A stretch of 64,000 nucleotides of DNA. Origin: a virus. The notes beneath the pieces were generated by a model, which was given only the letters and a program-made list of their open reading frames with translations, had not been told where the DNA came from and did no database searches. Shown one piece after another: positions 1 through 64,000 of this stretch (position 1 is its first letter; each line of letters begins with the position of its first letter). Both the position numbers and the translations under genes were made by a program. The stretch covers positions 5,058 to 69,057 of the IMG/VR virus record IMGVR_UViG_3300009152_000004. The stretch is one strand, 5' to 3'.

Positions 1-2
1 TG

Positions 3-332
3 GTAGCGAAGGCGACGGAAGGGCCATGGGTTGAATCCGGTGGTAACGTAAAAACGAAAGCGCATTTTTCCAAGTGGGGTAAGTCATACCTCGAAGAAGG
101 AATGGTTAGCAAATTGGTATGTGTGCAACCACACGATGCCGAGCTAATCGCCTACCTCCGCAACCACTGCTCAGACTTCATCCGGCTGATGGAGGCGGCG
201 GAAGAAGCTGCCATTGCGCTAAACATGGGATTAGGTCAGCAAGAAGCAAAATACGAGCAGGCGGTAACGCAAGCAGTCAAGTCCAGAGACATGCTTACGG
301 AAGCCCTCGCCGCGTTCAAGGAGAAATCGTGA
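3..332 (+). CDS. Ead/Ea22-like phage protein, 5'-truncated by the window edge
   Basis: Frame is open from position 3: AKATEGPW...DAELIAYLRN resembles the ATPGPW...DAEFIA signature of Ead/Ea22-like proteins. Confidence 0.55.
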   Translation, partial: VAKATEGPWVESGGNVKTKAHFSKWGKSYLEEGMVSKLVCVQPHDAELIAYLRNHCSDFIRLMEAAEEAAIALNMGLGQQEAKYEQAVTQAVKSRDMLTEALAAFKEKS

Positions 333-448
333 GCATTTTCGGATTTGTTGCGGGGCTGTTCACCCTATTGGTGTGGCTGGAGTACGACGGATCGCTCGTC
401 GATGATCTGGCCCGGTGGTTGGAAAAGCATTTGAAAGTTAGTAAATGA
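329..448 (+). CDS. small membrane protein
   Basis: AAGGAG RBS, GTG start overlapping the upstream stop, one hydrophobic segment. Confidence 0.5.
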   Translation: MSIFGFVAGLFTLLVWLEYDGSLVDDLARWLEKHLKVSK

Positions 449-744
449 CACCTGAAGCCAAGGTCAAGAAAAAAGTTGTTGACATACTGAAGAAACACGG
501 GGCATACTATTTTTTCCCGGTGGCATCAGGTTACGCCCGCGCTGGTATCCCAGACATCATCGTATGTATTGGTGGTAGGTTTATAGCTATTGAATGCAAG
601 GCTGGTAATGGGAAGACGACCGCGTTGCAGGATAAGGAGATAGAGAAAATACACGCGGCGGGTGGTGTGGCGTTCGTTGTTAATGAGACAAATATCGATC
701 TGGTGGATAGCTTGCTGTCCGGTGGTTACAAAGCCTTTTTCTGA
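445..744 (+). CDS. VRR-NUC domain nuclease (PD-(D/E)XK, Holliday-junction resolvase-like)
   Basis: MTPEAKVK...GIPDII...FIAIECKA...TALQ...AAGG motifs. Confidence 0.88.
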   Translation: MTPEAKVKKKVVDILKKHGAYYFFPVASGYARAGIPDIIVCIGGRFIAIECKAGNGKTTALQDKEIEKIHAAGGVAFVVNETNIDLVDSLLSGGYKAFF

Positions 745-880
745 TTCCTAGCCCTCTCTCCAACCGCAAACACGGAGGCGGTTACCAGTTTGGCTGACAT
801 ATACCCGAGGGCGTGCTGCTCATGATGGAGGGTAAAGCCAGACACCGTGTACCCCTTAATTAAACGACAGGAGAAGTAAA

Positions 881-1231
881 ATGAAAACCAAGAAACGTAA
901 AACGACTAAAGCGCTGGTGGAAATGATGATTGAACAAGGTCTCAACAACAAAGAGATCACGGCGAAGCTGAAACACCGCAATACCAGTTACGCCTATGTA
1001 GCAGTTATCCGTTCCCAGTACCGTGCGCGTTTGGCGGAGGAGACACAGAAAGTAATAAAAGACGCGCTCCAATTCGCGCCCAAGCAACCTGAAGTGCCCG
1101 AAGTACCTGAAGTACCTGAAGTACCGAGACCGGGGCAACTGAGCCACTGGGAGCCCGTCGTATTTACCCCGCAACCCCCGCAGAAAACAGGGTTCTTTGA
1201 GTCCATCAAGCGCTTCTTCCAGTTTGCGTAA
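881..1231 (+). CDS. putative HTH DNA-binding protein with PEV tandem repeat
   Basis: AGGAG RBS; basic N-terminus with HTH-like GLNNKEITAKL..TSYAYVAVIR segment. Confidence 0.55.
   Translation: MKTKKRKTTKALVEMMIEQGLNNKEITAKLKHRNTSYAYVAVIRSQYRARLAEETQKVIKDALQFAPKQPEVPEVPEVPEVPRPGQLSHWEPVVFTPQPPQKTGFFESIKRFFQFA
1088..1123 (+). repeat. 9-bp tandem repeat x4 encoding PEV
   Basis: CCTGAAGTG CCCGAAGTA CCTGAAGTA CCTGAAGTA. Confidence 0.9.
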
Positions 1232-1268
1232 CCCATACGGAGCTTCGGCCCCGGTTTTTGGAGGCGAC

Positions 1269-1361
1269 ATGCTTTTATTCATTGCGTTTGTTTTATGCCT
1301 GATGGAAGAACCGGGCTGGGCGGCGCTGTTTCTGTTTGTTTACTGGTTGGTGGGCGATTAA
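1269..1361 (+). CDS. 30-aa hydrophobic peptide
   Basis: GGAGG RBS, MLLFIAFVLCLMEEPGWAALFLFVYWLVGD, fills the gap between genes. Confidence 0.5.
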   Translation: MLLFIAFVLCLMEEPGWAALFLFVYWLVGD

Positions 1362-1371
1362 AGGAGAAGTG

Positions 1372-1635
1372 ATGATCAAAAAAATCTGCAAGCACTGCAG
1401 GCAACCGATGGACCCGACAAACAACATGCATCATTGCAAGACTGCGCAACGGGTTATCTTCGGCGGTAACGACCGGGATTGGGACATCGTGTCCAGACCC
1501 AACTACACCATTGAGAATGCCCCTATCCCAACGCCTTCGTACGAACCCACACCCTCATATGACCCACCCGCAATTGAATCGGGCGGTGGGGACAGCGGCG
1601 GTGGTGGGGCCAGTGGTTCTTTTGGGAGTGATTGA
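1372..1635 (+). CDS. hypothetical protein with CxxC motif and Gly-rich C-terminus (GGGDSGGGGASGSF)
   Basis: AGGAG RBS, ORF track. Confidence 0.65.
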   Translation: MIKKICKHCRQPMDPTNNMHHCKTAQRVIFGGNDRDWDIVSRPNYTIENAPIPTPSYEPTPSYDPPAIESGGGDSGGGGASGSFGSD

Positions 1636-1636
1636 G

Positions 1637-1912
1637 ATGACAAAGCAATTCATGAAAGACGTAATGGAAACGCCACAAAAACCCCCTAAGCTGACGAGAC
1701 ATCAAGCTGCGGTTATCGGTGCCTATACCGGCGTACTCTGCGGCCCGGAGCGGGACATGCTGCACTACATCAGCCAGATCATGGGGCGTGACATCCACCC
1801 AATCGAACTGACCGTGAAGGAAATCGCATGGCAAGTAATGCAGAAAGCCAAGGAAGACTTTTTTGCGCTGGCGGCGAGGGATACAGATAAGGAGAATGGA
1901 GATGGTAACTGA
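1637..1912 (+). CDS. hypothetical phage protein
   Basis: ATG directly after the upstream stop; AAVIGAYTGVLCG motif. Confidence 0.6.
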   Translation: MTKQFMKDVMETPQKPPKLTRHQAAVIGAYTGVLCGPERDMLHYISQIMGRDIHPIELTVKEIAWQVMQKAKEDFFALAARDTDKENGDGN

Positions 1913-2135
1913 AGAGAAAGCGCTGGACGTGCAAGTGGGTGGCGACCACTACAAGAAGTTTAAAATTCAGCCGGTGGAGTTCATCCACGCCAACAACCTC
2001 CCCTACATTGAGGGTGCTATAATCAAGTACGCCTGCCGGTGGCGCAACAAGAACGGGGTCCAAGACTTGAACAAAATCAAGCACTTCGTGGACCTTCTGA
2101 TCGAACTTGAAGGAAGAAACACGCCGCCAAAATGA
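1896..2135 (+). CDS. DUF3310 / T7 gp1.7-like nucleotide kinase-domain protein
   Basis: QVGGDHYK..IQP.EFI....Y.EG.IIKY.CRW..KNG..DL.K signature. Confidence 0.82.
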   Translation: MEMVTEEKALDVQVGGDHYKKFKIQPVEFIHANNLPYIEGAIIKYACRWRNKNGVQDLNKIKHFVDLLIELEGRNTPPK

Positions 2136-2572
2136 CTCGCTACGTCACACGGAAAGTCGACATCGAAGACCGCCTAGTTCTGGAAACACTTGCGGCGATG
2201 AATCGTGAGTGCTTCAGTCGGGCGGAGTGGTGTGGGCGAATTCGTCCTGATCGTGGTGATTGGTGGATCGTGACATGCGATGGTAAGGAAGCCGCATATG
2301 CGGGGATGGTGCCTTCAGTCCGGTTTCATCGGGCGGGGTATCTGATCGCGGCGGCTGTCTTGCCAGCGTATAGGGGGCATGGGTTACATAAGCGGCTGGT
2401 CAAAGCGCGTATCAAGCAGGCTAGGGCGTATGGGTGGACGCAGCTTTTTACGGAAACCATCAATGATAACGCCCATTCTGCAAACAATCTCATTGAGTGC
2501 GGGTTCCGGCAATTCAAACCTGACACGCCTTGGGGCTCACCATATGCAGTTTACTGGAGACTGAAGTTATGA
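2132..2572 (+). CDS. GNAT-family N-acetyltransferase
   Basis: Acetyl-CoA motif A AVLPAYRGHGLHKRL and motif B N..SANNLIECGF. Confidence 0.85.
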   Translation: MTRYVTRKVDIEDRLVLETLAAMNRECFSRAEWCGRIRPDRGDWWIVTCDGKEAAYAGMVPSVRFHRAGYLIAAAVLPAYRGHGLHKRLVKARIKQARAYGWTQLFTETINDNAHSANNLIECGFRQFKPDTPWGSPYAVYWRLKL

Positions 2573-2763
2573 CAACGCACGGAGAGAAGCTGGAAGCCGC
2601 TGTCGCATACCTGCGCAGTAGGAACAAGTACATTACCGATGAGAACTGCGATTTCGTCCCGACCAACCGCGCCAGCACCGACGTCGCTGACACCATACGC
2701 GACTACAAGATCGAGATGGAAGGCGGGAGCCGGATGAAGCTGGTAGGTAGGGGGAAGAAGTGA
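2569..2763 (+). CDS. hypothetical protein
   Basis: ATGA overlap with the upstream gene. Confidence 0.6.
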   Translation: MTTHGEKLEAAVAYLRSRNKYITDENCDFVPTNRASTDVADTIRDYKIEMEGGSRMKLVGRGKK

Positions 2764-2960
2764 AACACAAACCCCAAGATCGCTATGCCCTGCTTCGGGC
2801 GATAGAATACAAGCACAAACCAAAAGCACAGAGTGACTTCCACGACCGGTACTACAAATCGTTTGGCAGATGTTTGCTGCAGGAGTATTGGTTCACGGCG
2901 GAGGATGCGATGGCATTTGGTGAGGGCGGAGGATATGGGATGACCGATGAACGACATTGA
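2760..2960 (+). CDS. hypothetical protein
   Basis: GTGA overlap, ORF track. Confidence 0.5.
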   Translation: MKHKPQDRYALLRAIEYKHKPKAQSDFHDRYYKSFGRCLLQEYWFTAEDAMAFGEGGGYGMTDERH

Positions 2961-3099
2961 ATGGGCCGCTTTGATTGTAGCTGCCTGCGCGACATCGTAC
3001 GTGTTGGGTTTATGTGCGGGCAGTCAAGAATGTAGATCGGGCCCACTACCGGACCTGTCTTTTATACAACGTCACTTTGGACTAATGAGGAATCTGTAA
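2947..3099 (+). CDS. small hydrophobic protein (MNDIEWAALIVAAC...)
   Basis: Translated by hand, 50 aa, fills the gap and couples to the next ATG. Confidence 0.45.
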   Translation: MNDIEWAALIVAACATSYVLGLCAGSQECRSGPLPDLSFIQRHFGLMRNL

Positions 3100-3347
3100 T
3101 GAGCGCAAAAAGCAGTGCATGGTTAAACGAAGAAATGTATCGTATCAACGGCGTGCACTTGGTTTACAGAACTATCACGCTGGGCGATATCCCCCACCAC
3201 GAAATCCGAATGCCCGGTATTGGCTGGATGCCCGGAGTTGACGAACGTAAAGTCGCCCGTGGTATTATGGCTGATCATCTCAAACGTCGCTGCCACGAAC
3301 TGGGCTGGGAATTTGTACCCCCCTCCAAGAAACGCCTCGCAGCATAA
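3099..3347 (+). CDS. hypothetical protein
   Basis: GAGG RBS, ORF track. Confidence 0.6.
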   Translation: MSAKSSAWLNEEMYRINGVHLVYRTITLGDIPHHEIRMPGIGWMPGVDERKVARGIMADHLKRRCHELGWEFVPPSKKRLAA

Positions 3348-3353
3348 CTCCCC

Positions 3354-3530
3354 ATGAAACACCGCACGAAGAAGCACGCGCAGCCTGAATTTAAAAACAA
3401 TAGAGAGCAAATGAAGCTCAATATGGCCGCGCGGAAACGCCTTGAAGAAATACGAGACGAGGAAGACGAAGATGAAATCGAACAAGCTGCAAGGCGATAC
3501 GAGCGAGACCCAGACCCCGGCGGAGATTAA
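3354..3530 (+). CDS. hypothetical charged protein (MKHRTKK...)
   Basis: Translated by hand, 58 aa. Confidence 0.4.
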   Translation: MKHRTKKHAQPEFKNNREQMKLNMAARKRLEEIRDEEDEDEIEQAARRYERDPDPGGD

Positions 3531-3747
3531 AGCCCTCTTGAAGCTGAGTGGGGTGGAAGTGGTTGAAACTCTGTTTGAAGCATATGGCGGCGAACACGAC
3601 AAGTCACTCCACGATAACTACGGGCCGACCTATTGGCGGGTGATGGTGAGGCCATACAGTGGTGGTAAAGCCTTCCGATCCGCCCAACGGGACACCGCAT
3701 GGCAACAGGTATGGGAGTGGTACAAACGTGGAGAGGATTTAAAATGA
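3472..3747 (+). CDS. small protein of the E..AL.KL.G paralogue family
   Basis: TPAEIKALLKLSGV; start uncertain. Confidence 0.6.
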   Translation: MKSNKLQGDTSETQTPAEIKALLKLSGVEVVETLFEAYGGEHDKSLHDNYGPTYWRVMVRPYSGGKAFRSAQRDTAWQQVWEWYKRGEDLK

Positions 3748-3953
3748 CCGAAGAAGAATTGAAGGCCCTGTTGTTGGTGGAGGGGTTTGAGCTACATGTA
3801 TACCCAACAGCTACAGACCCGGACGCGTTGTGGATGGTTGATTTTAATGACATGCACGGTCGCCGCAAAATCCCGGCGAACTCCACAAACAACACACGCG
3901 AAGAAGCCGTGCAGCAGGCGGTTGGTTACTACAAACTGGGCCCCCTACGATGA
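3744..3953 (+). CDS. small protein of the E..AL.KL.G paralogue family
   Basis: MTEEELKALLLVEGF...NTREEAVQQA. Confidence 0.65.
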   Translation: MTEEELKALLLVEGFELHVYPTATDPDALWMVDFNDMHGRRKIPANSTNNTREEAVQQAVGYYKLGPLR

Positions 3954-5821
3954 AAAAAAGACAACTGGTGACGCTGGATTTTGAAACTTTTTACGACAAA
4001 GAGTATTCGCTGCGCAAGCTGACGATGGAGGACTATATTCGTCACGACTTGTTTGAAGTTATCGGGGTGTCGGTAAAAATCGATGATGGCCCAACACAAT
4101 GGTTTTCAGGAGGCCACAATGCCACACAGACTTTTCTCGACCAATTTGATTGGTCTAATTCTATGCTTCTCGCCCACAATACCGCCTTTGATGGGGCTAT
4201 TCTTAACTGGCGGTTCGGCATCCGACCGTACGCTCTGGCTGACACTATGTCTATGGCTAATGCTGTCGGTGATGGTGCTGGGTCTGTTAGCTTGGCGGCG
4301 TTATCGGAGAAGTATCAGCTAGGCACCAAGGGCACTGAAGTACTGAATGCGTTGGGTAAACGTCGTTTGGATTTTACGCCGGACGAGTTGGCAGCGTACG
4401 GAGAGTATTGCAGCAACGACGTCGATCTGTGCTACCTGCTGTTCCAGCTTATGCTGGCGAGAGGGTTCCCCACCCAAGAACTAAAGCTGGTCGATTTGAC
4501 TCTGCGGATGTTTACGGAGCCGGTGCTGGAACTGGACCTGTCACTGCTGGAGGGCCATCTGGAAGACCTGCGCATCAAGAAGCAGGAACTGCTGAATAAC
4601 ATCTCGTGCAGCAAAGAAGACTTGATGTCCAACCCCAAATTTGCGGAAGTTTTGCGTAGTATGGGTATCGACCCCCCGATGAAGATCAGCCCAGCTACGG
4701 GCCGGGAGACCTACGCCTTCGCTAAGACCGATGAGGCATTCAAGGCCCTGCCAGAGCAGTACCCCGAAGACACACCCATGCGGTTTGTTGTTGAGGCCCT
4801 TGTTGCTGCCCGGACGGGGTTGAAGTCGACACTGGAGGAGACCCGCACTGAACGCTTTATCGCCATAGCCAAGCGCGGCAAACTGTCGGTGCCAATTAAG
4901 TATAGCGGTACCAAGACCAAGCGTTGGTCGGGTGAGGGCGGAGGTATCAACATGCAAAACCTGCCCAAGAAGTCCCCCCTAAAGAAAGCCATACGCGCCC
5001 CCAAGGATCACTATGTTATCGGTGCTGACCTGTCAAATATCGAACTGCGCGTGGGGTTGTGGTTTGGTGGTATGGCGAACAAGCTGAAACTGATCGCTGG
5101 CGGTGTCGATCTATACCGCGACTTCATTGCCCCCGTGTTCGATGTCCCCTACGCCCAAGTAAACCCAGACCAACGATTTATCGGCAAGACCTCACAACTC
5201 AGTCTGATCTACGGTGTTGGGGCCAAGAAACTCCGGCAGGCGATCATTACCGGCTCCATGATGTACCTCCAGAAGAAGATTGACATTGGCGATGCCGAAG
5301 CGGACCGCATCGTGAAACTGTATCGCAACGAGTATCACGGTATTGTCGACGCGTGGTATGAAGGTGACCGGGTTCTGGAAGCCATACTGAACGACCGATA
5401 CATGGAATATGGCCCGGGGGGTGTGGTGCAAGTGCATGGCAGCAAAGGCATTCTCCTGCCATCTGGTCTGTATATGTCATACCCGGGGCTCCACAAAATG
5501 CAGGCGGACGGCAGGACACAATGGCGCTACAAGAGCCGTAAAGGATGGGAATACATCTATGGTGCAAAGGTCTTCCAACAAACCATTCAGGCCCTAGCCC
5601 GCTGCATTATGGGTGATGGTATGCTGCGTATCCGGAAAGTACTTCCCGAGTGCCCAATTGCGTTGACGGTGCATGACGCGGCCTACCCGATAGCTCACAA
5701 AACGCGGGCGCAGGAGGTACTGGACACGGTGATCCGGCTGTTGTGTGTCCCACCGGACTGGGGCCGAGATATCCCGCTGGCTGCAGAGGGTGGGTTTGGT
5801 GAAACTTTGAAAGATTGCTGA
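3950..5821 (+). CDS. polA: family A DNA polymerase with 3'-5' exonuclease domain
   Basis: Exo I LDFET, Exo II HNTAFD, Exo III YCSND; motif A DLSNIELR, motif B RFIGKTSQLSLIYG, motif C VHD. Confidence 0.95.
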   Translation: MKKRQLVTLDFETFYDKEYSLRKLTMEDYIRHDLFEVIGVSVKIDDGPTQWFSGGHNATQTFLDQFDWSNSMLLAHNTAFDGAILNWRFGIRPYALADTMSMANAVGDGAGSVSLAALSEKYQLGTKGTEVLNALGKRRLDFTPDELAAYGEYCSNDVDLCYLLFQLMLARGFPTQELKLVDLTLRMFTEPVLELDLSLLEGHLEDLRIKKQELLNNISCSKEDLMSNPKFAEVLRSMGIDPPMKISPATGRETYAFAKTDEAFKALPEQYPEDTPMRFVVEALVAARTGLKSTLEETRTERFIAIAKRGKLSVPIKYSGTKTKRWSGEGGGINMQNLPKKSPLKKAIRAPKDHYVIGADLSNIELRVGLWFGGMANKLKLIAGGVDLYRDFIAPVFDVPYAQVNPDQRFIGKTSQLSLIYGVGAKKLRQAIITGSMMYLQKKIDIGDAEADRIVKLYRNEYHGIVDAWYEGDRVLEAILNDRYMEYGPGGVVQVHGSKGILLPSGLYMSYPGLHKMQADGRTQWRYKSRKGWEYIYGAKVFQQTIQALARCIMGDGMLRIRKVLPECPIALTVHDAAYPIAHKTRAQEVLDTVIRLLCVPPDWGRDIPLAAEGGFGETLKDC

Positions 5822-5823
5822 AC

Positions 5824-6135
5824 ATGGATTATTCGGAATTGTGGCTACGCAGCAAAACGGCGTTACGGGCTATGGATGACGCCATCCTCACGGGAGAGTA
5901 TGATCGCGCTGAGAAGATCGCTGATGAACTTGTGGTTGAAATCAGACTCTTACGAAACGCTGTCATTCTTGAACGAGAGAGGAAATGCCCCGATGAGCAT
6001 AAAATGGTCGTACAGCAGTCTGTCTCTGTTCCAGCAGTGCCCGAAGAAATACCACCGGTTGCGAGTGGTGAAGGACATCAAGGAGCCCCCGTCGGAGCAG
6101 ATGCGGTACGGTTTGGACGCCCACAAAGCGGCTGA
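5824..6135 (+). CDS. hypothetical helical protein, 3' end overlapping the next gene
   Basis: MDYSELWL...; starts right after the polA stop. Confidence 0.5.
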   Translation: MDYSELWLRSKTALRAMDDAILTGEYDRAEKIADELVVEIRLLRNAVILERERKCPDEHKMVVQQSVSVPAVPEEIPPVASGEGHQGAPVGADAVRFGRPQSG

Positions 6136-6655
6136 AGAATATGTACGTGACGGCACTCCACTACCCGCTGGGTTTGCATTTTTACAACCGGTATTAGACA
6201 AACTGAAGGCCCTGCCGGGAGAGAAATTGTGCGAGTTCAAGCTGGGGTTGACTGAGGAGTTGGAGCCGTGTGACTTTTTTGCCGAGAACGTATGGTGGCG
6301 CGGCATCGCAGACTTGTTGATTATCGATGGGGATACGGCCCGGGTGTTGGACTACAAAACGGGCAAAGACAAGTATGCGGACAAGAAGCAGTTGGAGTTG
6401 CTGTCGTTGGCGGTGTTCAAGCACTTCCCGCATGTGAAGAAGGTAAAGGCGGGTCTATTGTTTGTGATCCACACCAACTTCATCAAAGAAGATTACCCAC
6501 GCGAAAAAGAAGCAGCGATGTGGGCGAAGTGGTTGCCGGAGACAGATCGACTGGAGACGGCGTATGAGGATGATGTGTGGAACCCGAAGCCAAACTTTAC
6601 TTGTCGGGCGTGGTGCCCGGTGATGGACTGCCCACATAACGGGAAAACGAGATAG
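5993..6655 (+). CDS. Cas4/RecB-like PD-(D/E)XK exonuclease
   Basis: WSYSSLSLFQQCP, GIADLL, DYKTG, QLELL, C-terminal CxWCxxxxC Fe-S cluster motif. Confidence 0.9.
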   Translation: MSIKWSYSSLSLFQQCPKKYHRLRVVKDIKEPPSEQMRYGLDAHKAAEEYVRDGTPLPAGFAFLQPVLDKLKALPGEKLCEFKLGLTEELEPCDFFAENVWWRGIADLLIIDGDTARVLDYKTGKDKYADKKQLELLSLAVFKHFPHVKKVKAGLLFVIHTNFIKEDYPREKEAAMWAKWLPETDRLETAYEDDVWNPKPNFTCRAWCPVMDCPHNGKTR

Positions 6656-6663
6656 GAGTTGAC

Positions 6664-6951
6664 ATGCCCTACGTAAACAAAAAACGCCCTTATGGGCGGG
6701 AATACGCCCAATATCAAGGCACTCCTGAGCAGATCAGAAACCGCGCCAAGCGCAACAAGGCCCGTGCTGAGATGATGAAAAAAGGCAAGGTGCACAAGGG
6801 TGATGGCATGGACGTTGATCATACAGTGCCAATCAGCAAAGGCGGCGGGAACTCTTCCAGCAATCTGCGTGTCAGAACAGACAATGAGAACCGCAGCTTT
6901 AGCCGCAACAGTGATCGGTCAGTGAAGCGGAACTCCCCGAAGAAAAAGTAA
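6664..6951 (+). CDS. HNH endonuclease
   Basis: DVDHTVPISKGGGN..SNLRV....NR. Confidence 0.85.
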   Translation: MPYVNKKRPYGREYAQYQGTPEQIRNRAKRNKARAEMMKKGKVHKGDGMDVDHTVPISKGGGNSSSNLRVRTDNENRSFSRNSDRSVKRNSPKKK

Positions 6952-6959
6952 CCGAATGA

Positions 6960-6988
6960 TTGACCCCGGACGGGCCGGGGTGTAGGAT
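6960..6988 (+). promoter_or_regulatory. sigma70-like promoter of the helicase operon
   Basis: TTGACC-17 bp-TAGGAT in the intergenic gap. Confidence 0.55.
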
Positions 6989-7047
6989 GGTGGAAATAAC
7001 GGGTGGGCGCAAAAGACGCTTTCACCCGATAACCTTTTGGAGAGACG

Positions 7048-8604
7048 GTGGAAATAGTCGGCAACAAGGCACTTCGTATCCGTGTCCGCAACCCGAAGCG
7101 GATCACAAATGTCATCCCGAAAAGCGCGATGATCGACGACCACGAAGTGCTAGTGAAGTGGGGGCTGGACGAATGTCAGGTGTTGAAAAACCTTGGCGTC
7201 AAGAACATCCCGTCACCAATCACCAAAGACTATAAATGGCCGGGGCTGTTTCAACCGTTTGACCACCAGCGCACTACCGCTGAATTCCTGACACTCAACC
7301 GCCGTGGGTTTTGTTTCAACGAGCAAGGCACTGGTAAAACCGCCAGCGTGATCTGGGCGGCTGACTACCTCATGAACATCGGGAAAGTGCGCAGGGTGCT
7401 GGTGCTGTGCCCGCTGTCGATCATGGGCTCTGCGTGGCAGAATGATCTGTTCAGGTTTGCAATGCACAGAACCACAGCCATTGCCCACAACCGTGACGGA
7501 CGCAAGCGTAAGGAAGTTATCGACAGTGATGCTGAGTTTGTGATCATCAACTACGATGGGTTGGAGATTGTGTCCCCGGACGTGATCGCGGACGGTCGGT
7601 TTGACCTCATTGTTGTTGATGAAGCCAACGCATACAAGAACCCGACTACCAAGCGTTGGAAGACCCTGAACAAGATCATCCGGCCCGATACATGGCTGTG
7701 GATGCTTACAGGAACCCCGGCGTCACAGGCCCCCACCGATGCGTATGGTCTGGCGAAGCTGGTCAACCCCGGGGGTGTACCGAAGTTTGCGGGGGCGTTC
7801 CGTGATCTGGTGATGAACAAGATTACGCAGTTCAAGTGGACTCCCAAGATGGACGCTGTGGAGACCGTGCACAGGGTGCTGCAGCCTGCGATACGCTTTA
7901 CAAAAGAGCAGTGTTTGGACTTGCCCGACATGATGTATGTGATGCGGGATGTGCCCCTGTCAAAGCAGCAGGAAAAGTATTATAAACAAATGCGCACGGA
8001 GATGTTGACGGTGGCGGCGGGTGAAGAGATCAGCGCCGTGAATGCCGCAGCAAAGTTGACTAAATTACTACAGATATCATGTGGTGCGGTATACGCCGAC
8101 AGTAAAGAGATTGTGGACTTCGACTGCAAAGGCCGCATGGATGTTTTGAAAGAAATCATTGACGAGTCGAGTCATAAGGTTTTAATATTCGCTCCATACC
8201 GCCATAGCATCTACGCAATTGCAGCAGAACTAAAGCACTGCGGTTACACACTGGATGTGATCGACGGCGGTGTGCCCCCGAATAGACGCACTGAAATATT
8301 CAACAAGTTTCAGACAACCGATGAACCACGCATTCTGGTGATTCAACCACAGGCAGCTTCGCATGGCGTTACGCTGCACGCAGCAAACACAGTTGTGTAT
8401 TGGTCGCCAGTTATGTCCGTAGAAACGTATCTTCAAGCGAACGCCCGGGTGCATCGGGCGGGCCAGAAAAATAAAGTCACCATCATGCACCTGCAGGGAA
8501 GTCCTGTTGAACGCAAGCTGTATAAAATGTTGAGTGGCAAAGTGGACATCCACGAAAAATTAGTTGATCTATATAAAGAGGAATTAGGAGAAAGCAATGA
8601 CTGA
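7048..8604 (+). CDS. SNF2-family SF2 helicase
   Basis: EQGTGKT, VVDEA, LTGTP, HGVTL, QANARVHRAGQ. Confidence 0.93.
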   Translation: MEIVGNKALRIRVRNPKRITNVIPKSAMIDDHEVLVKWGLDECQVLKNLGVKNIPSPITKDYKWPGLFQPFDHQRTTAEFLTLNRRGFCFNEQGTGKTASVIWAADYLMNIGKVRRVLVLCPLSIMGSAWQNDLFRFAMHRTTAIAHNRDGRKRKEVIDSDAEFVIINYDGLEIVSPDVIADGRFDLIVVDEANAYKNPTTKRWKTLNKIIRPDTWLWMLTGTPASQAPTDAYGLAKLVNPGGVPKFAGAFRDLVMNKITQFKWTPKMDAVETVHRVLQPAIRFTKEQCLDLPDMMYVMRDVPLSKQQEKYYKQMRTEMLTVAAGEEISAVNAAAKLTKLLQISCGAVYADSKEIVDFDCKGRMDVLKEIIDESSHKVLIFAPYRHSIYAIAAELKHCGYTLDVIDGGVPPNRRTEIFNKFQTTDEPRILVIQPQAASHGVTLHAANTVVYWSPVMSVETYLQANARVHRAGQKNKVTIMHLQGSPVERKLYKMLSGKVDIHEKLVDLYKEELGESND

Positions 8605-9019
8605 TGCAGTAACACAAGCACGGGAGCCTTCTGTCCCCGTGGACAAACTGATGAAGATTTTTATCAAAATTCGTGACTCAAGGGAGGCGCTATCGCGTAA
8701 ATACGAGGAAGATGATGGGTTGCTGAAAGACCAGCAGGAAGTGATCAAGACACAGATTCTGGAAGTATGTAAGGAGTTGAATCTGGATAGCCTCAAGACC
8801 ACCGCAGGCACCGCTACCCGCTCGGTCAAAACACGCTACTGGTCTTCGGACTGGGGCGCGTTGCATGAGTTTGTCAAGGAGCATGACGCGATGGACCTGA
8901 TGGAACGGCGCGTGCACCAGACGAATATGAAGCAGTTTCTGGCGGAGAACCCTGATGTCCGTATCCCGGGCCTCAACTCTGACAGCTACTACGACATTAC
9001 TGTTCGACGCAGCAAATAA
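8597..9019 (+). CDS. conserved phage replication-module protein (coiled coil plus small beta domain)
   Basis: AGGAG RBS, located between the helicase and SSB-like genes. Confidence 0.7.
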   Translation: MTDAVTQAREPSVPVDKLMKIFIKIRDSREALSRKYEEDDGLLKDQQEVIKTQILEVCKELNLDSLKTTAGTATRSVKTRYWSSDWGALHEFVKEHDAMDLMERRVHQTNMKQFLAENPDVRIPGLNSDSYYDITVRRSK

Positions 9020-9033
9020 ACAAGGAGAAGTGA

Positions 9034-9933
9034 ATGACTACTGAAATGACGCTGTTTAAAGATGGTGCGGTTCCCTCGTATTTGAAGGGCCGTGAAATGG
9101 ACGCGGTGACCAAAGCCCTGATGGGTGGCGGCGCTACGACCAAACGTATCTCGATCAAAGGTGGTGTATGGCGGCTGATGTCTGGCGGCAAAGAGATCGC
9201 GGTGAACGAAGACCGGGCCATGAATGTGGTTGTGGTTGAAGCCGCTGCGAAAGTCTCGCGCGCGTTCTATGAAGGCACCTACGATCCGGACGCGGAGAAA
9301 GCCCCCTCCCCCACCTGCTGGTCTGCTGATGGTGATCGCCCGGATAAGTCGGTAGAGACCCCGCAAGGTGCGTCGTGCGCAGACTGCCCCAAGAACGTCA
9401 AGGGTTCCGGTCAAGGTGAGTCGCGTGCATGTCGCTTCTCGCGTCGTCTGGCGGTGGTGCTGGAGAACGATCTGAGTGGTGACGTGTATCAACTCACGCT
9501 GCCGTCGCAATCGATCTTCGGCAAGACCGAGAATGGCAAGATGCCGCTCAACGCCTACGCACAGTATCTGGCGGGCTTCAATGTGCCAATCACTGCGGTG
9601 GTTACGGAGATGCGGTTCGACACCAACAGCGCTACGCCGAAGCTGACGTTCAAAGCCGTGCGCCCGTTGACGGAAGCCGAGTTCCACCAGTGTGAAGCCC
9701 AAGGCAAGACCCCCGCAGCCAAGAGCGCGATCACTATGACTGTCGCGCAAGCGGATGGTGTGCAGAAGCTGGAGAACAAGACCGAAGCCCCGAAGGTGGC
9801 GGATGTGGTAGATAAGCAGCAGGAAGCCGCTGCACCCGGAGAAGAAGCCCCAAAGAAACGCGAGTCCACAAAGGCCGCTCCTCCGGAGCCGAAGAAGAGC
9901 CTGCAGTCTGTTATTGATCAGTGGGACGACTAA
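9034..9933 (+). CDS. putative single-stranded DNA-binding protein
   Basis: CWS..G..PD, CxxCP.N..GS, RACR motifs; acidic/aromatic C-terminus IDQWDD; replication-module context. Confidence 0.65.
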   Translation: MTTEMTLFKDGAVPSYLKGREMDAVTKALMGGGATTKRISIKGGVWRLMSGGKEIAVNEDRAMNVVVVEAAAKVSRAFYEGTYDPDAEKAPSPTCWSADGDRPDKSVETPQGASCADCPKNVKGSGQGESRACRFSRRLAVVLENDLSGDVYQLTLPSQSIFGKTENGKMPLNAYAQYLAGFNVPITAVVTEMRFDTNSATPKLTFKAVRPLTEAEFHQCEAQGKTPAAKSAITMTVAQADGVQKLENKTEAPKVADVVDKQQEAAAPGEEAPKKRESTKAAPPEPKKSLQSVIDQWDD

Positions 9934-9948
9934 GTTCGGTGGTGGTTC

Positions 9949-9978
9949 GGGCGGGGTCGCTCCCCGCCCTTTTTCTTT
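9949..9978 (+). terminator. intrinsic terminator
   Basis: GGGCGGGG-tcgct-CCCCGCCC followed by a T tract. Confidence 0.8.
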
Positions 9979-10019
9979 GGAGGTATCATGCAAGACCCCA
10001 CGAATGAAGGCATAACCCA

Positions 10020-12863
10020 ATGTCCACACGAAACGAGTTCCTGAATGCGGTGCTGCCGCCTGATGGTGTCTACGTTGCGGTGTCTATCGACGACAATAAA
10101 AAAGTATCGCAGACATTTCACAATTCGGTCGCTGAACTTAATGAGCAACTGGAAACTATCACGCAGCAAAACAAGAACGCATTTTTCGCAACAGCCGCAT
10201 ACAACATCGAGACCACACGCACCAATGACAATGTAAAACATATCCGCTCGTTCTTCATGGACCTTGACTGCGATCCGGAAGACGACACCAAATTCCCCGA
10301 CCAGAATACTGCTCTGGCGGAACTGAAAGCGTTTGTTCAAGACCTGCGCCTACCGAAACCCACTGTGGTTAACTCGGGACGCGGGATACACGCATACTGG
10401 CCGTTGCTGGAGCCGGTGGACCGCGTGAAGTGGAAGCCCGTTGCGGAGAAGCTGAAGCAGACCTGCATGTTCAAGGGCTTCCGTATTGACCCGGCGGTCA
10501 CCGCCGATGCTGCGCGTATTTTGAGGGCACCCGGCACCCGCAACCATAAAGACCCGTCCAACCCGCTTGATGTGGAAGTGATGCGGGTGGGGGAGCCGGT
10601 TGCGTTCGACGATATGCGCAAGTTGTTGGGCGTGTCGGAGTTTGATCTGTTACCGGCAACAAAGCGCCCGATGGACGAGGTATCCAAGAAGCTGTTGGCG
10701 AACCGTCCGTCTGTATTCAAGAACATCCTGCAGAAAAGCGCGGCGGGGGAAGGCTGCGCCCACATTCTATACGCGGTTACACATCAAGCGGATATATCAG
10801 AACCCCATTGGCGGGCGGTGCTGTCGATTGCGGCCCACTGTGCGGACAAAGACAAGGCCATACACAAGGTCTCCAGTGCCCACCCGGACTACAACCCCGC
10901 AGATACAGAGCGTAAGGCTGGGTCGATCCGTGGTCCATATACCTGCGCCACCTTCCAAAACATCGACGCCACGCTTTGCGAGGGGTGCCCGCACTTTGGT
11001 AAAATAGCATCACCAATAGCCTTGGGCGCTGGTCGCGTACTGGAAGCCACGAAGGAAGATAACGTGGTCGAAGTGCCCGCAGTCGGTGATGAACCTGCGG
11101 TGGTGTATGAGATTCCGGAGTATCCGTTCCCGTTTTTCAGGGGCAAGAACGGCGGGGTGTATGTCCGGGACAAGCGGGAAGACAAGAGCGGTAACACGGT
11201 CGAAGAAGACAAGCTGATCTACGAGTATGACTTCTATGCCGTGAACCTGATCGAAGACCCGTATCTGGGCATGACGGCTCTGTTCCGAGTGCATTTCCCA
11301 CAGGATGGGGTCAAGGAGTTCTGCGTGCCAGTGAAGGACATGCTGGCTAAAGACCGCTATCGGGATGTGTTGGGGATGAAGGGTATTTGCCCGTCAAATA
11401 GTCAATTGGAGAACATAATGGCGTATTCGAACCATTGGGTTCGGCACCATCAGAAGTTGCGCAAGGCTAGTTTAGGGCGCGTCCAATTTGGGTGGGCCGA
11501 CAGCAACTCCTGCTTTATTGTGGGGGATCGGGAAATCTCGTCCGCTGGCATCACCTACAGCCCACCCACGGCCAATACCGTAGACATCATCCCCAAGTTT
11601 CGCAAGGCCGGGACGCTCGACGCGTGGAAGCAAGTCACCAAGTTCTATGCCAGACCGGGGCAGGAACTGCCCCTGTTCGCGCTGTTTGCGGGCTTCGCTG
11701 CTCCCCTGATGCCATTCACCGGTACGCGTGGTGGTGTGATCAGCCTGTATTCGAATAAGGGCGGCACCGGCAAGACGACCACCCTGCAGGCCATCAACAG
11801 CATATTCGGACACCCAGATGAGGCGATGCTGATCAAGACCGACACCGTAAACTCCCGGGTCAACCGGGTAGGCACCATGAACAATATCGCGGCTACAACT
11901 GACGAGATCACCAACGAGACCCCAGAAGCCCTGTCAGAATACATCTACTCTATGCTGCATGGCCGTGGCAAGAACCGACTGATGGGTAGCCAGAACATAG
12001 AGCGCATCAACAAGACGACGTGGAACACGATCAGCATCGTTACCGGCAACTCAACCATTTCGGACAAGTTGTATACCATTAAATCACTACCGGACGGTGA
12101 GTTGCGTCGACTGATGGAGTTCCCGTTCCCCACACAGGTCAACATCTCCAAGGGTGAGTCGGACGCCATTTTCCGGCCCCTGCAGGACAACTACGGCCAC
12201 GCTGGAGAGGTGTATATACAATACATCCTGAACAACATGGGGCGGGTGGGCGACCTGCTGCTCAAGGTGCAGGGGAAAATCGACAAGGCTGCGGAACTCA
12301 CCCAGCGAGAGCAATACTGGTCAGCGACTACAGCGGCGTGTATCTCGGGGGGTATTCTGGCGAAAGAGTCCGGGGCGCTGGACATCACCGACGACGACAT
12401 CAAGCGGGTGTATGACTGGATTATCAATCAACTGAAGGTCATGCGTGGGCATGTGGCGATTGCGAATATCGAACCGGATGAAGTGCTGGGTATGTTTCTG
12501 TCCGAACACATCAACGATATGCTGATCATCAACGCCAGCGTGAAAGGCGGACTAAATGAGGGCCCGATCCGCGAGCCGAAAGGGAAGTTGTTGATCCGCT
12601 ACGAGCCCGACACCAAAGACTTGATGATCAGTGTAGCGAAGTTTCGGGAATTTTGCACTAAGCGCCAGATGTCCTACAGCCACACCATCAAGGCACTACA
12701 GGCTGCGGGCGCACTGCATGGTGAGACGCGGAAGCGGTTGGGTAAGGGCACCCACATTTCGGTCAATGAACGGGTGTTGGTGTTTCGGAACGTAAACGAG
12801 AAATTTGTTTTGGGAGAGGTCGATGTGGACGCATGGTTTGCGAGTCAGGATAAACTGGCATGA
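10020..12863 (+). CDS. primase-helicase (RepB-like AEP primase, PriCT, DUF927, P-loop NTPase)
   Basis: DLD motif, NSGRGIHAYW, RILRAPGT, Walker A GGTGKTT, TTDE. Confidence 0.88.
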   Translation: MSTRNEFLNAVLPPDGVYVAVSIDDNKKVSQTFHNSVAELNEQLETITQQNKNAFFATAAYNIETTRTNDNVKHIRSFFMDLDCDPEDDTKFPDQNTALAELKAFVQDLRLPKPTVVNSGRGIHAYWPLLEPVDRVKWKPVAEKLKQTCMFKGFRIDPAVTADAARILRAPGTRNHKDPSNPLDVEVMRVGEPVAFDDMRKLLGVSEFDLLPATKRPMDEVSKKLLANRPSVFKNILQKSAAGEGCAHILYAVTHQADISEPHWRAVLSIAAHCADKDKAIHKVSSAHPDYNPADTERKAGSIRGPYTCATFQNIDATLCEGCPHFGKIASPIALGAGRVLEATKEDNVVEVPAVGDEPAVVYEIPEYPFPFFRGKNGGVYVRDKREDKSGNTVEEDKLIYEYDFYAVNLIEDPYLGMTALFRVHFPQDGVKEFCVPVKDMLAKDRYRDVLGMKGICPSNSQLENIMAYSNHWVRHHQKLRKASLGRVQFGWADSNSCFIVGDREISSAGITYSPPTANTVDIIPKFRKAGTLDAWKQVTKFYARPGQELPLFALFAGFAAPLMPFTGTRGGVISLYSNKGGTGKTTTLQAINSIFGHPDEAMLIKTDTVNSRVNRVGTMNNIAATTDEITNETPEALSEYIYSMLHGRGKNRLMGSQNIERINKTTWNTISIVTGNSTISDKLYTIKSLPDGELRRLMEFPFPTQVNISKGESDAIFRPLQDNYGHAGEVYIQYILNNMGRVGDLLLKVQGKIDKAAELTQREQYWSATTAACISGGILAKESGALDITDDDIKRVYDWIINQLKVMRGHVAIANIEPDEVLGMFLSEHINDMLIINASVKGGLNEGPIREPKGKLLIRYEPDTKDLMISVAKFREFCTKRQMSYSHTIKALQAAGALHGETRKRLGKGTHISVNERVLVFRNVNEKFVLGEVDVDAWFASQDKLA

Positions 12864-13020
12864 TTTCCCCGTCAGTGCGTCCGCGTTTGTGCCGGGGGTC
12901 GAGACGCGGTTGCTGCGCAACGATATTCAGAAGGAAGCCGACGCACTAGGTGTTGTGGTGTTGCTGGAAGAGGTCGCGGAGTTCGGGTATATGGGTGTCC
13001 GTGTTTGGCGAATTGGATAA
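12823..13020 (+). CDS. hypothetical protein (GVRVWR C-terminus)
   Basis: GGGAG RBS, overlaps the primase end. Confidence 0.6.
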   Translation: MWTHGLRVRINWHDFPVSASAFVPGVETRLLRNDIQKEADALGVVVLLEEVAEFGYMGVRVWRIG

Positions 13021-13031
13021 AGGAAAAAGAA

Positions 13032-13343
13032 ATGAATGACTTGGAAATGATTAAGAAGTGCGCGGAGAAGATGGGTTTTGTTCTGACGTTACTACCCCCT
13101 GATATGCGCCGTACTGACGGAGTGGTTGAGTTGGCGATAGCCACAGAAACTGCTTGGGGTATGAATCACACGATCTACAATCCCTTCTGTGACGACGCGC
13201 AAGCAATGGCGCTGGTGAAGAAGTTTAAGCTGACAATTTCAACTGGTCTGGATGGTTGGAGTGCAAACTATGCCGCGACAGGATGGGTTTCAAACCAAGA
13301 CCTAAACCGCGCCATCTGCGAATGTGTGGCGAAACTACCCTGA
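13032..13343 (+). CDS. NinX/DUF2591-like phage protein
   Basis: YNPFCDDAQAMALVKKF...LNRAICEC pattern. Confidence 0.6.
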   Translation: MNDLEMIKKCAEKMGFVLTLLPPDMRRTDGVVELAIATETAWGMNHTIYNPFCDDAQAMALVKKFKLTISTGLDGWSANYAATGWVSNQDLNRAICECVAKLP

Positions 13344-13347
13344 CCCC

Positions 13348-13376
13348 TTGCACCACCCGTTTTTCTGTGCCACTAT
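13348..13376 (+). promoter_or_regulatory. sigma70-like promoter of the putative sRNA
   Basis: TTGCAC-17 bp-CACTAT with TG extended -10. Confidence 0.55.
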
Positions 13377-13381
13377 CCGCC

Positions 13382-13452
13382 CGACGCTGGACTCTCTCCC
13401 CAGTCGTCGCTTCTCCTCCTCGTTTACCCCCGGCTTCGGCTGGGGGTTTTTT
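13382..13452 (+). ncRNA. putative ~70-nt anti-Shine-Dalgarno small RNA
   Basis: Hairpin CGACGCTGG/CCAGTCGTCG with ACTCTCTCC loop, linker CTTCTCCTCCTCGTTTA, terminator; no ORF. Confidence 0.55.
13427..13452 (+). terminator. intrinsic terminator at the convergence of the replication and late modules
   Basis: CCCCCGGC-TTCG-GCTGGGGG-TTTTTT. Confidence 0.85.
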
Positions 13453-13453
13453 C

Positions 13454-16400
13454 TTACTCTTCCCCTTCAGCAGCCTTACGCACCCGCTCTTTGAGTTTCG
13501 GGTCGATCTGTACCCCATAGATAGCCTGCTGCTCCCTGCGATCACGTCCTTTGACTGAAGCAATGATGTCCTTGGGTTTGATCGCCACCTCGGGGAACGC
13601 CATATTGAACGCTGCAATGCGCTCCTGCACACCCATCAGGGCATCCACATCCCCAGCATCCGCTGCGGTCTCATACTGATCAAACAGGCGGCGTTTACGG
13701 TCACGCACGAACGTCTCCATCTCCTTCATGTAACCGCGTTTCTCGTAAATCTCAGTCAGCTTGGTCGGCGCAAACCCACCCAACTGGAACATTGCGTTCA
13801 TGATATTGATGTCGTCCGTGATTGGATCACCCTTCAAAGTCGTGGCACCCTCCACCCCAAACCGCATGGCCTTCAAACCGTTACGCAGTGCGGCGGGAGC
13901 ACCGGCTTCAATCCCACGATACCAATACCCGTCGTCGATCATCTGCGCAGCCCGGTTCATGTTGGTCAGGATGCTGAACGGTGCCCCCAAGAATATCTGC
14001 TCGATGTAGTAGCGCAGTGCCCCAAGTTCGGCTTTACTGCGGGAGTCGTCCCGGATCAGCAGGTCACCAAAACCCGTACGTTGTGCGACCTCAAGACCGG
14101 TTAGGTAGTTGGTCGGGCCCTTGAACGTGAACTCACCCAGCGCGTTGCGCATGGTGTTGCGGAAGTCCGGATACTCATCGTCATCCCCGAACGCCGACTG
14201 AAACACGTTGTAGAGGAACTCCCCCACCCCCACGAACGGCAGGCCCTGTGCACCGGCAAACGCAAACGTCATGGCATACGTCCCCAGCAACTGCTTCCGG
14301 GCGATGTTCTTGGCTAACTCCCGTTCTTGCGGTGACAGACTGCTATCCCCTTTGATCGCTACATACGCCATACGCGCAGTACGGAACATCATCAGTTGAG
14401 CGAAGCGTTTGAAGATCAACACAACACGACCCAGTGGGTGCTGGAATATCGGCCCCGCAGTCTCCATCATGCCGCTGCCGTGGGACTTGGTGATCATGTC
14501 GACGGCTTCATTCACGGCTTCGGTCTCAGACAAACCTTTTTGTTTTGCCAGCGTGTAGGCGGCGATTGCGGTGATCTCACGGTTTGCCATCTCTGAATGC
14601 TGGTAGGCGAACGTCATGGCGATACTGGCGGCGCGTTTGACCTTGCTGTCCGGAGACGACGGCTGTGACCGCATGTCCAGAATCTCCTGCGAGATCGAGA
14701 TGTTGATCTGACCACGGCGCTGCAGTTCGTCATACAGGCCACGCAACGGGCTGTCTTTTGGCAGGGTGTTCAGAGGTGACAGGTAACCAAATTTCTTGAA
14801 GTTGTCCCCGGCGTTTTTATATACTGATTTGCCATACGCCTTGTATGCACCCATCAGGGCCGCAGTCGCTTTACCCGCGCCATACTTACTTGCCATCATG
14901 GGGTAGGCGATCATCGGGGTCTGCGTCAAGTTGATCAGAGCGGTGGATACGTTGGCCCCGAGGAAGTACGAGAACGTCAGCCAGTTGATGTTCGACGCCA
15001 GCTTGTTGATCGTCGGATTCAGCATTGTGGTGAGGCGCGACCCCGGCTCCGCCGAAATTTGTGTGGCTACTTCGTCGGCTAGTGGGTCAAACCCACGCGG
15101 GTCTTTGCTGGATATGTCCGCCAACTCATTACGGCCCAGCGCAGCGGTCTCTTCAATCCGACGGTTATACAGACGTGATGCCGTCTGTGAAATGAGCTTC
15201 GGGGCGGTAGCAGTGTAGCTACGCAGCACGTCTTTCTCAAAACCAGCACGACCTTCCCGCTTGATCATATTCATGATTGCCGACTGCTGCGGATTCAACC
15301 GAAGCAGGGCTTTATATACATCGTTCACCACATCATCAGCCACACCGTTGTCGCGCATAGCCCGCAGAGTACGTTGGATCATGGGGTCAGACGGCGGGGT
15401 GCGGCCAGCGATAACCTCATCCAGATTCTTGTATTGCTTGAAATCCTTGCTGTTACGGTCGATCTTGTTCTCAGCGATAAACCGATTGCGCTGCTCCGGG
15501 GTTTCAAACGCCATAACAATCTGCTCACCGTTCTTCTCAAACCGCATCCAGTAATCGCCAAACCGCATCAGCGGGAAGTAGGGCTTGATCTTGCTCTCGA
15601 TACCTGCCTTGATCTCATCGATCTCATTCTTGGGCAGCACGGCCAAGTCTTTCTCCAGCGCGGCGATGTAGTCCTTGTACAGCTTCTCGTAGTGCTCCTT
15701 GATCTCGGTGTAGGACTTCTTCAGGTCATCCGGCAGCGCCTTATAACGCGCCAACAGGTCCGGGCCTTGTTTGGCGGCGGGGTTACCACTGTTCTTCGGG
15801 TCGGCGGGATCAAACCGGGCCAACGTAGCGTCGTACACCACTTCGGTGAACTTGTCGTATTCTTTTTTGAGCGCCGTCGTCTGGCTGTATTTGTTCACCA
15901 CTCGCTGCAATGACTTGGCGGTCTGACCTGCGCGGTCGATCTGGGTGTTCTCATAACCCCGGCGTTCGTTGAGTAGGTCTACAACCCCCCGCAGTGCAGG
16001 TGCCCGGTTGCCATAAATCTCCACCAGATGATTCAGGTCCAACGTCTTCACCGCAGCACCCAGCACGCCACGGCTCATCTTGCCAACGACGTCGCTCCAT
16101 GCTCCGGAAAACTTAGGTAGGTTTGTGGAACTATCACCCATCGTGTTGAGCATGTTTCTGTAGGCGGCGGAAGCACCCGATACATCAGCATTGAGAAACA
16201 GAATGTCCCCGGGCGTTTTGGGGATCGTCTTACCAGCACGGATAATCTTGCCAATAATCTCGTCGATACGGTCCAACGCGGTGTTCGAACTGCGCGGCGA
16301 CATACCAAAGAACTTACGCACAGCGTTCACAAACCAGTCATACGCGGTCTTCAACGCACCTTGCGGAATGCGAATGCTGCGCAGCATCTGTTGGAACTCA

Positions 16401-19400
16401 GAGTTGGACTGGGCTTCTGCGGCGAACTCCTGCAAGCTGGTCGCGCCATACTGCCCCTCTATACGCGGACGTATCCGGGTGAACAACTCATTCAGTTGAC
16501 GAGTCAGCGGGTGCATCCGGCTACGCAGAACATGGGAGATCGCGGCATGGGTAGTTTCATGCAGGATGGTGTGTTCGTGCAGTGAGTCCGGGCTGATCGT
16601 GATGGTGTCGGTGGTTGGGTCGTACTGGCCTGCGCCTTCCACCATGCCTACCTTGATTCGTGTGTTGCCGATACGAGCGAGCAGCCGCTGTGCCACCTGT
16701 TTCAACAACGGATTGTTGGTGGACTGAATAATGCCCCGCAGCGTCTTCCGCAGATCACCCGCCTGAACTGCCGCAGCTACATCATCCTGCACTTTCACAC
16801 CGACGGGTTTAGACGGCAGTAGCAGATCATCTTCCGCGTTCTCGTCATCTACTTGCTGCTGTACAGCGCGAGCGTTTTTCCGGTTGGCTTCATAGCGTTC
16901 TTGGATCGCAGCGGATGCAGCGAGTTTCTGTTTGGCGGCGTCGATATCCTGTTGGGGGACTTCATTGCGCTCCAGAATGCTTCGGGCAGTCGACACCACG
17001 GCCTTGTTCTGATCCCGCATACTGTCCACCAGATACAGGACCGCACTGTTGTATTTGGAGGTCACTTTGGTGGTCTGGATCAACCGTTCGGCTTCCTGCA
17101 GTTCGAAAAGTTCTTCCGCGAAGTTCGTGCGCTCACCGCGCTTGGGTTTCTGTGACGGCGGGGTTAGTGGAGAAGACTGTTGCGTCGTTGCTCCATCACT
17201 TCGTCCAGCATCTCTTTGATCGCCATCCACGTCGGCAGGTCGAGTAACGTCAGCGGCCCCTCCTCCGGTGGTTCGTCCTTGTACAGGCACAGCCATGCCT
17301 GCGCTATCAGCTTCTCGTCCAGCATTGGGTGTCCCTTCAAAGTCAAATGCTCCTTGTACCCGTGGCATTGATTTACGTGGACGGCCACGGAGCACGGGTT
17401 CTGCGGCAGGTTCTTGGGTGGGCTCAGGTTGCACGGCGGGCGCTTGCGTCCCACGACGGCGTTTTTCACGGCCCTGCTGAATAGCCAGAGTCAGTCCCGG
17501 TGTCTTGCGTTCCTGCGCCTGCGCTACCTCCAGTTCGGCGGTCGTCTGCGGTTGTTGCTGCTTGAGCAGGTATTCTTGGCGCGGGGTCAGCGGCATCCCG
17601 GCATCCCGACGTTGCTTGGCGAACTCCAGTTCCTGAACGTCCGTATTTTGGGCGGCGGGCGTCTCACCCAGCACCTGTCCTTGGGTCATGCGGCCCTTGG
17701 TGGCGATCTGTTGCTCACGCGCTTTGTCAATCAGGTTCGACGCTACTTCAGGGTTGAACTTTACGCGACCGCTAATGTCACCCAGCACCCCTTCAAACTT
17801 GTTGAGATCATCGGCTCTGGTCAGGTCGAGCCCACGCAAGGTGTCTCTGGCTTTCTTCGAAGTGCGACTGAACCCAAGACCTGTCAATACGTCGTCGGTG
17901 ATCTGCATCCCGACCGGTGTAGGTACTTCGGGAGCAGCGGGATATTGCAGCGGCTCTGGGGTGGGCGCGGGGCGTTCTTGTAGTTGCGGTTGTACCTCAG
18001 CCATCTGCTTCATGGACTGGCGACGGGTCGGCTCTTTCTCTGGATTCGTCGGGTTGATTTGTTTATTGAGTGTATTTATCTGCGCACGAGTGCTGGCTAT
18101 GGCGCTCTTGATCTGCTCCTGCTGCTCAATGAACTTTACTTTTTCGCCCGGGGTCTTAGCACGTTGGACTTCCCGATCCAGAATATCCAATACCCGGCGT
18201 TGCTCCTCCAACTGGGTTTGCAGGGCCGTAATTTCTTCCGTTGGGTCTTGGTTGAACCTTTCAGCGGTTAGCTTGTCACCACCGGGTGTATATGCAAACA
18301 GATCAGGTACGGCGTCCGGTGGCGGGGCCTGTTCACGATCCATCATCTCCTGTTGCGCAGTATTGGGTACGGGCTTACCTTCCGGTCCCATACCGGTGAA
18401 TACTTCTGACCGGGGGGCGTTCTCCGCCTCCGCCAACAACTGCTTGCGCTGCGTATCTTCTATAGCCGCCCGACGACCCAGTTCCTCTTGCGCATTACCA
18501 CGACCTGCACGGGCCGCGCCCACTTGACCCACTGCACCCAACGGACCACCCAGCATCAAGGCACCAGCAGCGGCTTCAGCGTATTCTTTGGCGGCTTCAG
18601 GGTCGTCATAGGGGTTCGTCGCCAGACCCGCCTGCCAACGCTCCAGCACTTGCTGCGACACCTCCTGCGGGATTTCAAAGGCGATACCCTTCATCACCCC
18701 CTTGGCGATCTCCTGCTTATATTTGACCGGGTTGGCAGCGGCGAGCGCGAGTTCTTTCACGGTCTGGTCGGCAACGGCCTTACCCTCAATACCCAGCAGC
18801 TTACCCAATCCCAAAAACTTGCCGCCCAATAGGTCGAGCGCGGCCTGACCACCACCCGCTACCGTAGCAGGGAGTCGATCTACCGGCTTACCTTTATTCT
18901 CTTCGACTTGGCGACCGAGGTTGCTGGCGATGTACTGCCCCAGCAAAGTCAACCCATACGCACCCGTGCCGATCAACGCAGCCGGGGCACCTGCAACCGC
19001 AGCGGCACCTGCACCCAACAGACCGGCGGCAGCGGCTGGGGCTTGGAAACCAATCGATTCACCCGACAGTTCACGGAACTTATCCCACGTAGCGCCTAAC
19101 GCCCCGCCGATATCCCCAGCCTTCGCACGGGCTCCGATGTCACTGAACTGCGTGCGGCGATAGGCGTCCTGTGCCTCTTTCTGAACTTGCTGCATCTGCT
19201 GCGCAGCTTGCTCATCTCCCGGGTTTACCATGAGTTTGGCAGCGGGGGCCAAGGACTTGAGTGTCGACGACGCACCGGTACCCAGCGCTTTAAAGAAACC
19301 CGGCTCTTCCGGGATAGGGTCGAACTTCGGCTCGGCGGCGTATTTCTGGTATCGGCGGATAAGTTCCGATTGTGTAATATCGTCCGGCACCCCGGAGATG

Positions 19401-19429
19401 ACGGTACCATCTGGCATTCTTACATCCAT
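13454..19429 (-). CDS. large polyvalent-type internal virion/ejection protein with zincin metallopeptidase domain
   Basis: 1991 aa, last late gene; GQYDP..DTITI...LHETTHAA...EFAAE (HExxH plus downstream E). Confidence 0.75.
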   Translation of the reverse strand: MDVRMPDGTVISGVPDDITQSELIRRYQKYAAEPKFDPIPEEPGFFKALGTGASSTLKSLAPAAKLMVNPGDEQAAQQMQQVQKEAQDAYRRTQFSDIGARAKAGDIGGALGATWDKFRELSGESIGFQAPAAAAGLLGAGAAAVAGAPAALIGTGAYGLTLLGQYIASNLGRQVEENKGKPVDRLPATVAGGGQAALDLLGGKFLGLGKLLGIEGKAVADQTVKELALAAANPVKYKQEIAKGVMKGIAFEIPQEVSQQVLERWQAGLATNPYDDPEAAKEYAEAAAGALMLGGPLGAVGQVGAARAGRGNAQEELGRRAAIEDTQRKQLLAEAENAPRSEVFTGMGPEGKPVPNTAQQEMMDREQAPPPDAVPDLFAYTPGGDKLTAERFNQDPTEEITALQTQLEEQRRVLDILDREVQRAKTPGEKVKFIEQQEQIKSAIASTRAQINTLNKQINPTNPEKEPTRRQSMKQMAEVQPQLQERPAPTPEPLQYPAAPEVPTPVGMQITDDVLTGLGFSRTSKKARDTLRGLDLTRADDLNKFEGVLGDISGRVKFNPEVASNLIDKAREQQIATKGRMTQGQVLGETPAAQNTDVQELEFAKQRRDAGMPLTPRQEYLLKQQQPQTTAELEVAQAQERKTPGLTLAIQQGREKRRRGTQAPAVQPEPTQEPAAEPVLRGRPRKSMPRVQGAFDFEGTPNAGREADSAGMAVPVQGRTTGGGAADVTRPADVDGDQRDAGRSDGATTQQSSPLTPPSQKPKRGERTNFAEELFELQEAERLIQTTKVTSKYNSAVLYLVDSMRDQNKAVVSTARSILERNEVPQQDIDAAKQKLAASAAIQERYEANRKNARAVQQQVDDENAEDDLLLPSKPVGVKVQDDVAAAVQAGDLRKTLRGIIQSTNNPLLKQVAQRLLARIGNTRIKVGMVEGAGQYDPTTDTITISPDSLHEHTILHETTHAAISHVLRSRMHPLTRQLNELFTRIRPRIEGQYGATSLQEFAAEAQSNSEFQQMLRSIRIPQGALKTAYDWFVNAVRKFFGMSPRSSNTALDRIDEIIGKIIRAGKTIPKTPGDILFLNADVSGASAAYRNMLNTMGDSSTNLPKFSGAWSDVVGKMSRGVLGAAVKTLDLNHLVEIYGNRAPALRGVVDLLNERRGYENTQIDRAGQTAKSLQRVVNKYSQTTALKKEYDKFTEVVYDATLARFDPADPKNSGNPAAKQGPDLLARYKALPDDLKKSYTEIKEHYEKLYKDYIAALEKDLAVLPKNEIDEIKAGIESKIKPYFPLMRFGDYWMRFEKNGEQIVMAFETPEQRNRFIAENKIDRNSKDFKQYKNLDEVIAGRTPPSDPMIQRTLRAMRDNGVADDVVNDVYKALLRLNPQQSAIMNMIKREGRAGFEKDVLRSYTATAPKLISQTASRLYNRRIEETAALGRNELADISSKDPRGFDPLADEVATQISAEPGSRLTTMLNPTINKLASNINWLTFSYFLGANVSTALINLTQTPMIAYPMMASKYGAGKATAALMGAYKAYGKSVYKNAGDNFKKFGYLSPLNTLPKDSPLRGLYDELQRRGQINISISQEILDMRSQPSSPDSKVKRAASIAMTFAYQHSEMANREITAIAAYTLAKQKGLSETEAVNEAVDMITKSHGSGMMETAGPIFQHPLGRVVLIFKRFAQLMMFRTARMAYVAIKGDSSLSPQERELAKNIARKQLLGTYAMTFAFAGAQGLPFVGVGEFLYNVFQSAFGDDDEYPDFRNTMRNALGEFTFKGPTNYLTGLEVAQRTGFGDLLIRDDSRSKAELGALRYYIEQIFLGAPFSILTNMNRAAQMIDDGYWYRGIEAGAPAALRNGLKAMRFGVEGATTLKGDPITDDINIMNAMFQLGGFAPTKLTEIYEKRGYMKEMETFVRDRKRRLFDQYETAADAGDVDALMGVQERIAAFNMAFPEVAIKPKDIIASVKGRDRREQQAIYGVQIDPKLKERVRKAAEGEE

Positions 19430-19437
19430 CAGAACTC

Positions 19438-21813
19438 CTAGTTGGGTAGATCAGCGAAATTTACCACGTCTGTTTTCCCGCCGGTGTCACCCGAAGGTAC
19501 CGCACCCGCCATTGCTTTGGCGGTTTCTGACTGGATCAGTTTACCGATATTATCCAACTGTACCTGTTCTTCAGGTTTGATTTTACCAGCAGCGGCCTTT
19601 TGTTGCAGCGCCGTATACATTGGGTACCGATCACGTACTTTGTCTTGGATCGCAGCCAGAACCCGGGCGCGTTTGGTATCAGCATCCTGCTGGCGCACGT
19701 AGTTCAGTGAATCGCGTTGGGTTCTATTACCTTCTGCCACGGCAGCGGTGCGACGATCTTCAGCGCCGATCTTAGCCACGGTCTCAAAGCGCTTCTCACC
19801 CAGTTCAGCAACCTTGAGTTCAGTGGTAGCGATGGCTTTGTTGTAGGCGTCACGGGCGGTACGAACACGATCCCCCGCAGCGATAGCGTCCTTCTCAATA
19901 CCCATGCGCTCTGCACGATCCAGACGTTTCTCTGCCAGCACCAGCTTATTGCGCTCACGTTCCGCGTTGCGGAAATCTTTATTGATTGAGCCCAGTTCCT
20001 TCGTCGTGAGGCCGAGACCTTCCGCAAAGTTCTTCAGCATGTATGGAGAAGTGCCCGCAGCCGCCGCGAACCCACCCATAGCCACGGCCAGCCAGCGGTC
20101 TTTATCACGATCTTGCACGGCGGTCTTGGCTTCTTCTTTGAACATGTCGAGCCGCTCTTTGATATCGTCCGGGATTTCTTTGCGCAATGCGTCCCTACGG
20201 GCAGTGGTTGCGTCTTCGGCGGTACCCAGATTATCTCGCTCAGTTTGCAGGGACTTGGTGATGCTGGACAGATCGGGGCCTTTGGCACTTAGTTGGGGTG
20301 CTCTTACTGTGCTAGCAGCTTGTGCTGTGGGTGCGGGTTGTGGGGTTGGCGCGATTTGCGGCGTCGTTGGCTTGGCATAAACAGTCGGTTCCGGTTCGTT
20401 GGCTGAGAATGCCGCGATGCCGCCCGGAGCTACCGGCGCTTGTTGTGCTTGCGCACGTTGTTCTGCGATGGCCTGTAGACGTTTAGCGCGTTCCTCTTCC
20501 GCTGGCGTGGCGTAAGTGCGAGGACGGTTGTATGCGTCCTTAAAGAACTTGGCAATACCACCCAACATACCTACACCACCACCATCATCAAACGCGACGA
20601 TCCCACCACCTGCGTAGTCGGCGCTTTCCATAACACCAGTGTCCATACCGGCGATACCACCCAGCACAGTACCTTGGGGCTCACCGGCTTGCAGGGCTTG
20701 GTAGTTCTGGCTGCTCTGGCGCATCTGTTGCACCTTCTGCGTAGCCATCATTTTCTCAAGCGGTGTGGCATTGGCCTGCGAGATAACCTGCTGCGGGTTC
20801 GGGCTGGACAGCGCCACTTTGATCAGCTTTGACACATTCGATGCCAGACCACCCTCACTACCGACTTCACCGCCGATAGCAAACTTCTTGACCGCGCCAC
20901 CCTCTTTAAATGCTTTTGACAGACCCAGTGCACCGAGACCTAAACCGCCGATTTGAGACGCGATGTTTGGCTGCTGCTGGTAGGAGTACATGGTCTGATT
21001 GGGGGACACTACAGAGCCGCGCAAGAGGGAACTCAGGTTCTGCAATTGCGTCCACGGATATTGCTGCTGGCGCATGAACTCTTCGTACTTCTGATCGATA
21101 CCTTGTTGCGCCTGCGCTTGTTGAATACCGCCAGCCTGCTGCTGCGCTTGATTGATACCCATCTGTTGGTTGTATGAACTCTGACCCAGTTGGCCCAACG
21201 TGCCAGCAGCTTGACCTGCCGTCTGGAGACCCTGAAGCCCCGCCGTGGTACCGAACTGCAACGACTTCTGTGCTTGGTCAAATGCGTTCTGAGTGCCGGT
21301 TGCTTGGATACCCGCCAGTTGGTTCTGCAGGTTACGGTTGGCTTCCGATTCTACGAGCGCATGGCGAGTGCCACCAAACGCACCGGCCTTTGACGCACCA
21401 GCGCCAATACTCGGGAGCCCACGGTTGTAGTCCTGAACCGCTTGGTTTTTCTGCCAGTCGACCACGTTCTGCATATACGGCGACATGTATGACTGCATGG
21501 CTTGCGGTGAGGTGGCTTGTTGCATGTAGTTGTTGCCAGCATTGAGCCCGCCGATGCCAGCCATACCCGCCATACCAGCACCCTGCCCCATTAGGGGTGA
21601 CACGCCCATGTTACCAACATTTTCAAATGCCTGATTCTGCAAGCCGGTAAAATCCGCAACGCGCTGACCGGTGTAGGGTTGGTACGAAGTTTGAGACGCG
21701 GCTTGACCGCGATTCATTATGTCTTCGAAATATGGCCGAGCGTATTCAGGAATGTTTGAGGTCGTTTGCTGTACAGTGCTAGGCTGTTGTGGTGCGCTTG
21801 ATCCCTTACCCAT
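19438..21813 (-). CDS. internal virion (DNA ejection/pilot) protein
   Basis: Gln/Gly/Ala-rich, GAFGGTR motif, coiled coils; probable start MGKGSS. Confidence 0.7.
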   Translation of the reverse strand: MGKGSSAPQQPSTVQQTTSNIPEYARPYFEDIMNRGQAASQTSYQPYTGQRVADFTGLQNQAFENVGNMGVSPLMGQGAGMAGMAGIGGLNAGNNYMQQATSPQAMQSYMSPYMQNVVDWQKNQAVQDYNRGLPSIGAGASKAGAFGGTRHALVESEANRNLQNQLAGIQATGTQNAFDQAQKSLQFGTTAGLQGLQTAGQAAGTLGQLGQSSYNQQMGINQAQQQAGGIQQAQAQQGIDQKYEEFMRQQQYPWTQLQNLSSLLRGSVVSPNQTMYSYQQQPNIASQIGGLGLGALGLSKAFKEGGAVKKFAIGGEVGSEGGLASNVSKLIKVALSSPNPQQVISQANATPLEKMMATQKVQQMRQSSQNYQALQAGEPQGTVLGGIAGMDTGVMESADYAGGGIVAFDDGGGVGMLGGIAKFFKDAYNRPRTYATPAEEERAKRLQAIAEQRAQAQQAPVAPGGIAAFSANEPEPTVYAKPTTPQIAPTPQPAPTAQAASTVRAPQLSAKGPDLSSITKSLQTERDNLGTAEDATTARRDALRKEIPDDIKERLDMFKEEAKTAVQDRDKDRWLAVAMGGFAAAAGTSPYMLKNFAEGLGLTTKELGSINKDFRNAERERNKLVLAEKRLDRAERMGIEKDAIAAGDRVRTARDAYNKAIATTELKVAELGEKRFETVAKIGAEDRRTAAVAEGNRTQRDSLNYVRQQDADTKRARVLAAIQDKVRDRYPMYTALQQKAAAGKIKPEEQVQLDNIGKLIQSETAKAMAGAVPSGDTGGKTDVVNFADLPN

Positions 21814-21815
21814 AG

Positions 21816-22418
21816 TTACACCTCTTCCGGCATATCGGGCCATGCCCGGTTTAATTTGCGAATATTCTCAGAACCTACGAGTAACTGCATATTAGCATGA
21901 ACATGCAACCCACACACGAGAGGGCTGGTGATCGGCACTACGTGGTCCACATGCCATAACACCCCCGTGGCTCTGGATAATTCGCGGGCTTTTTTATACA
22001 GCAGCCGAATACCTGTTATATCTGCCCACTTTGGGGTTGCCTGTTTTTTGTTCACCTGATAACGCCGACATTTTTCTGCCCCCTGCACTTTCATTTGTTC
22101 GCTTGTGGCATACCGCTCACGTTCATATGCGTTATGGCTTGCTAGGTTAGCGCTGCGCCATTTTTTGCACGCGGCCTTGTGTTTGCCCATATTCGCATTG
22201 CGCCACGCATATATTTTTTCTCGGGACGTGATTTTATTCTCTTTGTACCGTTGGTTAGTTTGTGCACGGATATGGACTCGATTGGCTTTGTACCGCGCAG
22301 CCGTATATGCACTAGCGCACTCGCGGCATTTATTTGTGCGGCCATTTGCGGACCTTGAGTGTTTTTGGAACATCTCAAGCGTTTTCTCCACCCCGCAATA
22401 TTTGCACGTCTTAATCAC
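21816..22418 (-). CDS. HNH homing endonuclease
   Basis: N-terminal CxxC, TPKWAD, WHVDHVVP...VCGLHVHAN...EN..K.N. Confidence 0.85.
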   Translation of the reverse strand: MIKTCKYCGVEKTLEMFQKHSRSANGRTNKCRECASAYTAARYKANRVHIRAQTNQRYKENKITSREKIYAWRNANMGKHKAACKKWRSANLASHNAYERERYATSEQMKVQGAEKCRRYQVNKKQATPKWADITGIRLLYKKARELSRATGVLWHVDHVVPITSPLVCGLHVHANMQLLVGSENIRKLNRAWPDMPEEV

Positions 22419-22837
22419 ACATATTCCTTCTCAAATAGCCGGTAGGTTTCCTTCAGGCCGTGCTTCTCCAGCACTTTACCCCAACCCTTGCGACCGGTGA
22501 ACTCCATACCATCCAGTTTACTGTCAACCGCCCAGCGGTCAATCAGTGCCATCATTTCATCTTGCCATTCATCCAATTTGTCGCCAGCGCAGAAGGTCAT
22601 ATCAACCATCCGTTTGCACGGGTATGTTTTTACCGTGGTGATCACAATCCCATAAATCTTGCCCGCTTCGTTTTCGTCATAGGCCACCCACAGATTAGAC
22701 GCCCCCGAGAACAGCATGTTGAACACATCATCAACCCCCATACGACCATTAGTCCGATCCACTGCGCGGGCCACATATTCGATTACCGACCCAAACACAT
22801 TACTTATGTGCCCATGTGGGATTGCTGAACATTTCAT
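22415..22837 (-). CDS. virion assembly protein with GNAT-like fold
   Basis: GRKGW motif; position before the ejection proteins as in podoviruses. Confidence 0.5.
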   Translation of the reverse strand: MKCSAIPHGHISNVFGSVIEYVARAVDRTNGRMGVDDVFNMLFSGASNLWVAYDENEAGKIYGIVITTVKTYPCKRMVDMTFCAGDKLDEWQDEMMALIDRWAVDSKLDGMEFTGRKGWGKVLEKHGLKETYRLFEKEYV

Positions 22838-23895
22838 ACGGGGAGCAGCCTATCAGGATTCGTGTCTACTGCGATTTTGTCCTTGCCAACCGTCTTACTT
22901 CGGGCTTTCTGCACGCGCTCCATCATCTCATAAAGCCTACGCGCCCCGGCTTTTGTGGAGCCATTACCCAGTTCCGACACAATTCGGGCCGGTATAACAA
23001 ATTCTCCGTCTGCCAGTGCAGCACGCTGGGGCTCTTCGCCATTGATTACAGCCGGGATAGAGTCAGATACACCGTCACCCGGGCCGTCCAGCAGCTTACC
23101 GCCGGCGGCATAGTCACCGATACCCCCACCCGCCGCGTAGTTGGGCTGCAGATGCCCCTTGTCGGTGAAGTAGTAACCCCCCGGTGCGGACTCATCATAC
23201 GGTCGTGTAAACGGTTTGGAGAGTTGTGCGTTAACCCCGCTACCCTCCGGGGAACCCACTGGACTGAACTGCGGTTGTTCGAACCCACCCATCGCCCCGA
23301 GCGCCCCTACCCCCAACGCACCGGCAGCGTATTTATTGTCCTTCAAAAACGCCATCGGATCACTGGCTGCGGACTGGATACCAGCACCGGCCTTGTCCAT
23401 AAAACTCATCGACTGCATGGGTGCCAAATCCGCCACCTGCCCCGGAAGACCCCCCAATCCAGCCGCCGCATCAGCCGCGTTTTGCGCAGCCAGCCAATTT
23501 TGTGCCCCAGCCTGTTCACCAGCCTGTAGCACGCTACCCATATTCTCACCAGCAGCCGAACCGGGGCCAAACAACGCAGCCCCGCCTCCAGCCAGCAGCC
23601 CGCTCATCAGAGCGCTGCCCGCATCTTTTCCAGTAGCTAGAGAGGCCAAGCCAGAACCTAGCCCAACGCCCCATGCGGGAACGCCCATCATGGTCAGACC
23701 AATGCCAGCTACGGCGGGGAGGATATCTTGAAGAAACCCGGCTTCCGGGAGTCCAGTTTGTGGGTGTATGGTCAATGATCCACCAGCGGCTTTCGCCAAT
23801 GCCTGCAACCCACCGACTTCCCGTGGGCTCATGTGCACCAGCAGTGAATCCCCATCCCGGCCAAGCGAGGCCAGCCCCGCAGCGACATCTTTCAT
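22834..23895 (-). CDS. internal virion protein
   Basis: LASLGRDGDSLLVH, P.TGLPEA, GPGDGVSDSIPA, LADGEFVIP motifs. Confidence 0.7.
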   Translation of the reverse strand: MKDVAAGLASLGRDGDSLLVHMSPREVGGLQALAKAAGGSLTIHPQTGLPEAGFLQDILPAVAGIGLTMMGVPAWGVGLGSGLASLATGKDAGSALMSGLLAGGGAALFGPGSAAGENMGSVLQAGEQAGAQNWLAAQNAADAAAGLGGLPGQVADLAPMQSMSFMDKAGAGIQSAASDPMAFLKDNKYAAGALGVGALGAMGGFEQPQFSPVGSPEGSGVNAQLSKPFTRPYDESAPGGYYFTDKGHLQPNYAAGGGIGDYAAGGKLLDGPGDGVSDSIPAVINGEEPQRAALADGEFVIPARIVSELGNGSTKAGARRLYEMMERVQKARSKTVGKDKIAVDTNPDRLLPV

Positions 23896-23928
23896 AGAAC
23901 CCCCAGAATTTGTTGGGATATTACCATC

Positions 23929-24438
23929 TTACGTATGTGCCGTGTATAGGTAGTATCGGACGTTCCAAACCACATTATTGCCTACCGCCCCGGTTACCCG
24001 AAGCAGGGCATCACCCCCACTCGCAGACAATGTGCAACTCCATCCAGCCTGATCTTCAGCCGTAAACACGGCAGTTTCACCAATTTCTGTGGCCGTACCC
24101 GCCACGTTTTTATACGCTGCATCAATTACATACGCCGCGCCATCTTCCGCCGTTCCGGACACTCCACCAGTTCTACGCGCCACTACATGCGCTTCAATCA
24201 AAACCGTGGTCTCTGACGGTATAGTAATGGTCGCCAAAGTCGTGGTTGTCGCGTCGGTGGTTTGGACCGAGTAGATGTGTGCGGGATCAGCCCGCAACTG
24301 GGACAGGTAGTTGTCGATGGTCGCAAAATACAGCCGTAGAGCATTGTGGAACTGCTCTTGAGAACGGGCGTCGTAGGCTTGCGGCGCAAGCGGAATATTC
24401 GGGGCTTTTGACGGACGCAGTTCGGTCGGGTTCGCCAT
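23929..24438 (-). CDS. virion structural protein
   Basis: ORF coupled to the tail gene; LRLYF motif. Confidence 0.6.
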   Translation of the reverse strand: MANPTELRPSKAPNIPLAPQAYDARSQEQFHNALRLYFATIDNYLSQLRADPAHIYSVQTTDATTTTLATITIPSETTVLIEAHVVARRTGGVSGTAEDGAAYVIDAAYKNVAGTATEIGETAVFTAEDQAGWSCTLSASGGDALLRVTGAVGNNVVWNVRYYLYTAHT

Positions 24439-26534
24439 TAGCGTCTACCATCCGGGCGAATATCAATACGGGGGGTTCCCAACTGCCAGTTAACCCCGGT
24501 CTCTGTGGACTCAATACGGTAGGCCATCTGCCGCCCCCGAATGCGGGTGTACACCTGCCCGGTAAATTGTTCGACCGGATAAGTGGCGGTGCGCTCTACA
24601 CGCGGGGCATCTGGGGTGCCGTATTGGGTTCCCGAATTTTGTCGCGGTTTAACGACCATATTCAATGTCGGGGTGGTAGCCGTTGAGCCATCAAACGTAA
24701 TGTCCGGCAGGATACGCCACACAAACCCAAAGTTGTGCCCGTCACCGATGTCAAAGTCCGACGACTGGATGTAAGACTCCATGGGTAGCGGAGGGTTTAC
24801 GATGCCGTCATCAACGCCGGTTTCGTGGTAGATCAACTGGTTCGCGGCAATATACGTTACAGGTACATATTGTGCATGAGATGCGGCGGTAGTCCCATCT
24901 ACACCACGAACGCATCCGGACAACGCAGACCCGTTGTTGCTGGTGTAGGAAATCTTTTCCGACTCAATGATAATTGTCCCTTCGTTTGGGTATGAGGAGG
25001 CATTGAGTAACGGGATAGACGTAATCGTACTATCAATCGCGGTGTCTAAATACGAGTTCTGCACGCTGAACGCCGCCATGGGGAATTGCCGCAAGGGGCT
25101 GTCCAACCACGCGGTGCGGTTGATGGTCCCGTAATACCAAATATTTTCAAGGTAGTTGAAGATCACATACCGGTTGTTGGATTGACTATCGGCGGACGGG
25201 TATAGCCACCACACCTCACTGAAACCCTCATTCGAACCCGATACAATCTGAAACGCCTGATCCTTGTTCAAGTCCCCGAAAACGTATTGGCGCACGGTGC
25301 AGGGTATCGTCTCTACGCGACCTGCGTATGAAAAGAACTTATCCACACCCATCCAGAATGTGACGTTGTTGACCGTAGTGGCCGCTTGCGGGGAGATAAT
25401 GGAGATGTTATCCATCAAAACAGTAAACCCCCACACATATGGCGGGCCTAGATATTGCATGGAATACAGCGCGGTATCTGACCAGATCAGAATCTCTTGC
25501 CGCGTGATTTCAGCACACACCAGCAATGAACCATGCGCCAACCGCTGTTCACCGGACTGATTACTTGTAGTCGGCACCCAGTCAAATTCATTCTCTTGGT
25601 CTGACCATCGGACAAGCATTGGGTCGAACGTGGTCTCAGTATCTGCTGGGTCGTATGGGTTTGAACCAATAGCAAGAGCAAAACGCTGGATGCCTGACGC
25701 GATCACTTGATATGTTGAATTGGGTACATAGTCACCGACATACCCAGCATTGTCGGCAGCGTCTGCCAGCAGAATACCTCGGGGGTATGTAGAGGTGTCC
25801 ACTTCCCAGTAGTAGATTTCTCCGCCACGTTGGGCGAACACCAAGTTCTCACCAAAATTATCATTCGACCACAACAGCAACTGCTGTGCGACACCGACTG
25901 TAGTGGCGGAACCCCACGTACCACGGCTCCATACCCCCGCCCCCCAACCAGTACCTGTGGTGTATGTGGCGTTACCGGCGTTGATTTGATACGCGGCGCT
26001 GACAGCGGCTCCGCCACCCGTCGTGGTTGCATTGGCTGCGGTTGCTGAAACAATCGTGTATGTGTTGCCGTCTATTACCGAAATAACTTCATACTCGCCG
26101 TTCAATGTCAGACCCGCCACAGCCGACGCCCCAGAGTATGTCACAAAAGTCCCAGCGGACGTGCCATGTGAGGTATCAGTAACGGTAACCAGCTTACTGC
26201 CATTGGTGGTGGCGAATGGGTCGGTATTTATGGTGGCAGTAACCCGCAGCGGGGTGATGTCGAAATACCGCCCGCCGTTCTCAATATAGTATTTTTGGTT
26301 CGTCCCAACCGCTGCTAGATTTGCGAAACCCAAAGTAACCCAGTTCCACAGTATCCGGCACACGCCTTTGTATGTGTATAGAGAGGTGTCAGATATGCTT
26401 ACCCATCCACCCAGTTTCTGCGGGAAACCCGAACGGAACCGAGCCTTGTCGATGTCGAACCACCCACCCTCATTTGAGTAGTTAGTTGATTCTCGGTTGA
26501 CCCCCGGCTTGAACTGTAGTTTCTGGAGCGGCAT
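24438..26534 (-). CDS. tail nozzle / head-closure (tail tubular B, P22 gp10-like) protein
   Basis: 698 aa, beta-rich, VRWSDQE motif, C-terminal PDGRR. Confidence 0.7.
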   Translation of the reverse strand: MPLQKLQFKPGVNRESTNYSNEGGWFDIDKARFRSGFPQKLGGWVSISDTSLYTYKGVCRILWNWVTLGFANLAAVGTNQKYYIENGGRYFDITPLRVTATINTDPFATTNGSKLVTVTDTSHGTSAGTFVTYSGASAVAGLTLNGEYEVISVIDGNTYTIVSATAANATTTGGGAAVSAAYQINAGNATYTTGTGWGAGVWSRGTWGSATTVGVAQQLLLWSNDNFGENLVFAQRGGEIYYWEVDTSTYPRGILLADAADNAGYVGDYVPNSTYQVIASGIQRFALAIGSNPYDPADTETTFDPMLVRWSDQENEFDWVPTTSNQSGEQRLAHGSLLVCAEITRQEILIWSDTALYSMQYLGPPYVWGFTVLMDNISIISPQAATTVNNVTFWMGVDKFFSYAGRVETIPCTVRQYVFGDLNKDQAFQIVSGSNEGFSEVWWLYPSADSQSNNRYVIFNYLENIWYYGTINRTAWLDSPLRQFPMAAFSVQNSYLDTAIDSTITSIPLLNASSYPNEGTIIIESEKISYTSNNGSALSGCVRGVDGTTAASHAQYVPVTYIAANQLIYHETGVDDGIVNPPLPMESYIQSSDFDIGDGHNFGFVWRILPDITFDGSTATTPTLNMVVKPRQNSGTQYGTPDAPRVERTATYPVEQFTGQVYTRIRGRQMAYRIESTETGVNWQLGTPRIDIRPDGRR

Positions 26535-26537
26535 CGA

Positions 26538-26981
26538 TTACCCCCGTACGTACGGGCGTGTGCCCTGCTTGTCTATGATCAACCGGGAGTGGCGGATCGG
26601 CGCTATCGGGGTATTCGGCACTGAGATATGCACCCACGACTCATACTCCAAAATGATCTGATCGTAGGGCAATTTTGCCTCAATACACGCCTTGAATACC
26701 TCACGCGGGGTCATACCCGCTACTTTGATATCGGCGGCACACCCAATACGGTGTTGACTCGCGTCAGTGGAGCCCACGGCGTCATTCAGTTGCTTGGAGC
26801 GATACCCCGAAGTAACTATCACTGCACGACCACCAGTCGCTGACTTTACCTGTTGTAGCAACTGCGCAAGGCGCTTGAGATTCTCGATTGTTTTTTCATC
26901 AGGCGTGTTATCCCAGCCGTGCCGCGCAGCCGTAGCGGATGCAGTGAGTTCTTCCAGCGTGAAATTCGCGGTCAGTTTCAT
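26538..26981 (-). CDS. endolysin, peptidase M15A
   Basis: NFTLEEL, TSGYRS..LN.AVG, SQH..G.AAD, WVHIS. Confidence 0.9.
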   Translation of the reverse strand: MKLTANFTLEELTASATAARHGWDNTPDEKTIENLKRLAQLLQQVKSATGGRAVIVTSGYRSKQLNDAVGSTDASQHRIGCAADIKVAGMTPREVFKACIEAKLPYDQIILEYESWVHISVPNTPIAPIRHSRLIIDKQGTRPYVRG

Positions 26982-27508
26982 TTTTTAGCGCCACCCCACA
27001 CCTCAATACCTTTTCCGATTTGGCGCAGCCCCGCGTACGCCCAAGGCAAGGTCAGCAGCAGACTGATAATATAGAGGTCCATATCGTTGATCTCACCAGT
27101 GCGCAGCCCGACGTAAATAAACGCCATGACCAAACTGGCCCACGATTGCAGCGGGCGGGTGCGGCGCACTACAATATCTTCGGCGTTATCGCCGGAACGG
27201 ATTGTCTCTTGGGTCTCTTTATGCGCAGCCTGTTGGTCTTCTAGGCGCAGTTTTTCCATGTCGTGGATATGTTGACGGATCGCCGCTTCTTCTTGGATGG
27301 CGAGTTCTTTCAGTCGCACTATTGTGGCGGGGTCGGCCTGAAATGCTTGCAGTGCCTTTGCGGGATCATCCGACCCAGTGGCGCTACTCACCAAAGAAAC
27401 GCCCGCAGCGACTGCGCCCGGGATATTACCCGTGAGGAGTGATCCAACCAGCGCAGCCCCCGCACCCGCGTTATCTTTAAGCCATGCTCCTACCTGTGAC
27501 CATTCCAT
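26978..27508 (-). CDS. holin (3TM-type)
   Basis: Hydrophobic segments, RRTRP motif, adjacent to the endolysin. Confidence 0.65.
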   Translation of the reverse strand: MEWSQVGAWLKDNAGAGAALVGSLLTGNIPGAVAAGVSLVSSATGSDDPAKALQAFQADPATIVRLKELAIQEEAAIRQHIHDMEKLRLEDQQAAHKETQETIRSGDNAEDIVVRRTRPLQSWASLVMAFIYVGLRTGEINDMDLYIISLLLTLPWAYAGLRQIGKGIEVWGGAKK

Positions 27509-27518
27509 AAAGCACCTC

Positions 27519-28520
27519 TTACGTTTTCATAATGTAGGCCAACGCGTAGTACGGCGGCAGGTTGGCGTTCGTTCCCGATGCGCCGGAGGAGTCCACCGAT
27601 ATGCCGGTTGTCGCCGACGCAGTAGTGCCAGTCGCCCCCGTTGGGCTCCACACCCCGGTCACCGCGCCGTTCAGGGCTGTGTTGGCCCCGAAATTGGCTA
27701 TGTCGTGGTCGTGGCCCGGGTCCGTTACTGTGTGAGTATGCGCCACATTAATTGCATTAGCAGAACCGCCAGTCGCAGCAACGGCGTAGGTAGACCCCGC
27801 GCCCACAACGAACCTATTGCGTAAATCAGGCGTGCTGTTGGTGCCGTCGCATATAACCCAACCCGACGGTATCGTGCCCACACTACCCGACCACAGCAGG
27901 ATCACCCCGCTCGGTATCAGCGTCTGAAATGTAGGTTTCGCTGCCGCCCCATTGCTGGTCAACACCTGTCCGGCGGTACCTACACCCGCCACCGACTGCA
28001 CCGCGCCCGTTGAGGTGGTGCCTCCACAGAGGACCGCATAGGCCGTATTTGATGTCGTCCCAGTACCTCCAGACGCCACACCTAGTGCTGTGCCTAGAGA
28101 CAGCAGCGACTGGTAGTTGGTGGCGTCTTCCACATCAGTACCATCACACACCAGCAGGACTTTTGCCCCGTTGGGGACTGACACACCGGTCTGCCCGGTG
28201 ACTTTTACCGTAACGGCGTAACCACCAGTGGTGTTGTTGTAGATCACATATAGTTTTTTCTTCGCGGGGACTTCCAGCACGCGTGCCCCGGTCAAGGCTC
28301 CAGTGCACTCAATCGCCATATTCCGGGCTACACCAGAAGCGCCGTTCGGGATTGTAATGACTGTGGCGGCACCATCAGTGATTGCTTGGGTTACATACCC
28401 GCTAATCGCCTGCTCAATCAGGGTGCCAAGGTTGGCATTTGTAGTGGTTCCCCAAGTACCCGACTGCTCACCGTTCCCGATAAGTTCGATACCAAGGTTT
28501 GTTGAATAGGTCGACGCCAT
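27519..28520 (-). CDS. tail fibre protein with tail-collar domain
   Basis: MASTYS..GE.SGTWG N-terminus; IPSGWVICDGTN.TPDLRNRFVVG...NLPPYYALAYIMK collar signature. Confidence 0.85.
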   Translation of the reverse strand: MASTYSTNLGIELIGNGEQSGTWGTTTNANLGTLIEQAISGYVTQAITDGAATVITIPNGASGVARNMAIECTGALTGARVLEVPAKKKLYVIYNNTTGGYAVTVKVTGQTGVSVPNGAKVLLVCDGTDVEDATNYQSLLSLGTALGVASGGTGTTSNTAYAVLCGGTTSTGAVQSVAGVGTAGQVLTSNGAAAKPTFQTLIPSGVILLWSGSVGTIPSGWVICDGTNSTPDLRNRFVVGAGSTYAVAATGGSANAINVAHTHTVTDPGHDHDIANFGANTALNGAVTGVWSPTGATGTTASATTGISVDSSGASGTNANLPPYYALAYIMKT

Positions 28521-28569
28521 TTGGTTATCCTTTTAGAGCATTCACAATACTACATTTGTACGTCACTCG

Positions 28570-28932
28570 CTACTGGACCCAGTTGGGGGTTTGGGCATCG
28601 TTTATATCCACCCAAAACGACGTTTGCCCATCATCAACCGCCACCCAACCCGGGCTACCTGACGGGCTTACTGGGGTCCAACCCGGGCTACCTGACGGGC
28701 TTACTGGGGTCCAAATTGCACCGTTCCCGGCGTCGATCACAGACCAAATTGTAACCGATCCCAGCGCACCTGTGGCATACACCCCCAGCGGTGTAACCGT
28801 GCAACCCAAGGCCACCGAAACAGTGCCAACCTCGCCCGTTCCCAACACCCCCGTAACCGATACTGTGACCGTAACGGCTTCAATTTGGAATCCATTGTTT
28901 TGGAACGCATCAAATTGAAACGCAGTAGCCAC
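28570..28932 (-). CDS. virion protein with Trp-spaced 11-aa repeats
   Basis: AFQFDAFQNN N-terminus; W every 11 residues in the C-terminus. Confidence 0.65.
   Translation of the reverse strand: MATAFQFDAFQNNGFQIEAVTVTVSVTGVLGTGEVGTVSVALGCTVTPLGVYATGALGSVTIWSVIDAGNGAIWTPVSPSGSPGWTPVSPSGSPGWVAVDDGQTSFWVDINDAQTPNWVQ
28648..28713. repeat. perfect 33-bp tandem duplication
   Basis: ACCCGGGCTACCTGACGGGCTTACTGGGGTCCA x2. Confidence 0.95.
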
Positions 28933-28944
28933 AGCCCGCCCCGG

Positions 28945-29499
28945 TTAGTTTTTGGTCAGAGTCACGATCATATCAGCCGCTACATTCAAATAGTGTGTCT
29001 GGGCAAACGCCTGCACTTCCTGACTTCGGCTATCCCATGGAACCGCCAAATTGTTGCCACCTGAGAAATCAAAGTCGCAGGTATATCCGCAGTGGGGGGC
29101 ATTTTGATCACGCCAGCCCCTGTTCAAGTAATAGAAAGAGAAGCCGCAAACCGGAGGCCATTGATGTGTGGGATCACCATAAGCCCGCTCGCTCGTCCAA
29201 CTCGGAACAATGATTGTGGCTTGCGCACGGTGGCGTAACACCCGAAATAGCTCATTGAAGAAGTGCACCCGTTCAGCGCCGGTAAGATGCTCAAGAAAAT
29301 GGCTGGAGTGAACCGCATCCACCGATCCATCCTTCCACGGCCACGGCTTGCGGAGGTCCATTACGGTGTCAACCTTACCGTCAAATGGTAACGCATCAAC
29401 GCCATGAAACCCTTCGCGCTTGTTCGGGCCGCAACCCAAATCCAGCCTGATGATTTCAGGTGCCGCGACCGCTTTCAGTTTTTTCTTTGTGCTAGCCAT
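28945..29499 (-). CDS. class I SAM-dependent methyltransferase
   Basis: LDLGCG, SHFLEHL, ELFRVL, DPTH motifs. Confidence 0.88.
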   Translation of the reverse strand: MASTKKKLKAVAAPEIIRLDLGCGPNKREGFHGVDALPFDGKVDTVMDLRKPWPWKDGSVDAVHSSHFLEHLTGAERVHFFNELFRVLRHRAQATIIVPSWTSERAYGDPTHQWPPVCGFSFYYLNRGWRDQNAPHCGYTCDFDFSGGNNLAVPWDSRSQEVQAFAQTHYLNVAADMIVTLTKN

Positions 29500-29662
29500 G
29501 TAGTGAGTCCTCTTTTTCAGTTTTTACAGCAGCCAAAACTGCAGCATCGCGTTGCTGGAATAAACGCAGTGCATCAAAGCCTACATCAACGCACCGCTGC
29601 AGGGATTCATCCGGGAGCCTCGCGCAAAACTCTTGCTCCAGCTTTTGTCTGTCGGTGTTCAC
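29492..29662 (-). CDS. small hypothetical protein
   Basis: Translated by hand, GTG start overlapping the upstream stop, 56 aa. Confidence 0.45.
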   Translation of the reverse strand: MNTDRQKLEQEFCARLPDESLQRCVDVGFDALRLFQQRDAAVLAAVKTEKEDSLHG

Positions 29663-30390
29663 CACATTGTCCTCGGCGGTCCGAATTTACCTTCATGGTC
29701 GTAATGCCCGACTTTCACGCTGCAGTCGATAGCACACCGATACCCATACTTCCGCGCATCAGCCCAGAAATATAAGTCCTGAGTGCCTACACCTGTCTCA
29801 TCCGCAACGGTCTTGAACCACGGACGGCGCAGGCGCTCGTCTTTGAACATTTTGAGCCGCCACAAGTTGAAGCCCATTCCCGTCCCGCAGCACTCCACAA
29901 GCCCCCCGTTCGGGTCCGGTGCTTGCGGCCGGAAGTTCAGGTTTGCGTCGCGTGGGTCACCCCAGATTTGGGGCATACCGCCTTCGCCCTTTGTCCAATA
30001 GAGCCCTCCGATACATGCAAACTCCGGGTGTTCTTCCATCCGTTTAATCAACCGAACGAGCCCATCTGAAGGTGGGCAATTGTCATGCTCTATCGTCAGC
30101 AGATACTCCCACTGACTTAGTTCGGGGTGGTTTATTATTTCTGCGATAGAGCTTGAGAATGCTTCCCCTACTTCAAAGCCTTCCGCCGCCATACGGTGCG
30201 CGGGCTGGTTGGGCGGAAAAATCAGCGACGTGTGGTTCAAATACACGCGTGTGGGGATCATGTCCCCAGCAGGGATCAACATGATTGTACGCTGTTTTTT
30301 CCATGAACCACCCTGAATGATACGGTTCGTGGATTTTTGCAGGTCTTGGTTATGCAAGCCCGTGTCGGCGTTTAGCAGTTGTGGTTTCAT
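29659..30390 (-). CDS. GT-A fold glycosyltransferase-like protein
   Basis: YLLTIEHD (DxD equivalent), GTGMGF.L, QDLYF, D.SVKVGH. Confidence 0.7.
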   Translation of the reverse strand: MKPQLLNADTGLHNQDLQKSTNRIIQGGSWKKQRTIMLIPAGDMIPTRVYLNHTSLIFPPNQPAHRMAAEGFEVGEAFSSSIAEIINHPELSQWEYLLTIEHDNCPPSDGLVRLIKRMEEHPEFACIGGLYWTKGEGGMPQIWGDPRDANLNFRPQAPDPNGGLVECCGTGMGFNLWRLKMFKDERLRRPWFKTVADETGVGTQDLYFWADARKYGYRCAIDCSVKVGHYDHEGKFGPPRTMW

Positions 30391-30393
30391 TTG

Positions 30394-32577
30394 TTAGGCT
30401 TCTTTGATGAATTGAACTATTGGAAACGCGTTGCCGCTGGAGTTTGCGCGTATGCTGCTAAAAGGGATCGCAGAGGTAGTGTAAATGGGCGCTGCGGATG
30501 TGATATTACCTTGCATGTAAAAAGGCATCTGCAAGGACGCGACTGTAGTAGCGCCATCAGGCGGCCCAAAGTTCGTTATGTTTGATCCGCCCAGTCCAAA
30601 CAAGGTGTTTACGTTAAGCCTTCCAACCATGTGGTTGGAAAAACTAGCTGCTTGTGTCGTTATAGATGTGCGATGCGCTAAAAACATCCAATACACCCCG
30701 GGGGTAAGCAGCGTTGATAGTGGCATGTCTAAAAACCTGTTACCACTAAAACGTGTATCTCCTAGTGAGGTAGCGGGCAGTATCACACTCGCGTTGCTGA
30801 TGGCTATGGAGGTACTAAAACTGGTTGTTACGCCACCCGCCCCGTGCATACTTTGAGAATAGTTGTAGGTGTACTGCGACCCGACAGCCCCCACAGTAAT
30901 CTGCATTTGCATCGCGTTTGTGTACTCAGTGGACAGCACTGAGTATAGAGATTGGCTACTCGCGCCTGTTCCTTTTGTCATCAACATCATAGCGAGAGTG
31001 TTAGATTTACCCACCGTAGCTGAGGTATTTGCCGACGTAGTCGCGGTCATTGTGGAAGCCACCCCCAAGCCCCCAAGCCCGCTGTTTAGAAATCTAACGA
31101 AGTCAACAGACACATAGTAGGGTACGGTGATTGGGAATATAGGCGCATTGCCCCCGGCTACACCTACGTTATTACTGGTGTTAATTAGAATCTGGGCATT
31201 TGCAAACTGACTAAGCGTTGCTGGCTGCACAACACTAGCCGTGATCGTTCCGTTTGTGTCCATACCAAACGACACGCCGTTGCTGTTTTCAAAATCCACA
31301 GTGCCCGTGCTTCGGCTATTTGTGCCAGCGGATATCATCACACCGCCTCCACCGCCCGGGGCCGCGACACTCACAGAAATACCGTTGCTGTTTATGGTTC
31401 CGCTTGCGTTTGTCCCTGCGAAAGCGGCGGTAGCTTGCACGAAGTCAGACCCACGATTAGACGCCATCGCCGTTGTCAGATATGCACCCGCAGACTGCAG
31501 CGCCGTGGTGATGTTGGACGCCAGCCCGAACGTGATGCTACTTCCTGCGGTGGAAGAACTAAGGCTTGAGCCCACGTTGAGGCTGATCTGGCCCGTGCTT
31601 CCGTTCAAGCTGTTGACGACTTGGTTGGATTGGGCGGCTGTGGTCAGCCCGTTGTGAGAGGCTGTCATTACTGAGCCACCAACAGCGTTCAGCCCGAATG
31701 TAATCCCGTTACCAGAATCAAAAAGAATGTTGCCAGCGGTCGTGGCTGTTCTGGTTCCAGCAGCAATACCTACCCCGGCTGCAGGAGCGTTAGCACTGAG
31801 CGACAGCCCGTTGCTAAACATGGTTCCTGAGATGTTCGTGCCGCCGATTGTCCCGCTGGAGTTACCCATTACCCACACCTGCGACTGTGACCCGCTCTGC
31901 ATCGCGGTGGTCAGATACGCACCGGGCGACTGCGCGGTTGTCAGAAACGCCGGAAAGTTGAGGCTCAACCCACTGCTATTTGCGGTAACGCTCACGCCGT
32001 TGGCGGTCAGGGCCGAGTTAAGCCCGATGGCGTCGTTGCTCGCCCGAGCCGTTGTCAGATACGCACCCGCAGACTGCAGGGCCGTGGTGATGTTGGATGC
32101 CAGCCCGAACGTGATCGCATTACCGACCCGCGACGACGACAGGCTTGAGCCCGTGTTGAAGCTGAACGTGCCGGTTGAGCCGTTGATGCTGTTTATGACT
32201 TGGTTCGACTGCGCAGCAGTGGTCAGAAACGCCGGGAAGTTCAAGCTCAATCCACTGCTGTTGGCGGTTACCGAAACACCGTTGGCTGTGAGCGCGGTGT
32301 TGGTGCCCATGAAATCGGACCCCCGATTAGACGCCATGGCGGTAGTAAGGTAATTACCAGCCGAAATCACCATTTTGCTGCCAGCGGTATCCGCCGACAA
32401 CGTGATGTTGTTACCACCAACAAACGTGATATCCATTCCGGATACCCGCGACGACCCAATGGTGTTACCCGAAAGTGCGAACGCCTGAGCGTGTGCGCTG
32501 TTCCAATCGCTGGGTCGAACTACACTGGTAGCGGTTCCATCAGCGACTGTCTGGGTATAGGCATGGAAAGTAGCCAT
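30394..32577 (-). CDS. Ser/Thr/Gly-rich tail fibre-like protein with internal repeats
   Basis: V.PSDWN..H N-terminus; repeated YLTTA, NGITFG, ANSSGLSLNFPAFLTTA blocks. Confidence 0.7.
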   Translation of the reverse strand: MATFHAYTQTVADGTATSVVRPSDWNSAHAQAFALSGNTIGSSRVSGMDITFVGGNNITLSADTAGSKMVISAGNYLTTAMASNRGSDFMGTNTALTANGVSVTANSSGLSLNFPAFLTTAAQSNQVINSINGSTGTFSFNTGSSLSSSRVGNAITFGLASNITTALQSAGAYLTTARASNDAIGLNSALTANGVSVTANSSGLSLNFPAFLTTAQSPGAYLTTAMQSGSQSQVWVMGNSSGTIGGTNISGTMFSNGLSLSANAPAAGVGIAAGTRTATTAGNILFDSGNGITFGLNAVGGSVMTASHNGLTTAAQSNQVVNSLNGSTGQISLNVGSSLSSSTAGSSITFGLASNITTALQSAGAYLTTAMASNRGSDFVQATAAFAGTNASGTINSNGISVSVAAPGGGGGVMISAGTNSRSTGTVDFENSNGVSFGMDTNGTITASVVQPATLSQFANAQILINTSNNVGVAGGNAPIFPITVPYYVSVDFVRFLNSGLGGLGVASTMTATTSANTSATVGKSNTLAMMLMTKGTGASSQSLYSVLSTEYTNAMQMQITVGAVGSQYTYNYSQSMHGAGGVTTSFSTSIAISNASVILPATSLGDTRFSGNRFLDMPLSTLLTPGVYWMFLAHRTSITTQAASFSNHMVGRLNVNTLFGLGGSNITNFGPPDGATTVASLQMPFYMQGNITSAAPIYTTSAIPFSSIRANSSGNAFPIVQFIKEA

Positions 32578-32580
32578 GAG

Positions 32581-33027
32581 TTACGCAACCCGAATAATGG
32601 CGTTCGTGGCATCTGCAGTTGGGAACTGAATAGTAAAATCACCCGCAGTGGAGGTTTTATCACCGCCAAAAGCCAGCACCGCAACCGCCTTATTGCTTTG
32701 GGTGCTGTTATAGATCAGCGCACCGTTTGCTGTAATAGTCGCTGCCGACCACGTTGTATCACTGAAATCCAGAAAGGCCGTAGTGCCTGATGAAGTGGGG
32801 GCAGTTGTGGTGAGAGTGTTACCCCCCGCGGAATACCCCACTCCAACCACTTCATTGGTGGCTGAATATGCGGTAGTCGAAGCGCTCAAAGTGGCCGAGG
32901 AGGTATATAGGGCGATTTTGAAAGTATCCGGGGTGGTCGCTGCACGAACAACCGTCGTGCCAAACGCGTGGACACCGTTAAGAATCTCCACCTTGAACGA
33001 CGTGCACATTGCTTGTGAAATAGCCAT
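32581..33027 (-). CDS. virion structural protein
   Basis: MAISQAMCTSFK..L..FKIALYTSSA...GALIYN...FGGDKTST pattern common in tailed phages. Confidence 0.75.
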   Translation of the reverse strand: MAISQAMCTSFKVEILNGVHAFGTTVVRAATTPDTFKIALYTSSATLSASTTAYSATNEVVGVGYSAGGNTLTTTAPTSSGTTAFLDFSDTTWSAATITANGALIYNSTQSNKAVAVLAFGGDKTSTAGDFTIQFPTADATNAIIRVA

Positions 33028-33317
33028 TACATACTCCTTATATGCGCTGCCATATCAGATTGTCCTTGCTGCGATAATTTCGCGCATATGGTGTCGCGTT
33101 CGGCTTCTTGGGCCCGGGTGAGATAGTGCACCAGAACAGACCGCAGCCTGTCCTTAAATGCTATAGCTTGCGCAGTAATAACGGGGTCGCTCCGGCCACC
33201 AATGTGGATAATCTTATCCAGCGCCAGTTCAGCTAACTCTTCTGGTGTAGACCCGCGATGCGACGTAGTGACCACTTTGCAATCACCTAACAGCGCCGCC
33301 ATTTGTCCGCTATGCAT
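33027..33317 (-). CDS. conserved hypothetical late protein
   Basis: VVTT..RG.TPEELAE motif; coupled to neighbours. Confidence 0.7.
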   Translation of the reverse strand: MHSGQMAALLGDCKVVTTSHRGSTPEELAELALDKIIHIGGRSDPVITAQAIAFKDRLRSVLVHYLTRAQEAERDTICAKLSQQGQSDMAAHIRSM

Positions 33318-33329
33318 CTGCTCTCCTTA

Positions 33330-34013
33330 TTAAGTAACCGCGACCCGCGCTTGACCGCTACGATAGGCATCCCGGCGGTTTTTACCATCTCCAAGCTGTT
33401 TAAGTGCGGCCAGCGACTCTTGGTATTTGGACTCATATGACGCGATGATATCTGCTTCGCCCTTCATGAACAGATACGCTTCTCGCAATGCGCCATAAAG
33501 GAGCACGCTCTCAAAATTATCCCCTAACCACGTATTCGTGGCCGTCACAATCGATTCCGGGTAGTAGTAGTAATGGAGTTCCGTCGCGTACGACAAATCC
33601 GGGGTTGGGCCGAGGATAAGCGTGGTGGCATCAAATTGTGCGTAATGCTGTGGCGTGCCGGTGTCGGTCGGTATGGGGTAGGATTCCCGAATGTAGTTAA
33701 CATCTTTGTCCAGCATGAACGAATACGCACCGGTCGATGGGTTGATTACCGCTATTGAGAACGTCGCCAGCCAGTCGGTCGGCAGTGTCAGGTATTTATT
33801 ACTTGCTGTGAGACTACCCGTGACATTCTTGCGGATCGCGGGGATTTGCACGGAGTTGTAAATACGTTCTTCCGCCAGTTCAATAAAGGTATTGATCTGC
33901 TCGGTGCTGGACATCGTTTCCGTGCCAGTACCCGCCGTATCCGTGAACACGGTATCCGGGAAGTCATTCTCTGTGTATCCTTTGATCGCGGTAAACAACT
34001 CAGTGTAGTTCAT
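33330..34013 (-). CDS. head-tail adaptor / tail tubular A-like protein
   Basis: MNYTEL..AI..Y.E, G.PQHYA, LGPTPD, LLYGAL motifs. Confidence 0.7.
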   Translation of the reverse strand: MNYTELFTAIKGYTENDFPDTVFTDTAGTGTETMSSTEQINTFIELAEERIYNSVQIPAIRKNVTGSLTASNKYLTLPTDWLATFSIAVINPSTGAYSFMLDKDVNYIRESYPIPTDTGTPQHYAQFDATTLILGPTPDLSYATELHYYYYPESIVTATNTWLGDNFESVLLYGALREAYLFMKGEADIIASYESKYQESLAALKQLGDGKNRRDAYRSGQARVAVT

Positions 34014-34023
34014 GGGCTACCTC

Positions 34024-34176
34024 TTAGGCCATCGGGCCGCGGGCCATTTTGCCTTTGGTCTGGGCCTTCCCACCACGCACTTTGATGCCAGACGTCTTCA
34101 TACCCGTCTGCGGGTACCCACCACCGCCAGCCCCCGGGGGGATCGGCACGGGCTTCGGCATTTTACCTGTCTTCAT
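34024..34176 (-). CDS. small basic late protein (50 aa)
   Basis: Translated by hand: MKTGKMPKPVP...KTSGIKVRGGKAQTKGKMARGPMA. Confidence 0.65.
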   Translation of the reverse strand: MKTGKMPKPVPIPPGAGGGGYPQTGMKTSGIKVRGGKAQTKGKMARGPMA

Positions 34177-34337
34177 TATTTGCTCCGTTGGTTGGACGCA
34201 CGGGCCAGATTACGGCCTACTTTACGCATTTCACCAGTGGTAACCCCACCCTTCTTCATCCCTTTGGCAGCGGCGTCCGGATGGGCACCCTTACCCTTCA
34301 TCATGTGCGCTTTCAGCGCCGATTTCATGTTCGCCAT
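34176..34337 (-). CDS. small basic late protein (53 aa) with MKKGG motif
   Basis: Translated by hand: MANMKSALKAHMM...GMKKGGVTTGEMRKVGRNLARASNQRSK; GGAG RBS. Confidence 0.65.
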   Translation of the reverse strand: MANMKSALKAHMMKGKGAHPDAAAKGMKKGGVTTGEMRKVGRNLARASNQRSK

Positions 34338-34347
34338 TTTACCACTC

Positions 34348-34725
34348 CTATGTAGTAGATACAGTCACATCACCAACACCACCAACCGCCACAAGCGCAT
34401 TCGGGGTCAGTCCGTTATCATCCGACCGGGCACCGCCCACCGGGTTCCAGCCCCACTCAATTACCCTGCTGCCACCGGCACCGTTGTTGCCGTCCTCATA
34501 GTAACTCAAATCGGGCCGAGGATTGCGTATCGCCCATGCATCTTCGACAGGATACATACCTAACTGCAACTGTGGATGATCGGGGTTCCAACACTCACTA
34601 CAGGCCAGAATATTGATGTTTTTGGTCTTGATTACAAGACCCTTCAATTCGGTCAACTTGTACCGGAACCCGCAGATATCACATTCTGCGATAGCATTCT
34701 TGCCTGAGGCAAATTTGCTGCTCAC
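34348..34725 (-). CDS. conserved late protein with Zn-ribbon-like CxxC pairs
   Basis: FASGKNAIAECDICGF...C.ECW.PDHPQ...PRPD. Confidence 0.75.
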   Translation of the reverse strand: MSSKFASGKNAIAECDICGFRYKLTELKGLVIKTKNINILACSECWNPDHPQLQLGMYPVEDAWAIRNPRPDLSYYEDGNNGAGGSRVIEWGWNPVGGARSDDNGLTPNALVAVGGVGDVTVSTT

Positions 34726-35300
34726 GCTATCACCTCAAACCGATTACCCTTCCTCACGTTCTCAACCGCCGGGATAACCCGCAAATTGGTGGGCACATGC
34801 AGCCCTGACACCAACCGCCCTTGCAGTGGGATTATATGGTCTACATGCCACTTCACGCCAGTCATCTTCGACCGCAACGCAGCCAACTCATAGGCTTCCC
34901 GCATCAGCCAGTGCTCTTCAGAACCGATCCATTTCGGGGTGCGCTTGAGTTTAGATGCGTGGCGGCGTCTACATAAAGCCGCAACCACGGTCTTATTGCT
35001 CACCCGCCATTTACGAGAATACGCGTTATCTTTTTCTCTATTGCGGGAAGCCCACACCTTGCGCGACTCTCTTGCTTTATCTTTGTGGTTTTTCCGGTAG
35101 TTCTTAGCCCGTTCTGCTGCTTTTTCCAAATAATCTTTTCTGTTGTTTTGCGCGTATTGTTTTAATTTAAAATTGGCGCAAGTAACACATGAACGACTAC
35201 TCACGAGCCGTTCAGCAATATGGCCGTTTTTGCACGGGTAACCTGTGAAATACCGGGTTTGCCCCGCAGCTTTCGCGGCCTGTAACGTGATGATCTTCAT
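34722..35300 (-). CDS. HNH homing endonuclease
   Basis: YFTG.PCK.GH..ER N-terminus; TPKW, WHVDHIIP...VSGLHVPTNL...EN..KGN. Confidence 0.87.
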   Translation of the reverse strand: MKIITLQAAKAAGQTRYFTGYPCKNGHIAERLVSSRSCVTCANFKLKQYAQNNRKDYLEKAAERAKNYRKNHKDKARESRKVWASRNREKDNAYSRKWRVSNKTVVAALCRRRHASKLKRTPKWIGSEEHWLMREAYELAALRSKMTGVKWHVDHIIPLQGRLVSGLHVPTNLRVIPAVENVRKGNRFEVIA

Positions 35301-36019
35301 GTAATAAACATTTGGCGCGGCACGAATCTAATCGCGGCTTTTTCCCTGTCTTCATCAGAAGCTAATTGAAATTGGGCCTCGTAGTCCGCCTTCAACTCCA
35401 TACGGCGCTGCGGGTCCACTGACGGCAGCTTCATCGACAGGTAGTAGGCCAGCCCCGCCACCATGGGGGGCAAGAACCGAAACGGTATGTCCTGACCATT
35501 CAGACCATTACCCGCGTCCTGCACGCGCCGCAAACGCCAATAGACGAAGGTGTAGGTCTGGGCGGTATCGGGGGCGGGCCATACGGTGATCTGCGGGTAC
35601 TGCACCACACTGGCGGAACTGGTGGCACCTGACTTGCGCTGCACCCAGACTTGAATCGGACGCCCGGTGGCGTTCTTGTTGGGGATCGACGCATAGGTGC
35701 TGACTGAGATGCGGGAGATGGTGATGTCTGCTTGGTTGGTACTGGTGCCGGTGCGGACTACGTGGTCCAACAGGTCAATGGTGTCAACTGGCAGATCGTA
35801 GGACAGAGTGCCCGCCACAAGTGGAATAGACCCCTGCTCAATAGTCCACAGGTTGATCCCCCGGTTCGCCCACTCAATTGTCATTAGATTCAACGACCTA
35901 CGGGCTGTTCGCAGGTCGTAACCCGACCGAAGTTCTGCGCCGCATCGCTCAAACGACTCCTCGACCAGCGAGTTCAGGTCTAGGTTAAAATCTGTGGTGT
36001 TGGTGGTTTTGGCTACCAT
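35297..36019 (-). CDS. head-tail connector / tail tubular protein
   Basis: E.FERCG..RSGYDL.TARRSLN...WANRG.NLW motif. Confidence 0.65.
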   Translation of the reverse strand: MVAKTTNTTDFNLDLNSLVEESFERCGAELRSGYDLRTARRSLNLMTIEWANRGINLWTIEQGSIPLVAGTLSYDLPVDTIDLLDHVVRTGTSTNQADITISRISVSTYASIPNKNATGRPIQVWVQRKSGATSSASVVQYPQITVWPAPDTAQTYTFVYWRLRRVQDAGNGLNGQDIPFRFLPPMVAGLAYYLSMKLPSVDPQRRMELKADYEAQFQLASDEDREKAAIRFVPRQMFIT

Positions 36020-36020
36020 G

Positions 36021-36434
36021 CTATGCTCCGTATATCCTCAAGTAATCCAATGCCCGCTTCACTAGCACGCTGCTATCTTTCAGCATCCCCAAACCACTGT
36101 TGCATTGACTGCATAGCAACCCGCGTATTTTACCTGAATTGTGGCAATGGTCTACATACAGCACACGCCCGGTTGCCAGACAAATCCTACATCTCCCGTC
36201 CTGCGCGTTCTTCATAGCTTCATACTCGTCGACTGTGATTCCGTACCGGTCCTTGAAGTTCTTGTTCTTCACCCGTCGTGGGTTGGCCTTCCTGTACGCG
36301 GCCAGATGCGCACGGTCACACAGTTTACAACGACTCATCAACTTGCCTTTTGCTCGATCCTTGTAGTGATATTCAGAACGCGGTTTTTCTTCATCGCACC
36401 GGCTGCATGTCTTACTAGGTTCGGAGGTTGGCAA
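36021..36434 (-). CDS. endonuclease VII-family homing endonuclease
   Basis: YGIT..EY....Q..RCxIC, VDHCHNSGKIRGLLC..CN.GLG..KD; probable TTG start at 36434. Confidence 0.85.
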   Translation of the reverse strand: MPTSEPSKTCSRCDEEKPRSEYHYKDRAKGKLMSRCKLCDRAHLAAYRKANPRRVKNKNFKDRYGITVDEYEAMKNAQDGRCRICLATGRVLYVDHCHNSGKIRGLLCSQCNSGLGMLKDSSVLVKRALDYLRIYGA

Positions 36435-36435
36435 T

Positions 36436-36852
36436 TTAGATGATCTTGCCTTTGGTCTTCCCACGCGACTCAATACCACCGCCGCGAGCCATTTTAACGA
36501 TGGTGCCTTTGGTCTTACCCCGGGACTCGATACCGCCGCCTTTGGCATACGTAGCAGTGTCACCCATTTCTTTTTGCTGCTTACCGATTTCCGATTTGCT
36601 TTTCATGAGGCCACCTTCTTTTTTACCCGCATACTCGCGGAGACTGGTATATGGCATGTCAACCTTCCCATGCGCTGTGTTTGGCTTATTTACCTTTGCC
36701 TTGGTGCCGCCCTTCCAAAAACGCTGTTGCTTCCGATCCGCCTTCTCAAAATCCTCACCTACCTTACGGTCGACCCCAACCTTCTCTGCGAACGCCGGGT
36801 TGTTCGCCACTGCGCTGAAAAATTTATGCTGCCGTTTTGATATCGATGGCAT
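36436..36852 (-). CDS. basic late protein with tandem GG-RGKTKG repeats
   Basis: MPSISKRQH.F..AVANNP; YAKGGGIESRGKTKG and MARGGGIESRGKTKG. Confidence 0.7.
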   Translation of the reverse strand: MPSISKRQHKFFSAVANNPAFAEKVGVDRKVGEDFEKADRKQQRFWKGGTKAKVNKPNTAHGKVDMPYTSLREYAGKKEGGLMKSKSEIGKQQKEMGDTATYAKGGGIESRGKTKGTIVKMARGGGIESRGKTKGKII

Positions 36853-37321
36853 TTTTGCGCCTTTTGTGTTCTTTCCGCCAGTTGCAATTTTTACAAAGCA
36901 CTTGATACACGCTTTTATCATAATTACTTCTACGCACCAAAAAGACCACGTTTTTACACCCCGTGGCTTTTCTTTCCGCTGCGCCGTTATTATTTATATG
37001 ATCTATATCAAGCACCACTAAATCATCTTCCCCACAAGCCGCGCATCGACCACCTAGCGCAAGTATAGTCTCTACTCGCTTAGAACGTCGCCATTCAGAA
37101 GCCACTGCATCTGCTTTTTCTTTGTTTTTTATGTAGTACGCCCGCATATACGCTGCTTTTTCTTCTGTGGTTTGTTTGGGTTTATTTGCGTAATAAAACT
37201 TGCTACCGCAAGGTCGGCACCGGGGGTTCAAATGCCTATCTCGGGCGACATCGTACTTCGAAAAGTGCTTATCCACACCACAATCGCAGCACTGGGTCGT
37301 GAGCACTATTTGCCGTGACAT
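36824..37321 (-). CDS. HNH-type endonuclease
   Basis: LGGRCAACG, LDIDHINNNG, YQVLCKNCN. Confidence 0.8.
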   Translation of the reverse strand: MSRQIVLTTQCCDCGVDKHFSKYDVARDRHLNPRCRPCGSKFYYANKPKQTTEEKAAYMRAYYIKNKEKADAVASEWRRSKRVETILALGGRCAACGEDDLVVLDIDHINNNGAAERKATGCKNVVFLVRRSNYDKSVYQVLCKNCNWRKEHKRRKNAIDIKTAA

Positions 37322-37674
37322 TAGATCATCCGCCCTTTGGTTTTACCTCGCTGTGCGCATCCATCGATTGAGCCACCCTTCTTGAACCCCATAACGTCTT
37401 TGGCGCGTTTGCGCATGGTTTCACCGAAGGTTGCTTTCTTCTTCGACGGTTCGCCAAACCCAGACATCATTCCACGGCGCTGCTCTTTACGGTCATAACT
37501 GCCGTCGTCGCGTTTGGCTTTCGATTTGGCGCTGGGGGTGGCACTGGATGCGCGGGGGCGGCGTTCGGCGTCGGAGAGTTCTTCGCCCTTGGAGTTGTAG
37601 ACCTTTTGTGATTCGGAGTCCGAGTCTTTGTCGAAGTCCACTTCACCGCCATCATCATAGCATTTCTTTTTCAT
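37321..37674 (-). CDS. disordered late protein with C-terminal KKGGSIDGCAxRGKTKGRMI
   Basis: ORF track; motif shared with its neighbour. Confidence 0.7.
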   Translation of the reverse strand: MKKKCYDDGGEVDFDKDSDSESQKVYNSKGEELSDAERRPRASSATPSAKSKAKRDDGSYDRKEQRRGMMSGFGEPSKKKATFGETMRKRAKDVMGFKKGGSIDGCAQRGKTKGRMI

Positions 37675-37901
37675 ATCATCCGTCCTTTCGTTTTGCCGCG
37701 CACCGCGCAGCCGTCAATGGAACCGCCTTTTTTATAACCCTGCTTCATGGCCTTCTCTTCCTTCTTGCGGGTCTGGGCGTCGCGGTATTCTTGGGTCTCG
37801 TTGCTTTCTTTCACGCCATCAACGGCGGAATCCACCGCAGCATCGATCTTTTTCCCACGGTTGCGGAACCGCTCAAGAAACCCGGGTTTACTTTCGGCCA
37901 T
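37671..37901 (-). CDS. late protein with C-terminal KKGGSIDGCAxRGKTKGRMI
   Basis: GAGGAG RBS before MAESKPG. Confidence 0.7.
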   Translation of the reverse strand: MAESKPGFLERFRNRGKKIDAAVDSAVDGVKESNETQEYRDAQTRKKEEKAMKQGYKKGGSIDGCAVRGKTKGRMI

Positions 37902-38088
37902 GTTTGAACTCCTCAATAATCTGATTGATCGTCTTACCAGTGATCATTTCCACAATGCGCAGTATAGTCCAGATCAGGCTGAAAAGGGCGGCGATGGCCG
38001 GGAGCGCATTGAAAAAGGCCCCAACCGCTGTAACGACGGATGCCAGATCAATCATCGTTTTTGTGTGCTCTGGTAGATGCTCCGTCAT
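37888..38088 (-). CDS. small membrane protein (holin-like)
   Basis: Hydrophobic LPAIAALFSLIWTILRI segment. Confidence 0.55.
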   Translation of the reverse strand: MTEHLPEHTKTMIDLASVVTAVGAFFNALPAIAALFSLIWTILRIVEMITGKTINQIIEEFKHGRK

Positions 38089-38120
38089 TTTCGATCCTTT
38101 CCCTGTGTGGTTGTTTACCA

Positions 38121-38525
38121 TCATTTTTGAGCCGCGTATTCTCCCCATTTTGGGTCGTCCGTGCTCGCATAAATATATTGTGACGCAAACTCCAGCAGCA
38201 TGGGATCGTCCCTGAAATGCCCTAGGCCGCGATTACAGTGGTTGCACAACATGCCCCTTATTTGTCCGGTGGTGTGGCAATGGTCTACAACAAGTGGTTC
38301 TTCCGCCCCGCAAATCACACACTCCTTGACCGAGGCTTTTAAATCCGCCAAGTCCGAGTCACTGATAACTGACCGAAATTTCCCCCGATTTATACCGTTC
38401 CGGTAGCTTGCTCGGCACGTACGGCACCAGCTATCAAAACCATTTCGCTTTTTGTTGTGCAATGGGAAATACACCGCAGTGGCTGGTTTTTCATACTCGC
38501 ACTTCGTGCATTTCAACATTTCCAT
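38121..38525 (-). CDS. endonuclease VII-family homing endonuclease
   Basis: CVICG..LVVDHCHTTGQIRGMLCNHCNRGLGHFRDD. Confidence 0.87.
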   Translation of the reverse strand: MEMLKCTKCEYEKPATAVYFPLHNKKRNGFDSWCRTCRASYRNGINRGKFRSVISDSDLADLKASVKECVICGAEEPLVVDHCHTTGQIRGMLCNHCNRGLGHFRDDPMLLEFASQYIYASTDDPKWGEYAAQK

Positions 38526-38761
38526 GCTTTCCTCGCCAAACGAAGTCTACTTTTTGGGTCTTTCGCGGCCTTCGGCCACATCTTCATCTGCCCCGCGCTC
38601 CTTGCACAGAAACTGTCTTTGCGCGAGCCGCCTTCCGGCTGTGGGGCCTTCAACCCGGGCTTTCCGGGATTCGCCTTGTTGTACGACGCCCGCCCTTTGG
38701 CGTTCAAACCACCGTTGGGGTTCTTGCCCTCTTTGCGTTGCCATGCGGGTGATTTTGCCAT
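38513..38761 (-). CDS. conserved basic phage protein (DUF6321-like)
   Basis: MAKSPAWQRKEGKNP.GGLNAKGRASY...SFCAR...WKC. Confidence 0.7.
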   Translation of the reverse strand: MAKSPAWQRKEGKNPNGGLNAKGRASYNKANPGKPGLKAPQPEGGSRKDSFCARSAGQMKMWPKAAKDPKSRLRLARKAWKC

Positions 38762-40554
38762 TATGCCGCCACTCCTCTGCGCTGCGATTGACCCGTCTGC
38801 ACCAAAGCGCCGATTCTGTTCTCTGATGACTTGTCGCGCCCGTTGTAAAAGTCCGACTGCTGTGCGGGGAACTGAGCCCCGCCACCGTCTGCGGCATAAC
38901 TTGCTGCGGATACCGTAAAACCAAGCGGCGATGTCAGCGGCCCAACAAATTGAGGGCTTGTTCTGATCTGGCCGGATGAATTGGTGTTTCCTGTTGCCGT
39001 TACCGCAATATCCGGCGTGCTGTAAATCGCGTCAGTTCCTGTGTTGTCATTTGGTGCATAGACCAAGTTGTTCGCAATCGTTGCGGTTGCTACTCCGGTC
39101 GTGTTGTAGGACGTTTGCTGGAACATGAGAACGCTACCGTTTTCTGTGGTGTATCCAGTGTTATTGCTAATGTAAAAATTAGTCGGGTCTGCGTAACCGA
39201 CAGCAAAGTCATATCCGGTCGTCTTGATGTAGGCAATACCAACGCCTCCAACAAATACGTTGTTGCGAATAGATATATCCGAGGCAAACGCATCGTATAG
39301 ATTGACCGAGGTTGCACTTGCGACTTGGTAATTTCTTTCCCAGATAATGTTTCGCGCAAGCCCCGTGGATGATTGATTCGTCGGGCCAACGCCGCACTGT
39401 CCTGAAGTTTCGCCACCGAAGCAGTAATTGTTGCTCCCTACAATTTTTTCCGTGTAATAGGGATTCGGGTATCCGCCACCCGATAGCGTCAATGAACCTT
39501 GATCTGGCGAACGCAAAGTAATAAAAGCACGGCCTGACGGAATGCCGGTTACCGTGTTATTTGACACTACGCCACGGTCGATAAACGCGGTTCTGAATCC
39601 ATGCTCTGAACCAAGCGCGTTGTTTATGTAATTACCCATCACGGCCATACGAGCAGCGGCTAGATAAAGCCCGTTTCCGCCGTTTCCGGGTGTCGGCACC
39701 ATCGGCCCTATGGTGCAATCTTGCACAAACAGCCCATCCCAAACAGGAGCCACAAACCCGCTGCCGTTTTGCACATCAAGAACTGAAATTGACGCGATAA
39801 TGCCGTTTTTAATGCGTCGCGCCTCGCAGCGCAGATACAGCACGTTATTTACTGGGCCAGAGTGCGCCCACGCCGATGCAGAGGCCAAGTCGTTACCATC
39901 AAACACCAGATCAACAAAGCGCCAGTCCGCCATAGCAGTGCCGGTAACAGTATTGTTTGATACGTTAATCCCGTTGCCGTTTACCGATGAATTGATGATT
40001 GGCTTTGCGCCAGTGCCAAACGCGCCAAACATGCCGGGGCCGTTCTGTGTGATCGTCACCGCACTTGCAATGTCGAAAGTCTCTCCGCGACGGAACAGAA
40101 GGCGACGGTCTGCGGCAAGGTTTGAAGTAATCGACGATGCGCCCGTATAGGTCACTTGCGTTGCGCCAGTCGGTGCACCCGTAAAATTTCCAGACGTTGA
40201 AAAACAAATGGTTTTAGTGGTTGACCATTGCGTATCCGCCGCAGTTACGGTGACCGTGTTTGTCGTAATAACAGCGGTTGTTCCGTCATAGCAAAGCATC
40301 GACCATGTATATGTGCCCGCTGTCTCGTAAACATGAGCAGCGACAGGCCCAAATGCTAAATTTTTACTCAGCGACGTATTTGCCCCGTTTCCCCAAGCGC
40401 CAGAGCCAGAATCACCAAAATTCCACATATAAAACAGGTCATGAAAAGGCTTGGTCGTATCTGCGTCAGTTGTTCCGCTAGCGTCAAAAAACACCGCCAA
40501 AGGCGCTACGCCTGTGGGTCTTGATACGGAAACGGCTGGAATTGGCGCGGCCAT
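38761..40554 (-). CDS. PKD-domain plus right-handed beta-helix protein (possible spike/adhesin)
   Basis: G.APL.VFFDASG...WNFGD...HVYETAGTY PKD signature; many ISNN/VSNN beta-helix turns. Confidence 0.7.
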   Translation of the reverse strand: MAAPIPAVSVSRPTGVAPLAVFFDASGTTDADTTKPFHDLFYMWNFGDSGSGAWGNGANTSLSKNLAFGPVAAHVYETAGTYTWSMLCYDGTTAVITTNTVTVTAADTQWSTTKTICFSTSGNFTGAPTGATQVTYTGASSITSNLAADRRLLFRRGETFDIASAVTITQNGPGMFGAFGTGAKPIINSSVNGNGINVSNNTVTGTAMADWRFVDLVFDGNDLASASAWAHSGPVNNVLYLRCEARRIKNGIIASISVLDVQNGSGFVAPVWDGLFVQDCTIGPMVPTPGNGGNGLYLAAARMAVMGNYINNALGSEHGFRTAFIDRGVVSNNTVTGIPSGRAFITLRSPDQGSLTLSGGGYPNPYYTEKIVGSNNYCFGGETSGQCGVGPTNQSSTGLARNIIWERNYQVASATSVNLYDAFASDISIRNNVFVGGVGIAYIKTTGYDFAVGYADPTNFYISNNTGYTTENGSVLMFQQTSYNTTGVATATIANNLVYAPNDNTGTDAIYSTPDIAVTATGNTNSSGQIRTSPQFVGPLTSPLGFTVSAASYAADGGGAQFPAQQSDFYNGRDKSSENRIGALVQTGQSQRRGVAA

Positions 40555-41462
40555 TAAATTGCTGCCGCCTCAAATGAATCAAGCCAAGGATTTAAAATTT
40601 CAGCCCTAGCCAATACACCTTGCCTAACCTCTGTGCTGTTAAATGAGTCTGTAACCGGCCCAACGCGCAACGTAGTGTTGAGATAAAACCTGATCTCGTT
40701 TGACGAATTAACTTCAATTTTAAGCACATCCCCAACGCTTGCCGCTACCACGTAACTTCCAAGTAGGGTAAACGTGCCCGCGTTCCGTTTATAAACCTGA
40801 TAGGTTGTTCCCGCGTTATATCGAACGCCAATAAAATTGGCTTGATCTGTTGCCCTGACGCAGAGAAAAGAACTATCCCATGATGTATTTCTCAGCACGC
40901 ACTGTGAATAATGATTAGCCGAACCCTGCGATGGGCATTGATAAAGCGTTTCAGTCGCGGAACCAACTGCCGTAATTGCTAGTTGATTGCTCTGAATATC
41001 ACAAGACGCGGCAAGTCCTGACGCGCGAGTCCACACACCACCAGAGGGCGTAGGAATGTGGTTCTCAAGGAAAACGCCGTTTGTGTCGGTAAACGTATCT
41101 TGGAATGATCCGGCCGGAGTTACTACAGTTCCGCTGGCTCCATAAACCCGATTCCCAATTGCGTCTACCGGATCATTTGTCGCATATGACCGCCATGCGT
41201 AAGTCGTTCCAGCCAAAACACCATCACCAGCGTTAATAATGATGGTATGGCTTGCCGACTGTGAGGCATCAAATGTTGACCAAGTGTAAGCTGGCGATAC
41301 GCCCCACTCAACACCAGCGTATGAAGCGGGCGACACGTTAACGGTGAATGTTATTTCCGTCGAGCCGGTCGCATTAGCAGAAGCCAATGTAACCGAAACA
41401 CCAACACCGCCCATATTTGACCGGGACAACCGTAGACGACGTTTTGCGGCCTGTGTCTGCAT
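40554..41462 (-). CDS. virion protein with Ig/FN3-like and lectin-like beta domains
   Basis: AGTTYAWRSYATN (FN3-like); DTFTDTNG..L..H beta-sandwich C-terminal part. Confidence 0.55.
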   Translation of the reverse strand: MQTQAAKRRLRLSRSNMGGVGVSVTLASANATGSTEITFTVNVSPASYAGVEWGVSPAYTWSTFDASQSASHTIIINAGDGVLAGTTYAWRSYATNDPVDAIGNRVYGASGTVVTPAGSFQDTFTDTNGVFLENHIPTPSGGVWTRASGLAASCDIQSNQLAITAVGSATETLYQCPSQGSANHYSQCVLRNTSWDSSFLCVRATDQANFIGVRYNAGTTYQVYKRNAGTFTLLGSYVVAASVGDVLKIEVNSSNEIRFYLNTTLRVGPVTDSFNSTEVRQGVLARAEILNPWLDSFEAAAI

Positions 41463-41463
41463 G

Positions 41464-41853
41464 TTAACTGAGTATCAGCACCAACGTGATGTCGTATGTG
41501 GCCGTGGCCGATGCCCCAACCGTGGACAACAGAACGTCACCCGTGTCCCCGGTACCGGAATCCGGCAGAGGCCCGATGAGACTGTAATCGCGGTATCCGT
41601 TGCCGGTCAGTACGTCGATCTGCAGATCGGTGGTGCGATCCCATTTGAGATTGACCGATGAAAACCCTTGGATGGCCCATTGGATTTCTTTCACCGCCGT
41701 GCGTGTGGGGGCCTGTCCGTTAGCCAGCCGCAAAGTGGAAATGTCCACCTTGACTACATTGGTCTCACCCGTGCCATCAGAGACATTGGTAAACCGGGCG
41801 GCGTACTGCCTAGGCCCGCCTGCTAGAACACTGGTGGTTACTGTATCAGCCAT
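41464..41853 (-). CDS. virion structural protein
   Basis: TN.SDGTGE..V.KVD.S motif. Confidence 0.65.
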   Translation of the reverse strand: MADTVTTSVLAGGPRQYAARFTNVSDGTGETNVVKVDISTLRLANGQAPTRTAVKEIQWAIQGFSSVNLKWDRTTDLQIDVLTGNGYRDYSLIGPLPDSGTGDTGDVLLSTVGASATATYDITLVLILS

Positions 41854-41863
41854 AAAACCTCCG

Positions 41864-42601
41864 TTATGCCGCCGTACTTACAGCAGCATCCATCGGCTTC
41901 AGCATCGGGTACAACACATCGTTGCCGAAGTCGCTCTTGAACTCATGAATACCCATGTGACCCAGTTTGATGGTAGGGTCAATCCATATACCAAATCCCG
42001 CTTCAATCGCACGCTCGCAGAACAGGAAGTCTTCACCAATGTAACCTTCCGGGGTTACCTTGAAATCAAAGTAGCTGTACAGCATGGCTTCGGACAGATT
42101 GTCGTGGTGTTTCCATTCGGGGTGCAGTTCGGCCAACTTCTCAAATACTTGCCGCTGGATCATCATAAAACCAGTAGCCACCCGCTTGGCCTTGACCAAC
42201 CCCATCGCGTCCATCAGCACATTTTCTTGGTCACCATCGAGCGTCAAGATATAAATCTTGCCCGCCTTCCGCGACTCATATGCGCCCGCCACGATATGCT
42301 TCTCTTGATTCCATGCCATCAACCGCAGCACATCGTCCGGGTCGAACGTCATGTCAGAGTCAATGAACAGCAGATGATCACAATCAGACTGCATGAACTC
42401 ATGCACGATCATATTCCGCGCACGCGAGACAACCGAACAACCGCAGATGCTGCTGACTTGAACCGTAATACCATGCTCCAGAACCTTTTGCGCGAGGCGC
42501 ATCAAGGACACCGCCATCTTCAGCCCCACTTTGTGATCGTATGCCGGAAGGCCGATCATCAGCTTTTTACCCGCGAGGTTGTAGCCTTTTTGGTTTTGCA
42601 C
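41864..42601 (-). CDS. GT-A fold glycosyltransferase-like protein
   Basis: SRARN, HLLFIDSD (DxD), ATGFMMI.R.VF, GEDFLFC, D.TIKLGHMG. Confidence 0.8.
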   Translation of the reverse strand: MQNQKGYNLAGKKLMIGLPAYDHKVGLKMAVSLMRLAQKVLEHGITVQVSSICGCSVVSRARNMIVHEFMQSDCDHLLFIDSDMTFDPDDVLRLMAWNQEKHIVAGAYESRKAGKIYILTLDGDQENVLMDAMGLVKAKRVATGFMMIQRQVFEKLAELHPEWKHHDNLSEAMLYSYFDFKVTPEGYIGEDFLFCERAIEAGFGIWIDPTIKLGHMGIHEFKSDFGNDVLYPMLKPMDAAVSTAA

Positions 42602-42670
42602 AAATTCTCCTGTTTGTGAGGTTGGGGCTGGAGGGGGCTAAACCCCCTCCGATATTAAAAGCCCCGGGTA

Positions 42671-43210
42671 TTACGAGTTAGCGAACGGAGTCGCCGGTGC
42701 GCCCGTACAGACAATAACACCATTAACCACGTATTCCGCCGTATCCAGCGCCGTTACCTGCAGCCATGTACCAGCAACACCGCCGGTAGTGCCGCCGTTC
42801 AGGTTGATGAAGTCATTGGCCGCAGCCGGAATAAATCCTGCCATCGCTCCTGAAGTGTCTGAGTCAATCGACAGAACATAGCCAACATATTTATCCGTGC
42901 CGTTTGTGCCGATTTTCAGGCTAGAGGTAGCAATCGTGACGTCGATCCAGAACGTGAACACCGCCCCTTGGTTATTGGGGTTATTGGGGTCAGAAGCTGG
43001 GCCCGAAGACGACGGGTTGGCTTGCACATTGATGGTCGGCAGGGTCAGGGTCACATCTGCAGCCAGAGTGCCACCTACTTTAATGATCCGACCCGCGTGG
43101 GCTGCTACAGTGAGAGAGGTGCTGGTACTGAGAGTTACGACGTTGCCGGGGCCAGTAGCATAGAAGCCGTTTTTCGAAATTACCGGGCCGTCGAGGGTTG
43201 ATTGTCCCAT
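42671..43210 (-). CDS. virion structural (capsid decoration/fibre) protein
   Basis: MGQSTLDGPV.S.NGF N-terminus and ATPFANS C-terminus, downstream of the capsid gene. Confidence 0.7.
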   Translation of the reverse strand: MGQSTLDGPVISKNGFYATGPGNVVTLSTSTSLTVAAHAGRIIKVGGTLAADVTLTLPTINVQANPSSSGPASDPNNPNNQGAVFTFWIDVTIATSSLKIGTNGTDKYVGYVLSIDSDTSGAMAGFIPAAANDFINLNGGTTGGVAGTWLQVTALDTAEYVVNGVIVCTGAPATPFANS

Positions 43211-43224
43211 TGTGGTTCCTTTTC

Positions 43225-43298
43225 GTGTGTTAGCACATTTCCCGTACCGTCTCTAACAAGTCTGCCAAGCCAGTCTGTACGGGTAAAAATCTTGGGCT
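43225..43298 (-). ncRNA. structured cis-RNA, probable Mu-gpT-DE-type motif (double pseudoknot)
   Basis: Three interleaved stems CCAAG/CTTGG, CCCGTAC/GTACGGG, TGTTAG/CTAACA; downstream of a Mu gpT-like capsid gene on the same strand. Confidence 0.55.
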
Positions 43299-43304
43299 GA
43301 GTGC

Positions 43305-43333
43305 TTTATATCAGGCTGTTTTGGGGGTGTCAA
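43305..43333 (-). promoter_or_regulatory. sigma70 promoter
   Basis: TTGACA-17 bp-TATAAA on the minus strand. Confidence 0.75.
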
Positions 43334-43468
43334 CAGGCTTCTTGGCCTCCCGCTTTTCCAACATCCTCTCCCGAAACTCCGGGTCACTCCATCGGGGAAT
43401 TGCAAATACTTTCGAAAACGTGCGAATGAGTTACGACACGGGTAACAGAACCGCTAAACCCAACAGAC

Positions 43469-43495
43469 AAAAAGAAAGGGCCCCCGAAGGGGCCC
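43469..43495 (-). terminator. intrinsic terminator after the capsid gene
   Basis: GGGCCCC-TTCG-GGGGCCC-TTTCTTTTT on the minus strand. Confidence 0.85.
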
Positions 43496-43521
43496 AGTTG
43501 GACGCTAAGTGCTTGATTCTA

Positions 43522-44439
43522 TTAGGTAGAACCGCTCGAACCGAATGCGCCCAGCGGATCAGACGCTCCGAACGAGTAACGCTCACGACTCTTATACCGT
43601 ACGTTCCCGGTATCAAAATCACCGTCCATTGAGTTTTGCAGCGGGGTGCGGACAAAGTGCTTCAGGCCGTTCGGCACATCGGTCATCAGGAACCACGCGT
43701 TGGTATCGGTCAAGAAGTGATTGACACGGTAGCCTTCGGGGATGGAACCCATCGTCTTGATCGCGTTCACGTCGTTGTTGGTCGTGCCGACGCGCAGTTC
43801 CGTTTCCAGAAGGCGAGTAGCAACGAACATCAGGTTCGGCGGGACGATCAGCTTGCGGGGCTTGGCGGCAATCAGCAGGCCACGTTCGTCGGTCCAAGCG
43901 GCGATCTGAATAACAGCGGCTTCCAGAGAAGTCTCATTCAGGTCAGCTTGGGTCGTGAACGTATTGCTGTTGGTACCACCACTGACCAGCGGATGGTCAG
44001 TCGCAAACAGGACTTTGCCGTCACCGTAGGTCGGGTTGCCGGAGCCAGTGAACCCTTTATTCAGGATCGTGGCAGCTTTAACCTGCTTGGTGTACGACAT
44101 GGCACGGGCCAGCGCTTTGGTGTAACGACCAGACAGCGAGTCGTACAGATTGTCTTCGACCGCTTCTTCAGTGATCGAGAAACCCAAAGCAATGGTTTCG
44201 TGTTGGTAGCGGGCAGTCCATGCTTCCTGCGCATTGTCATACGCAATTGCATTACCCTCGTTCTTTACCGGAGCCGCCGAGAAGCCGGACAGCTTGGTTT
44301 CTTCTTCGAACGAACGCTCGGAGGTTTCCGTATCGAAAATCTCTTTGTGTTCTTCGCCGTAACGCTTGTACTCCAGACCAAACAAGGCGTTCAGGCCCGG
44401 GAGCAGTTCTTTGAGAAGTTGTGCGCGTGAAATAGCCAT
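43522..44439 (-). CDS. major capsid protein (Mu gpT-like, HK97 fold)
   Basis: MAISRAQLLKELLPGLNALFG, DGKVLFATDHP, P.KLIVPP, DFDTGN.RYK.RERYSFG. Confidence 0.9.
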   Translation of the reverse strand: MAISRAQLLKELLPGLNALFGLEYKRYGEEHKEIFDTETSERSFEEETKLSGFSAAPVKNEGNAIAYDNAQEAWTARYQHETIALGFSITEEAVEDNLYDSLSGRYTKALARAMSYTKQVKAATILNKGFTGSGNPTYGDGKVLFATDHPLVSGGTNSNTFTTQADLNETSLEAAVIQIAAWTDERGLLIAAKPRKLIVPPNLMFVATRLLETELRVGTTNNDVNAIKTMGSIPEGYRVNHFLTDTNAWFLMTDVPNGLKHFVRTPLQNSMDGDFDTGNVRYKSRERYSFGASDPLGAFGSSGST

Positions 44440-44452
44440 TTTTTATTCTCCC

Positions 44453-45064
44453 TTAGATGCCAGCGGCAGTGGTATACATCTGGATCGTCGGGTTCCACGT
44501 CACCAGAACTTCAGTGAACGAGCCGGAAGCATTCACCGACTCAGCAACCACATCGACCACACGAAGCGGCAAGGTGGTCGTAGCAGCACCCACCGAGGAA
44601 ATCGCGCCTTTGCCCGCGCCGGTAACAGTGCTACCCGCGTTGTAAACGATAGCAGCGTTCTCGCCCACAAAGTCACGGGTACGCCCGCTAATCGTGGTGG
44701 TCGCGGAAACAATCGCACACTGCATGACAGCTTGGGGGTCGTCGCAGACATACGCCTGAATTGCGCTGGCGGTGTCCACAGTGCCGGTCGTACCTGCCGG
44801 GAAGTACTGCGAATAAACACGCTGGCTCATCGAATTGATGTATGAGCAGCCCATGAAAACACCTGCCACGTTAACAGCGGTTGCCGTCAGAGTGGAGTTG
44901 TTGATGCAACCATTCGAAGACAACGTAACAACGTCGCCAAAGAAGATCGCGGTGCCGTGACCGGAAGCAATTGCCATCAGTCGGGTTGAGCCAGAGAACA
45001 CGCGGCCACCCAGCAGATTGACAGGCTTGAAACCGTACGGCGCATCGACAGTCGGATATGCCAT
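44453..45064 (-). CDS. capsid cement/decoration protein
   Basis: APYGFKPV, IFFGDVV, GVFMGC.Y, V.DDP; directly upstream of the capsid gene. Confidence 0.65.
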   Translation of the reverse strand: MAYPTVDAPYGFKPVNLLGGRVFSGSTRLMAIASGHGTAIFFGDVVTLSSNGCINNSTLTATAVNVAGVFMGCSYINSMSQRVYSQYFPAGTTGTVDTASAIQAYVCDDPQAVMQCAIVSATTTISGRTRDFVGENAAIVYNAGSTVTGAGKGAISSVGAATTTLPLRVVDVVAESVNASGSFTEVLVTWNPTIQMYTTAAGI

Positions 45065-45080
45065 AGTTAAAACTCCTTAG

Positions 45081-45533
45081 TTATTTTTTACCAGACCCAA
45101 ACGACACGGTAGTCTTCTTCTCACTGAAGAGGGGCATACGCGGGTCATTGGCCTGCATGAAGTTGTTGTCCACAGCCTTCACTTGCTGGTCGGACTGGGC
45201 GTCGTAGTACTCACGCCGTTGCTCAACCATTTCCATGGGGGCCTTGCACAGCAACAGACCACCGATTTCGATTGCGTCTTTAAAACGACTATTCGAATCG
45301 GCCTGCAACATCATTTCCGGGTGATCAGATGCCTTTACCGGCTCCCAACCTTCACGGAGTTTTGCGGAGGTATTCGTGGGGTCCAATTGGCCCATGATAC
45401 TGGTCCGAATCCATCGAAATGCATACCCTGCTTCAGCTTTGGGGGTAGGCAGTAGCTGGGGCGGTGCCCAAGCCTGTTTGCGCCGCGTTTGCAGACGGGT
45501 TTCTTGCTCTCGATTCATACGATCTTCAGCCAT
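45081..45533 (-). CDS. conserved head-module protein
   Basis: W.PP..LP.P, GY.FRWIR, REGWEPV, IGGLLLCK. Confidence 0.7.
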   Translation of the reverse strand: MAEDRMNREQETRLQTRRKQAWAPPQLLPTPKAEAGYAFRWIRTSIMGQLDPTNTSAKLREGWEPVKASDHPEMMLQADSNSRFKDAIEIGGLLLCKAPMEMVEQRREYYDAQSDQQVKAVDNNFMQANDPRMPLFSEKKTTVSFGSGKK

Positions 45534-46485
45534 TGTTGTTCTCCAATTTAATCATTTCACTAGCATACTGTTCCGGGGAAAGCCCAAGTCGTTTGGCTAG
45601 GCCCAGTTGAGTCTGCGTCAATCGCACTTTTTTTGGCGCGGTGCTACGCGTTACGGGAGCAACTACATTTGGCTTGCGCGATTCAGACTTTTTTTCCGTC
45701 GCGGTTGTGGATTGCTCGCCATCGATCTCATCGTCGGTTTTTGTACCGTCATCGAAATACTCAGGGAAGCGCTTTCGCATGGTCATATCGAGTTGCTTGT
45801 AATACTCGTCGCTACGAGGATCAACTTTCGACCGGACTAATTTGTTGTGCAGGCCAAGCGCGAGGCTAGTCATTTCCTCATCAACCCCGAACCAAGTGTT
45901 TTTGGCACGCCACGCTTCCGCTTTGGGATCAACGTGTGGCTGGGATTCTTGACGCTGTTGTGTGGTTTCTACGCCCTTTTCTTCTGTTTGTAAAGGGGTG
46001 GGGCGAGAAAATTGAATTTCCTTGAGTTTGATCTTGGCATCAAACACCGCTTCCTGCGCGGCGGTGATGGTCTTCGGGTCACCCCCTTCGAATGCCTGCT
46101 CCAGTCGCGTTTTGGCCGACTCCAGTTCAACGGTGACCGCTTTGGTCATATCGTCTACGTAGGTCTTTTCGCCAGCACCAAGTTTTTTCTCTAACTCCTT
46201 GATTTGACTGTCTTTTGCCTGCGCCAGTCGTGCGGCTTCATCGGCTTCGCGCTTCGCGGCTTCTTTCTCGCGACGCTCGTCGTGCCAGACTTTCTTCATC
46301 TGGGACAGGCGCTTTTTGACCTTGTCCGAGTACTCACTCAGGTCATCTTCTTCCAGTTCCTTGACGATCTTCTCGGGCAGTTTCTCGCGGCCACGGTCGG
46401 CCTCCGGGGTGTCATCGATAATCTCGATCTCCAATGCTTCCAGATCGGGATTGGTTTTTTTGTCTTCGTTCTCTTGGGTTTGCAT
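45526..46485 (-). CDS. capsid scaffolding protein
   Basis: Acidic coiled coil, W..KN.WFG, C-terminal AKRLGLSPEQYA; between portal and capsid genes. Confidence 0.7.
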   Translation of the reverse strand: MQTQENEDKKTNPDLEALEIEIIDDTPEADRGREKLPEKIVKELEEDDLSEYSDKVKKRLSQMKKVWHDERREKEAAKREADEAARLAQAKDSQIKELEKKLGAGEKTYVDDMTKAVTVELESAKTRLEQAFEGGDPKTITAAQEAVFDAKIKLKEIQFSRPTPLQTEEKGVETTQQRQESQPHVDPKAEAWRAKNTWFGVDEEMTSLALGLHNKLVRSKVDPRSDEYYKQLDMTMRKRFPEYFDDGTKTDDEIDGEQSTTATEKKSESRKPNVVAPVTRSTAPKKVRLTQTQLGLAKRLGLSPEQYASEMIKLENNNG

Positions 46486-46530
46486 GTACTACTCCTTATT
46501 TGCGCCAAAAGGCGTTTGAGTGGTCGCGGG

Positions 46531-46935
46531 TCATTTTCTACGAACTCCGCGTGGGTCCTCGATTGTAGCTTCCACCGTGTCGTCGTTGATGATGCGGAAC
46601 TCTTTGCCGTGGATATCGAGTCGGGTTCCAGAGTTTGGACGGACAATAATAAAATCGCCTTCTTTGCACCACGGGCCGGAAGGAAATTTAACCGTGTCTT
46701 TGTACGCCTCTGGCCCGACCTTAACTACAAACAACACTGTAGTCAGAATCTCTTCGGTATGGACAGTGGCGTCAGCTTTGATAATAACGCTGTCGGTAAA
46801 TTTATCTTCAATCTCCGGGATCGCGCACAGGAGGTGATACCCCGTGGGGTCCGGCAACTGCTTGGCCTTACGTGCGTCCTCTTGCTTCTGCTCTTCCCAC
46901 TTCTGTTCCAGTGCTGTCGGTGCAGCTTCAGTCAT
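46531..46935 (-). CDS. groES: GroES-like co-chaperonin
   Basis: P.PTGYHLL, VVKVGP.AY.D, GPWCKEGD.I, FRIINDD.V. Confidence 0.8.
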   Translation of the reverse strand: MTEAAPTALEQKWEEQKQEDARKAKQLPDPTGYHLLCAIPEIEDKFTDSVIIKADATVHTEEILTTVLFVVKVGPEAYKDTVKFPSGPWCKEGDFIIVRPNSGTRLDIHGKEFRIINDDTVEATIEDPRGVRRK

Positions 46936-47116
46936 CTTCATGCTCCAGTCTTTTTGCGAGGTCTATAAGTACTTCATCGGCGGTGCGTAGGCCCCGGATC
47001 ACACCACAAATATGTCTGTAGTCAGCATAGTCTTTGGCGTTACCACTAGCCAAAAATTCGACCTTAGCCGCTATTTCTTCTTGATACTTACCGCGAAGCA
47101 AATCTACTTCGGTCAT
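46928..47116 (-). CDS. small conserved head-module protein
   Basis: L.SG.AKDYADY...CG.IRGL. Confidence 0.7.
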   Translation of the reverse strand: MTEVDLLRGKYQEEIAAKVEFLASGNAKDYADYRHICGVIRGLRTADEVLIDLAKRLEHEDD

Positions 47117-49545
47117 GTCGTCGTTCCTTTAGGTGCGGGCTTCTGTTTTTGTGCCCTGATTTTTTCCCTTTCCAACTCCAACCGTTGGGTCTCGCGTGCG
47201 TCTTCACGGTCATTCGACTTATGCTCGGAGGCGATATTGACCCCCAGTTCGGCACCCTTGATACGCTCGTTGGAGGCGATTTTTTCCTCTTCGATGCGAA
47301 TCTTATCGGCAGCGGTGGCGGCGTCGATAACCACCTTCTTCTCTTTGATGCCCGCTTCCTTCTCCTTGATCTCCAGTTCCTTCTGCTGCATCTGGATGAG
47401 CGGGTCTTGCGCCTGCTGCGCGGCTTGTTGGGCTGCGGCTTCTGCCTGATCTTTCTGGAGCAGTTTGCTCGCGGCCTGTGCCGTGAGTTGTGACAGCATG
47501 ACCTCGTATTCCTCCGGCAAGTTCTCCTCCGGATGTGGCATCGCGCTGCCCAGTTGTTTCTCGATCTCGCGGCGGTACTGGAACGCAACGTGCTCGGTTA
47601 TGTGGGCTGCGGCTGCAGCCAGAATCTGCTGCGCCATCGGGTTCTGCCCCATCACCTGCATGATCTTCGGGTCTTGGATCGCGGCCATGTGCACAGCAAT
47701 GTGGGCTTCATGGTCTTGGTACATGAACGCCTTGACCGGCTTCCCATTGAGGATCGCCATATTCTCTGTCACAGGATCAACCGGCTTCATGTCATCGTCC
47801 GTCGGCACCAGCTTGGCGGCGTTCTTCACCCCCAGCGTCTCGATCATCTGCCGGTGCAGCAGCTTCAGGTCATACAACTGCGGCGCGGTCTTCGCCAACT
47901 CCATCACCGCCTGATACTGCACCACCTTCTGGCTCATCGTCGCGGCGTTCGGGTCCGACACGGGGATCACGTCCACCATGTCATAGTCGCTACGCTTGGC
48001 CTTGCGGTCACCCACCTCCGGCTCATATGCGTAGTCTTCGGGCGTGTTGTCGCGGATGATCGCCGCCAGCAGCTTGAACTCCTGCTTCATCGCGTAGTGG
48101 ATGCGGGCCTGCACAGCACTCATGACCTTCAGCATCCGCTCCAGTATCGCCAGCGTGGTACCCACCGGGCTCTGGGCGCTCATATCACTGATCTTCATGT
48201 CAGCCGTAGCCGCGAACCGTTGCGCATCAGCCACGATCTTGTCCATCAGGGCTACCAGCGTCTGGCTAGGCTCCTTGTAGGGCAGGGGCAGGATGTTGTC
48301 GCGCATGGTCCCGCTCGGTACGTCGACGTCACGGAACTCACCCGGCGCAATCGGGGTGTCATCACCCTTTACCCGCAACCCTCGCGTTTTGAACCCGCCC
48401 GGGAGATTTGACAACGTACCCGCGTCCACCAACTGCCGCATCAATGAAGTAGCAGCCTGCGCATGTCCACCAATCAAGTGCACCAGACCAAAGGCGTAGA
48501 AACCAAAACCCGGGATGTACGGATAATGGACAAAATGCTGTCGTCGGTGGTGAAGCTCATCATCCTCCAACCAATTACGGCGCACCGACAGAATCTTAGT
48601 AGTTCCCTTCTCAATGGTCACCACATACGGAGACCCGACACCATCTTTACGGGCGTATTTATCCTTCCAGCCCAGATCATCAAAGTTAATATCGACGTGC
48701 ATCTCCAGCAACTGGAACCGGTCGTCAACTTCCGCACTGAAACCCTGCTCAAGCGCCTTCTGTTTCTCGATGTCGTCAATAACGCGTGTCGGCTCACCCA
48801 GATCAACGTCCACGTAAAACCCAGCGGCCTGCAATTTCTTAATCTCGATCTTAGTCTTACGCATCCGGTGCGTGACCCGTTCAGCGGTCTCCAGATTAGA
48901 CGCGCCATAAGGTACAACTACGTCTTCTGCGGGTATATAAAGGGCTACTTGGCGGTTCAGCGAAGGGTCAAAATACACCTTTTTGAACGCATTTCCCGAC
49001 AAACTGAGTGAAAATAGCAGACGTTCGTGCTCCGGGCGGTACTCAATCATCCGCTCCGTCATCTCGTAGTTCATATCCTCCTTCACTCGCACTGCAGCCT
49101 CTTCTTTTTCCTTGGTCTCTTTACCGATGATCACGGTTTTGACCGGGCCTGCTGCGGGGAACGTCTCCATGATGGTCTCGGACTGAAACTTGACCGCGCT
49201 CTCCATCAGCATCGGGTGGAACACACCGCAAGCACCAGCCCATGGCTCTGTTCGCTCGTCGTATTTCAGACCCAGCAACTTCAGGCCCTTGACGTAGGTG
49301 TCCATCCAGTCCTTCCGACTGCGATAGTCCATGTCGTAGTTCTCAAGCAGGTCGGTACTCAGTTCGGAGAGCACGCCGTCGGGGATTTTATCTTCGGCCA
49401 GATTAGCGCCGAACTCCGTGTTTTCCACTGCGGGCTCGACTTCAACCTCTGGAGACTCTAGTTCAATTTCAATCTCGACTTCTGGTTGTGGCGCGAGCGC
49501 TTCAAGCCCTTGCGGGGCGGGGTTCAGTGATTTTTCGATAGCCAT
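47113..49545 (-). CDS. portal protein (P22-like, with Gln-rich barrel)
   Basis: 810 aa directly after TerL; SRKDW, FKKVYFD, PGEFRDVD, PVGTTLA. Confidence 0.88.
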   Translation of the reverse strand: MAIEKSLNPAPQGLEALAPQPEVEIEIELESPEVEVEPAVENTEFGANLAEDKIPDGVLSELSTDLLENYDMDYRSRKDWMDTYVKGLKLLGLKYDERTEPWAGACGVFHPMLMESAVKFQSETIMETFPAAGPVKTVIIGKETKEKEEAAVRVKEDMNYEMTERMIEYRPEHERLLFSLSLSGNAFKKVYFDPSLNRQVALYIPAEDVVVPYGASNLETAERVTHRMRKTKIEIKKLQAAGFYVDVDLGEPTRVIDDIEKQKALEQGFSAEVDDRFQLLEMHVDINFDDLGWKDKYARKDGVGSPYVVTIEKGTTKILSVRRNWLEDDELHHRRQHFVHYPYIPGFGFYAFGLVHLIGGHAQAATSLMRQLVDAGTLSNLPGGFKTRGLRVKGDDTPIAPGEFRDVDVPSGTMRDNILPLPYKEPSQTLVALMDKIVADAQRFAATADMKISDMSAQSPVGTTLAILERMLKVMSAVQARIHYAMKQEFKLLAAIIRDNTPEDYAYEPEVGDRKAKRSDYDMVDVIPVSDPNAATMSQKVVQYQAVMELAKTAPQLYDLKLLHRQMIETLGVKNAAKLVPTDDDMKPVDPVTENMAILNGKPVKAFMYQDHEAHIAVHMAAIQDPKIMQVMGQNPMAQQILAAAAAHITEHVAFQYRREIEKQLGSAMPHPEENLPEEYEVMLSQLTAQAASKLLQKDQAEAAAQQAAQQAQDPLIQMQQKELEIKEKEAGIKEKKVVIDAATAADKIRIEEEKIASNERIKGAELGVNIASEHKSNDREDARETQRLELEREKIRAQKQKPAPKGTTT

Positions 49546-49563
49546 TTTCGCCTCATTCGTCCG

Positions 49564-51165
49564 TTAGTAGTAGCCCGCGTTTCGTTTGCTCTTGAAGTAC
49601 CGGGGCTCGTCTGGCTCATCCTTCTCCAGCTTGAGGAACCCACCCAGTCGAACTCGCATCAGGGCCAATGTCATCGCGTCCACCAAGTCATCGTGCTGCC
49701 CGACCGGAAACGACGCCACCTCATCGACCATCTCCTCTGCCCAGCGCGTGCGCGGAACCCACACAATACCACTGGCGAACATATCCGCAACACTATTAAG
49801 CCGGGATATTTTATCCTGTCCTTTACTCGGTGTGTATTCCCCCACCGGCAACCCCATCGCCCGCAACTCATAAATCAGTGGGGCACCCGAGGCTTTCTTC
49901 TCAACCAACAGCGCGTCCGGCTTCCACCGGTCGTAGTGCTCTTTCGCCACGGCCTTCAACTCCGGGAACTCCATACGGTCCTTGAAGCTGTCCAGCAGGA
50001 TCACGTTCGCCGCGCCGCGCTCACGCTCACGACCCTCCGGCCACCACACACCCCACGTCGTACAGGCACTGAAGTCCGCCCGGGAACTTTTCTCAAACGC
50101 CGTGTCCCACGACTGAATGATGAACTGACAGGTCGGCGGTCTCTCGTCCTCCCACCACCTCCACCACTCGCGCTTGATGATCGCCCCCTCTTCCGAGGTC
50201 GGGTTCTGCTGGTACTGCGCACTCCACTGGTACGCAGGCATCGAGGCTTTGGTTCTCAGCAGCGCGTCCAACGGCCACTGCTCCGGCCACAGGGATTTCT
50301 GTTGAACCTCTATCCGGGTTGTAACCTCCCCGTCATCATCCGTCTCTTCGATCTCGACTTCTTTCTCCAGCACCGCCGGGAACTCCACGACTTCAAACTG
50401 GTCAGCGCCGTCGTTCATGGTCATGTCCCGCACCAGTCGACCGGTCAGGTCATTCGTCGCCCATCGAGTCTGCACAATCGCCACCCTACCTCCGGGCATC
50501 AAACGTGTACGGGCACCCGTCGTGTACCACTCATAGGCTTTATCAAAAACGTCCAAGTTCCCGTTGATGATGTCCTGTTCATTGTGGGGGTCGTCCACCA
50601 GCAGCAGGTCTGCACCACGTCCAGCGATTGCACCGCCGACACCCACCGCGAAGTATTCACCCCCATAATTGGTGTTCCACCGACCCGCGCTCTTGGAGTC
50701 CGGACTCAATTCAACCCCTTTGCCATCAGGGTTAAAAAGTGCCCGAAACGGCTCAGAATCGATCAAATTTCGCACTTTTCGACCAAAACTGACCGCCAGA
50801 TCAGCCGTGTGGGACACCATCATGACCTTCGCTTCGGGGTAATTGGCAAGGAACCAAGCCGGGAAGTAATACGACACCATGTGACTTTTCCCCATCCGGG
50901 GGGCCATATTCACGCAAATCCGGTCTTTATCACCCCGGGCAATCGACTCCAGCAGTGCCGCCAGCCGCCTATGGTGCGGGCCGATCTTATATGACGGCTC
51001 TATATACTGTATGAAGTCCAACAGACTGGTGTGTGCCCGTTTCTTGGTCTTCCGTGCCTCCAACTCGTCCAGCAGTCGCAGTACTTCCTCTTTCTCGCCC
51101 CGTGGTAGCTGTTTCAGCAGGGACGGATTTCTGCGCAGTTGGTCGATGTGGATGGGGAGGGCCAT
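49564..51165 (-). CDS. terL: terminase large subunit
   Basis: Walker A APRMGKS, Walker B LLVDD, QTRW, RNase H SWDTA, HDDLVDA. Confidence 0.95.
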   Translation of the reverse strand: MALPIHIDQLRRNPSLLKQLPRGEKEEVLRLLDELEARKTKKRAHTSLLDFIQYIEPSYKIGPHHRRLAALLESIARGDKDRICVNMAPRMGKSHMVSYYFPAWFLANYPEAKVMMVSHTADLAVSFGRKVRNLIDSEPFRALFNPDGKGVELSPDSKSAGRWNTNYGGEYFAVGVGGAIAGRGADLLLVDDPHNEQDIINGNLDVFDKAYEWYTTGARTRLMPGGRVAIVQTRWATNDLTGRLVRDMTMNDGADQFEVVEFPAVLEKEVEIEETDDDGEVTTRIEVQQKSLWPEQWPLDALLRTKASMPAYQWSAQYQQNPTSEEGAIIKREWWRWWEDERPPTCQFIIQSWDTAFEKSSRADFSACTTWGVWWPEGRERERGAANVILLDSFKDRMEFPELKAVAKEHYDRWKPDALLVEKKASGAPLIYELRAMGLPVGEYTPSKGQDKISRLNSVADMFASGIVWVPRTRWAEEMVDEVASFPVGQHDDLVDAMTLALMRVRLGGFLKLEKDEPDEPRYFKSKRNAGYY

Positions 51166-51170
51166 GGGGG

Positions 51171-51815
51171 TTACAGCAAATTGTCTACGTCGACTATCTG
51201 AGGGTGGGGGTTCGGGGATTGTATGGGTTCCGGGCTTTCTTGGTCTTCTCGCACTACTTCACCCTCAATTTCCACCGCGCCCATGAACTTCTCCAGCCGC
51301 GACTGAATCTCCTGCTCCAACTCCTCGTCGGTTTTCGTCTTGTGGGTGATCTCCAGCTTGTCGCTGAACAGCCCAACGTCCTTGATTTTACCCAGCAATT
51401 CCAGTGCCTTCAGGCGGATTTTACCGTCGACGTGCTCGGTCTCCTCCAGCAGCTTGTTGGTCACGTAGGTCCGGATGCGGGCCGCGTTGTTGATCAGTTC
51501 TTCGTCAAGCTCACCCAGCATGAGGTCCAGCTTCTGTACTGCGGGCTTGGTGTAGTGAGCGATCCGGCCTATGGCCTGCTTCACTTCCTTGGGTGGGGAC
51601 TCCGGGTCTGCGATTACTGCGAACGTATCACGTACTTCTTCTTCGTCAAACCGGGTCAATGGCAGGGTGTCAGGGGTCTCATCCATCAGCGAATTCATGG
51701 TATGCACCGCGAGACGAGCGCGCTCGTACAGTGAGATATTCTTCAACGGCGTAGCCAACTCGGGACCGCCGCGCATCTCGATTTTCGGGTGTATCTCGCT
51801 GATTTTGTGCTCCAT
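51171..51815 (-). CDS. terS: putative terminase small subunit
   Basis: Directly upstream of terL; RLKALELLGK..DVGLF motif. Confidence 0.7.
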   Translation of the reverse strand: MEHKISEIHPKIEMRGGPELATPLKNISLYERARLAVHTMNSLMDETPDTLPLTRFDEEEVRDTFAVIADPESPPKEVKQAIGRIAHYTKPAVQKLDLMLGELDEELINNAARIRTYVTNKLLEETEHVDGKIRLKALELLGKIKDVGLFSDKLEITHKTKTDEELEQEIQSRLEKFMGAVEIEGEVVREDQESPEPIQSPNPHPQIVDVDNLL

Positions 51816-51845
51816 GCAGGTGGTTTGGTACCTGTTGACGGGGTG

Positions 51846-51874
51846 GTTATATATTGTGGGGGGTGGGGTGTCAA
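51846..51874 (-). promoter_or_regulatory. sigma70 promoter of the late operon
   Basis: TTGACA-17 bp-TATAAC on the minus strand, upstream of terS. Confidence 0.7.
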
Positions 51875-51939
51875 GTGGAGGAGGTAAGGAATCCTACCCG
51901 GGGGTGTTTCCTATAGAAGTATAGTGGGGGGGGTCGAGT

Positions 51940-52443
51940 TTACTTTGCGCGTTTTGCGTATGTTTTTGAACGGTTCTCGGATTGCTGTGCCTTCGACGCC
52001 CACCGGCAATTACCGGGTGCATACCCCAACGCGTTGTCGATCCTGTCAATTGAAAATCCTGTGGGTTTTGGTCCCATGTCCTCGAAGAAACACAACCACC
52101 CAGACAGCCCATTTTCCCCAAATCGCCAACGATCACACACAGTGACACCACTACCCCCATAGTACTGATAGCTCGGATAGCGCGGATTTGTACATCTACC
52201 AATCATGGCGGTCCACGATTTTTTTGTGTACGCCCGACGTTCACTGTCTGCTTTGGATTGCGCCGCCGCACGTAGCTCCGCCCCGTAACACCCACAGGAT
52301 TGCGTATTGCCCGAGCGCAGTTTGTCACCTAGTACGATGGTGGTGTTGCCGCAGTCACATTCACATAACCACCGCTTGTTGTAGTTTGCGTCTTTGCTGT
52401 GCAGCTTGGCTACGGTCAGCCGATGAAACCTGTTTCCTTCCAT
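51940..52443 (-). CDS. HNH homing endonuclease
   Basis: WLCECDCG, SCGC, W.AM..RC.NP, YGG.GVTVCDRW, SIDRIDN..GY.PGNCRW. Confidence 0.87.
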   Translation of the reverse strand: MEGNRFHRLTVAKLHSKDANYNKRWLCECDCGNTTIVLGDKLRSGNTQSCGCYGAELRAAAQSKADSERRAYTKKSWTAMIGRCTNPRYPSYQYYGGSGVTVCDRWRFGENGLSGWLCFFEDMGPKPTGFSIDRIDNALGYAPGNCRWASKAQQSENRSKTYAKRAK

Positions 52444-52625
52444 ACACCCTCCTATGGTTACCTACTGGTGGGGAGTATACCCGATTTTTAAAATGATGCA
52501 ATCCTTTGTCCAAAACCTAGTGTAAGTGGTCGCGGTGTGGGACTCCTAACCATAAAGCGGGGTGCCACTCCGGTGGGGTCTGCGCTAGGGCTGTAGGGGA
52601 TTGCGGATTGGGGAATTTTGGACGT

Positions 52626-52650
52626 AAAAAAACCGCCCCGAAGGGCGGTT
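52626..52650 (-). terminator. intrinsic terminator
   Basis: AACCGCCC-TTCG-GGGCGG-TTTTTTT on the minus strand. Confidence 0.85.
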
Positions 52651-52673
52651 AGATGCTACAGGGTAGGGCTGTG

Positions 52674-53228
52674 TTACTCGGCGCTCTTGCCTCTGAACAG
52701 CGTGTTAACTCGTGCCCTTGTATCCTTGAGCAATGCCACAAGCTCAACCACCGGCGCGCCTTTCTTGCCGTCATCCTTCTGAATCAGTTTCACCAGTGCC
52801 GCGAGGCGCTCGTCGATCTTTTCGTGCAGCGTTAACGTCTTGCGCGTACCGGCTTCCTGTTCCAGCACTTTCGTCATGTTGCGCTTGATACCTGCTATTG
52901 CCTTACGCTCTTTGGCCTTGTACATGTGACGCAAGTCCGATTCCTGTTTCGTGCTCGCCGCGATACTCTTATCCGCTGCATCAAGGGTCTTGCGGGCTTC
53001 AGCACTGAAGCGAACGCGAACTGCTTGCCGGACTTCCTGAAGCAATGCCTCGTTGTACTGCGCCGCGTCCTTGTCCAAGTTCTCTGGCTTAAACCCGGCG
53101 TCCACCATTTCCTTCGCAGCAGCGTACAGCGCATTTTCGGCCGCTTCCATTGCCCCGAACGCTTCACCGATTGCAGCAACAACTGCTTGCGGGAGGATAG
53201 CGAATTTGAAACCGTTTGCTTTTGACAT
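52674..53228 (-). CDS. stand-alone helical protein with its own promoter and terminator
   Basis: GGAG RBS, 184 aa ORF. Confidence 0.75.
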   Translation of the reverse strand: MSKANGFKFAILPQAVVAAIGEAFGAMEAAENALYAAAKEMVDAGFKPENLDKDAAQYNEALLQEVRQAVRVRFSAEARKTLDAADKSIAASTKQESDLRHMYKAKERKAIAGIKRNMTKVLEQEAGTRKTLTLHEKIDERLAALVKLIQKDDGKKGAPVVELVALLKDTRARVNTLFRGKSAE

Positions 53229-53282
53229 GATTGATTCTCCAATAAAACGGAAGGATGCAATTGCTTCCTTGACCGTGACTCC

Positions 53283-53311
53283 ATTATGCCATAGAACCGT
53301 TCCTTAAACAA
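53283..53311 (-). promoter_or_regulatory. extended -10 promoter
   Basis: TTGTTT-17 bp-CATAAT with TG at -15/-14. Confidence 0.5.
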
Positions 53312-53486
53312 ATATCCCAAATGAATACCCGACTAAATCACTCCGTCTTTTTAAGACCGACAAGACTGTAGGGTTATTACCTGACCCGAACACAACCCCT
53401 ACCCAAAACCCCCATGCTGCAATGCAGCACCCCCATGATAGTTCCTTTGTCGGCGGTGGCGCGAGTCCACAATTTGGTCGCGTTTG

Positions 53487-54190
53487 TAAGTCCTTGATTT
53501 TCAACCACCATTACATTACTGGGAGTAGGGTTATTAGCCATGTCATTGATTCTATTGCGTTTTGGGAGGCGTGGACTTTCACAAAAAGACGTTGAAATGA
53601 ACACTTTTGACCCTCTAATAAAAATACACGTATTTCTATACACTAATGTAAAACGACCCGAAATATACGCAAAAAAGTGGGCGCTCGTAAGTCATTGATA
53701 AGTAGTATGCATTCCCACAATGTTCCAAAGGGTATTATAAGTCCTTGATTATAAATGGAACATTTTAGGGGGTGTTTTTCCCTTTAAAATCAACATGTTC
53801 CAAAATCTGTTCCAAAACCCTACTAGCGTCATGGAACACGTTATTTACCTTTAGAATCAAATACTTAGGTGAGTTATCCACAGCAATGTTCCAAGATTTC
53901 CAACATATATGGTCTGGTAACCAAAAGTGTTCAAAAAAACGCGTTTTTTTATTAGCCTAAAATGGCAGGAGCCCCAGACCCCGTATACCTTTTGCTTGGA
54001 ACATTTGGAACATTCAGGCATCCTATAATAATAATAATCTTTAAAAACAATTAGTTAGTAGATGTTCCAAATGTTCCAAACTTTTGCCTCGACCCCTAAC
54101 CCATTGATTTTAAATGGAACATATTTCACCTGTGCATTCAAAGACTTACACCACTTTTTTCTCTAAGTCCTTGATTATAGGCTTGGAACA
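53487..54190. repeat. array of 12 TGTTCCA/TGGAACA iterons interleaved with IHF-consensus sites (putative origin or packaging site)
   Basis: Heptamers at 53721, 53756, 53796, 53808, 53832, 53887, 53997, 54006, 54063, 54072, 54115, 54184; WATCAANNNNTTR matches at 53487, 53688, 53738, 53855, 54097, 54164. Confidence 0.8.
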
Positions 54191-54377
54191 TTTGCAAATC
54201 TGCCTCTTTTTTAATCAGTTGGGGTTTTATTGCACCGCACCACAGATCAGGCCCAACCCGCATGATAGTTCTCGCGTAGGCGGTGGCGCAACGCCCTCCA
54301 GACCCAAAGCCAACACACCAGAAGCCCACCGAACTCCCCATCGGGCCCCGTCACACCTCACTTTACACTCCAAATAC

Positions 54378-54406
54378 TTGTATTACAAACGCTTTTCCGG
54401 TATAAT
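54378..54406 (+). promoter_or_regulatory. early sigma70 promoter
   Basis: TTGTAT-17 bp-TATAAT. Confidence 0.7.
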
Positions 54407-54453
54407 AGTAGTACGATGGGTAGTAAAGAAGTGGTCAGGAAGTACCCCATCAC

Positions 54454-54494
54454 CGCTCTTTAAAAACAAGCGCCGTGCCGAACCAGCGCACGGC
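54454..54494 (+). promoter_or_regulatory. nut-like antitermination site (boxA plus hairpin)
   Basis: CGCTCTTTAAAA about 40 nt after the predicted start, followed by stem GCCGTGC/GCACGGC. Confidence 0.6.
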
Positions 54495-55305
54495 AACAAA
54501 GTCCACAGGCAGGAGTTACGGCCTGTGGTTGGCAGGGCTTTGACCTGATGCGTTTCAACAACAGTGTGTGGACACCCACACCACGCTCAGACCTCCCTGC
54601 GGTTCAAACCGGCAACTCACGCGCACCAACAGTAACCCGAAGCACCCAATGAACCCATTGGCTGTGATCAGTAAGACGGGGCAATAACAATAGCGGCAAC
54701 ACCAGCGCCCCCCGCAACCAGAAGGCCCAATGGCAGTAGGCGTGACCACGATGTAACGGCAGCGACTGCATGAAGTAATAGGTACAAACCCAAACACCCC
54801 GCCAGATCGCATGGAAGCAGCTAGAGATACGTCCGAGGCATGTGGTGGAGGGCATGGCGTGAGCCAACCCCCATGATCCCGCTAAACCTCATACGAACGT
54901 CCCCAGCCCTACCCATGCGTCCCACGACGCTGAACCGACGTAGGGGGAAACCCCACACAACCCGTCAAACTGGCAACGAACGAGAGCAAACTCAGCACAC
55001 CAACCCCTGCGGTAACCCGCTAAATATGTGGACACTCCCACATAGGAAGTCCCTGCTGTCTCGCATAGAGTCAATCCAGAAGCGCCGTGTAACAAATCAA
55101 AATGAACAAAGCAGGCAATACAATGCAGCCGCACGCAAACCCAATACCAGACCGGAGAAACCAAGAAACCTGTGTAGTATAAATCCGCGTCTTCTCTGTT
55201 GGGCAGGAACGGTACCCCCGTTTAAACCAGACATCCTGCGTGCGACTGCTGTGTGTGCTGCCTAGAGGGGTGAGATAAAACCGAACCAAACGTAAAGGAG
55301 AACCA

Positions 55306-55506
55306 ATGAAACTGCAACAACTGGCGGACGAAATCAACAAACTGGTATCTGAAGGGCATGGTGGCAAGTGGGTGTTTTACCGGCACACGGCGTCCGGTGA
55401 TTGTGGTGCGGTGTGGGGTGCGCAGGTGACAGACAGTGTTGACGATTCTGGTCCGTTCGATTTGGACGAGCCGGAGTACGTCGCGTTGAATGTTGGGGGC
55501 TTTTAA
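55306..55506 (+). CDS. first early protein, hypothetical
   Basis: AAGGAG RBS. Confidence 0.7.
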   Translation: MKLQQLADEINKLVSEGHGGKWVFYRHTASGDCGAVWGAQVTDSVDDSGPFDLDEPEYVALNVGGF

Positions 55507-55527
55507 ACGGAGAAAGGAAGGTGATGT

Positions 55528-55710
55528 ATGACAGGAGCCGAAGTTCGGGGAGCGATTGTGTTGGTCGTTGTGTGGATGCTGTTGTGTTTGTTGGGGCAGT
55601 ATTGGTTCGGTAATACGTGGCAGATGCTCGCGGGTCTTATTGCGTGGTGGATAGCGCGAGGTGCGGGGAAGTTCACGGAACTGTTGCTGGAGGACAGACC
55701 GGGCCGGTGA
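55528..55710 (+). CDS. small two-TM membrane protein
   Basis: Two hydrophobic segments, RBS. Confidence 0.6.
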   Translation: MTGAEVRGAIVLVVVWMLLCLLGQYWFGNTWQMLAGLIAWWIARGAGKFTELLLEDRPGR

Positions 55711-55818
55711 AGCGAAGCAAGGAAGAAGTACAACCCACCCCTCTAGCCAGCATATACAACCAAGGAGAACTATCATGAGCGGCGAAAACCAGAACCCAAC
55801 CACCCCGAAGAAAACCAA

Positions 55819-56028
55819 ATGAACTGCTGCTGGTGTGGTGAAGACGTAGACCCGTCACGCTGGGCGTTAGGGTACCGCGTGTGTCTGCCCTGTGGTGAGG
55901 AGCAAGCAAAGCGTGCACGGGGTAGCTGGTGTGTGGTGCAGGAGTATGGGAAGGGTGCGTATCAGTTGGTCACCCCCGAGTCGGCGTTCAAGACGCTGCG
56001 CGAGACGAACCAGAAACAACAGAGGTGA
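55819..56028 (+). CDS. C4 zinc-finger protein (DksA/TraR finger-like)
   Basis: CCWCG....R.ALGY.VCLPC. Confidence 0.6.
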   Translation: MNCCWCGEDVDPSRWALGYRVCLPCGEEQAKRARGSWCVVQEYGKGAYQLVTPESAFKTLRETNQKQQR

Positions 56029-56031
56029 AAC

Positions 56032-56307
56032 GTGAACCCTGAAACCATACCCGACCTGACCGAAGAAGAAATCAAAGCCCTAGTCAGGCTGCACGGATGG
56101 TATATCGGGTATATCAGCGCGGGTGGAGGCCGACGTACTTACCGGGTGTTCAATGAGAACAACTGGTGTGTTGGCGAAGGCAATACGTTGGCCGGAGCGT
56201 ACGCAGATGCTTGCCAGAACGAAGACTCGGGGCACAATGAGCAGTTCAAGGTTTCCCCCGGGCCGTGGGTGAAGACTATAGACAAAATCAAAGCGGGAGA
56301 GATATGA
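56032..56307 (+). CDS. E..AL.KL.G family paralogue
   Basis: LTEEEIKALVRLHGW...GEGNTLAGAY. Confidence 0.7.
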   Translation: MNPETIPDLTEEEIKALVRLHGWYIGYISAGGGRRTYRVFNENNWCVGEGNTLAGAYADACQNEDSGHNEQFKVSPGPWVKTIDKIKAGEI

Positions 56308-56630
56308 AAAACCAAAAAACTATCATCATGCTGTTCATCATCGCACTGCTCCCGGCATGTGCGCCCAACCCAACCGTGGATAACCCCGACGAGATCATTG
56401 TGCGTTGGGTGCGTATGCAGCCATCAGAGGTGAGGGCCAAGTGTGGTGCAGACGCAGAAGCCTGTTTCCGTACGACACAAGGTAAGCATGTGATTTATAC
56501 ACGCAAACCCACAGGCCCGTACGATGAGCAACTGCATCGCGCATTGGGTCATGAACTACGTCATGGGTTCGAAGGGTATTTCCACGGCACGGCCCGCCGG
56601 TATGTAGACCTGAAGAGTCTGGGCCAATGA
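56304..56630 (+). CDS. lipoprotein with HExxH motif
   Basis: Signal peptide MKNQKTIIMLFIIALLPA-C; ALGHELRHGF. Confidence 0.65.
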   Translation: MKNQKTIIMLFIIALLPACAPNPTVDNPDEIIVRWVRMQPSEVRAKCGADAEACFRTTQGKHVIYTRKPTGPYDEQLHRALGHELRHGFEGYFHGTARRYVDLKSLGQ

Positions 56631-56875
56631 CAACCGAAGAACAAAACGCGCTGTGTAGGATGATGGGGTTTAAACTCATATACCACCCCTCCAACTCACA
56701 ATCTTATAAATCTTATATCCAATGGGGAATCAGATCGCTACCTAACGGCATGTTTTGGTTGGGGTATGGCAATACGTTTGAAGAGGTGTTCAATAACGCT
56801 TGCGAGACGGTAAAAAAACATCCCGAGTGGTTGAGAGACGGCCCGGCAGGAGAAGAGCAATGGAAAATAAACTGA
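56627..56875 (+). CDS. E..AL.KL.G family paralogue
   Basis: TTEEQNALCRMMGF...GYGNTFEEVF. Confidence 0.7.
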   Translation: MTTEEQNALCRMMGFKLIYHPSNSQSYKSYIQWGIRSLPNGMFWLGYGNTFEEVFNNACETVKKHPEWLRDGPAGEEQWKIN

Positions 56876-57189
56876 CCGACAACGAAGTGCGAGCGTTGTG
56901 TAAATTGCAGGGGGTGGTTTTATATAAGGGCGCGATGCTGCGGCCCGACAACTGCCCGAAACCCGGATATATTCTATTCACTCGGACGGGGTGGTGGTTG
57001 TGCGAAGACTATACTGCGCATGATGCATATATGTGGTTTGCCGATCCACCAAAAAAGAGCGGCTTATACATGGAAGCACCAACCGGGTATAGCGCTGAAG
57101 AATTGGAGTGGATGACAACCCGAACAGATGAGGGCCCCTTTTCCATTCTCGCTGAGAATGGACTACAACAAAACGCAGAACTATCATGA
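56860..57189 (+). CDS. E..AL.KL.G family paralogue
   Basis: LTDNEVRALCKLQGV; AGGAG RBS. Confidence 0.65.
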   Translation: MENKLTDNEVRALCKLQGVVLYKGAMLRPDNCPKPGYILFTRTGWWLCEDYTAHDAYMWFADPPKKSGLYMEAPTGYSAEELEWMTTRTDEGPFSILAENGLQQNAELS

Positions 57190-57401
57190 CCGAAGACACC
57201 CCACTCCGCCCGGAAATCAAAGCGTTAACCTACGCCCAAATCAAAGCCCTGTGCAAACTGCAAGGATGGAAGGCAGTAAAAAAACCGTTTGGTTGGGCGA
57301 TAGACGATCCTAGAGACGAACTGATGTATAAGGGTACTGGTAGGCAACTGAAGCTGGCGTACCAAGACGCGCTGGACACTACGGATAAAGAATGCAACTA
57401 A
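57186..57401 (+). CDS. E..AL.KL.G family paralogue
   Basis: LTYAQIKALCKLQGW...GTGRQLKLAY. Confidence 0.7.
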   Translation: MTEDTPLRPEIKALTYAQIKALCKLQGWKAVKKPFGWAIDDPRDELMYKGTGRQLKLAYQDALDTTDKECN

Positions 57402-57637
57402 CTGAAGACGAAGCCCGCGCTCTGACCAAGCTGCATGGGTGGGAGATCGAAGACGAGCCTGAGCCGTGGAAGTATGAGAACGCCAGATGGTGGGTGTACG
57501 ACGTGATATCCGACCCTAGGCCACTAAACGGCTACAGAGACTATCTGGCCTGCGGCGAGACCATAGCTGAAGCGTATCAAAAAGCTGCGAAAGAATCAGA
57601 CCGGAGGGCCCGACTTGGAACCGCAACTGACCTTTAA
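57392..57637 (+). CDS. E..AL.KL.G family paralogue
   Basis: LTEDEARALTKLHGW...ACGETIAEAY. Confidence 0.7.
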   Translation: MQLTEDEARALTKLHGWEIEDEPEPWKYENARWWVYDVISDPRPLNGYRDYLACGETIAEAYQKAAKESDRRARLGTATDL

Positions 57638-57858
57638 AGAGGTGCAGGCGATCTGCAATATGCGTGGGTGGGTGGGTGCTGTACCGGCCAAGAGAACCCA
57701 AACGTAATATATTGGCCTCCACAGATGCTCACCCAAAGAAATACAAAATATACACCAAAACAGCACCCCATTTTTGGTTAGGCACGGGTAGGACCCCGGG
57801 GCTGACATTGCAACACGCGTTTGATTATTCCGAACAGAACCCTGAGTATGACGTATGA
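57615..57858 (+). pseudogene. frameshifted E..AL.KL.G family paralogue
   Basis: LTFKEVQAICNMRGW in one frame and VLYRP...GTGRTPGLTLQHAF in another, joined at (GTGG)3. Confidence 0.6.
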
Positions 57859-57899
57859 AAACAATTGAAGAAGTAAAAGCGAAATGAGGGAGAGTAATC

Positions 57900-58133
57900 A
57901 TGACCTACACCAAGGAAGAGATTGAAGCGGTGTTGAAACTCGCGGGCCTTAGACTGAAAACAAAAACGAGATCAGCGACAGCGGTGCAATATGGTTTGCA
58001 TCCTTGGGTTGGGCTGATCTATGTCGACCCCGGCAAAGATAATGGACGTGCAATCACATCAGGCGGTGGTGAAACTGAAGAAGAGGCCGTCCAGAAGATG
58101 TTTGCGAACTGGTTGAGGGAGAAGCAGATATGA
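57900..58133 (+). CDS. E..AL.KL.G family paralogue
   Basis: YTKEEIEAVLKLAGL...GGGETEEEAV. Confidence 0.7.
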   Translation: MTYTKEEIEAVLKLAGLRLKTKTRSATAVQYGLHPWVGLIYVDPGKDNGRAITSGGGETEEEAVQKMFANWLREKQI

Positions 58134-58468
58134 GAAAAATAAATCTGACTAAAAAAGAAATCGAAGCGTTGGCGGCGCTTGATGGTGTGAAGATAGCGGT
58201 GACCAGAAGAACCTATAGGGCCGAAACGTACGGGCCCGGCACTTACTATGGGCACATATTTTCGAAGTCCGGTGCGCGGATAATAGATAAAGCCGGGTTC
58301 CAAGGCGAAGGGGAGACCAGCGTGCAGTGTGTGAAAAACACATGGGTCAAGTGGTGTAAGTATTGTGAAGAAAGTGAAGCGACACGAACTGGACTATTAT
58401 TGATAAAGGTGTTGAAGCCCAGCAAGCATGGGACAAAGCATGGGCACGATTCGAATCGGGAGAGGTAG
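58130..58468 (+). CDS. E..AL.KL.G family paralogue
   Basis: LTKKEIEALAALDGV...GEGETSVQCV. Confidence 0.7.
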   Translation: MRKINLTKKEIEALAALDGVKIAVTRRTYRAETYGPGTYYGHIFSKSGARIIDKAGFQGEGETSVQCVKNTWVKWCKYCEESEATRTGLLLIKVLKPSKHGTKHGHDSNRER

Positions 58469-58469
58469 T

Positions 58470-58715
58470 TTGAAGCGTCTAACCCGCGAAGAAAAAATCG
58501 CTCTAATGAAACTCGCGGGGATGGAAGTGCATGAGTATGGGGATGCAAAGTATGCTGGGTACTCTAATTACAACTGTTTATGCGAAATATACCCACCGGG
58601 TTCCAGTCACGTACGTCATAAAGGATACGGCCACACCAAGCAACAAGCCCTGAATAATTGCTTTGCGGCGTTTAAAAACGGACAATTTAAGGTGCAGCCA
58701 AAAGGAGCTAAATAA
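58470..58715 (+). CDS. E..AL.KL.G family paralogue
   Basis: LTREEKIALMKLAGM...GYGHTKQQAL; TTG start after GGAGAGG. Confidence 0.65.
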   Translation: MKRLTREEKIALMKLAGMEVHEYGDAKYAGYSNYNCLCEIYPPGSSHVRHKGYGHTKQQALNNCFAAFKNGQFKVQPKGAK

Positions 58716-58912
58716 TGGACGCAATATGGATCGGTGTGGCGGTAATGATCGGCGGTTTGGTAGGTTACATCGGCGGGGTTCATGCCGGTGTTAAGGCCGT
58801 GCGTGAGACTTTTGCTACAGCAGACCAGTTGTCCGACGGCATGATCAGCCGTGGTTTGAAAGCAGCCAGTAAGAAACACGCTGAGTTGCATAAGAAAGAG
58901 AGGAAAGCCTGA
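58715..58912 (+). CDS. small membrane-anchored protein
   Basis: N-terminal TM, AGGAG RBS. Confidence 0.65.
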   Translation: MDAIWIGVAVMIGGLVGYIGGVHAGVKAVRETFATADQLSDGMISRGLKAASKKHAELHKKERKA

Positions 58913-59655
58913 TGTTCGTAATAAGTACGCGTGCAACACCAAGAATACAAAACTATCATACGGCCAAACAGCTTTATGAAACAACGACGCCAATCCGTGG
59001 TAGCGACATACGCCCCATGGCGCAACAAACAAACAAAAACCAGACCATAGTGGGGGGGCGAGATGAATATGGCGACTACTACGCAGCCCGCCTCTACAAC
59101 ACGAATGTGGTTCGTTATTACCAGAACGGAGATATCAGCTTACACCACGACGGGCACGAAACAGCCTCAACAGCGAGGTTTATTTGGGCGGTCAGCGGTT
59201 TTTCCTGTTCTCTGTTGGGCCATTATATTTGGGTGCGGACGGGCGACGACTTATTTATAATCCCACCCCAAGGGCTCCACCTAAAAAAACCCACGCCAGA
59301 ACACCCATACTCCCGCCCAACCAACCCGGTGCAACTGTATGCACGCAGCTACAACAGGGAGACCACCAAGCGCATCAGGGCGCGAGTAAAGCCGGTACTG
59401 GACTACTGTAAGGTTATACTAAAGGTGGGGGTGGGGCGTTCGTACTGGCCCGTGAATGGGGATTTGGTAGCCAAGATGTTCGCTGGTGAACCACTGGATA
59501 CGCCTGAGTTAGCGGCGCTGTTTAATTCGGGATACGGAGCACTAGAGGCGCTGTACAGTGCTGCTGTTATGTATCGCTTTTGCACCGAAGACGAACTCTA
59601 CATTTATACGCCGTATCCAATAGGTAAATATAAGAAAGGACTGGTAATGCTATGA
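58912..59655 (+). CDS. hypothetical early protein
   Basis: 247 aa, PIRG...RLYNTNVV.Y pattern. Confidence 0.7.
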   Translation: MFVISTRATPRIQNYHTAKQLYETTTPIRGSDIRPMAQQTNKNQTIVGGRDEYGDYYAARLYNTNVVRYYQNGDISLHHDGHETASTARFIWAVSGFSCSLLGHYIWVRTGDDLFIIPPQGLHLKKPTPEHPYSRPTNPVQLYARSYNRETTKRIRARVKPVLDYCKVILKVGVGRSYWPVNGDLVAKMFAGEPLDTPELAALFNSGYGALEALYSAAVMYRFCTEDELYIYTPYPIGKYKKGLVML

Positions 59656-59954
59656 GAGAAGACGAAATGGAAGCGCTGCTCCGGCTGGATAACGCGGGGT
59701 TAAGCGTGGTGCGCGAACAGCAGTTTGCTGGAGATGATTGGTATACCGCATCTATACGACTGCCCGCCGATTATCAGATCACCAACCGGCATGATGACTC
59801 TGGGCAGATGTTCTTATTCCACGGAGAAGGAGAGACACGACAAAAAGCAATAGCTAGTGCATGGCAGAAGTATCAAGAATTTGCGTCCACCGATGTCGGC
59901 ATGAAGGCAATCCAATACGCTGATGGCAACGGTCAGACGATGTTCCGGATGTAG
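59652..59954 (+). CDS. E..AL.KL.G family paralogue (divergent)
   Basis: MREDEMEALLRLDN...GEGETRQKAIASAW. Confidence 0.65.
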   Translation: MREDEMEALLRLDNAGLSVVREQQFAGDDWYTASIRLPADYQITNRHDDSGQMFLFHGEGETRQKAIASAWQKYQEFASTDVGMKAIQYADGNGQTMFRM

Positions 59955-60025
59955 CAGAAGTAAGAGAGAAGAATTACCCAACGTAGTCAAACTTAGCCGC
60001 AATGCGGCACATAAGGAGAGTAAAC

Positions 60026-61117
60026 ATGAGCACCAGTAAAGCAATCGATCTGCGCACCACCGTTTCCCTGCAACAAGCCGAAGCCCTGATCCTCGCTGCC
60101 GGACGTGAAGTGACGTTCATGCTGCAGGGCCCGATGGGTATCGGCAAGTCGTCTCTGTTGGTCAGCATGGCCCAGAAGCTGCCGGAGTATGAGGTGGTCT
60201 ACATGGACATGACGACCAAGGACTTGGGTGATATCAGCGGCGTGCCGAAGGTGGAGACCATCAATGGTGTGGACGTCACGATCTTCGCCCCGAACAGCGA
60301 ACTGCGGCTGCACTCCAACAAGCCCGTGCTGCTGATGCTGGACGAGTTCGGTAAGGCCATGCGCCCGGTGCAGAACACCTGCCTGCGTTTGATGCTTGAG
60401 CGCAAGATGGGTGAGTACGCCCTGCCGGAAGGCAGCATCGTGTTCGGTACGACCAATCTGGTCGGCGAAGGTCTGGGTGATGCGATCCAGCCCCATGCCC
60501 GTAACCGCTTGAGCTTCGTAACTGTCACGTCGCCGGATGCGGATGCGTGGTGTGATTGGGCGATGAACAACGGCGTCCAGCCGGAAGTGATCACTTGGGT
60601 GCATGAGAACCCGCACTGCTTGGCGTCGTTTGCTGATGGTTCGCAGAAAGACAACCCGTATATCTTCCACCCCAACAAGCCTGCTTCGGCGTTCGTGACC
60701 CCGCGTTCGTTGACCAAGGCCAGCCACATCATTAAGCACCGTGGCACGTTGGGTCTGGATGCGACGACAGCGGGTATTGCTGGCTGCGTGGGTGAGTCTG
60801 CGGCGCGTGACCTCATGGCCTTCGCTGATTTGGCCGACAAGCTGCCGACTTGGGAGCAGATCATCAAGACGCCCGAGAAAGCCAAGGTGCCGAAAGACGG
60901 CGATGCGACCTCCTCCTTCATCACGGTGTACAGCGCCATTGGTCGGGTGGAGAAGGACACAATGGACGCGTGGCTGAAGTATTGCCAGCGCCTGCCGATG
61001 GAGTTCCAAGCGGTGTTCTGCACCAATGTTGTCAAGAACACAACCAAGCGCACCGTGGCGATCTCCAACCGCGAGTTCGTTAGCTGGGCGACAAAAAATC
61101 AGTTTCTCTTCGATTAA
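60026..61117 (+). CDS. MoxR-like AAA+ ATPase
   Basis: Walker A GPMGIGKS, Walker B LMLDEF, sensor TTN, R finger NRL, TPRS. Confidence 0.88.
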   Translation: MSTSKAIDLRTTVSLQQAEALILAAGREVTFMLQGPMGIGKSSLLVSMAQKLPEYEVVYMDMTTKDLGDISGVPKVETINGVDVTIFAPNSELRLHSNKPVLLMLDEFGKAMRPVQNTCLRLMLERKMGEYALPEGSIVFGTTNLVGEGLGDAIQPHARNRLSFVTVTSPDADAWCDWAMNNGVQPEVITWVHENPHCLASFADGSQKDNPYIFHPNKPASAFVTPRSLTKASHIIKHRGTLGLDATTAGIAGCVGESAARDLMAFADLADKLPTWEQIIKTPEKAKVPKDGDATSSFITVYSAIGRVEKDTMDAWLKYCQRLPMEFQAVFCTNVVKNTTKRTVAISNREFVSWATKNQFLFD

Positions 61118-61148
61118 GTAATACTTCTTTTGTGTATGGGGGTGGGGT

Positions 61149-61316
61149 ATGAGTGGGAGGATGTTCAAAAGGTGGTGGCCTATGAAGTTAGTAACAGGAG
61201 ATTATGTTTTGATCGACTCTCATGCTACTTATGAGTCTCAACTCTACCCCACCCCCATGCCAATTGATGAAGCAGAGGCACTAGCGAAGTTGCTCAACGC
61301 AGCGGAAGAGGAGTAG
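61149..61316 (+). CDS. small paralogue 1 with P.MP..EA.ALAKLLN C-terminus
   Basis: Translated by hand: ...YPTPMPIDEAEALAKLLNAAEEE. Confidence 0.65.
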   Translation: MSGRMFKRWWPMKLVTGDYVLIDSHATYESQLYPTPMPIDEAEALAKLLNAAEEE

Positions 61317-61318
61317 AT

Positions 61319-61510
61319 ATGGCCGTGATGAAGCGAATTAAGAGATCGAGACGGACGGGGTTTTATTGTGAGAGCCGGGGTGATGGGACTGCGTATATAC
61401 GCCAATACAGACATGGCCTCAAATGCAATAAACCTGTGCATCCTGACCCAATGCCCATCGAAGAAGCTGCGGCGTTGGCTAAGTTACTGAATGCAGCGGA
61501 AGAGGAGTGA
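61319..61510 (+). CDS. small paralogue 2
   Basis: ...HPDPMPIEEAAALAKLLNAAEEE. Confidence 0.7.
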   Translation: MAVMKRIKRSRRTGFYCESRGDGTAYIRQYRHGLKCNKPVHPDPMPIEEAAALAKLLNAAEEE

Positions 61511-61512
61511 AG

Positions 61513-61575
61513 ATGAAAATCAAAACGCAAGACCTTGAAGGCAGCGCCCTTGATTGGGCGGGGGCGAAGTGCTAG
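61513..61575 (+). pseudogene. truncated DUF2591/NinX-like N-terminus
   Basis: MKIKTQDLEGSALDWAGAKC then TAG. Confidence 0.4.
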
Positions 61576-61594
61576 ACGAGTTGAAGGGGAAATA

Positions 61595-61798
61595 ATGGAA
61601 AACGAGATTGTAGAAATTATTTCCACCCAAGGTGAGTGGGGCGTATGGCCGGTTAGCGTGAGCGGTATACCCTATGGGGTTATATATGGAGGTCCGGACT
61701 ACGAGCATGTGTGGACCCACCGACCCTGTATGCCCTACCCTGAAGCAGTTGCGATGTGTAAGTTGATGAATGCCGGGTTGGGTACGAAGAGGGGGTGA
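61595..61798 (+). CDS. small paralogue 3
   Basis: ...HRPCMPYPEAVAMCKLMNAG. Confidence 0.65.
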   Translation: MENEIVEIISTQGEWGVWPVSVSGIPYGVIYGGPDYEHVWTHRPCMPYPEAVAMCKLMNAGLGTKRG

Positions 61799-61800
61799 TC

Positions 61801-62052
61801 ATGGCAAAAGTAATCAGAATCGTACTGGAAGATGGGCGGGAGTATGGGCTGGTTTCTGATCAACACGGTAAAGGGCTTGACCCGGGCGTAGTACACCCCG
61901 CCATGCCAATTGCGCAGGTGGAGGCGATGGTCAAAGTAATCAACGGTATCGAGGAGCAAGCACGAAAGGAGAAACGCGAAGAGGAAAGACTGAAGCGGGA
62001 GCAGCAGAAGAAACAGTTACAGGCGGCAAACAAAGCGCTGGGATTTAAGTAG
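61801..62052 (+). CDS. small paralogue 4 with charged tail
   Basis: ...HPAMPIAQVEAMVKVINGIEE. Confidence 0.65.
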   Translation: MAKVIRIVLEDGREYGLVSDQHGKGLDPGVVHPAMPIAQVEAMVKVINGIEEQARKEKREEERLKREQQKKQLQAANKALGFK

Positions 62053-62073
62053 TTCAACAACAGGAGAGTAAAC

Positions 62074-63258
62074 ATGAGCACCAATAAAGCAAGCAACACC
62101 GCAGGAATGACGCTGGAGCAACGGCTGCAGAAGGCTAACTTCTCGGTCATTCAGCACATCAAGCATTGCGCAATCAGTGGCGTGGTGATGTATGGCAAGA
62201 CCCACATCATAGACGATCCACAGATCACCGCCTACACCGACGGTCGTGACATCAAGTACGGTCGGCCTTTCATTGAGGGTCTGTCGATGGAGGAACTGCG
62301 CTTCGTGGTATTGCACGAGAACTATCACAAAGCGTTTCGTCATATGACCACATGGAAAAGCCTCTGGAAACAAAGCCCGCAGTTGGCAAATATGGCCTGT
62401 GACTTCGTGATCAATCTGGCGCTGCACGATCTGGACGCGGGCGAGGGTTTCATCAAGCTGACCCCCGGGGTCTGTATGGACGAGAAGTATCGTGGCATGG
62501 ACGCAGGTGCGGTGTTCCGTGATCTAATGAAGAACGCTCAGAAGCAGAAAGGCGGCGGGGGTAAGGGCCACGATCAACACGGCTGGGAAGATGCCAACCA
62601 GATGTCCCAAGAAGAGCAGCAGGCGGTTGCAGCAGAGATCGACCGGGCGTTGCGTCAGGGTCAGGTGTTGGCGGGCAAGCGTGCTGGCGGTATGGACCGC
62701 GCTCTCGGTGAGTTGTTGGAGCCCCAGATTGACTGGCGTGAAGTTCTGCGTGAGTTTGTGACGTCCATCTGTTCTGGCCGCGATATGTCAACGTGGCGGA
62801 AGGTCAATAAGCGCCATGTGGGTCGTGGGGTATACATGCCCGGTAGCTACAGCGAGGCCGTGGGGCGCATTGTGATCGGCGTCGATACGTCGGGTTCCAT
62901 TGGTGACGCGGAGTTGGCCGAGTTCATGGCGGAGGTCGTAGGGGTGTGCAAGGCCGTGTCTCCGGAAGTGGTTGATCTGCTGTATTGGGACACCGCTGTG
63001 GCAGGCCATGAGAAGTATGGTGTTACCGAACTCGACCAGATTCCCTCCAGCACCAAGCCGAAGGGCGGCGGGGGTACCGATGTTGAGTGCGTGTCGAACT
63101 ACATCCGCGAGAAAGACCTGAAGCCCGAGTGTGTTATAATTCTCAGCGATGGGTATTTGGGTGGTGGGTGGGGTGAATGGGGCGGTGTGCCGGTGTTGTG
63201 GTGCATTGCAGGGAATAAGGTAATTGCCCCCGTGGGGAAAACTGTGCATATCAATTGA
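62074..63258 (+). CDS. metallopeptidase-vWA protein (DUF2201-like)
   Basis: TAYTDG, LHENYH (HExxH), N.ACD.VIN, MIDAS DTSGS, GGGGTD, LSDG. Confidence 0.88.
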   Translation: MSTNKASNTAGMTLEQRLQKANFSVIQHIKHCAISGVVMYGKTHIIDDPQITAYTDGRDIKYGRPFIEGLSMEELRFVVLHENYHKAFRHMTTWKSLWKQSPQLANMACDFVINLALHDLDAGEGFIKLTPGVCMDEKYRGMDAGAVFRDLMKNAQKQKGGGGKGHDQHGWEDANQMSQEEQQAVAAEIDRALRQGQVLAGKRAGGMDRALGELLEPQIDWREVLREFVTSICSGRDMSTWRKVNKRHVGRGVYMPGSYSEAVGRIVIGVDTSGSIGDAELAEFMAEVVGVCKAVSPEVVDLLYWDTAVAGHEKYGVTELDQIPSSTKPKGGGGTDVECVSNYIREKDLKPECVIILSDGYLGGGWGEWGGVPVLWCIAGNKVIAPVGKTVHIN

Positions 63259-63266
63259 GGTGACTA

Positions 63267-63749
63267 ATGCGAAAAACACATGGTATGTCGAGCGCGGTTG
63301 CGCTTGGCCGGGGGCAAGCAAGCATATATAAAATATGGAGCAACATAAAACAGCGGTGTCATAACCCACAAAACCCGCGATATAAAGACTATGGGGGGCG
63401 CGGGGTTACCATGTGCAAACGCTGGCGCGATAACTTCGAGGCGTTTCTTTTGGATGTTGGTGATCGGCCCGATGATCTAACCATTGACAGGATAGATAAT
63501 AATCGTGGATATACCCCCAAAAATGTGCGTTGGGTTAGCCGTGCCGACAACAACCGTAATAGCCGTAGGTGCGTAATGGTTGAGATCAACGGGGTTAAAA
63601 AGCCGATAAATGTGTGGTGTCGGGAGCACAGAATTCCTTACGTTACGTATAAAGCCCGTAGACGTCTTGGGTGGGATATTGTGCGAGCAGTGTCGACACC
63701 ACCAAGCATTGCGCATAGGAATAGGTTTAAAAAGAAACACATCAAGTAA
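63267..63749 (+). CDS. HNH homing endonuclease
   Basis: W.NIKQRC.NP, YGGRGV..C.RW, TIDRIDNNRGY.PKNVRW. Confidence 0.87.
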   Translation: MRKTHGMSSAVALGRGQASIYKIWSNIKQRCHNPQNPRYKDYGGRGVTMCKRWRDNFEAFLLDVGDRPDDLTIDRIDNNRGYTPKNVRWVSRADNNRNSRRCVMVEINGVKKPINVWCREHRIPYVTYKARRRLGWDIVRAVSTPPSIAHRNRFKKKHIK

Positions 63750-63797
63750 GACCAAACCCCCCGCTTCGGCGGGGGCCCCCAATGGGAACCCAATACC

Positions 63798-64000
63798 ATG
63801 ACTGAAGACCAAGTCCGGGCTATGTCCGACGAAGAAGTATTAGCTATGTGCAAAATGATGGGTATAGGTGTGCACTACGACTCGACGTCCATACTGCAAA
63901 AGTGCACCCTGCAACACAAAACTCACCCATGCGGCTGCGACGGTAATGGGTATAACGCCACTATTACGTCCGGTATTTCCCTGCAACACGCTTGGTGGAG
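63798..64000 (+). CDS. E..AL.KL.G family paralogue, truncated by the window edge
   Basis: Translated by hand: MTEDQVRAMSDEEVLAMCKMMGI...SGISLQHAWW. Confidence 0.6.
   Translation, partial: MTEDQVRAMSDEEVLAMCKMMGIGVHYDSTSILQKCTLQHKTHPCGCDGNGYNATITSGISLQHAWW

Follow-up and report, generated by a model that had tools for sequence, protein, structure and literature searches.

The stretch of viral DNA analyzed in this work, hereafter the window, covers 64,000 nt (positions 5,058 to 69,057) of the IMG/VR record IMGVR_UViG_3300009152_000004, a 69-kb phage record with direct terminal repeats. At the convergent junction between its rightward (replication) block and its virion block, a small predicted RNA gene was located as the last gene of the rightward block, present as a single copy in the record (Table 1). 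From the end of its terminal T-run at 13452 it is 2 nt to the stop codon of the convergent 1991-aa gene. The RNA gene and the conserved 65-aa ORF always adjoin (80 distinct ORFs), and no Pfam or PHROG family was found for the latter. The 103-aa ORF that lies between them in the window is absent from L139, L056 and the other close relatives (related loci are labelled with L or G and a number), in which the RNA follows the 65-aa ORF, and it is flanked by an 11-nt direct repeat, TGT(T/G)TGGCGAA, at 13002-13012 and 13323-13333. Beyond the element, the late-block sequences differ among the relatives that share it, which points to a mosaic junction. When the C-terminal part of the 1991-aa protein was used to look for relatives, four pattern matches were obtained, none of which was confirmed.

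Table 1. Features of the predicted RNA gene, its neighbors and the AGGAGAAG ribosome-binding sites, in window coordinates.
Feature	Position	Strand	Details
65-aa ORF ending ..GVRVWRIG	12823..13020	+	Conserved; 80 distinct homologues in related loci; alignment A6
103-aa ORF	13032..13343	+	Only in the window genome; between the 65-aa ORF and the RNA gene
Predicted sRNA unit	13348..13452	+	~70-nt RNA: 5' hairpin, CU-rich linker, terminator
-35-like hexamer TTGCAC	13348..13353	+	3/6 to TTGACA; absent from promoter-scan list
Extended -10-like box TG-n-CACTAT	13368..13376	+	TG 13368-13369, CACTAT 13371-13376
Hairpin 1	13382..13409	+	9 bp, one bulged T, loop ACUCUCUCC at 13391-13399 (as DNA, ACTCTCTCC); MFE fold
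Linker CTTCTCCTCCTCGTTTA	13410..13426	+	CU-rich, 17 nt, unpaired in MFE and centroid folds
Intrinsic terminator	13426..13452	+	Stem 13426-13434 / 13439-13447, loop UUCG, six T 13447-13452
1991-aa gene	13454..19429	-	Convergent; LPD39 / DarB-like C-terminal part; stop codon 13454-13456
AGGAGAAG RBS of ORF 881-1231	869..876	+	Duplex with linker -20.5 kcal/mol, rank 3/113
AGGAGAAG RBS of ORF 1372-1635	1362..1369	+	Duplex -20.8 kcal/mol, rank 2/113
AGGAGAAG RBS of ORF 9034-9933	9023..9030	+	phrog_27714, function unknown; full-linker duplex -14.8 kcal/mol, rank 25/113
AGGAGAAG RBS of ORF 56860-57189	56848..56855	+	Duplex -19.3 kcal/mol, rank 6/113

The + strand of the element folded at -33.4 kcal/mol (z -3.71), a value reached by 0/200 shuffles; for the - strand the z score was -1.40, and 22/200 shuffles were as good. 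The terminator scan gave nine pairs for the terminator, seven of them GC, which the fold confirmed, with the first of the six T (13447) closing the stem. The sequence complementary to ribosome-binding sites, the core GCUUCUCCU, consists of part of the linker together with G13409. The initial annotation had described the region as a complete transcription unit. The hairpin, the unpaired linker and the terminator fold as it proposed, but the promoter, with a spacer of 17 nt between TTGCAC and CACTAT, agrees with the consensus at 6/12 positions plus the TG, and it was not among the five promoter-like sites that the promoter scan listed for 8000-20000.

The predicted promoter of the relatives is better than the weak one of the window. 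The -10 region aligns with TG(C/G)-TA(G/T)TAT in eight relatives (alignment A3), and the last codons of their 65-aa ORF supply a -35 hexamer, TTGGCG, with the same spacing to the -10 box as TTGCAC has in the window and with the RNA directly downstream. In L139 and L133 this arrangement, TTGGCG-17-TATTAT with TG, matches the consensus at 9/12 positions and was the sole site that the promoter tool listed in 600 nt of each. Across the syntenic elements described below, TGnTAnnnT was found in 24/77, compared with 7.3% of controls. Since the promoter of the window is weak, the RNA may also arise there as the 3' end of an upstream message.

The element was better conserved than its surroundings. In the 11 relatives with 58-61% primase identity it was 87-96% identical, and the flanking genes were 67-74% identical. 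For L056 and L139 the identity was 86.8% over 91 nt and 96% over the 55-nt core, against 60% for the primase protein and 67-74% for the DNA of the flanking genes, and the DNA on both sides of the element could not be aligned. In alignment A3 (nine sequences, the window and eight relatives) columns G65-T73, corresponding to the GCUUCUCCU core, were invariant in 9/9 sequences, while the 3' part of the linker varied (TCGTTTA, GTTTA, CTTTTA, CCTTCA or CATA). Differences in alignment A4 (seven sequences) were confined to loops, the bulge, this variable part of the linker, wobbles or one compensatory pair. All nine pairs of hairpin 1 were kept in 7/7 sequences, with a compensatory change from GC to AU on both sides in three of them and G.U wobbles at two pairs that are workable only on the + strand; the terminator kept 8/8 pairs, with GC to GU in two sequences. 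Overall, 119/119 cells of A4 were paired, compared with 31-55% when partners were slid, and the G.U wobbles, at three pairs in total, were compatible only with the + strand. Indels of 1 and 3 nt were present among the elements of the relatives. The viral collection was scanned for three exact patterns of the element: the 17-mer was found in 24 stretches, one a homologue and 21 the reverse complement of real RBS-ATG sites; a second pattern gave 58 stretches, with L056 alone related, and a third gave L056 alone.

A covariance model of the element, R1, found all 11 close relatives at 53-103 bits and, with lower scores, picked up the corresponding + strand position in relatives further removed. 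Its matches fell in 43 of 84 distinct loci, all of them 133-255 nt past the end of the primase, and 41/84 loci had no match at E<=1. The 53 syntenic matches were all on the + strand; of the two - strand matches, the one in L139 covers a fragment of the terminator and the one in L217 is not syntenic. Independently of R1, synteny was assessed over the same 84 distinct loci as a terminator lying just past the primase and the small ORF, and this terminator was present in 77/84. A canonical anti-Shine-Dalgarno (anti-SD) 5-mer stood within 50 nt before the terminator in 68/77 of these elements and was missing from 9/77; the same 5-mers occurred in 12.8% of 5000 random windows and at 3/30 other terminator-like sites. 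Pyrimidines were enriched before the syntenic terminators (61% vs. 48%). The mean unpaired probability of the anti-SD motif was 0.73, against 0.53 for its surroundings, with values of at least 0.7 in only 39/69 elements.

Within this clade, a subclade of 34 distinct sequences kept the TAGTAT(T/C)AT box together with UUUCCUU, the terminator and a hairpin that covaries. When RNAalifold was run on a MAFFT alignment of these sequences, the terminator alone was recovered because MAFFT was unable to align the length-variable hairpin. L141 and L142 are without the hairpin. The related loci are kin, and the locus counts are therefore not independent events. Judged by these sequences, the element belongs to a family that is kept at one place in a large clade of uncultured phages. 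A different RNA, resembling int-alpA and lying before the primase, was discarded, since L163 scored 33.0 bits against a cut-off of 35.8, and nothing comparable was found in the window at 9880-10080.

Among the RBS variants of the rightward genes the commonest is AGGAGAAG(C), to which the core GCUUCUCCU is complementary. The 8-mer AGGAGAAG occurs six times in the window; four occurrences are RBSs of + strand ORFs (Table 1) and one is the reverse complement of the element itself. Upstream of the 9034 homologue the same 8-mer was found in 10/10 close relatives and in L141, and in the relative G001, 7/12 AGGAGAAG sites precede a + strand ATG, which in six cases opens an ORF of 153 codons or more. 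Candidate RBSs in the window with GGAG followed by AAG were 6/42 on the + strand vs. 0/34 on the - strand (p 0.024), and over three genomes this strand bias had a p of 0.019.

The strings on which the initial annotation had built its pairing scheme were confirmed by a sequence check: all of those quoted are in place, including TAAACGACAGGAGAAG at 861-876, TAAACAAGGAGAAG at 9017-9030, AGGAGAAG at 1362 and 56848, and GGAGAG-type RBSs at all seven places where it had reported them. The pairing with start regions, for which a comparison with shuffled controls had been suggested, was no better than chance. The best duplex of the linker over 111 heuristic start regions was -20.8 kcal/mol, compared with -20.9 +/- 2.0 for 300 shuffled linkers; 46% of the shuffles equalled or beat this best duplex, and 26% did so for the mean. 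Sites at or below -14 kcal/mol numbered 30 vs. 20.7 for shuffled linkers, a borderline excess reached by 5% of the shuffles. Strand-specific targeting was also rejected: a generic anti-SD 9-mer used as control showed the same stronger mean pairing with rightward genes, and this preference is therefore not specific. A genome-wide duplex scan with a 23-nt seed returned mostly chance sites rich in G.U, together with the antisense of the element itself.

Covariation between sRNA and target RBS in relatives, likewise suggested as a check, was not found. Relatives with UUUCCUU as the seed still have AGGAGAAG as the RBS of the 9034 homologue, and within the close family this site offers no informative variation. 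Own duplexes were stronger than cross duplexes over 29 pairs (-16.3 vs. -14.8, permutation p 0.002), a difference confounded by relatedness. Of the proposed trans-acting anti-SD sRNA, the small, conserved + strand unit with an exposed anti-SD-like sequence stands, but the specific target is not supported; a trans-acting sRNA of the anti-SD type is likely, as a prediction.

In comparisons with known RNAs, the scan of the window with Rfam at gathering thresholds returned 0 matches. In a search of 201 nt (13300-13500) the best Rfam match to the element was RF02278, with 23.6 bits and E 0.006; the score rose to 27.1 bits in L139 and to a maximum of 37.0 bits in L152, and all phage scores lie below the gathering cut-off of 50 bits. 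True members in one Undibacterium genome, with four chromosomal copies, scored 50.3-60.4 bits. The 5' stretch, the hairpin and the terminator of the model all align with L152, whereas in the window, where the order is hairpin, linker and terminator, the linker and terminator alone align. RF02278 includes ncS03, ncS05, ncS27 and ncS62 (bdhR) of Burkholderia, with Bordetella S17S and the Neisseria NmsRs as related RNAs. According to two reports (PMC5688073; bioRxiv 10.1101/2024.11.19.624354), these RNAs are ~57-92 nt long and end in a Rho-independent terminator, and they carry two unpaired CU-rich stretches, of which one is single-stranded and the other forms part of a hairpin loop; both stretches are complementary to RBSs and reported to cover them. 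These CU-rich double-hairpin 'toxic' sRNAs of Betaproteobacteria, named for growth inhibition on over-expression, appear to be the closest known kind, at sub-threshold scores; they occur in several chromosomal copies, whereas the phage RNA is single-copy in its 69-kb record. The phage RNA had no close counterpart among 151 Burkholderiales genomes sampled (best score, 28.9 bits), a tally that takes in the unpublished genome G032, which was used for no other result. Matches at E<=0.01 were obtained in 45/151 of them, and these were treated as non-specific because their sequences are heterogeneous.

The c4 RNA of phages P1 and P7, as described in one review (PMC12197685), has exposed complementary sequences, likely in loops, that pair around the RBS of a message and block its translation. 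It acts on one message of its own immunity region, whereas the RNA described here is of a generic anti-SD type without a standout target. For 13300-13500, the 13 matches listed at E<=10 did not include the c4 family, and nothing in the window reached a gathering score. The short OOP RNA of phage lambda has a promoter and a terminator of its own and lies against an oppositely transcribed gene; OOP and the cII coding region overlap at the 3' end of the latter, whereas the present RNA stops before the opposing stop codon. Firmicutes sRNAs of the RsaE/RoxS type mask SD sequences through unpaired C-rich or CU-rich motifs. They are, however, host-encoded and under host signals, and the phage RNA has no sequence or Rfam relation to them. 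In phage T4, RegB and RegA shut off the translation of early messages through SD regions; both are proteins, a nuclease and a repressor, whereas the agent here would be an RNA.

No close DNA relatives were found by blastn among deposited phages. By primase, the nearest cultured phage is Pseudomonas phage Rollin (29.8% identity), whose corresponding junction is gapless and therefore without a counterpart of the element. With regard to the host, six genome loci (Nanopelagicales, Parvibaculum, an alphaproteobacterial MAG, Undibacterium, Binatia and Dehalococcoidia) gave no answer, and no tRNA genes were found. Described phage small RNAs come mostly from prophages and temperate phages, an impression drawn from a single review (PMC12197685) and from the literature listed in searches on phage small RNAs, among which no anti-SD or RF02278-type RNA in a phage appeared.

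Other explanations of the element were weighed against a trans-acting sRNA. It is conceivable, and in our view unlikely, that the element does no more than end the rightward operon, as an efficient one-way terminator with a stabilizing hairpin upstream; its sequence would then be kept because related phages recombine at the junction of the replication and virion blocks, and it would have no function in trans. Such a role would suit its position exactly at the convergent junction, ending just before the opposing stop codon, as well as the mosaic late-block sequences beyond it, the weak promoter of the window and the lack of any target better than chance. However, the sequence of the other terminator examined in these phages, which follows the 9034 homologue, is free to diverge, yet here the linker core is invariant; moreover, the anti-SD motif persists in otherwise unalignable sequence, at a frequency far from that of other terminators (68/77 vs. 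3/30), and a conserved -10 box stands at a constant distance. A lower probability is given to an sRNA that binds a protein instead of mRNA, either as a sponge for a pyrimidine-binding host factor, such as Hfq or ribosomal protein S1, or as a partner of the upstream 65-aa protein. RNAs that bind Hfq usually have this layout of an unpaired pyrimidine tract and a U-tailed terminator, and the 65-aa ORF is always next to the RNA, but the conserved motif is specifically of the anti-SD type and not merely U-rich. The model of the 65-aa protein, although confident (pLDDT 91.6), had no match in the PDB at E<=0.001 with Foldseek, and no RNA-binding fold can therefore be assigned to it.

The opposing gene was considered as well. 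Read on the - strand, the terminator hairpin leads into UAAAC instead of a U-run, and late transcripts therefore probably read into the element, which would allow the RNA to act as an antisense to read-through transcripts of the 1991-aa gene and trigger their cleavage, as OOP does on cII. We find this improbable: the RNA does not overlap the opposing coding part (13452 vs. 13454-13456), and antisense action would not need a clade-wide anti-SD motif. The model of the initial annotation was more specific, a two-armed repressor with the linker on the 881 RBS and the loop on GGAGAG-type RBSs, serving early shut-off or immunity. Its strings are present and the 881 leader ranks third among the start regions (Table 1), but the 8+7 duplex at 861-876 is no better than those of shuffled linkers, 46% of which reach an equal or better best site. 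The supposed 3' pairing arm, UCGUUUA, varies among the relatives, and the loop motif CUCUCUCC is specific to the window, the relatives having UUCCUCC or CCUCG. Gene 881 had no homologue in 5/5 related, partial records, and the labels 'HTH-like' for this gene and 'SSB-like' for the gene at 9034 are without family support. An immunity element likewise finds no support: no match to an integrase or repressor family, and no sign of lysogeny genes, turned up among the 30 proteins scanned, and the record has direct terminal repeats. Taken together, this model is very improbable. Least probable of all, and barely credible, is that the functional strand is the - strand, where TAAACGAGGAGGAGAAG would be a relic or live RBS for a small ORF. 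In 21 of the 24 exact matches to the 17-mer in the viral collection, its reverse complement serves as a genuine RBS before an ATG, but no ATG, GTG or TTG lies at a usable distance on that strand, the indels of 1 and 3 nt and the + strand-only wobble pairs do not suit it, and all 53 syntenic model matches are on the + strand.

On balance, we think it just probable that the element specifies a ~70-nt + strand sRNA, predicted clade-wide, that pairs its anti-SD core with SD regions to lower translation; its discrete transcript, its action in trans and the messages it would target are what we infer from the sequence. In the proposed mechanism the exposed core GCUUCUCCU would base-pair with SD regions, best with the AGGAGAAG(C) class favored by the phage's own rightward genes, and this pairing would deny 30S subunits access to those messages. 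With rising amounts of the RNA, the translation of early and middle phage genes, and possibly of host messages, would be lowered. A wider picture, which we regard as rather doubtful, is that a global anti-SD riboregulator is present throughout a clade of phages that are uncultured and apparently virulent, related to or mimicking the CU-rich double-hairpin sRNAs of hosts, that switches off early and middle (perhaps host) messages of the AGGAGAAG class so that ribosomes pass to late genes. Such a riboregulator would be the RNA counterpart of RegA and RegB of T4.

An sRNA gene thus predicted occupies a fixed place in ~77 distinct related loci, in which the mirror image of an RBS is the one thing preserved amid drift. 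It offers a testable object, namely a 70-nt RNA with a 9-nt seed and a defined class of RBS. If the proposed function is true, RNA-based control of translation would be a regular part of a lytic program, and if the RNA is related to the betaproteobacterial 'toxic' sRNAs, these phages would carry a global regulator of a host type.

The virus record comprises 69,057 bases with direct terminal repeats, and the window corresponds to its bases 5058–69057. The rightward gene blocks (1–13343 and about 53.4–64 kb) have products that include a family A DNA polymerase, a PD-(D/E)XK nuclease, a SNF2 helicase and a DUF927 primase, and the leftward virion genes, from 13454 to about 53.2 kb, include the terminase and portal genes and the gene of a 1991-aa LPD39/DarB-like protein. 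The element is located in the 110-base gap where the rightward and leftward blocks meet. Every sequence string quoted for it in the initial annotation was found in place, and the plus-strand RNA folds into three parts: a hairpin, a linker and a terminator. This fold reached -33.4 kcal/mol (z -3.71), with none of 200 shuffles as good; for the minus strand, z was -1.40 and 22 of 200 shuffles were as good.

Features of the window around the putative RNA gene and its candidate target sites
Feature	Position	Strand	Remarks
AGGAGAAG RBSs	869, 1362, 9023, 56848	+	ORFs 881, 1372, 9034, 56860 (named by start coordinate)
DUF927 primase	10020-12863	+	
Conserved small ORF, 65 aa	12823-13020	+	ends ..GVRVWRIG; homologues in 80 related loci
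103-aa ORF	13032-13343		between small ORF and RNA gene; only in this genome
Hairpin	13382-13409	+	loop ACUCUCUCC
Linker	13410-13426	+	unpaired in fold
Terminator	downstream of linker	+	9-bp stem, UUCG loop, six U; listed by consensus scan
1991-aa protein	13454-19429	-	LPD39 domain (PF18858); C-terminal part matching DarB-like antirestriction PHROGs

Other features of the surroundings were also recorded. An 801-aa DNA-ejection-type protein comes after the 1991-aa protein; given this neighbor, the LPD39 domain and the DarB-like match, the 1991-aa product is probably a polyvalent protein that is injected. A MoxR-type AAA ATPase (AAA_5) adjoins a DUF2201 metallopeptidase-like/VWA protein in the early region (60026–61117 and 62074–63258), and of two related genes for HNH endonucleases (51940–52443, minus; 63267–63749, plus) one adjoins the terminase genes. 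The primase gene has no clear Shine-Dalgarno (SD) sequence of its own, and a second plus-strand terminator (9949–9969) lies between it and the 9034 gene. At the same place, the related locus L163 (4919–4988) scored 33.0 bits for the Rfam int-alpA RNA (cut-off 35.8); nothing similar was found at the corresponding place in the window.

A search with the exact 17-mer of the linker retrieved 24 stretches. In 21 of them, from unrelated phages, the match is the reverse complement of a real RBS followed by ATG, and the linker thus literally mirrors a strong RBS. Another match, in the related locus L056, was homologous to the whole element. Between the window and L056, the flanking genes are 67–74% identical in DNA and the primases 60% in protein, and identity within the element reaches 86.8% over 91 nt, with unalignable DNA on both sides. 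A search with these two aligned primases added 80 loci, and the element was present in all 11 loci whose primase is 58–61% identical to that of the window. In the alignment, the only differences 3' of the -10 box were in the loops of the hairpin and of the terminator, at a bulged base, at G.U wobbles and at one compensatory pair, in which three sequences have AU in place of GC. All 119 alignment cells pair, compared with 31–55% when the partners are slid, and the wobbles, at three pairs, are workable in the plus-strand RNA only. Throughout this close family the linker core, G-CUUCUCCU, shows no variation, and the 3' part of the linker is variable (UCGUUUA, GUUUA, CUUUUA, CCUUCA, CAUA).

R1, a covariance model of the close-family element, gave weaker plus-strand matches in distant relatives (primase identity about 40–53%), all of them 133–255 nt past the primase end, in 43 of the 84 distinct loci with enough downstream sequence. 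The 41 loci without a match mostly had the same layout by eye. Since R1 itself favors CU-rich linkers, a retest by synteny only, independent of the model, was carried out. Among these loci, which are kin and whose counts are not independent events, though the sequence outside the motif is often unalignable, 77 of 84 had a terminator 130–420 nt after the primase (no control is applicable), and in 68 of those 77 the 50 nt preceding it contained a canonical anti-SD 5-mer, compared with 12.8% of 5000 random windows and three of 30 other terminator-like sites. The pyrimidine content of the syntenic elements was 61% (controls 48%), and TGnTAnnnT was found upstream of 24 of the 77 (controls 7.3%). 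The mean unpaired probability was higher at the anti-SD motif than in the rest of the RNA body (0.73 vs. 0.53), but only 39 of 69 elements reached at least 0.7 at the motif, a figure biased upward by the choice of the best motif in each RNA. A subclade of 34 distinct sequences shares a TAGTAT(T/C)AT box, a GUAG..CUAC hairpin with covarying arms, immediately followed by UUUCCUU, then a spacer and the terminator; RNAalifold on their MAFFT alignment detected only the terminator, because the hairpin length varies. The RNA of two relatives has no 5' hairpin (L141, 8017–8067; L142, 7634–7684) and comprises just a -10 box, an unpaired CU-rich stretch of about 23 nt (GCUUCUUCCUCCC) and a terminator.

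The promoter proposed initially, TTGCAC-17-CACTAT, was absent from the list of the consensus scan and matches at six of 12 positions; its second hexamer has TG one base ahead (TG-C-CACTAT) and is a weaker box than in the relatives. There, the RNA lies directly 3' of a conserved small ORF whose final codons are TTGGCG, and 17 bases on TA(G/T)TAT follows with TG-n ahead. In the related loci L139 and L133, TTGGCG-17-TATTAT with TG was the sole site reported by the promoter tool in 600 nt each (shuffle controls, 0.1 and 0.3 sites). The 65-aa protein family of the small ORF (..SFFIPCLD..GLRVWR) is very well conserved, always immediately 5' of the RNA, and matched no Pfam or PHROG family; its confident AlphaFold model (pLDDT 91.6) predicts a small beta-alpha-beta-beta fold, for which no match came up in the PDB at E<=0.001. 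The 103-aa ORF, bounded by an 11-nt direct repeat TGT(T/G)TGGCGAA (13002–13012 and 13323–13333) and weakly matching phrog_5086 (function unknown), looks like a recent insertion (moron). Given this ORF and the weaker box, the RNA may come partly from the upstream message in this genome.

Regarding the targets, the initial annotation proposed a two-armed RNA forming an 8+7 duplex with the RBS at 861–876. The duplex is present and strong, ranking third among 113 start regions at -20.5 kcal/mol, but it is no better than those of shuffled linkers. The best linker site had -20.8 kcal/mol, compared with -20.9 +/- 2.0 for 300 shuffled linkers (46% as good), the mean linker pairing was matched by 26% of 300 shuffles, and only the 30 sites of -14 kcal/mol or lower (vs. 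20.7) were a borderline result, 5% of 300 shuffles reaching this number. The 3' arm included in the duplex is not conserved among relatives, and no homologue of gene 881, the presumed main target, turned up in five related records (25–66% complete). The labels HTH-like (881) and SSB-like (9034) were not borne out, neither protein having a Pfam family (that of 9034 is in a PHROG of unknown function), and the idea of an immunity element was unsupported.

At the level of sequence, what does hold is the match between the linker core and a class of RBSs, the invariant core being the complement of AGGAGAAG(C). This 8-mer occurs six times in the window: in four RBSs of rightward ORFs, in the element's own complement and once intragenically. 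In G001, a 43-kb related genome, seven of 12 occurrences are 5' of a rightward-strand ATG, six of these ATGs opening an ORF of 153 codons or more, and in 10 of 10 close relatives it lies 5' of the 9034 homologue. The 8-mer, the most frequent RBS variant among the rightward genes, was missing from the candidate leftward (virion) RBSs of the window and G001. GGAG then AAG was the commonest form among the candidate rightward RBSs (6/42 vs. 0/34 leftward in the window, p 0.024; 7/44 vs. 0/15 in G001, p 0.11); the bias fails in another related genome, G004 (4/27 vs. 2/7), and the pooled p was 0.019. The linker pairs more strongly on average with rightward start regions, but so did a generic anti-SD control. 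No covariation of seed and target was observed at the RBS of the 9034 homologue, which stays AGGAGAAG where the relatives' seed is UUUCCUU, a seed still able to pair with it through wobble.

No match was obtained at gathering scores in an Rfam scan. At relaxed thresholds the best family was RF02278, the betaproteobacterial "toxic" small RNA, with 23.6 bits for the window (E 0.006 for that search), 27.1 for L139 and 37.0 for the related locus L152 (E 8e-4), in which the alignment spanned all three of 5' CU stretch, CU-loop hairpin and terminator. Since these scores are below the cut-off of 50 bits, the alignments point to resemblance, not membership. One Undibacterium genome has four true RF02278 copies (50–60 bits), and among 151 Burkholderiales genomes sampled, including the unpublished G032, the phage model detected no close counterpart (best 28.9 bits, heterogeneous matches). 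According to published accounts, betaproteobacterial double-hairpin RNAs have unpaired CU-rich stretches complementary to RBSs (PMC5688073; bioRxiv 10.1101/2024.11.19.624354), over-expression of ncS27 leads to slower growth (PMC5688073), and two C/U-rich sites of the related Bordetella S17S are predicted to prevent ribosomes from binding (bioRxiv 10.1101/2024.11.19.624354). The P1/P7 c4 RNA, as summarized in a review (PMC12197685), likewise blocks an RBS, from exposed loops; it is a specific antisense RNA, and its Rfam family was absent from the 13 matches listed for the element at E<=10. No phage-encoded anti-SD sRNA was found in the literature searched, a comparison that stops short of the review's supplementary list of 38 uncharacterised phage sRNAs.

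The feature is thus genuine, and the best reading of it is a small RNA gene that exposes an anti-SD seed; it is a member of a new family that, in a large clade of uncultured phages, marks where the replication block ends. From these data we infer its expression, its action in trans and its targets: the RNA most likely masks SD regions, and the best-fitting targets would be those rightward genes of the phage itself that belong to the AGGAGAAG class.
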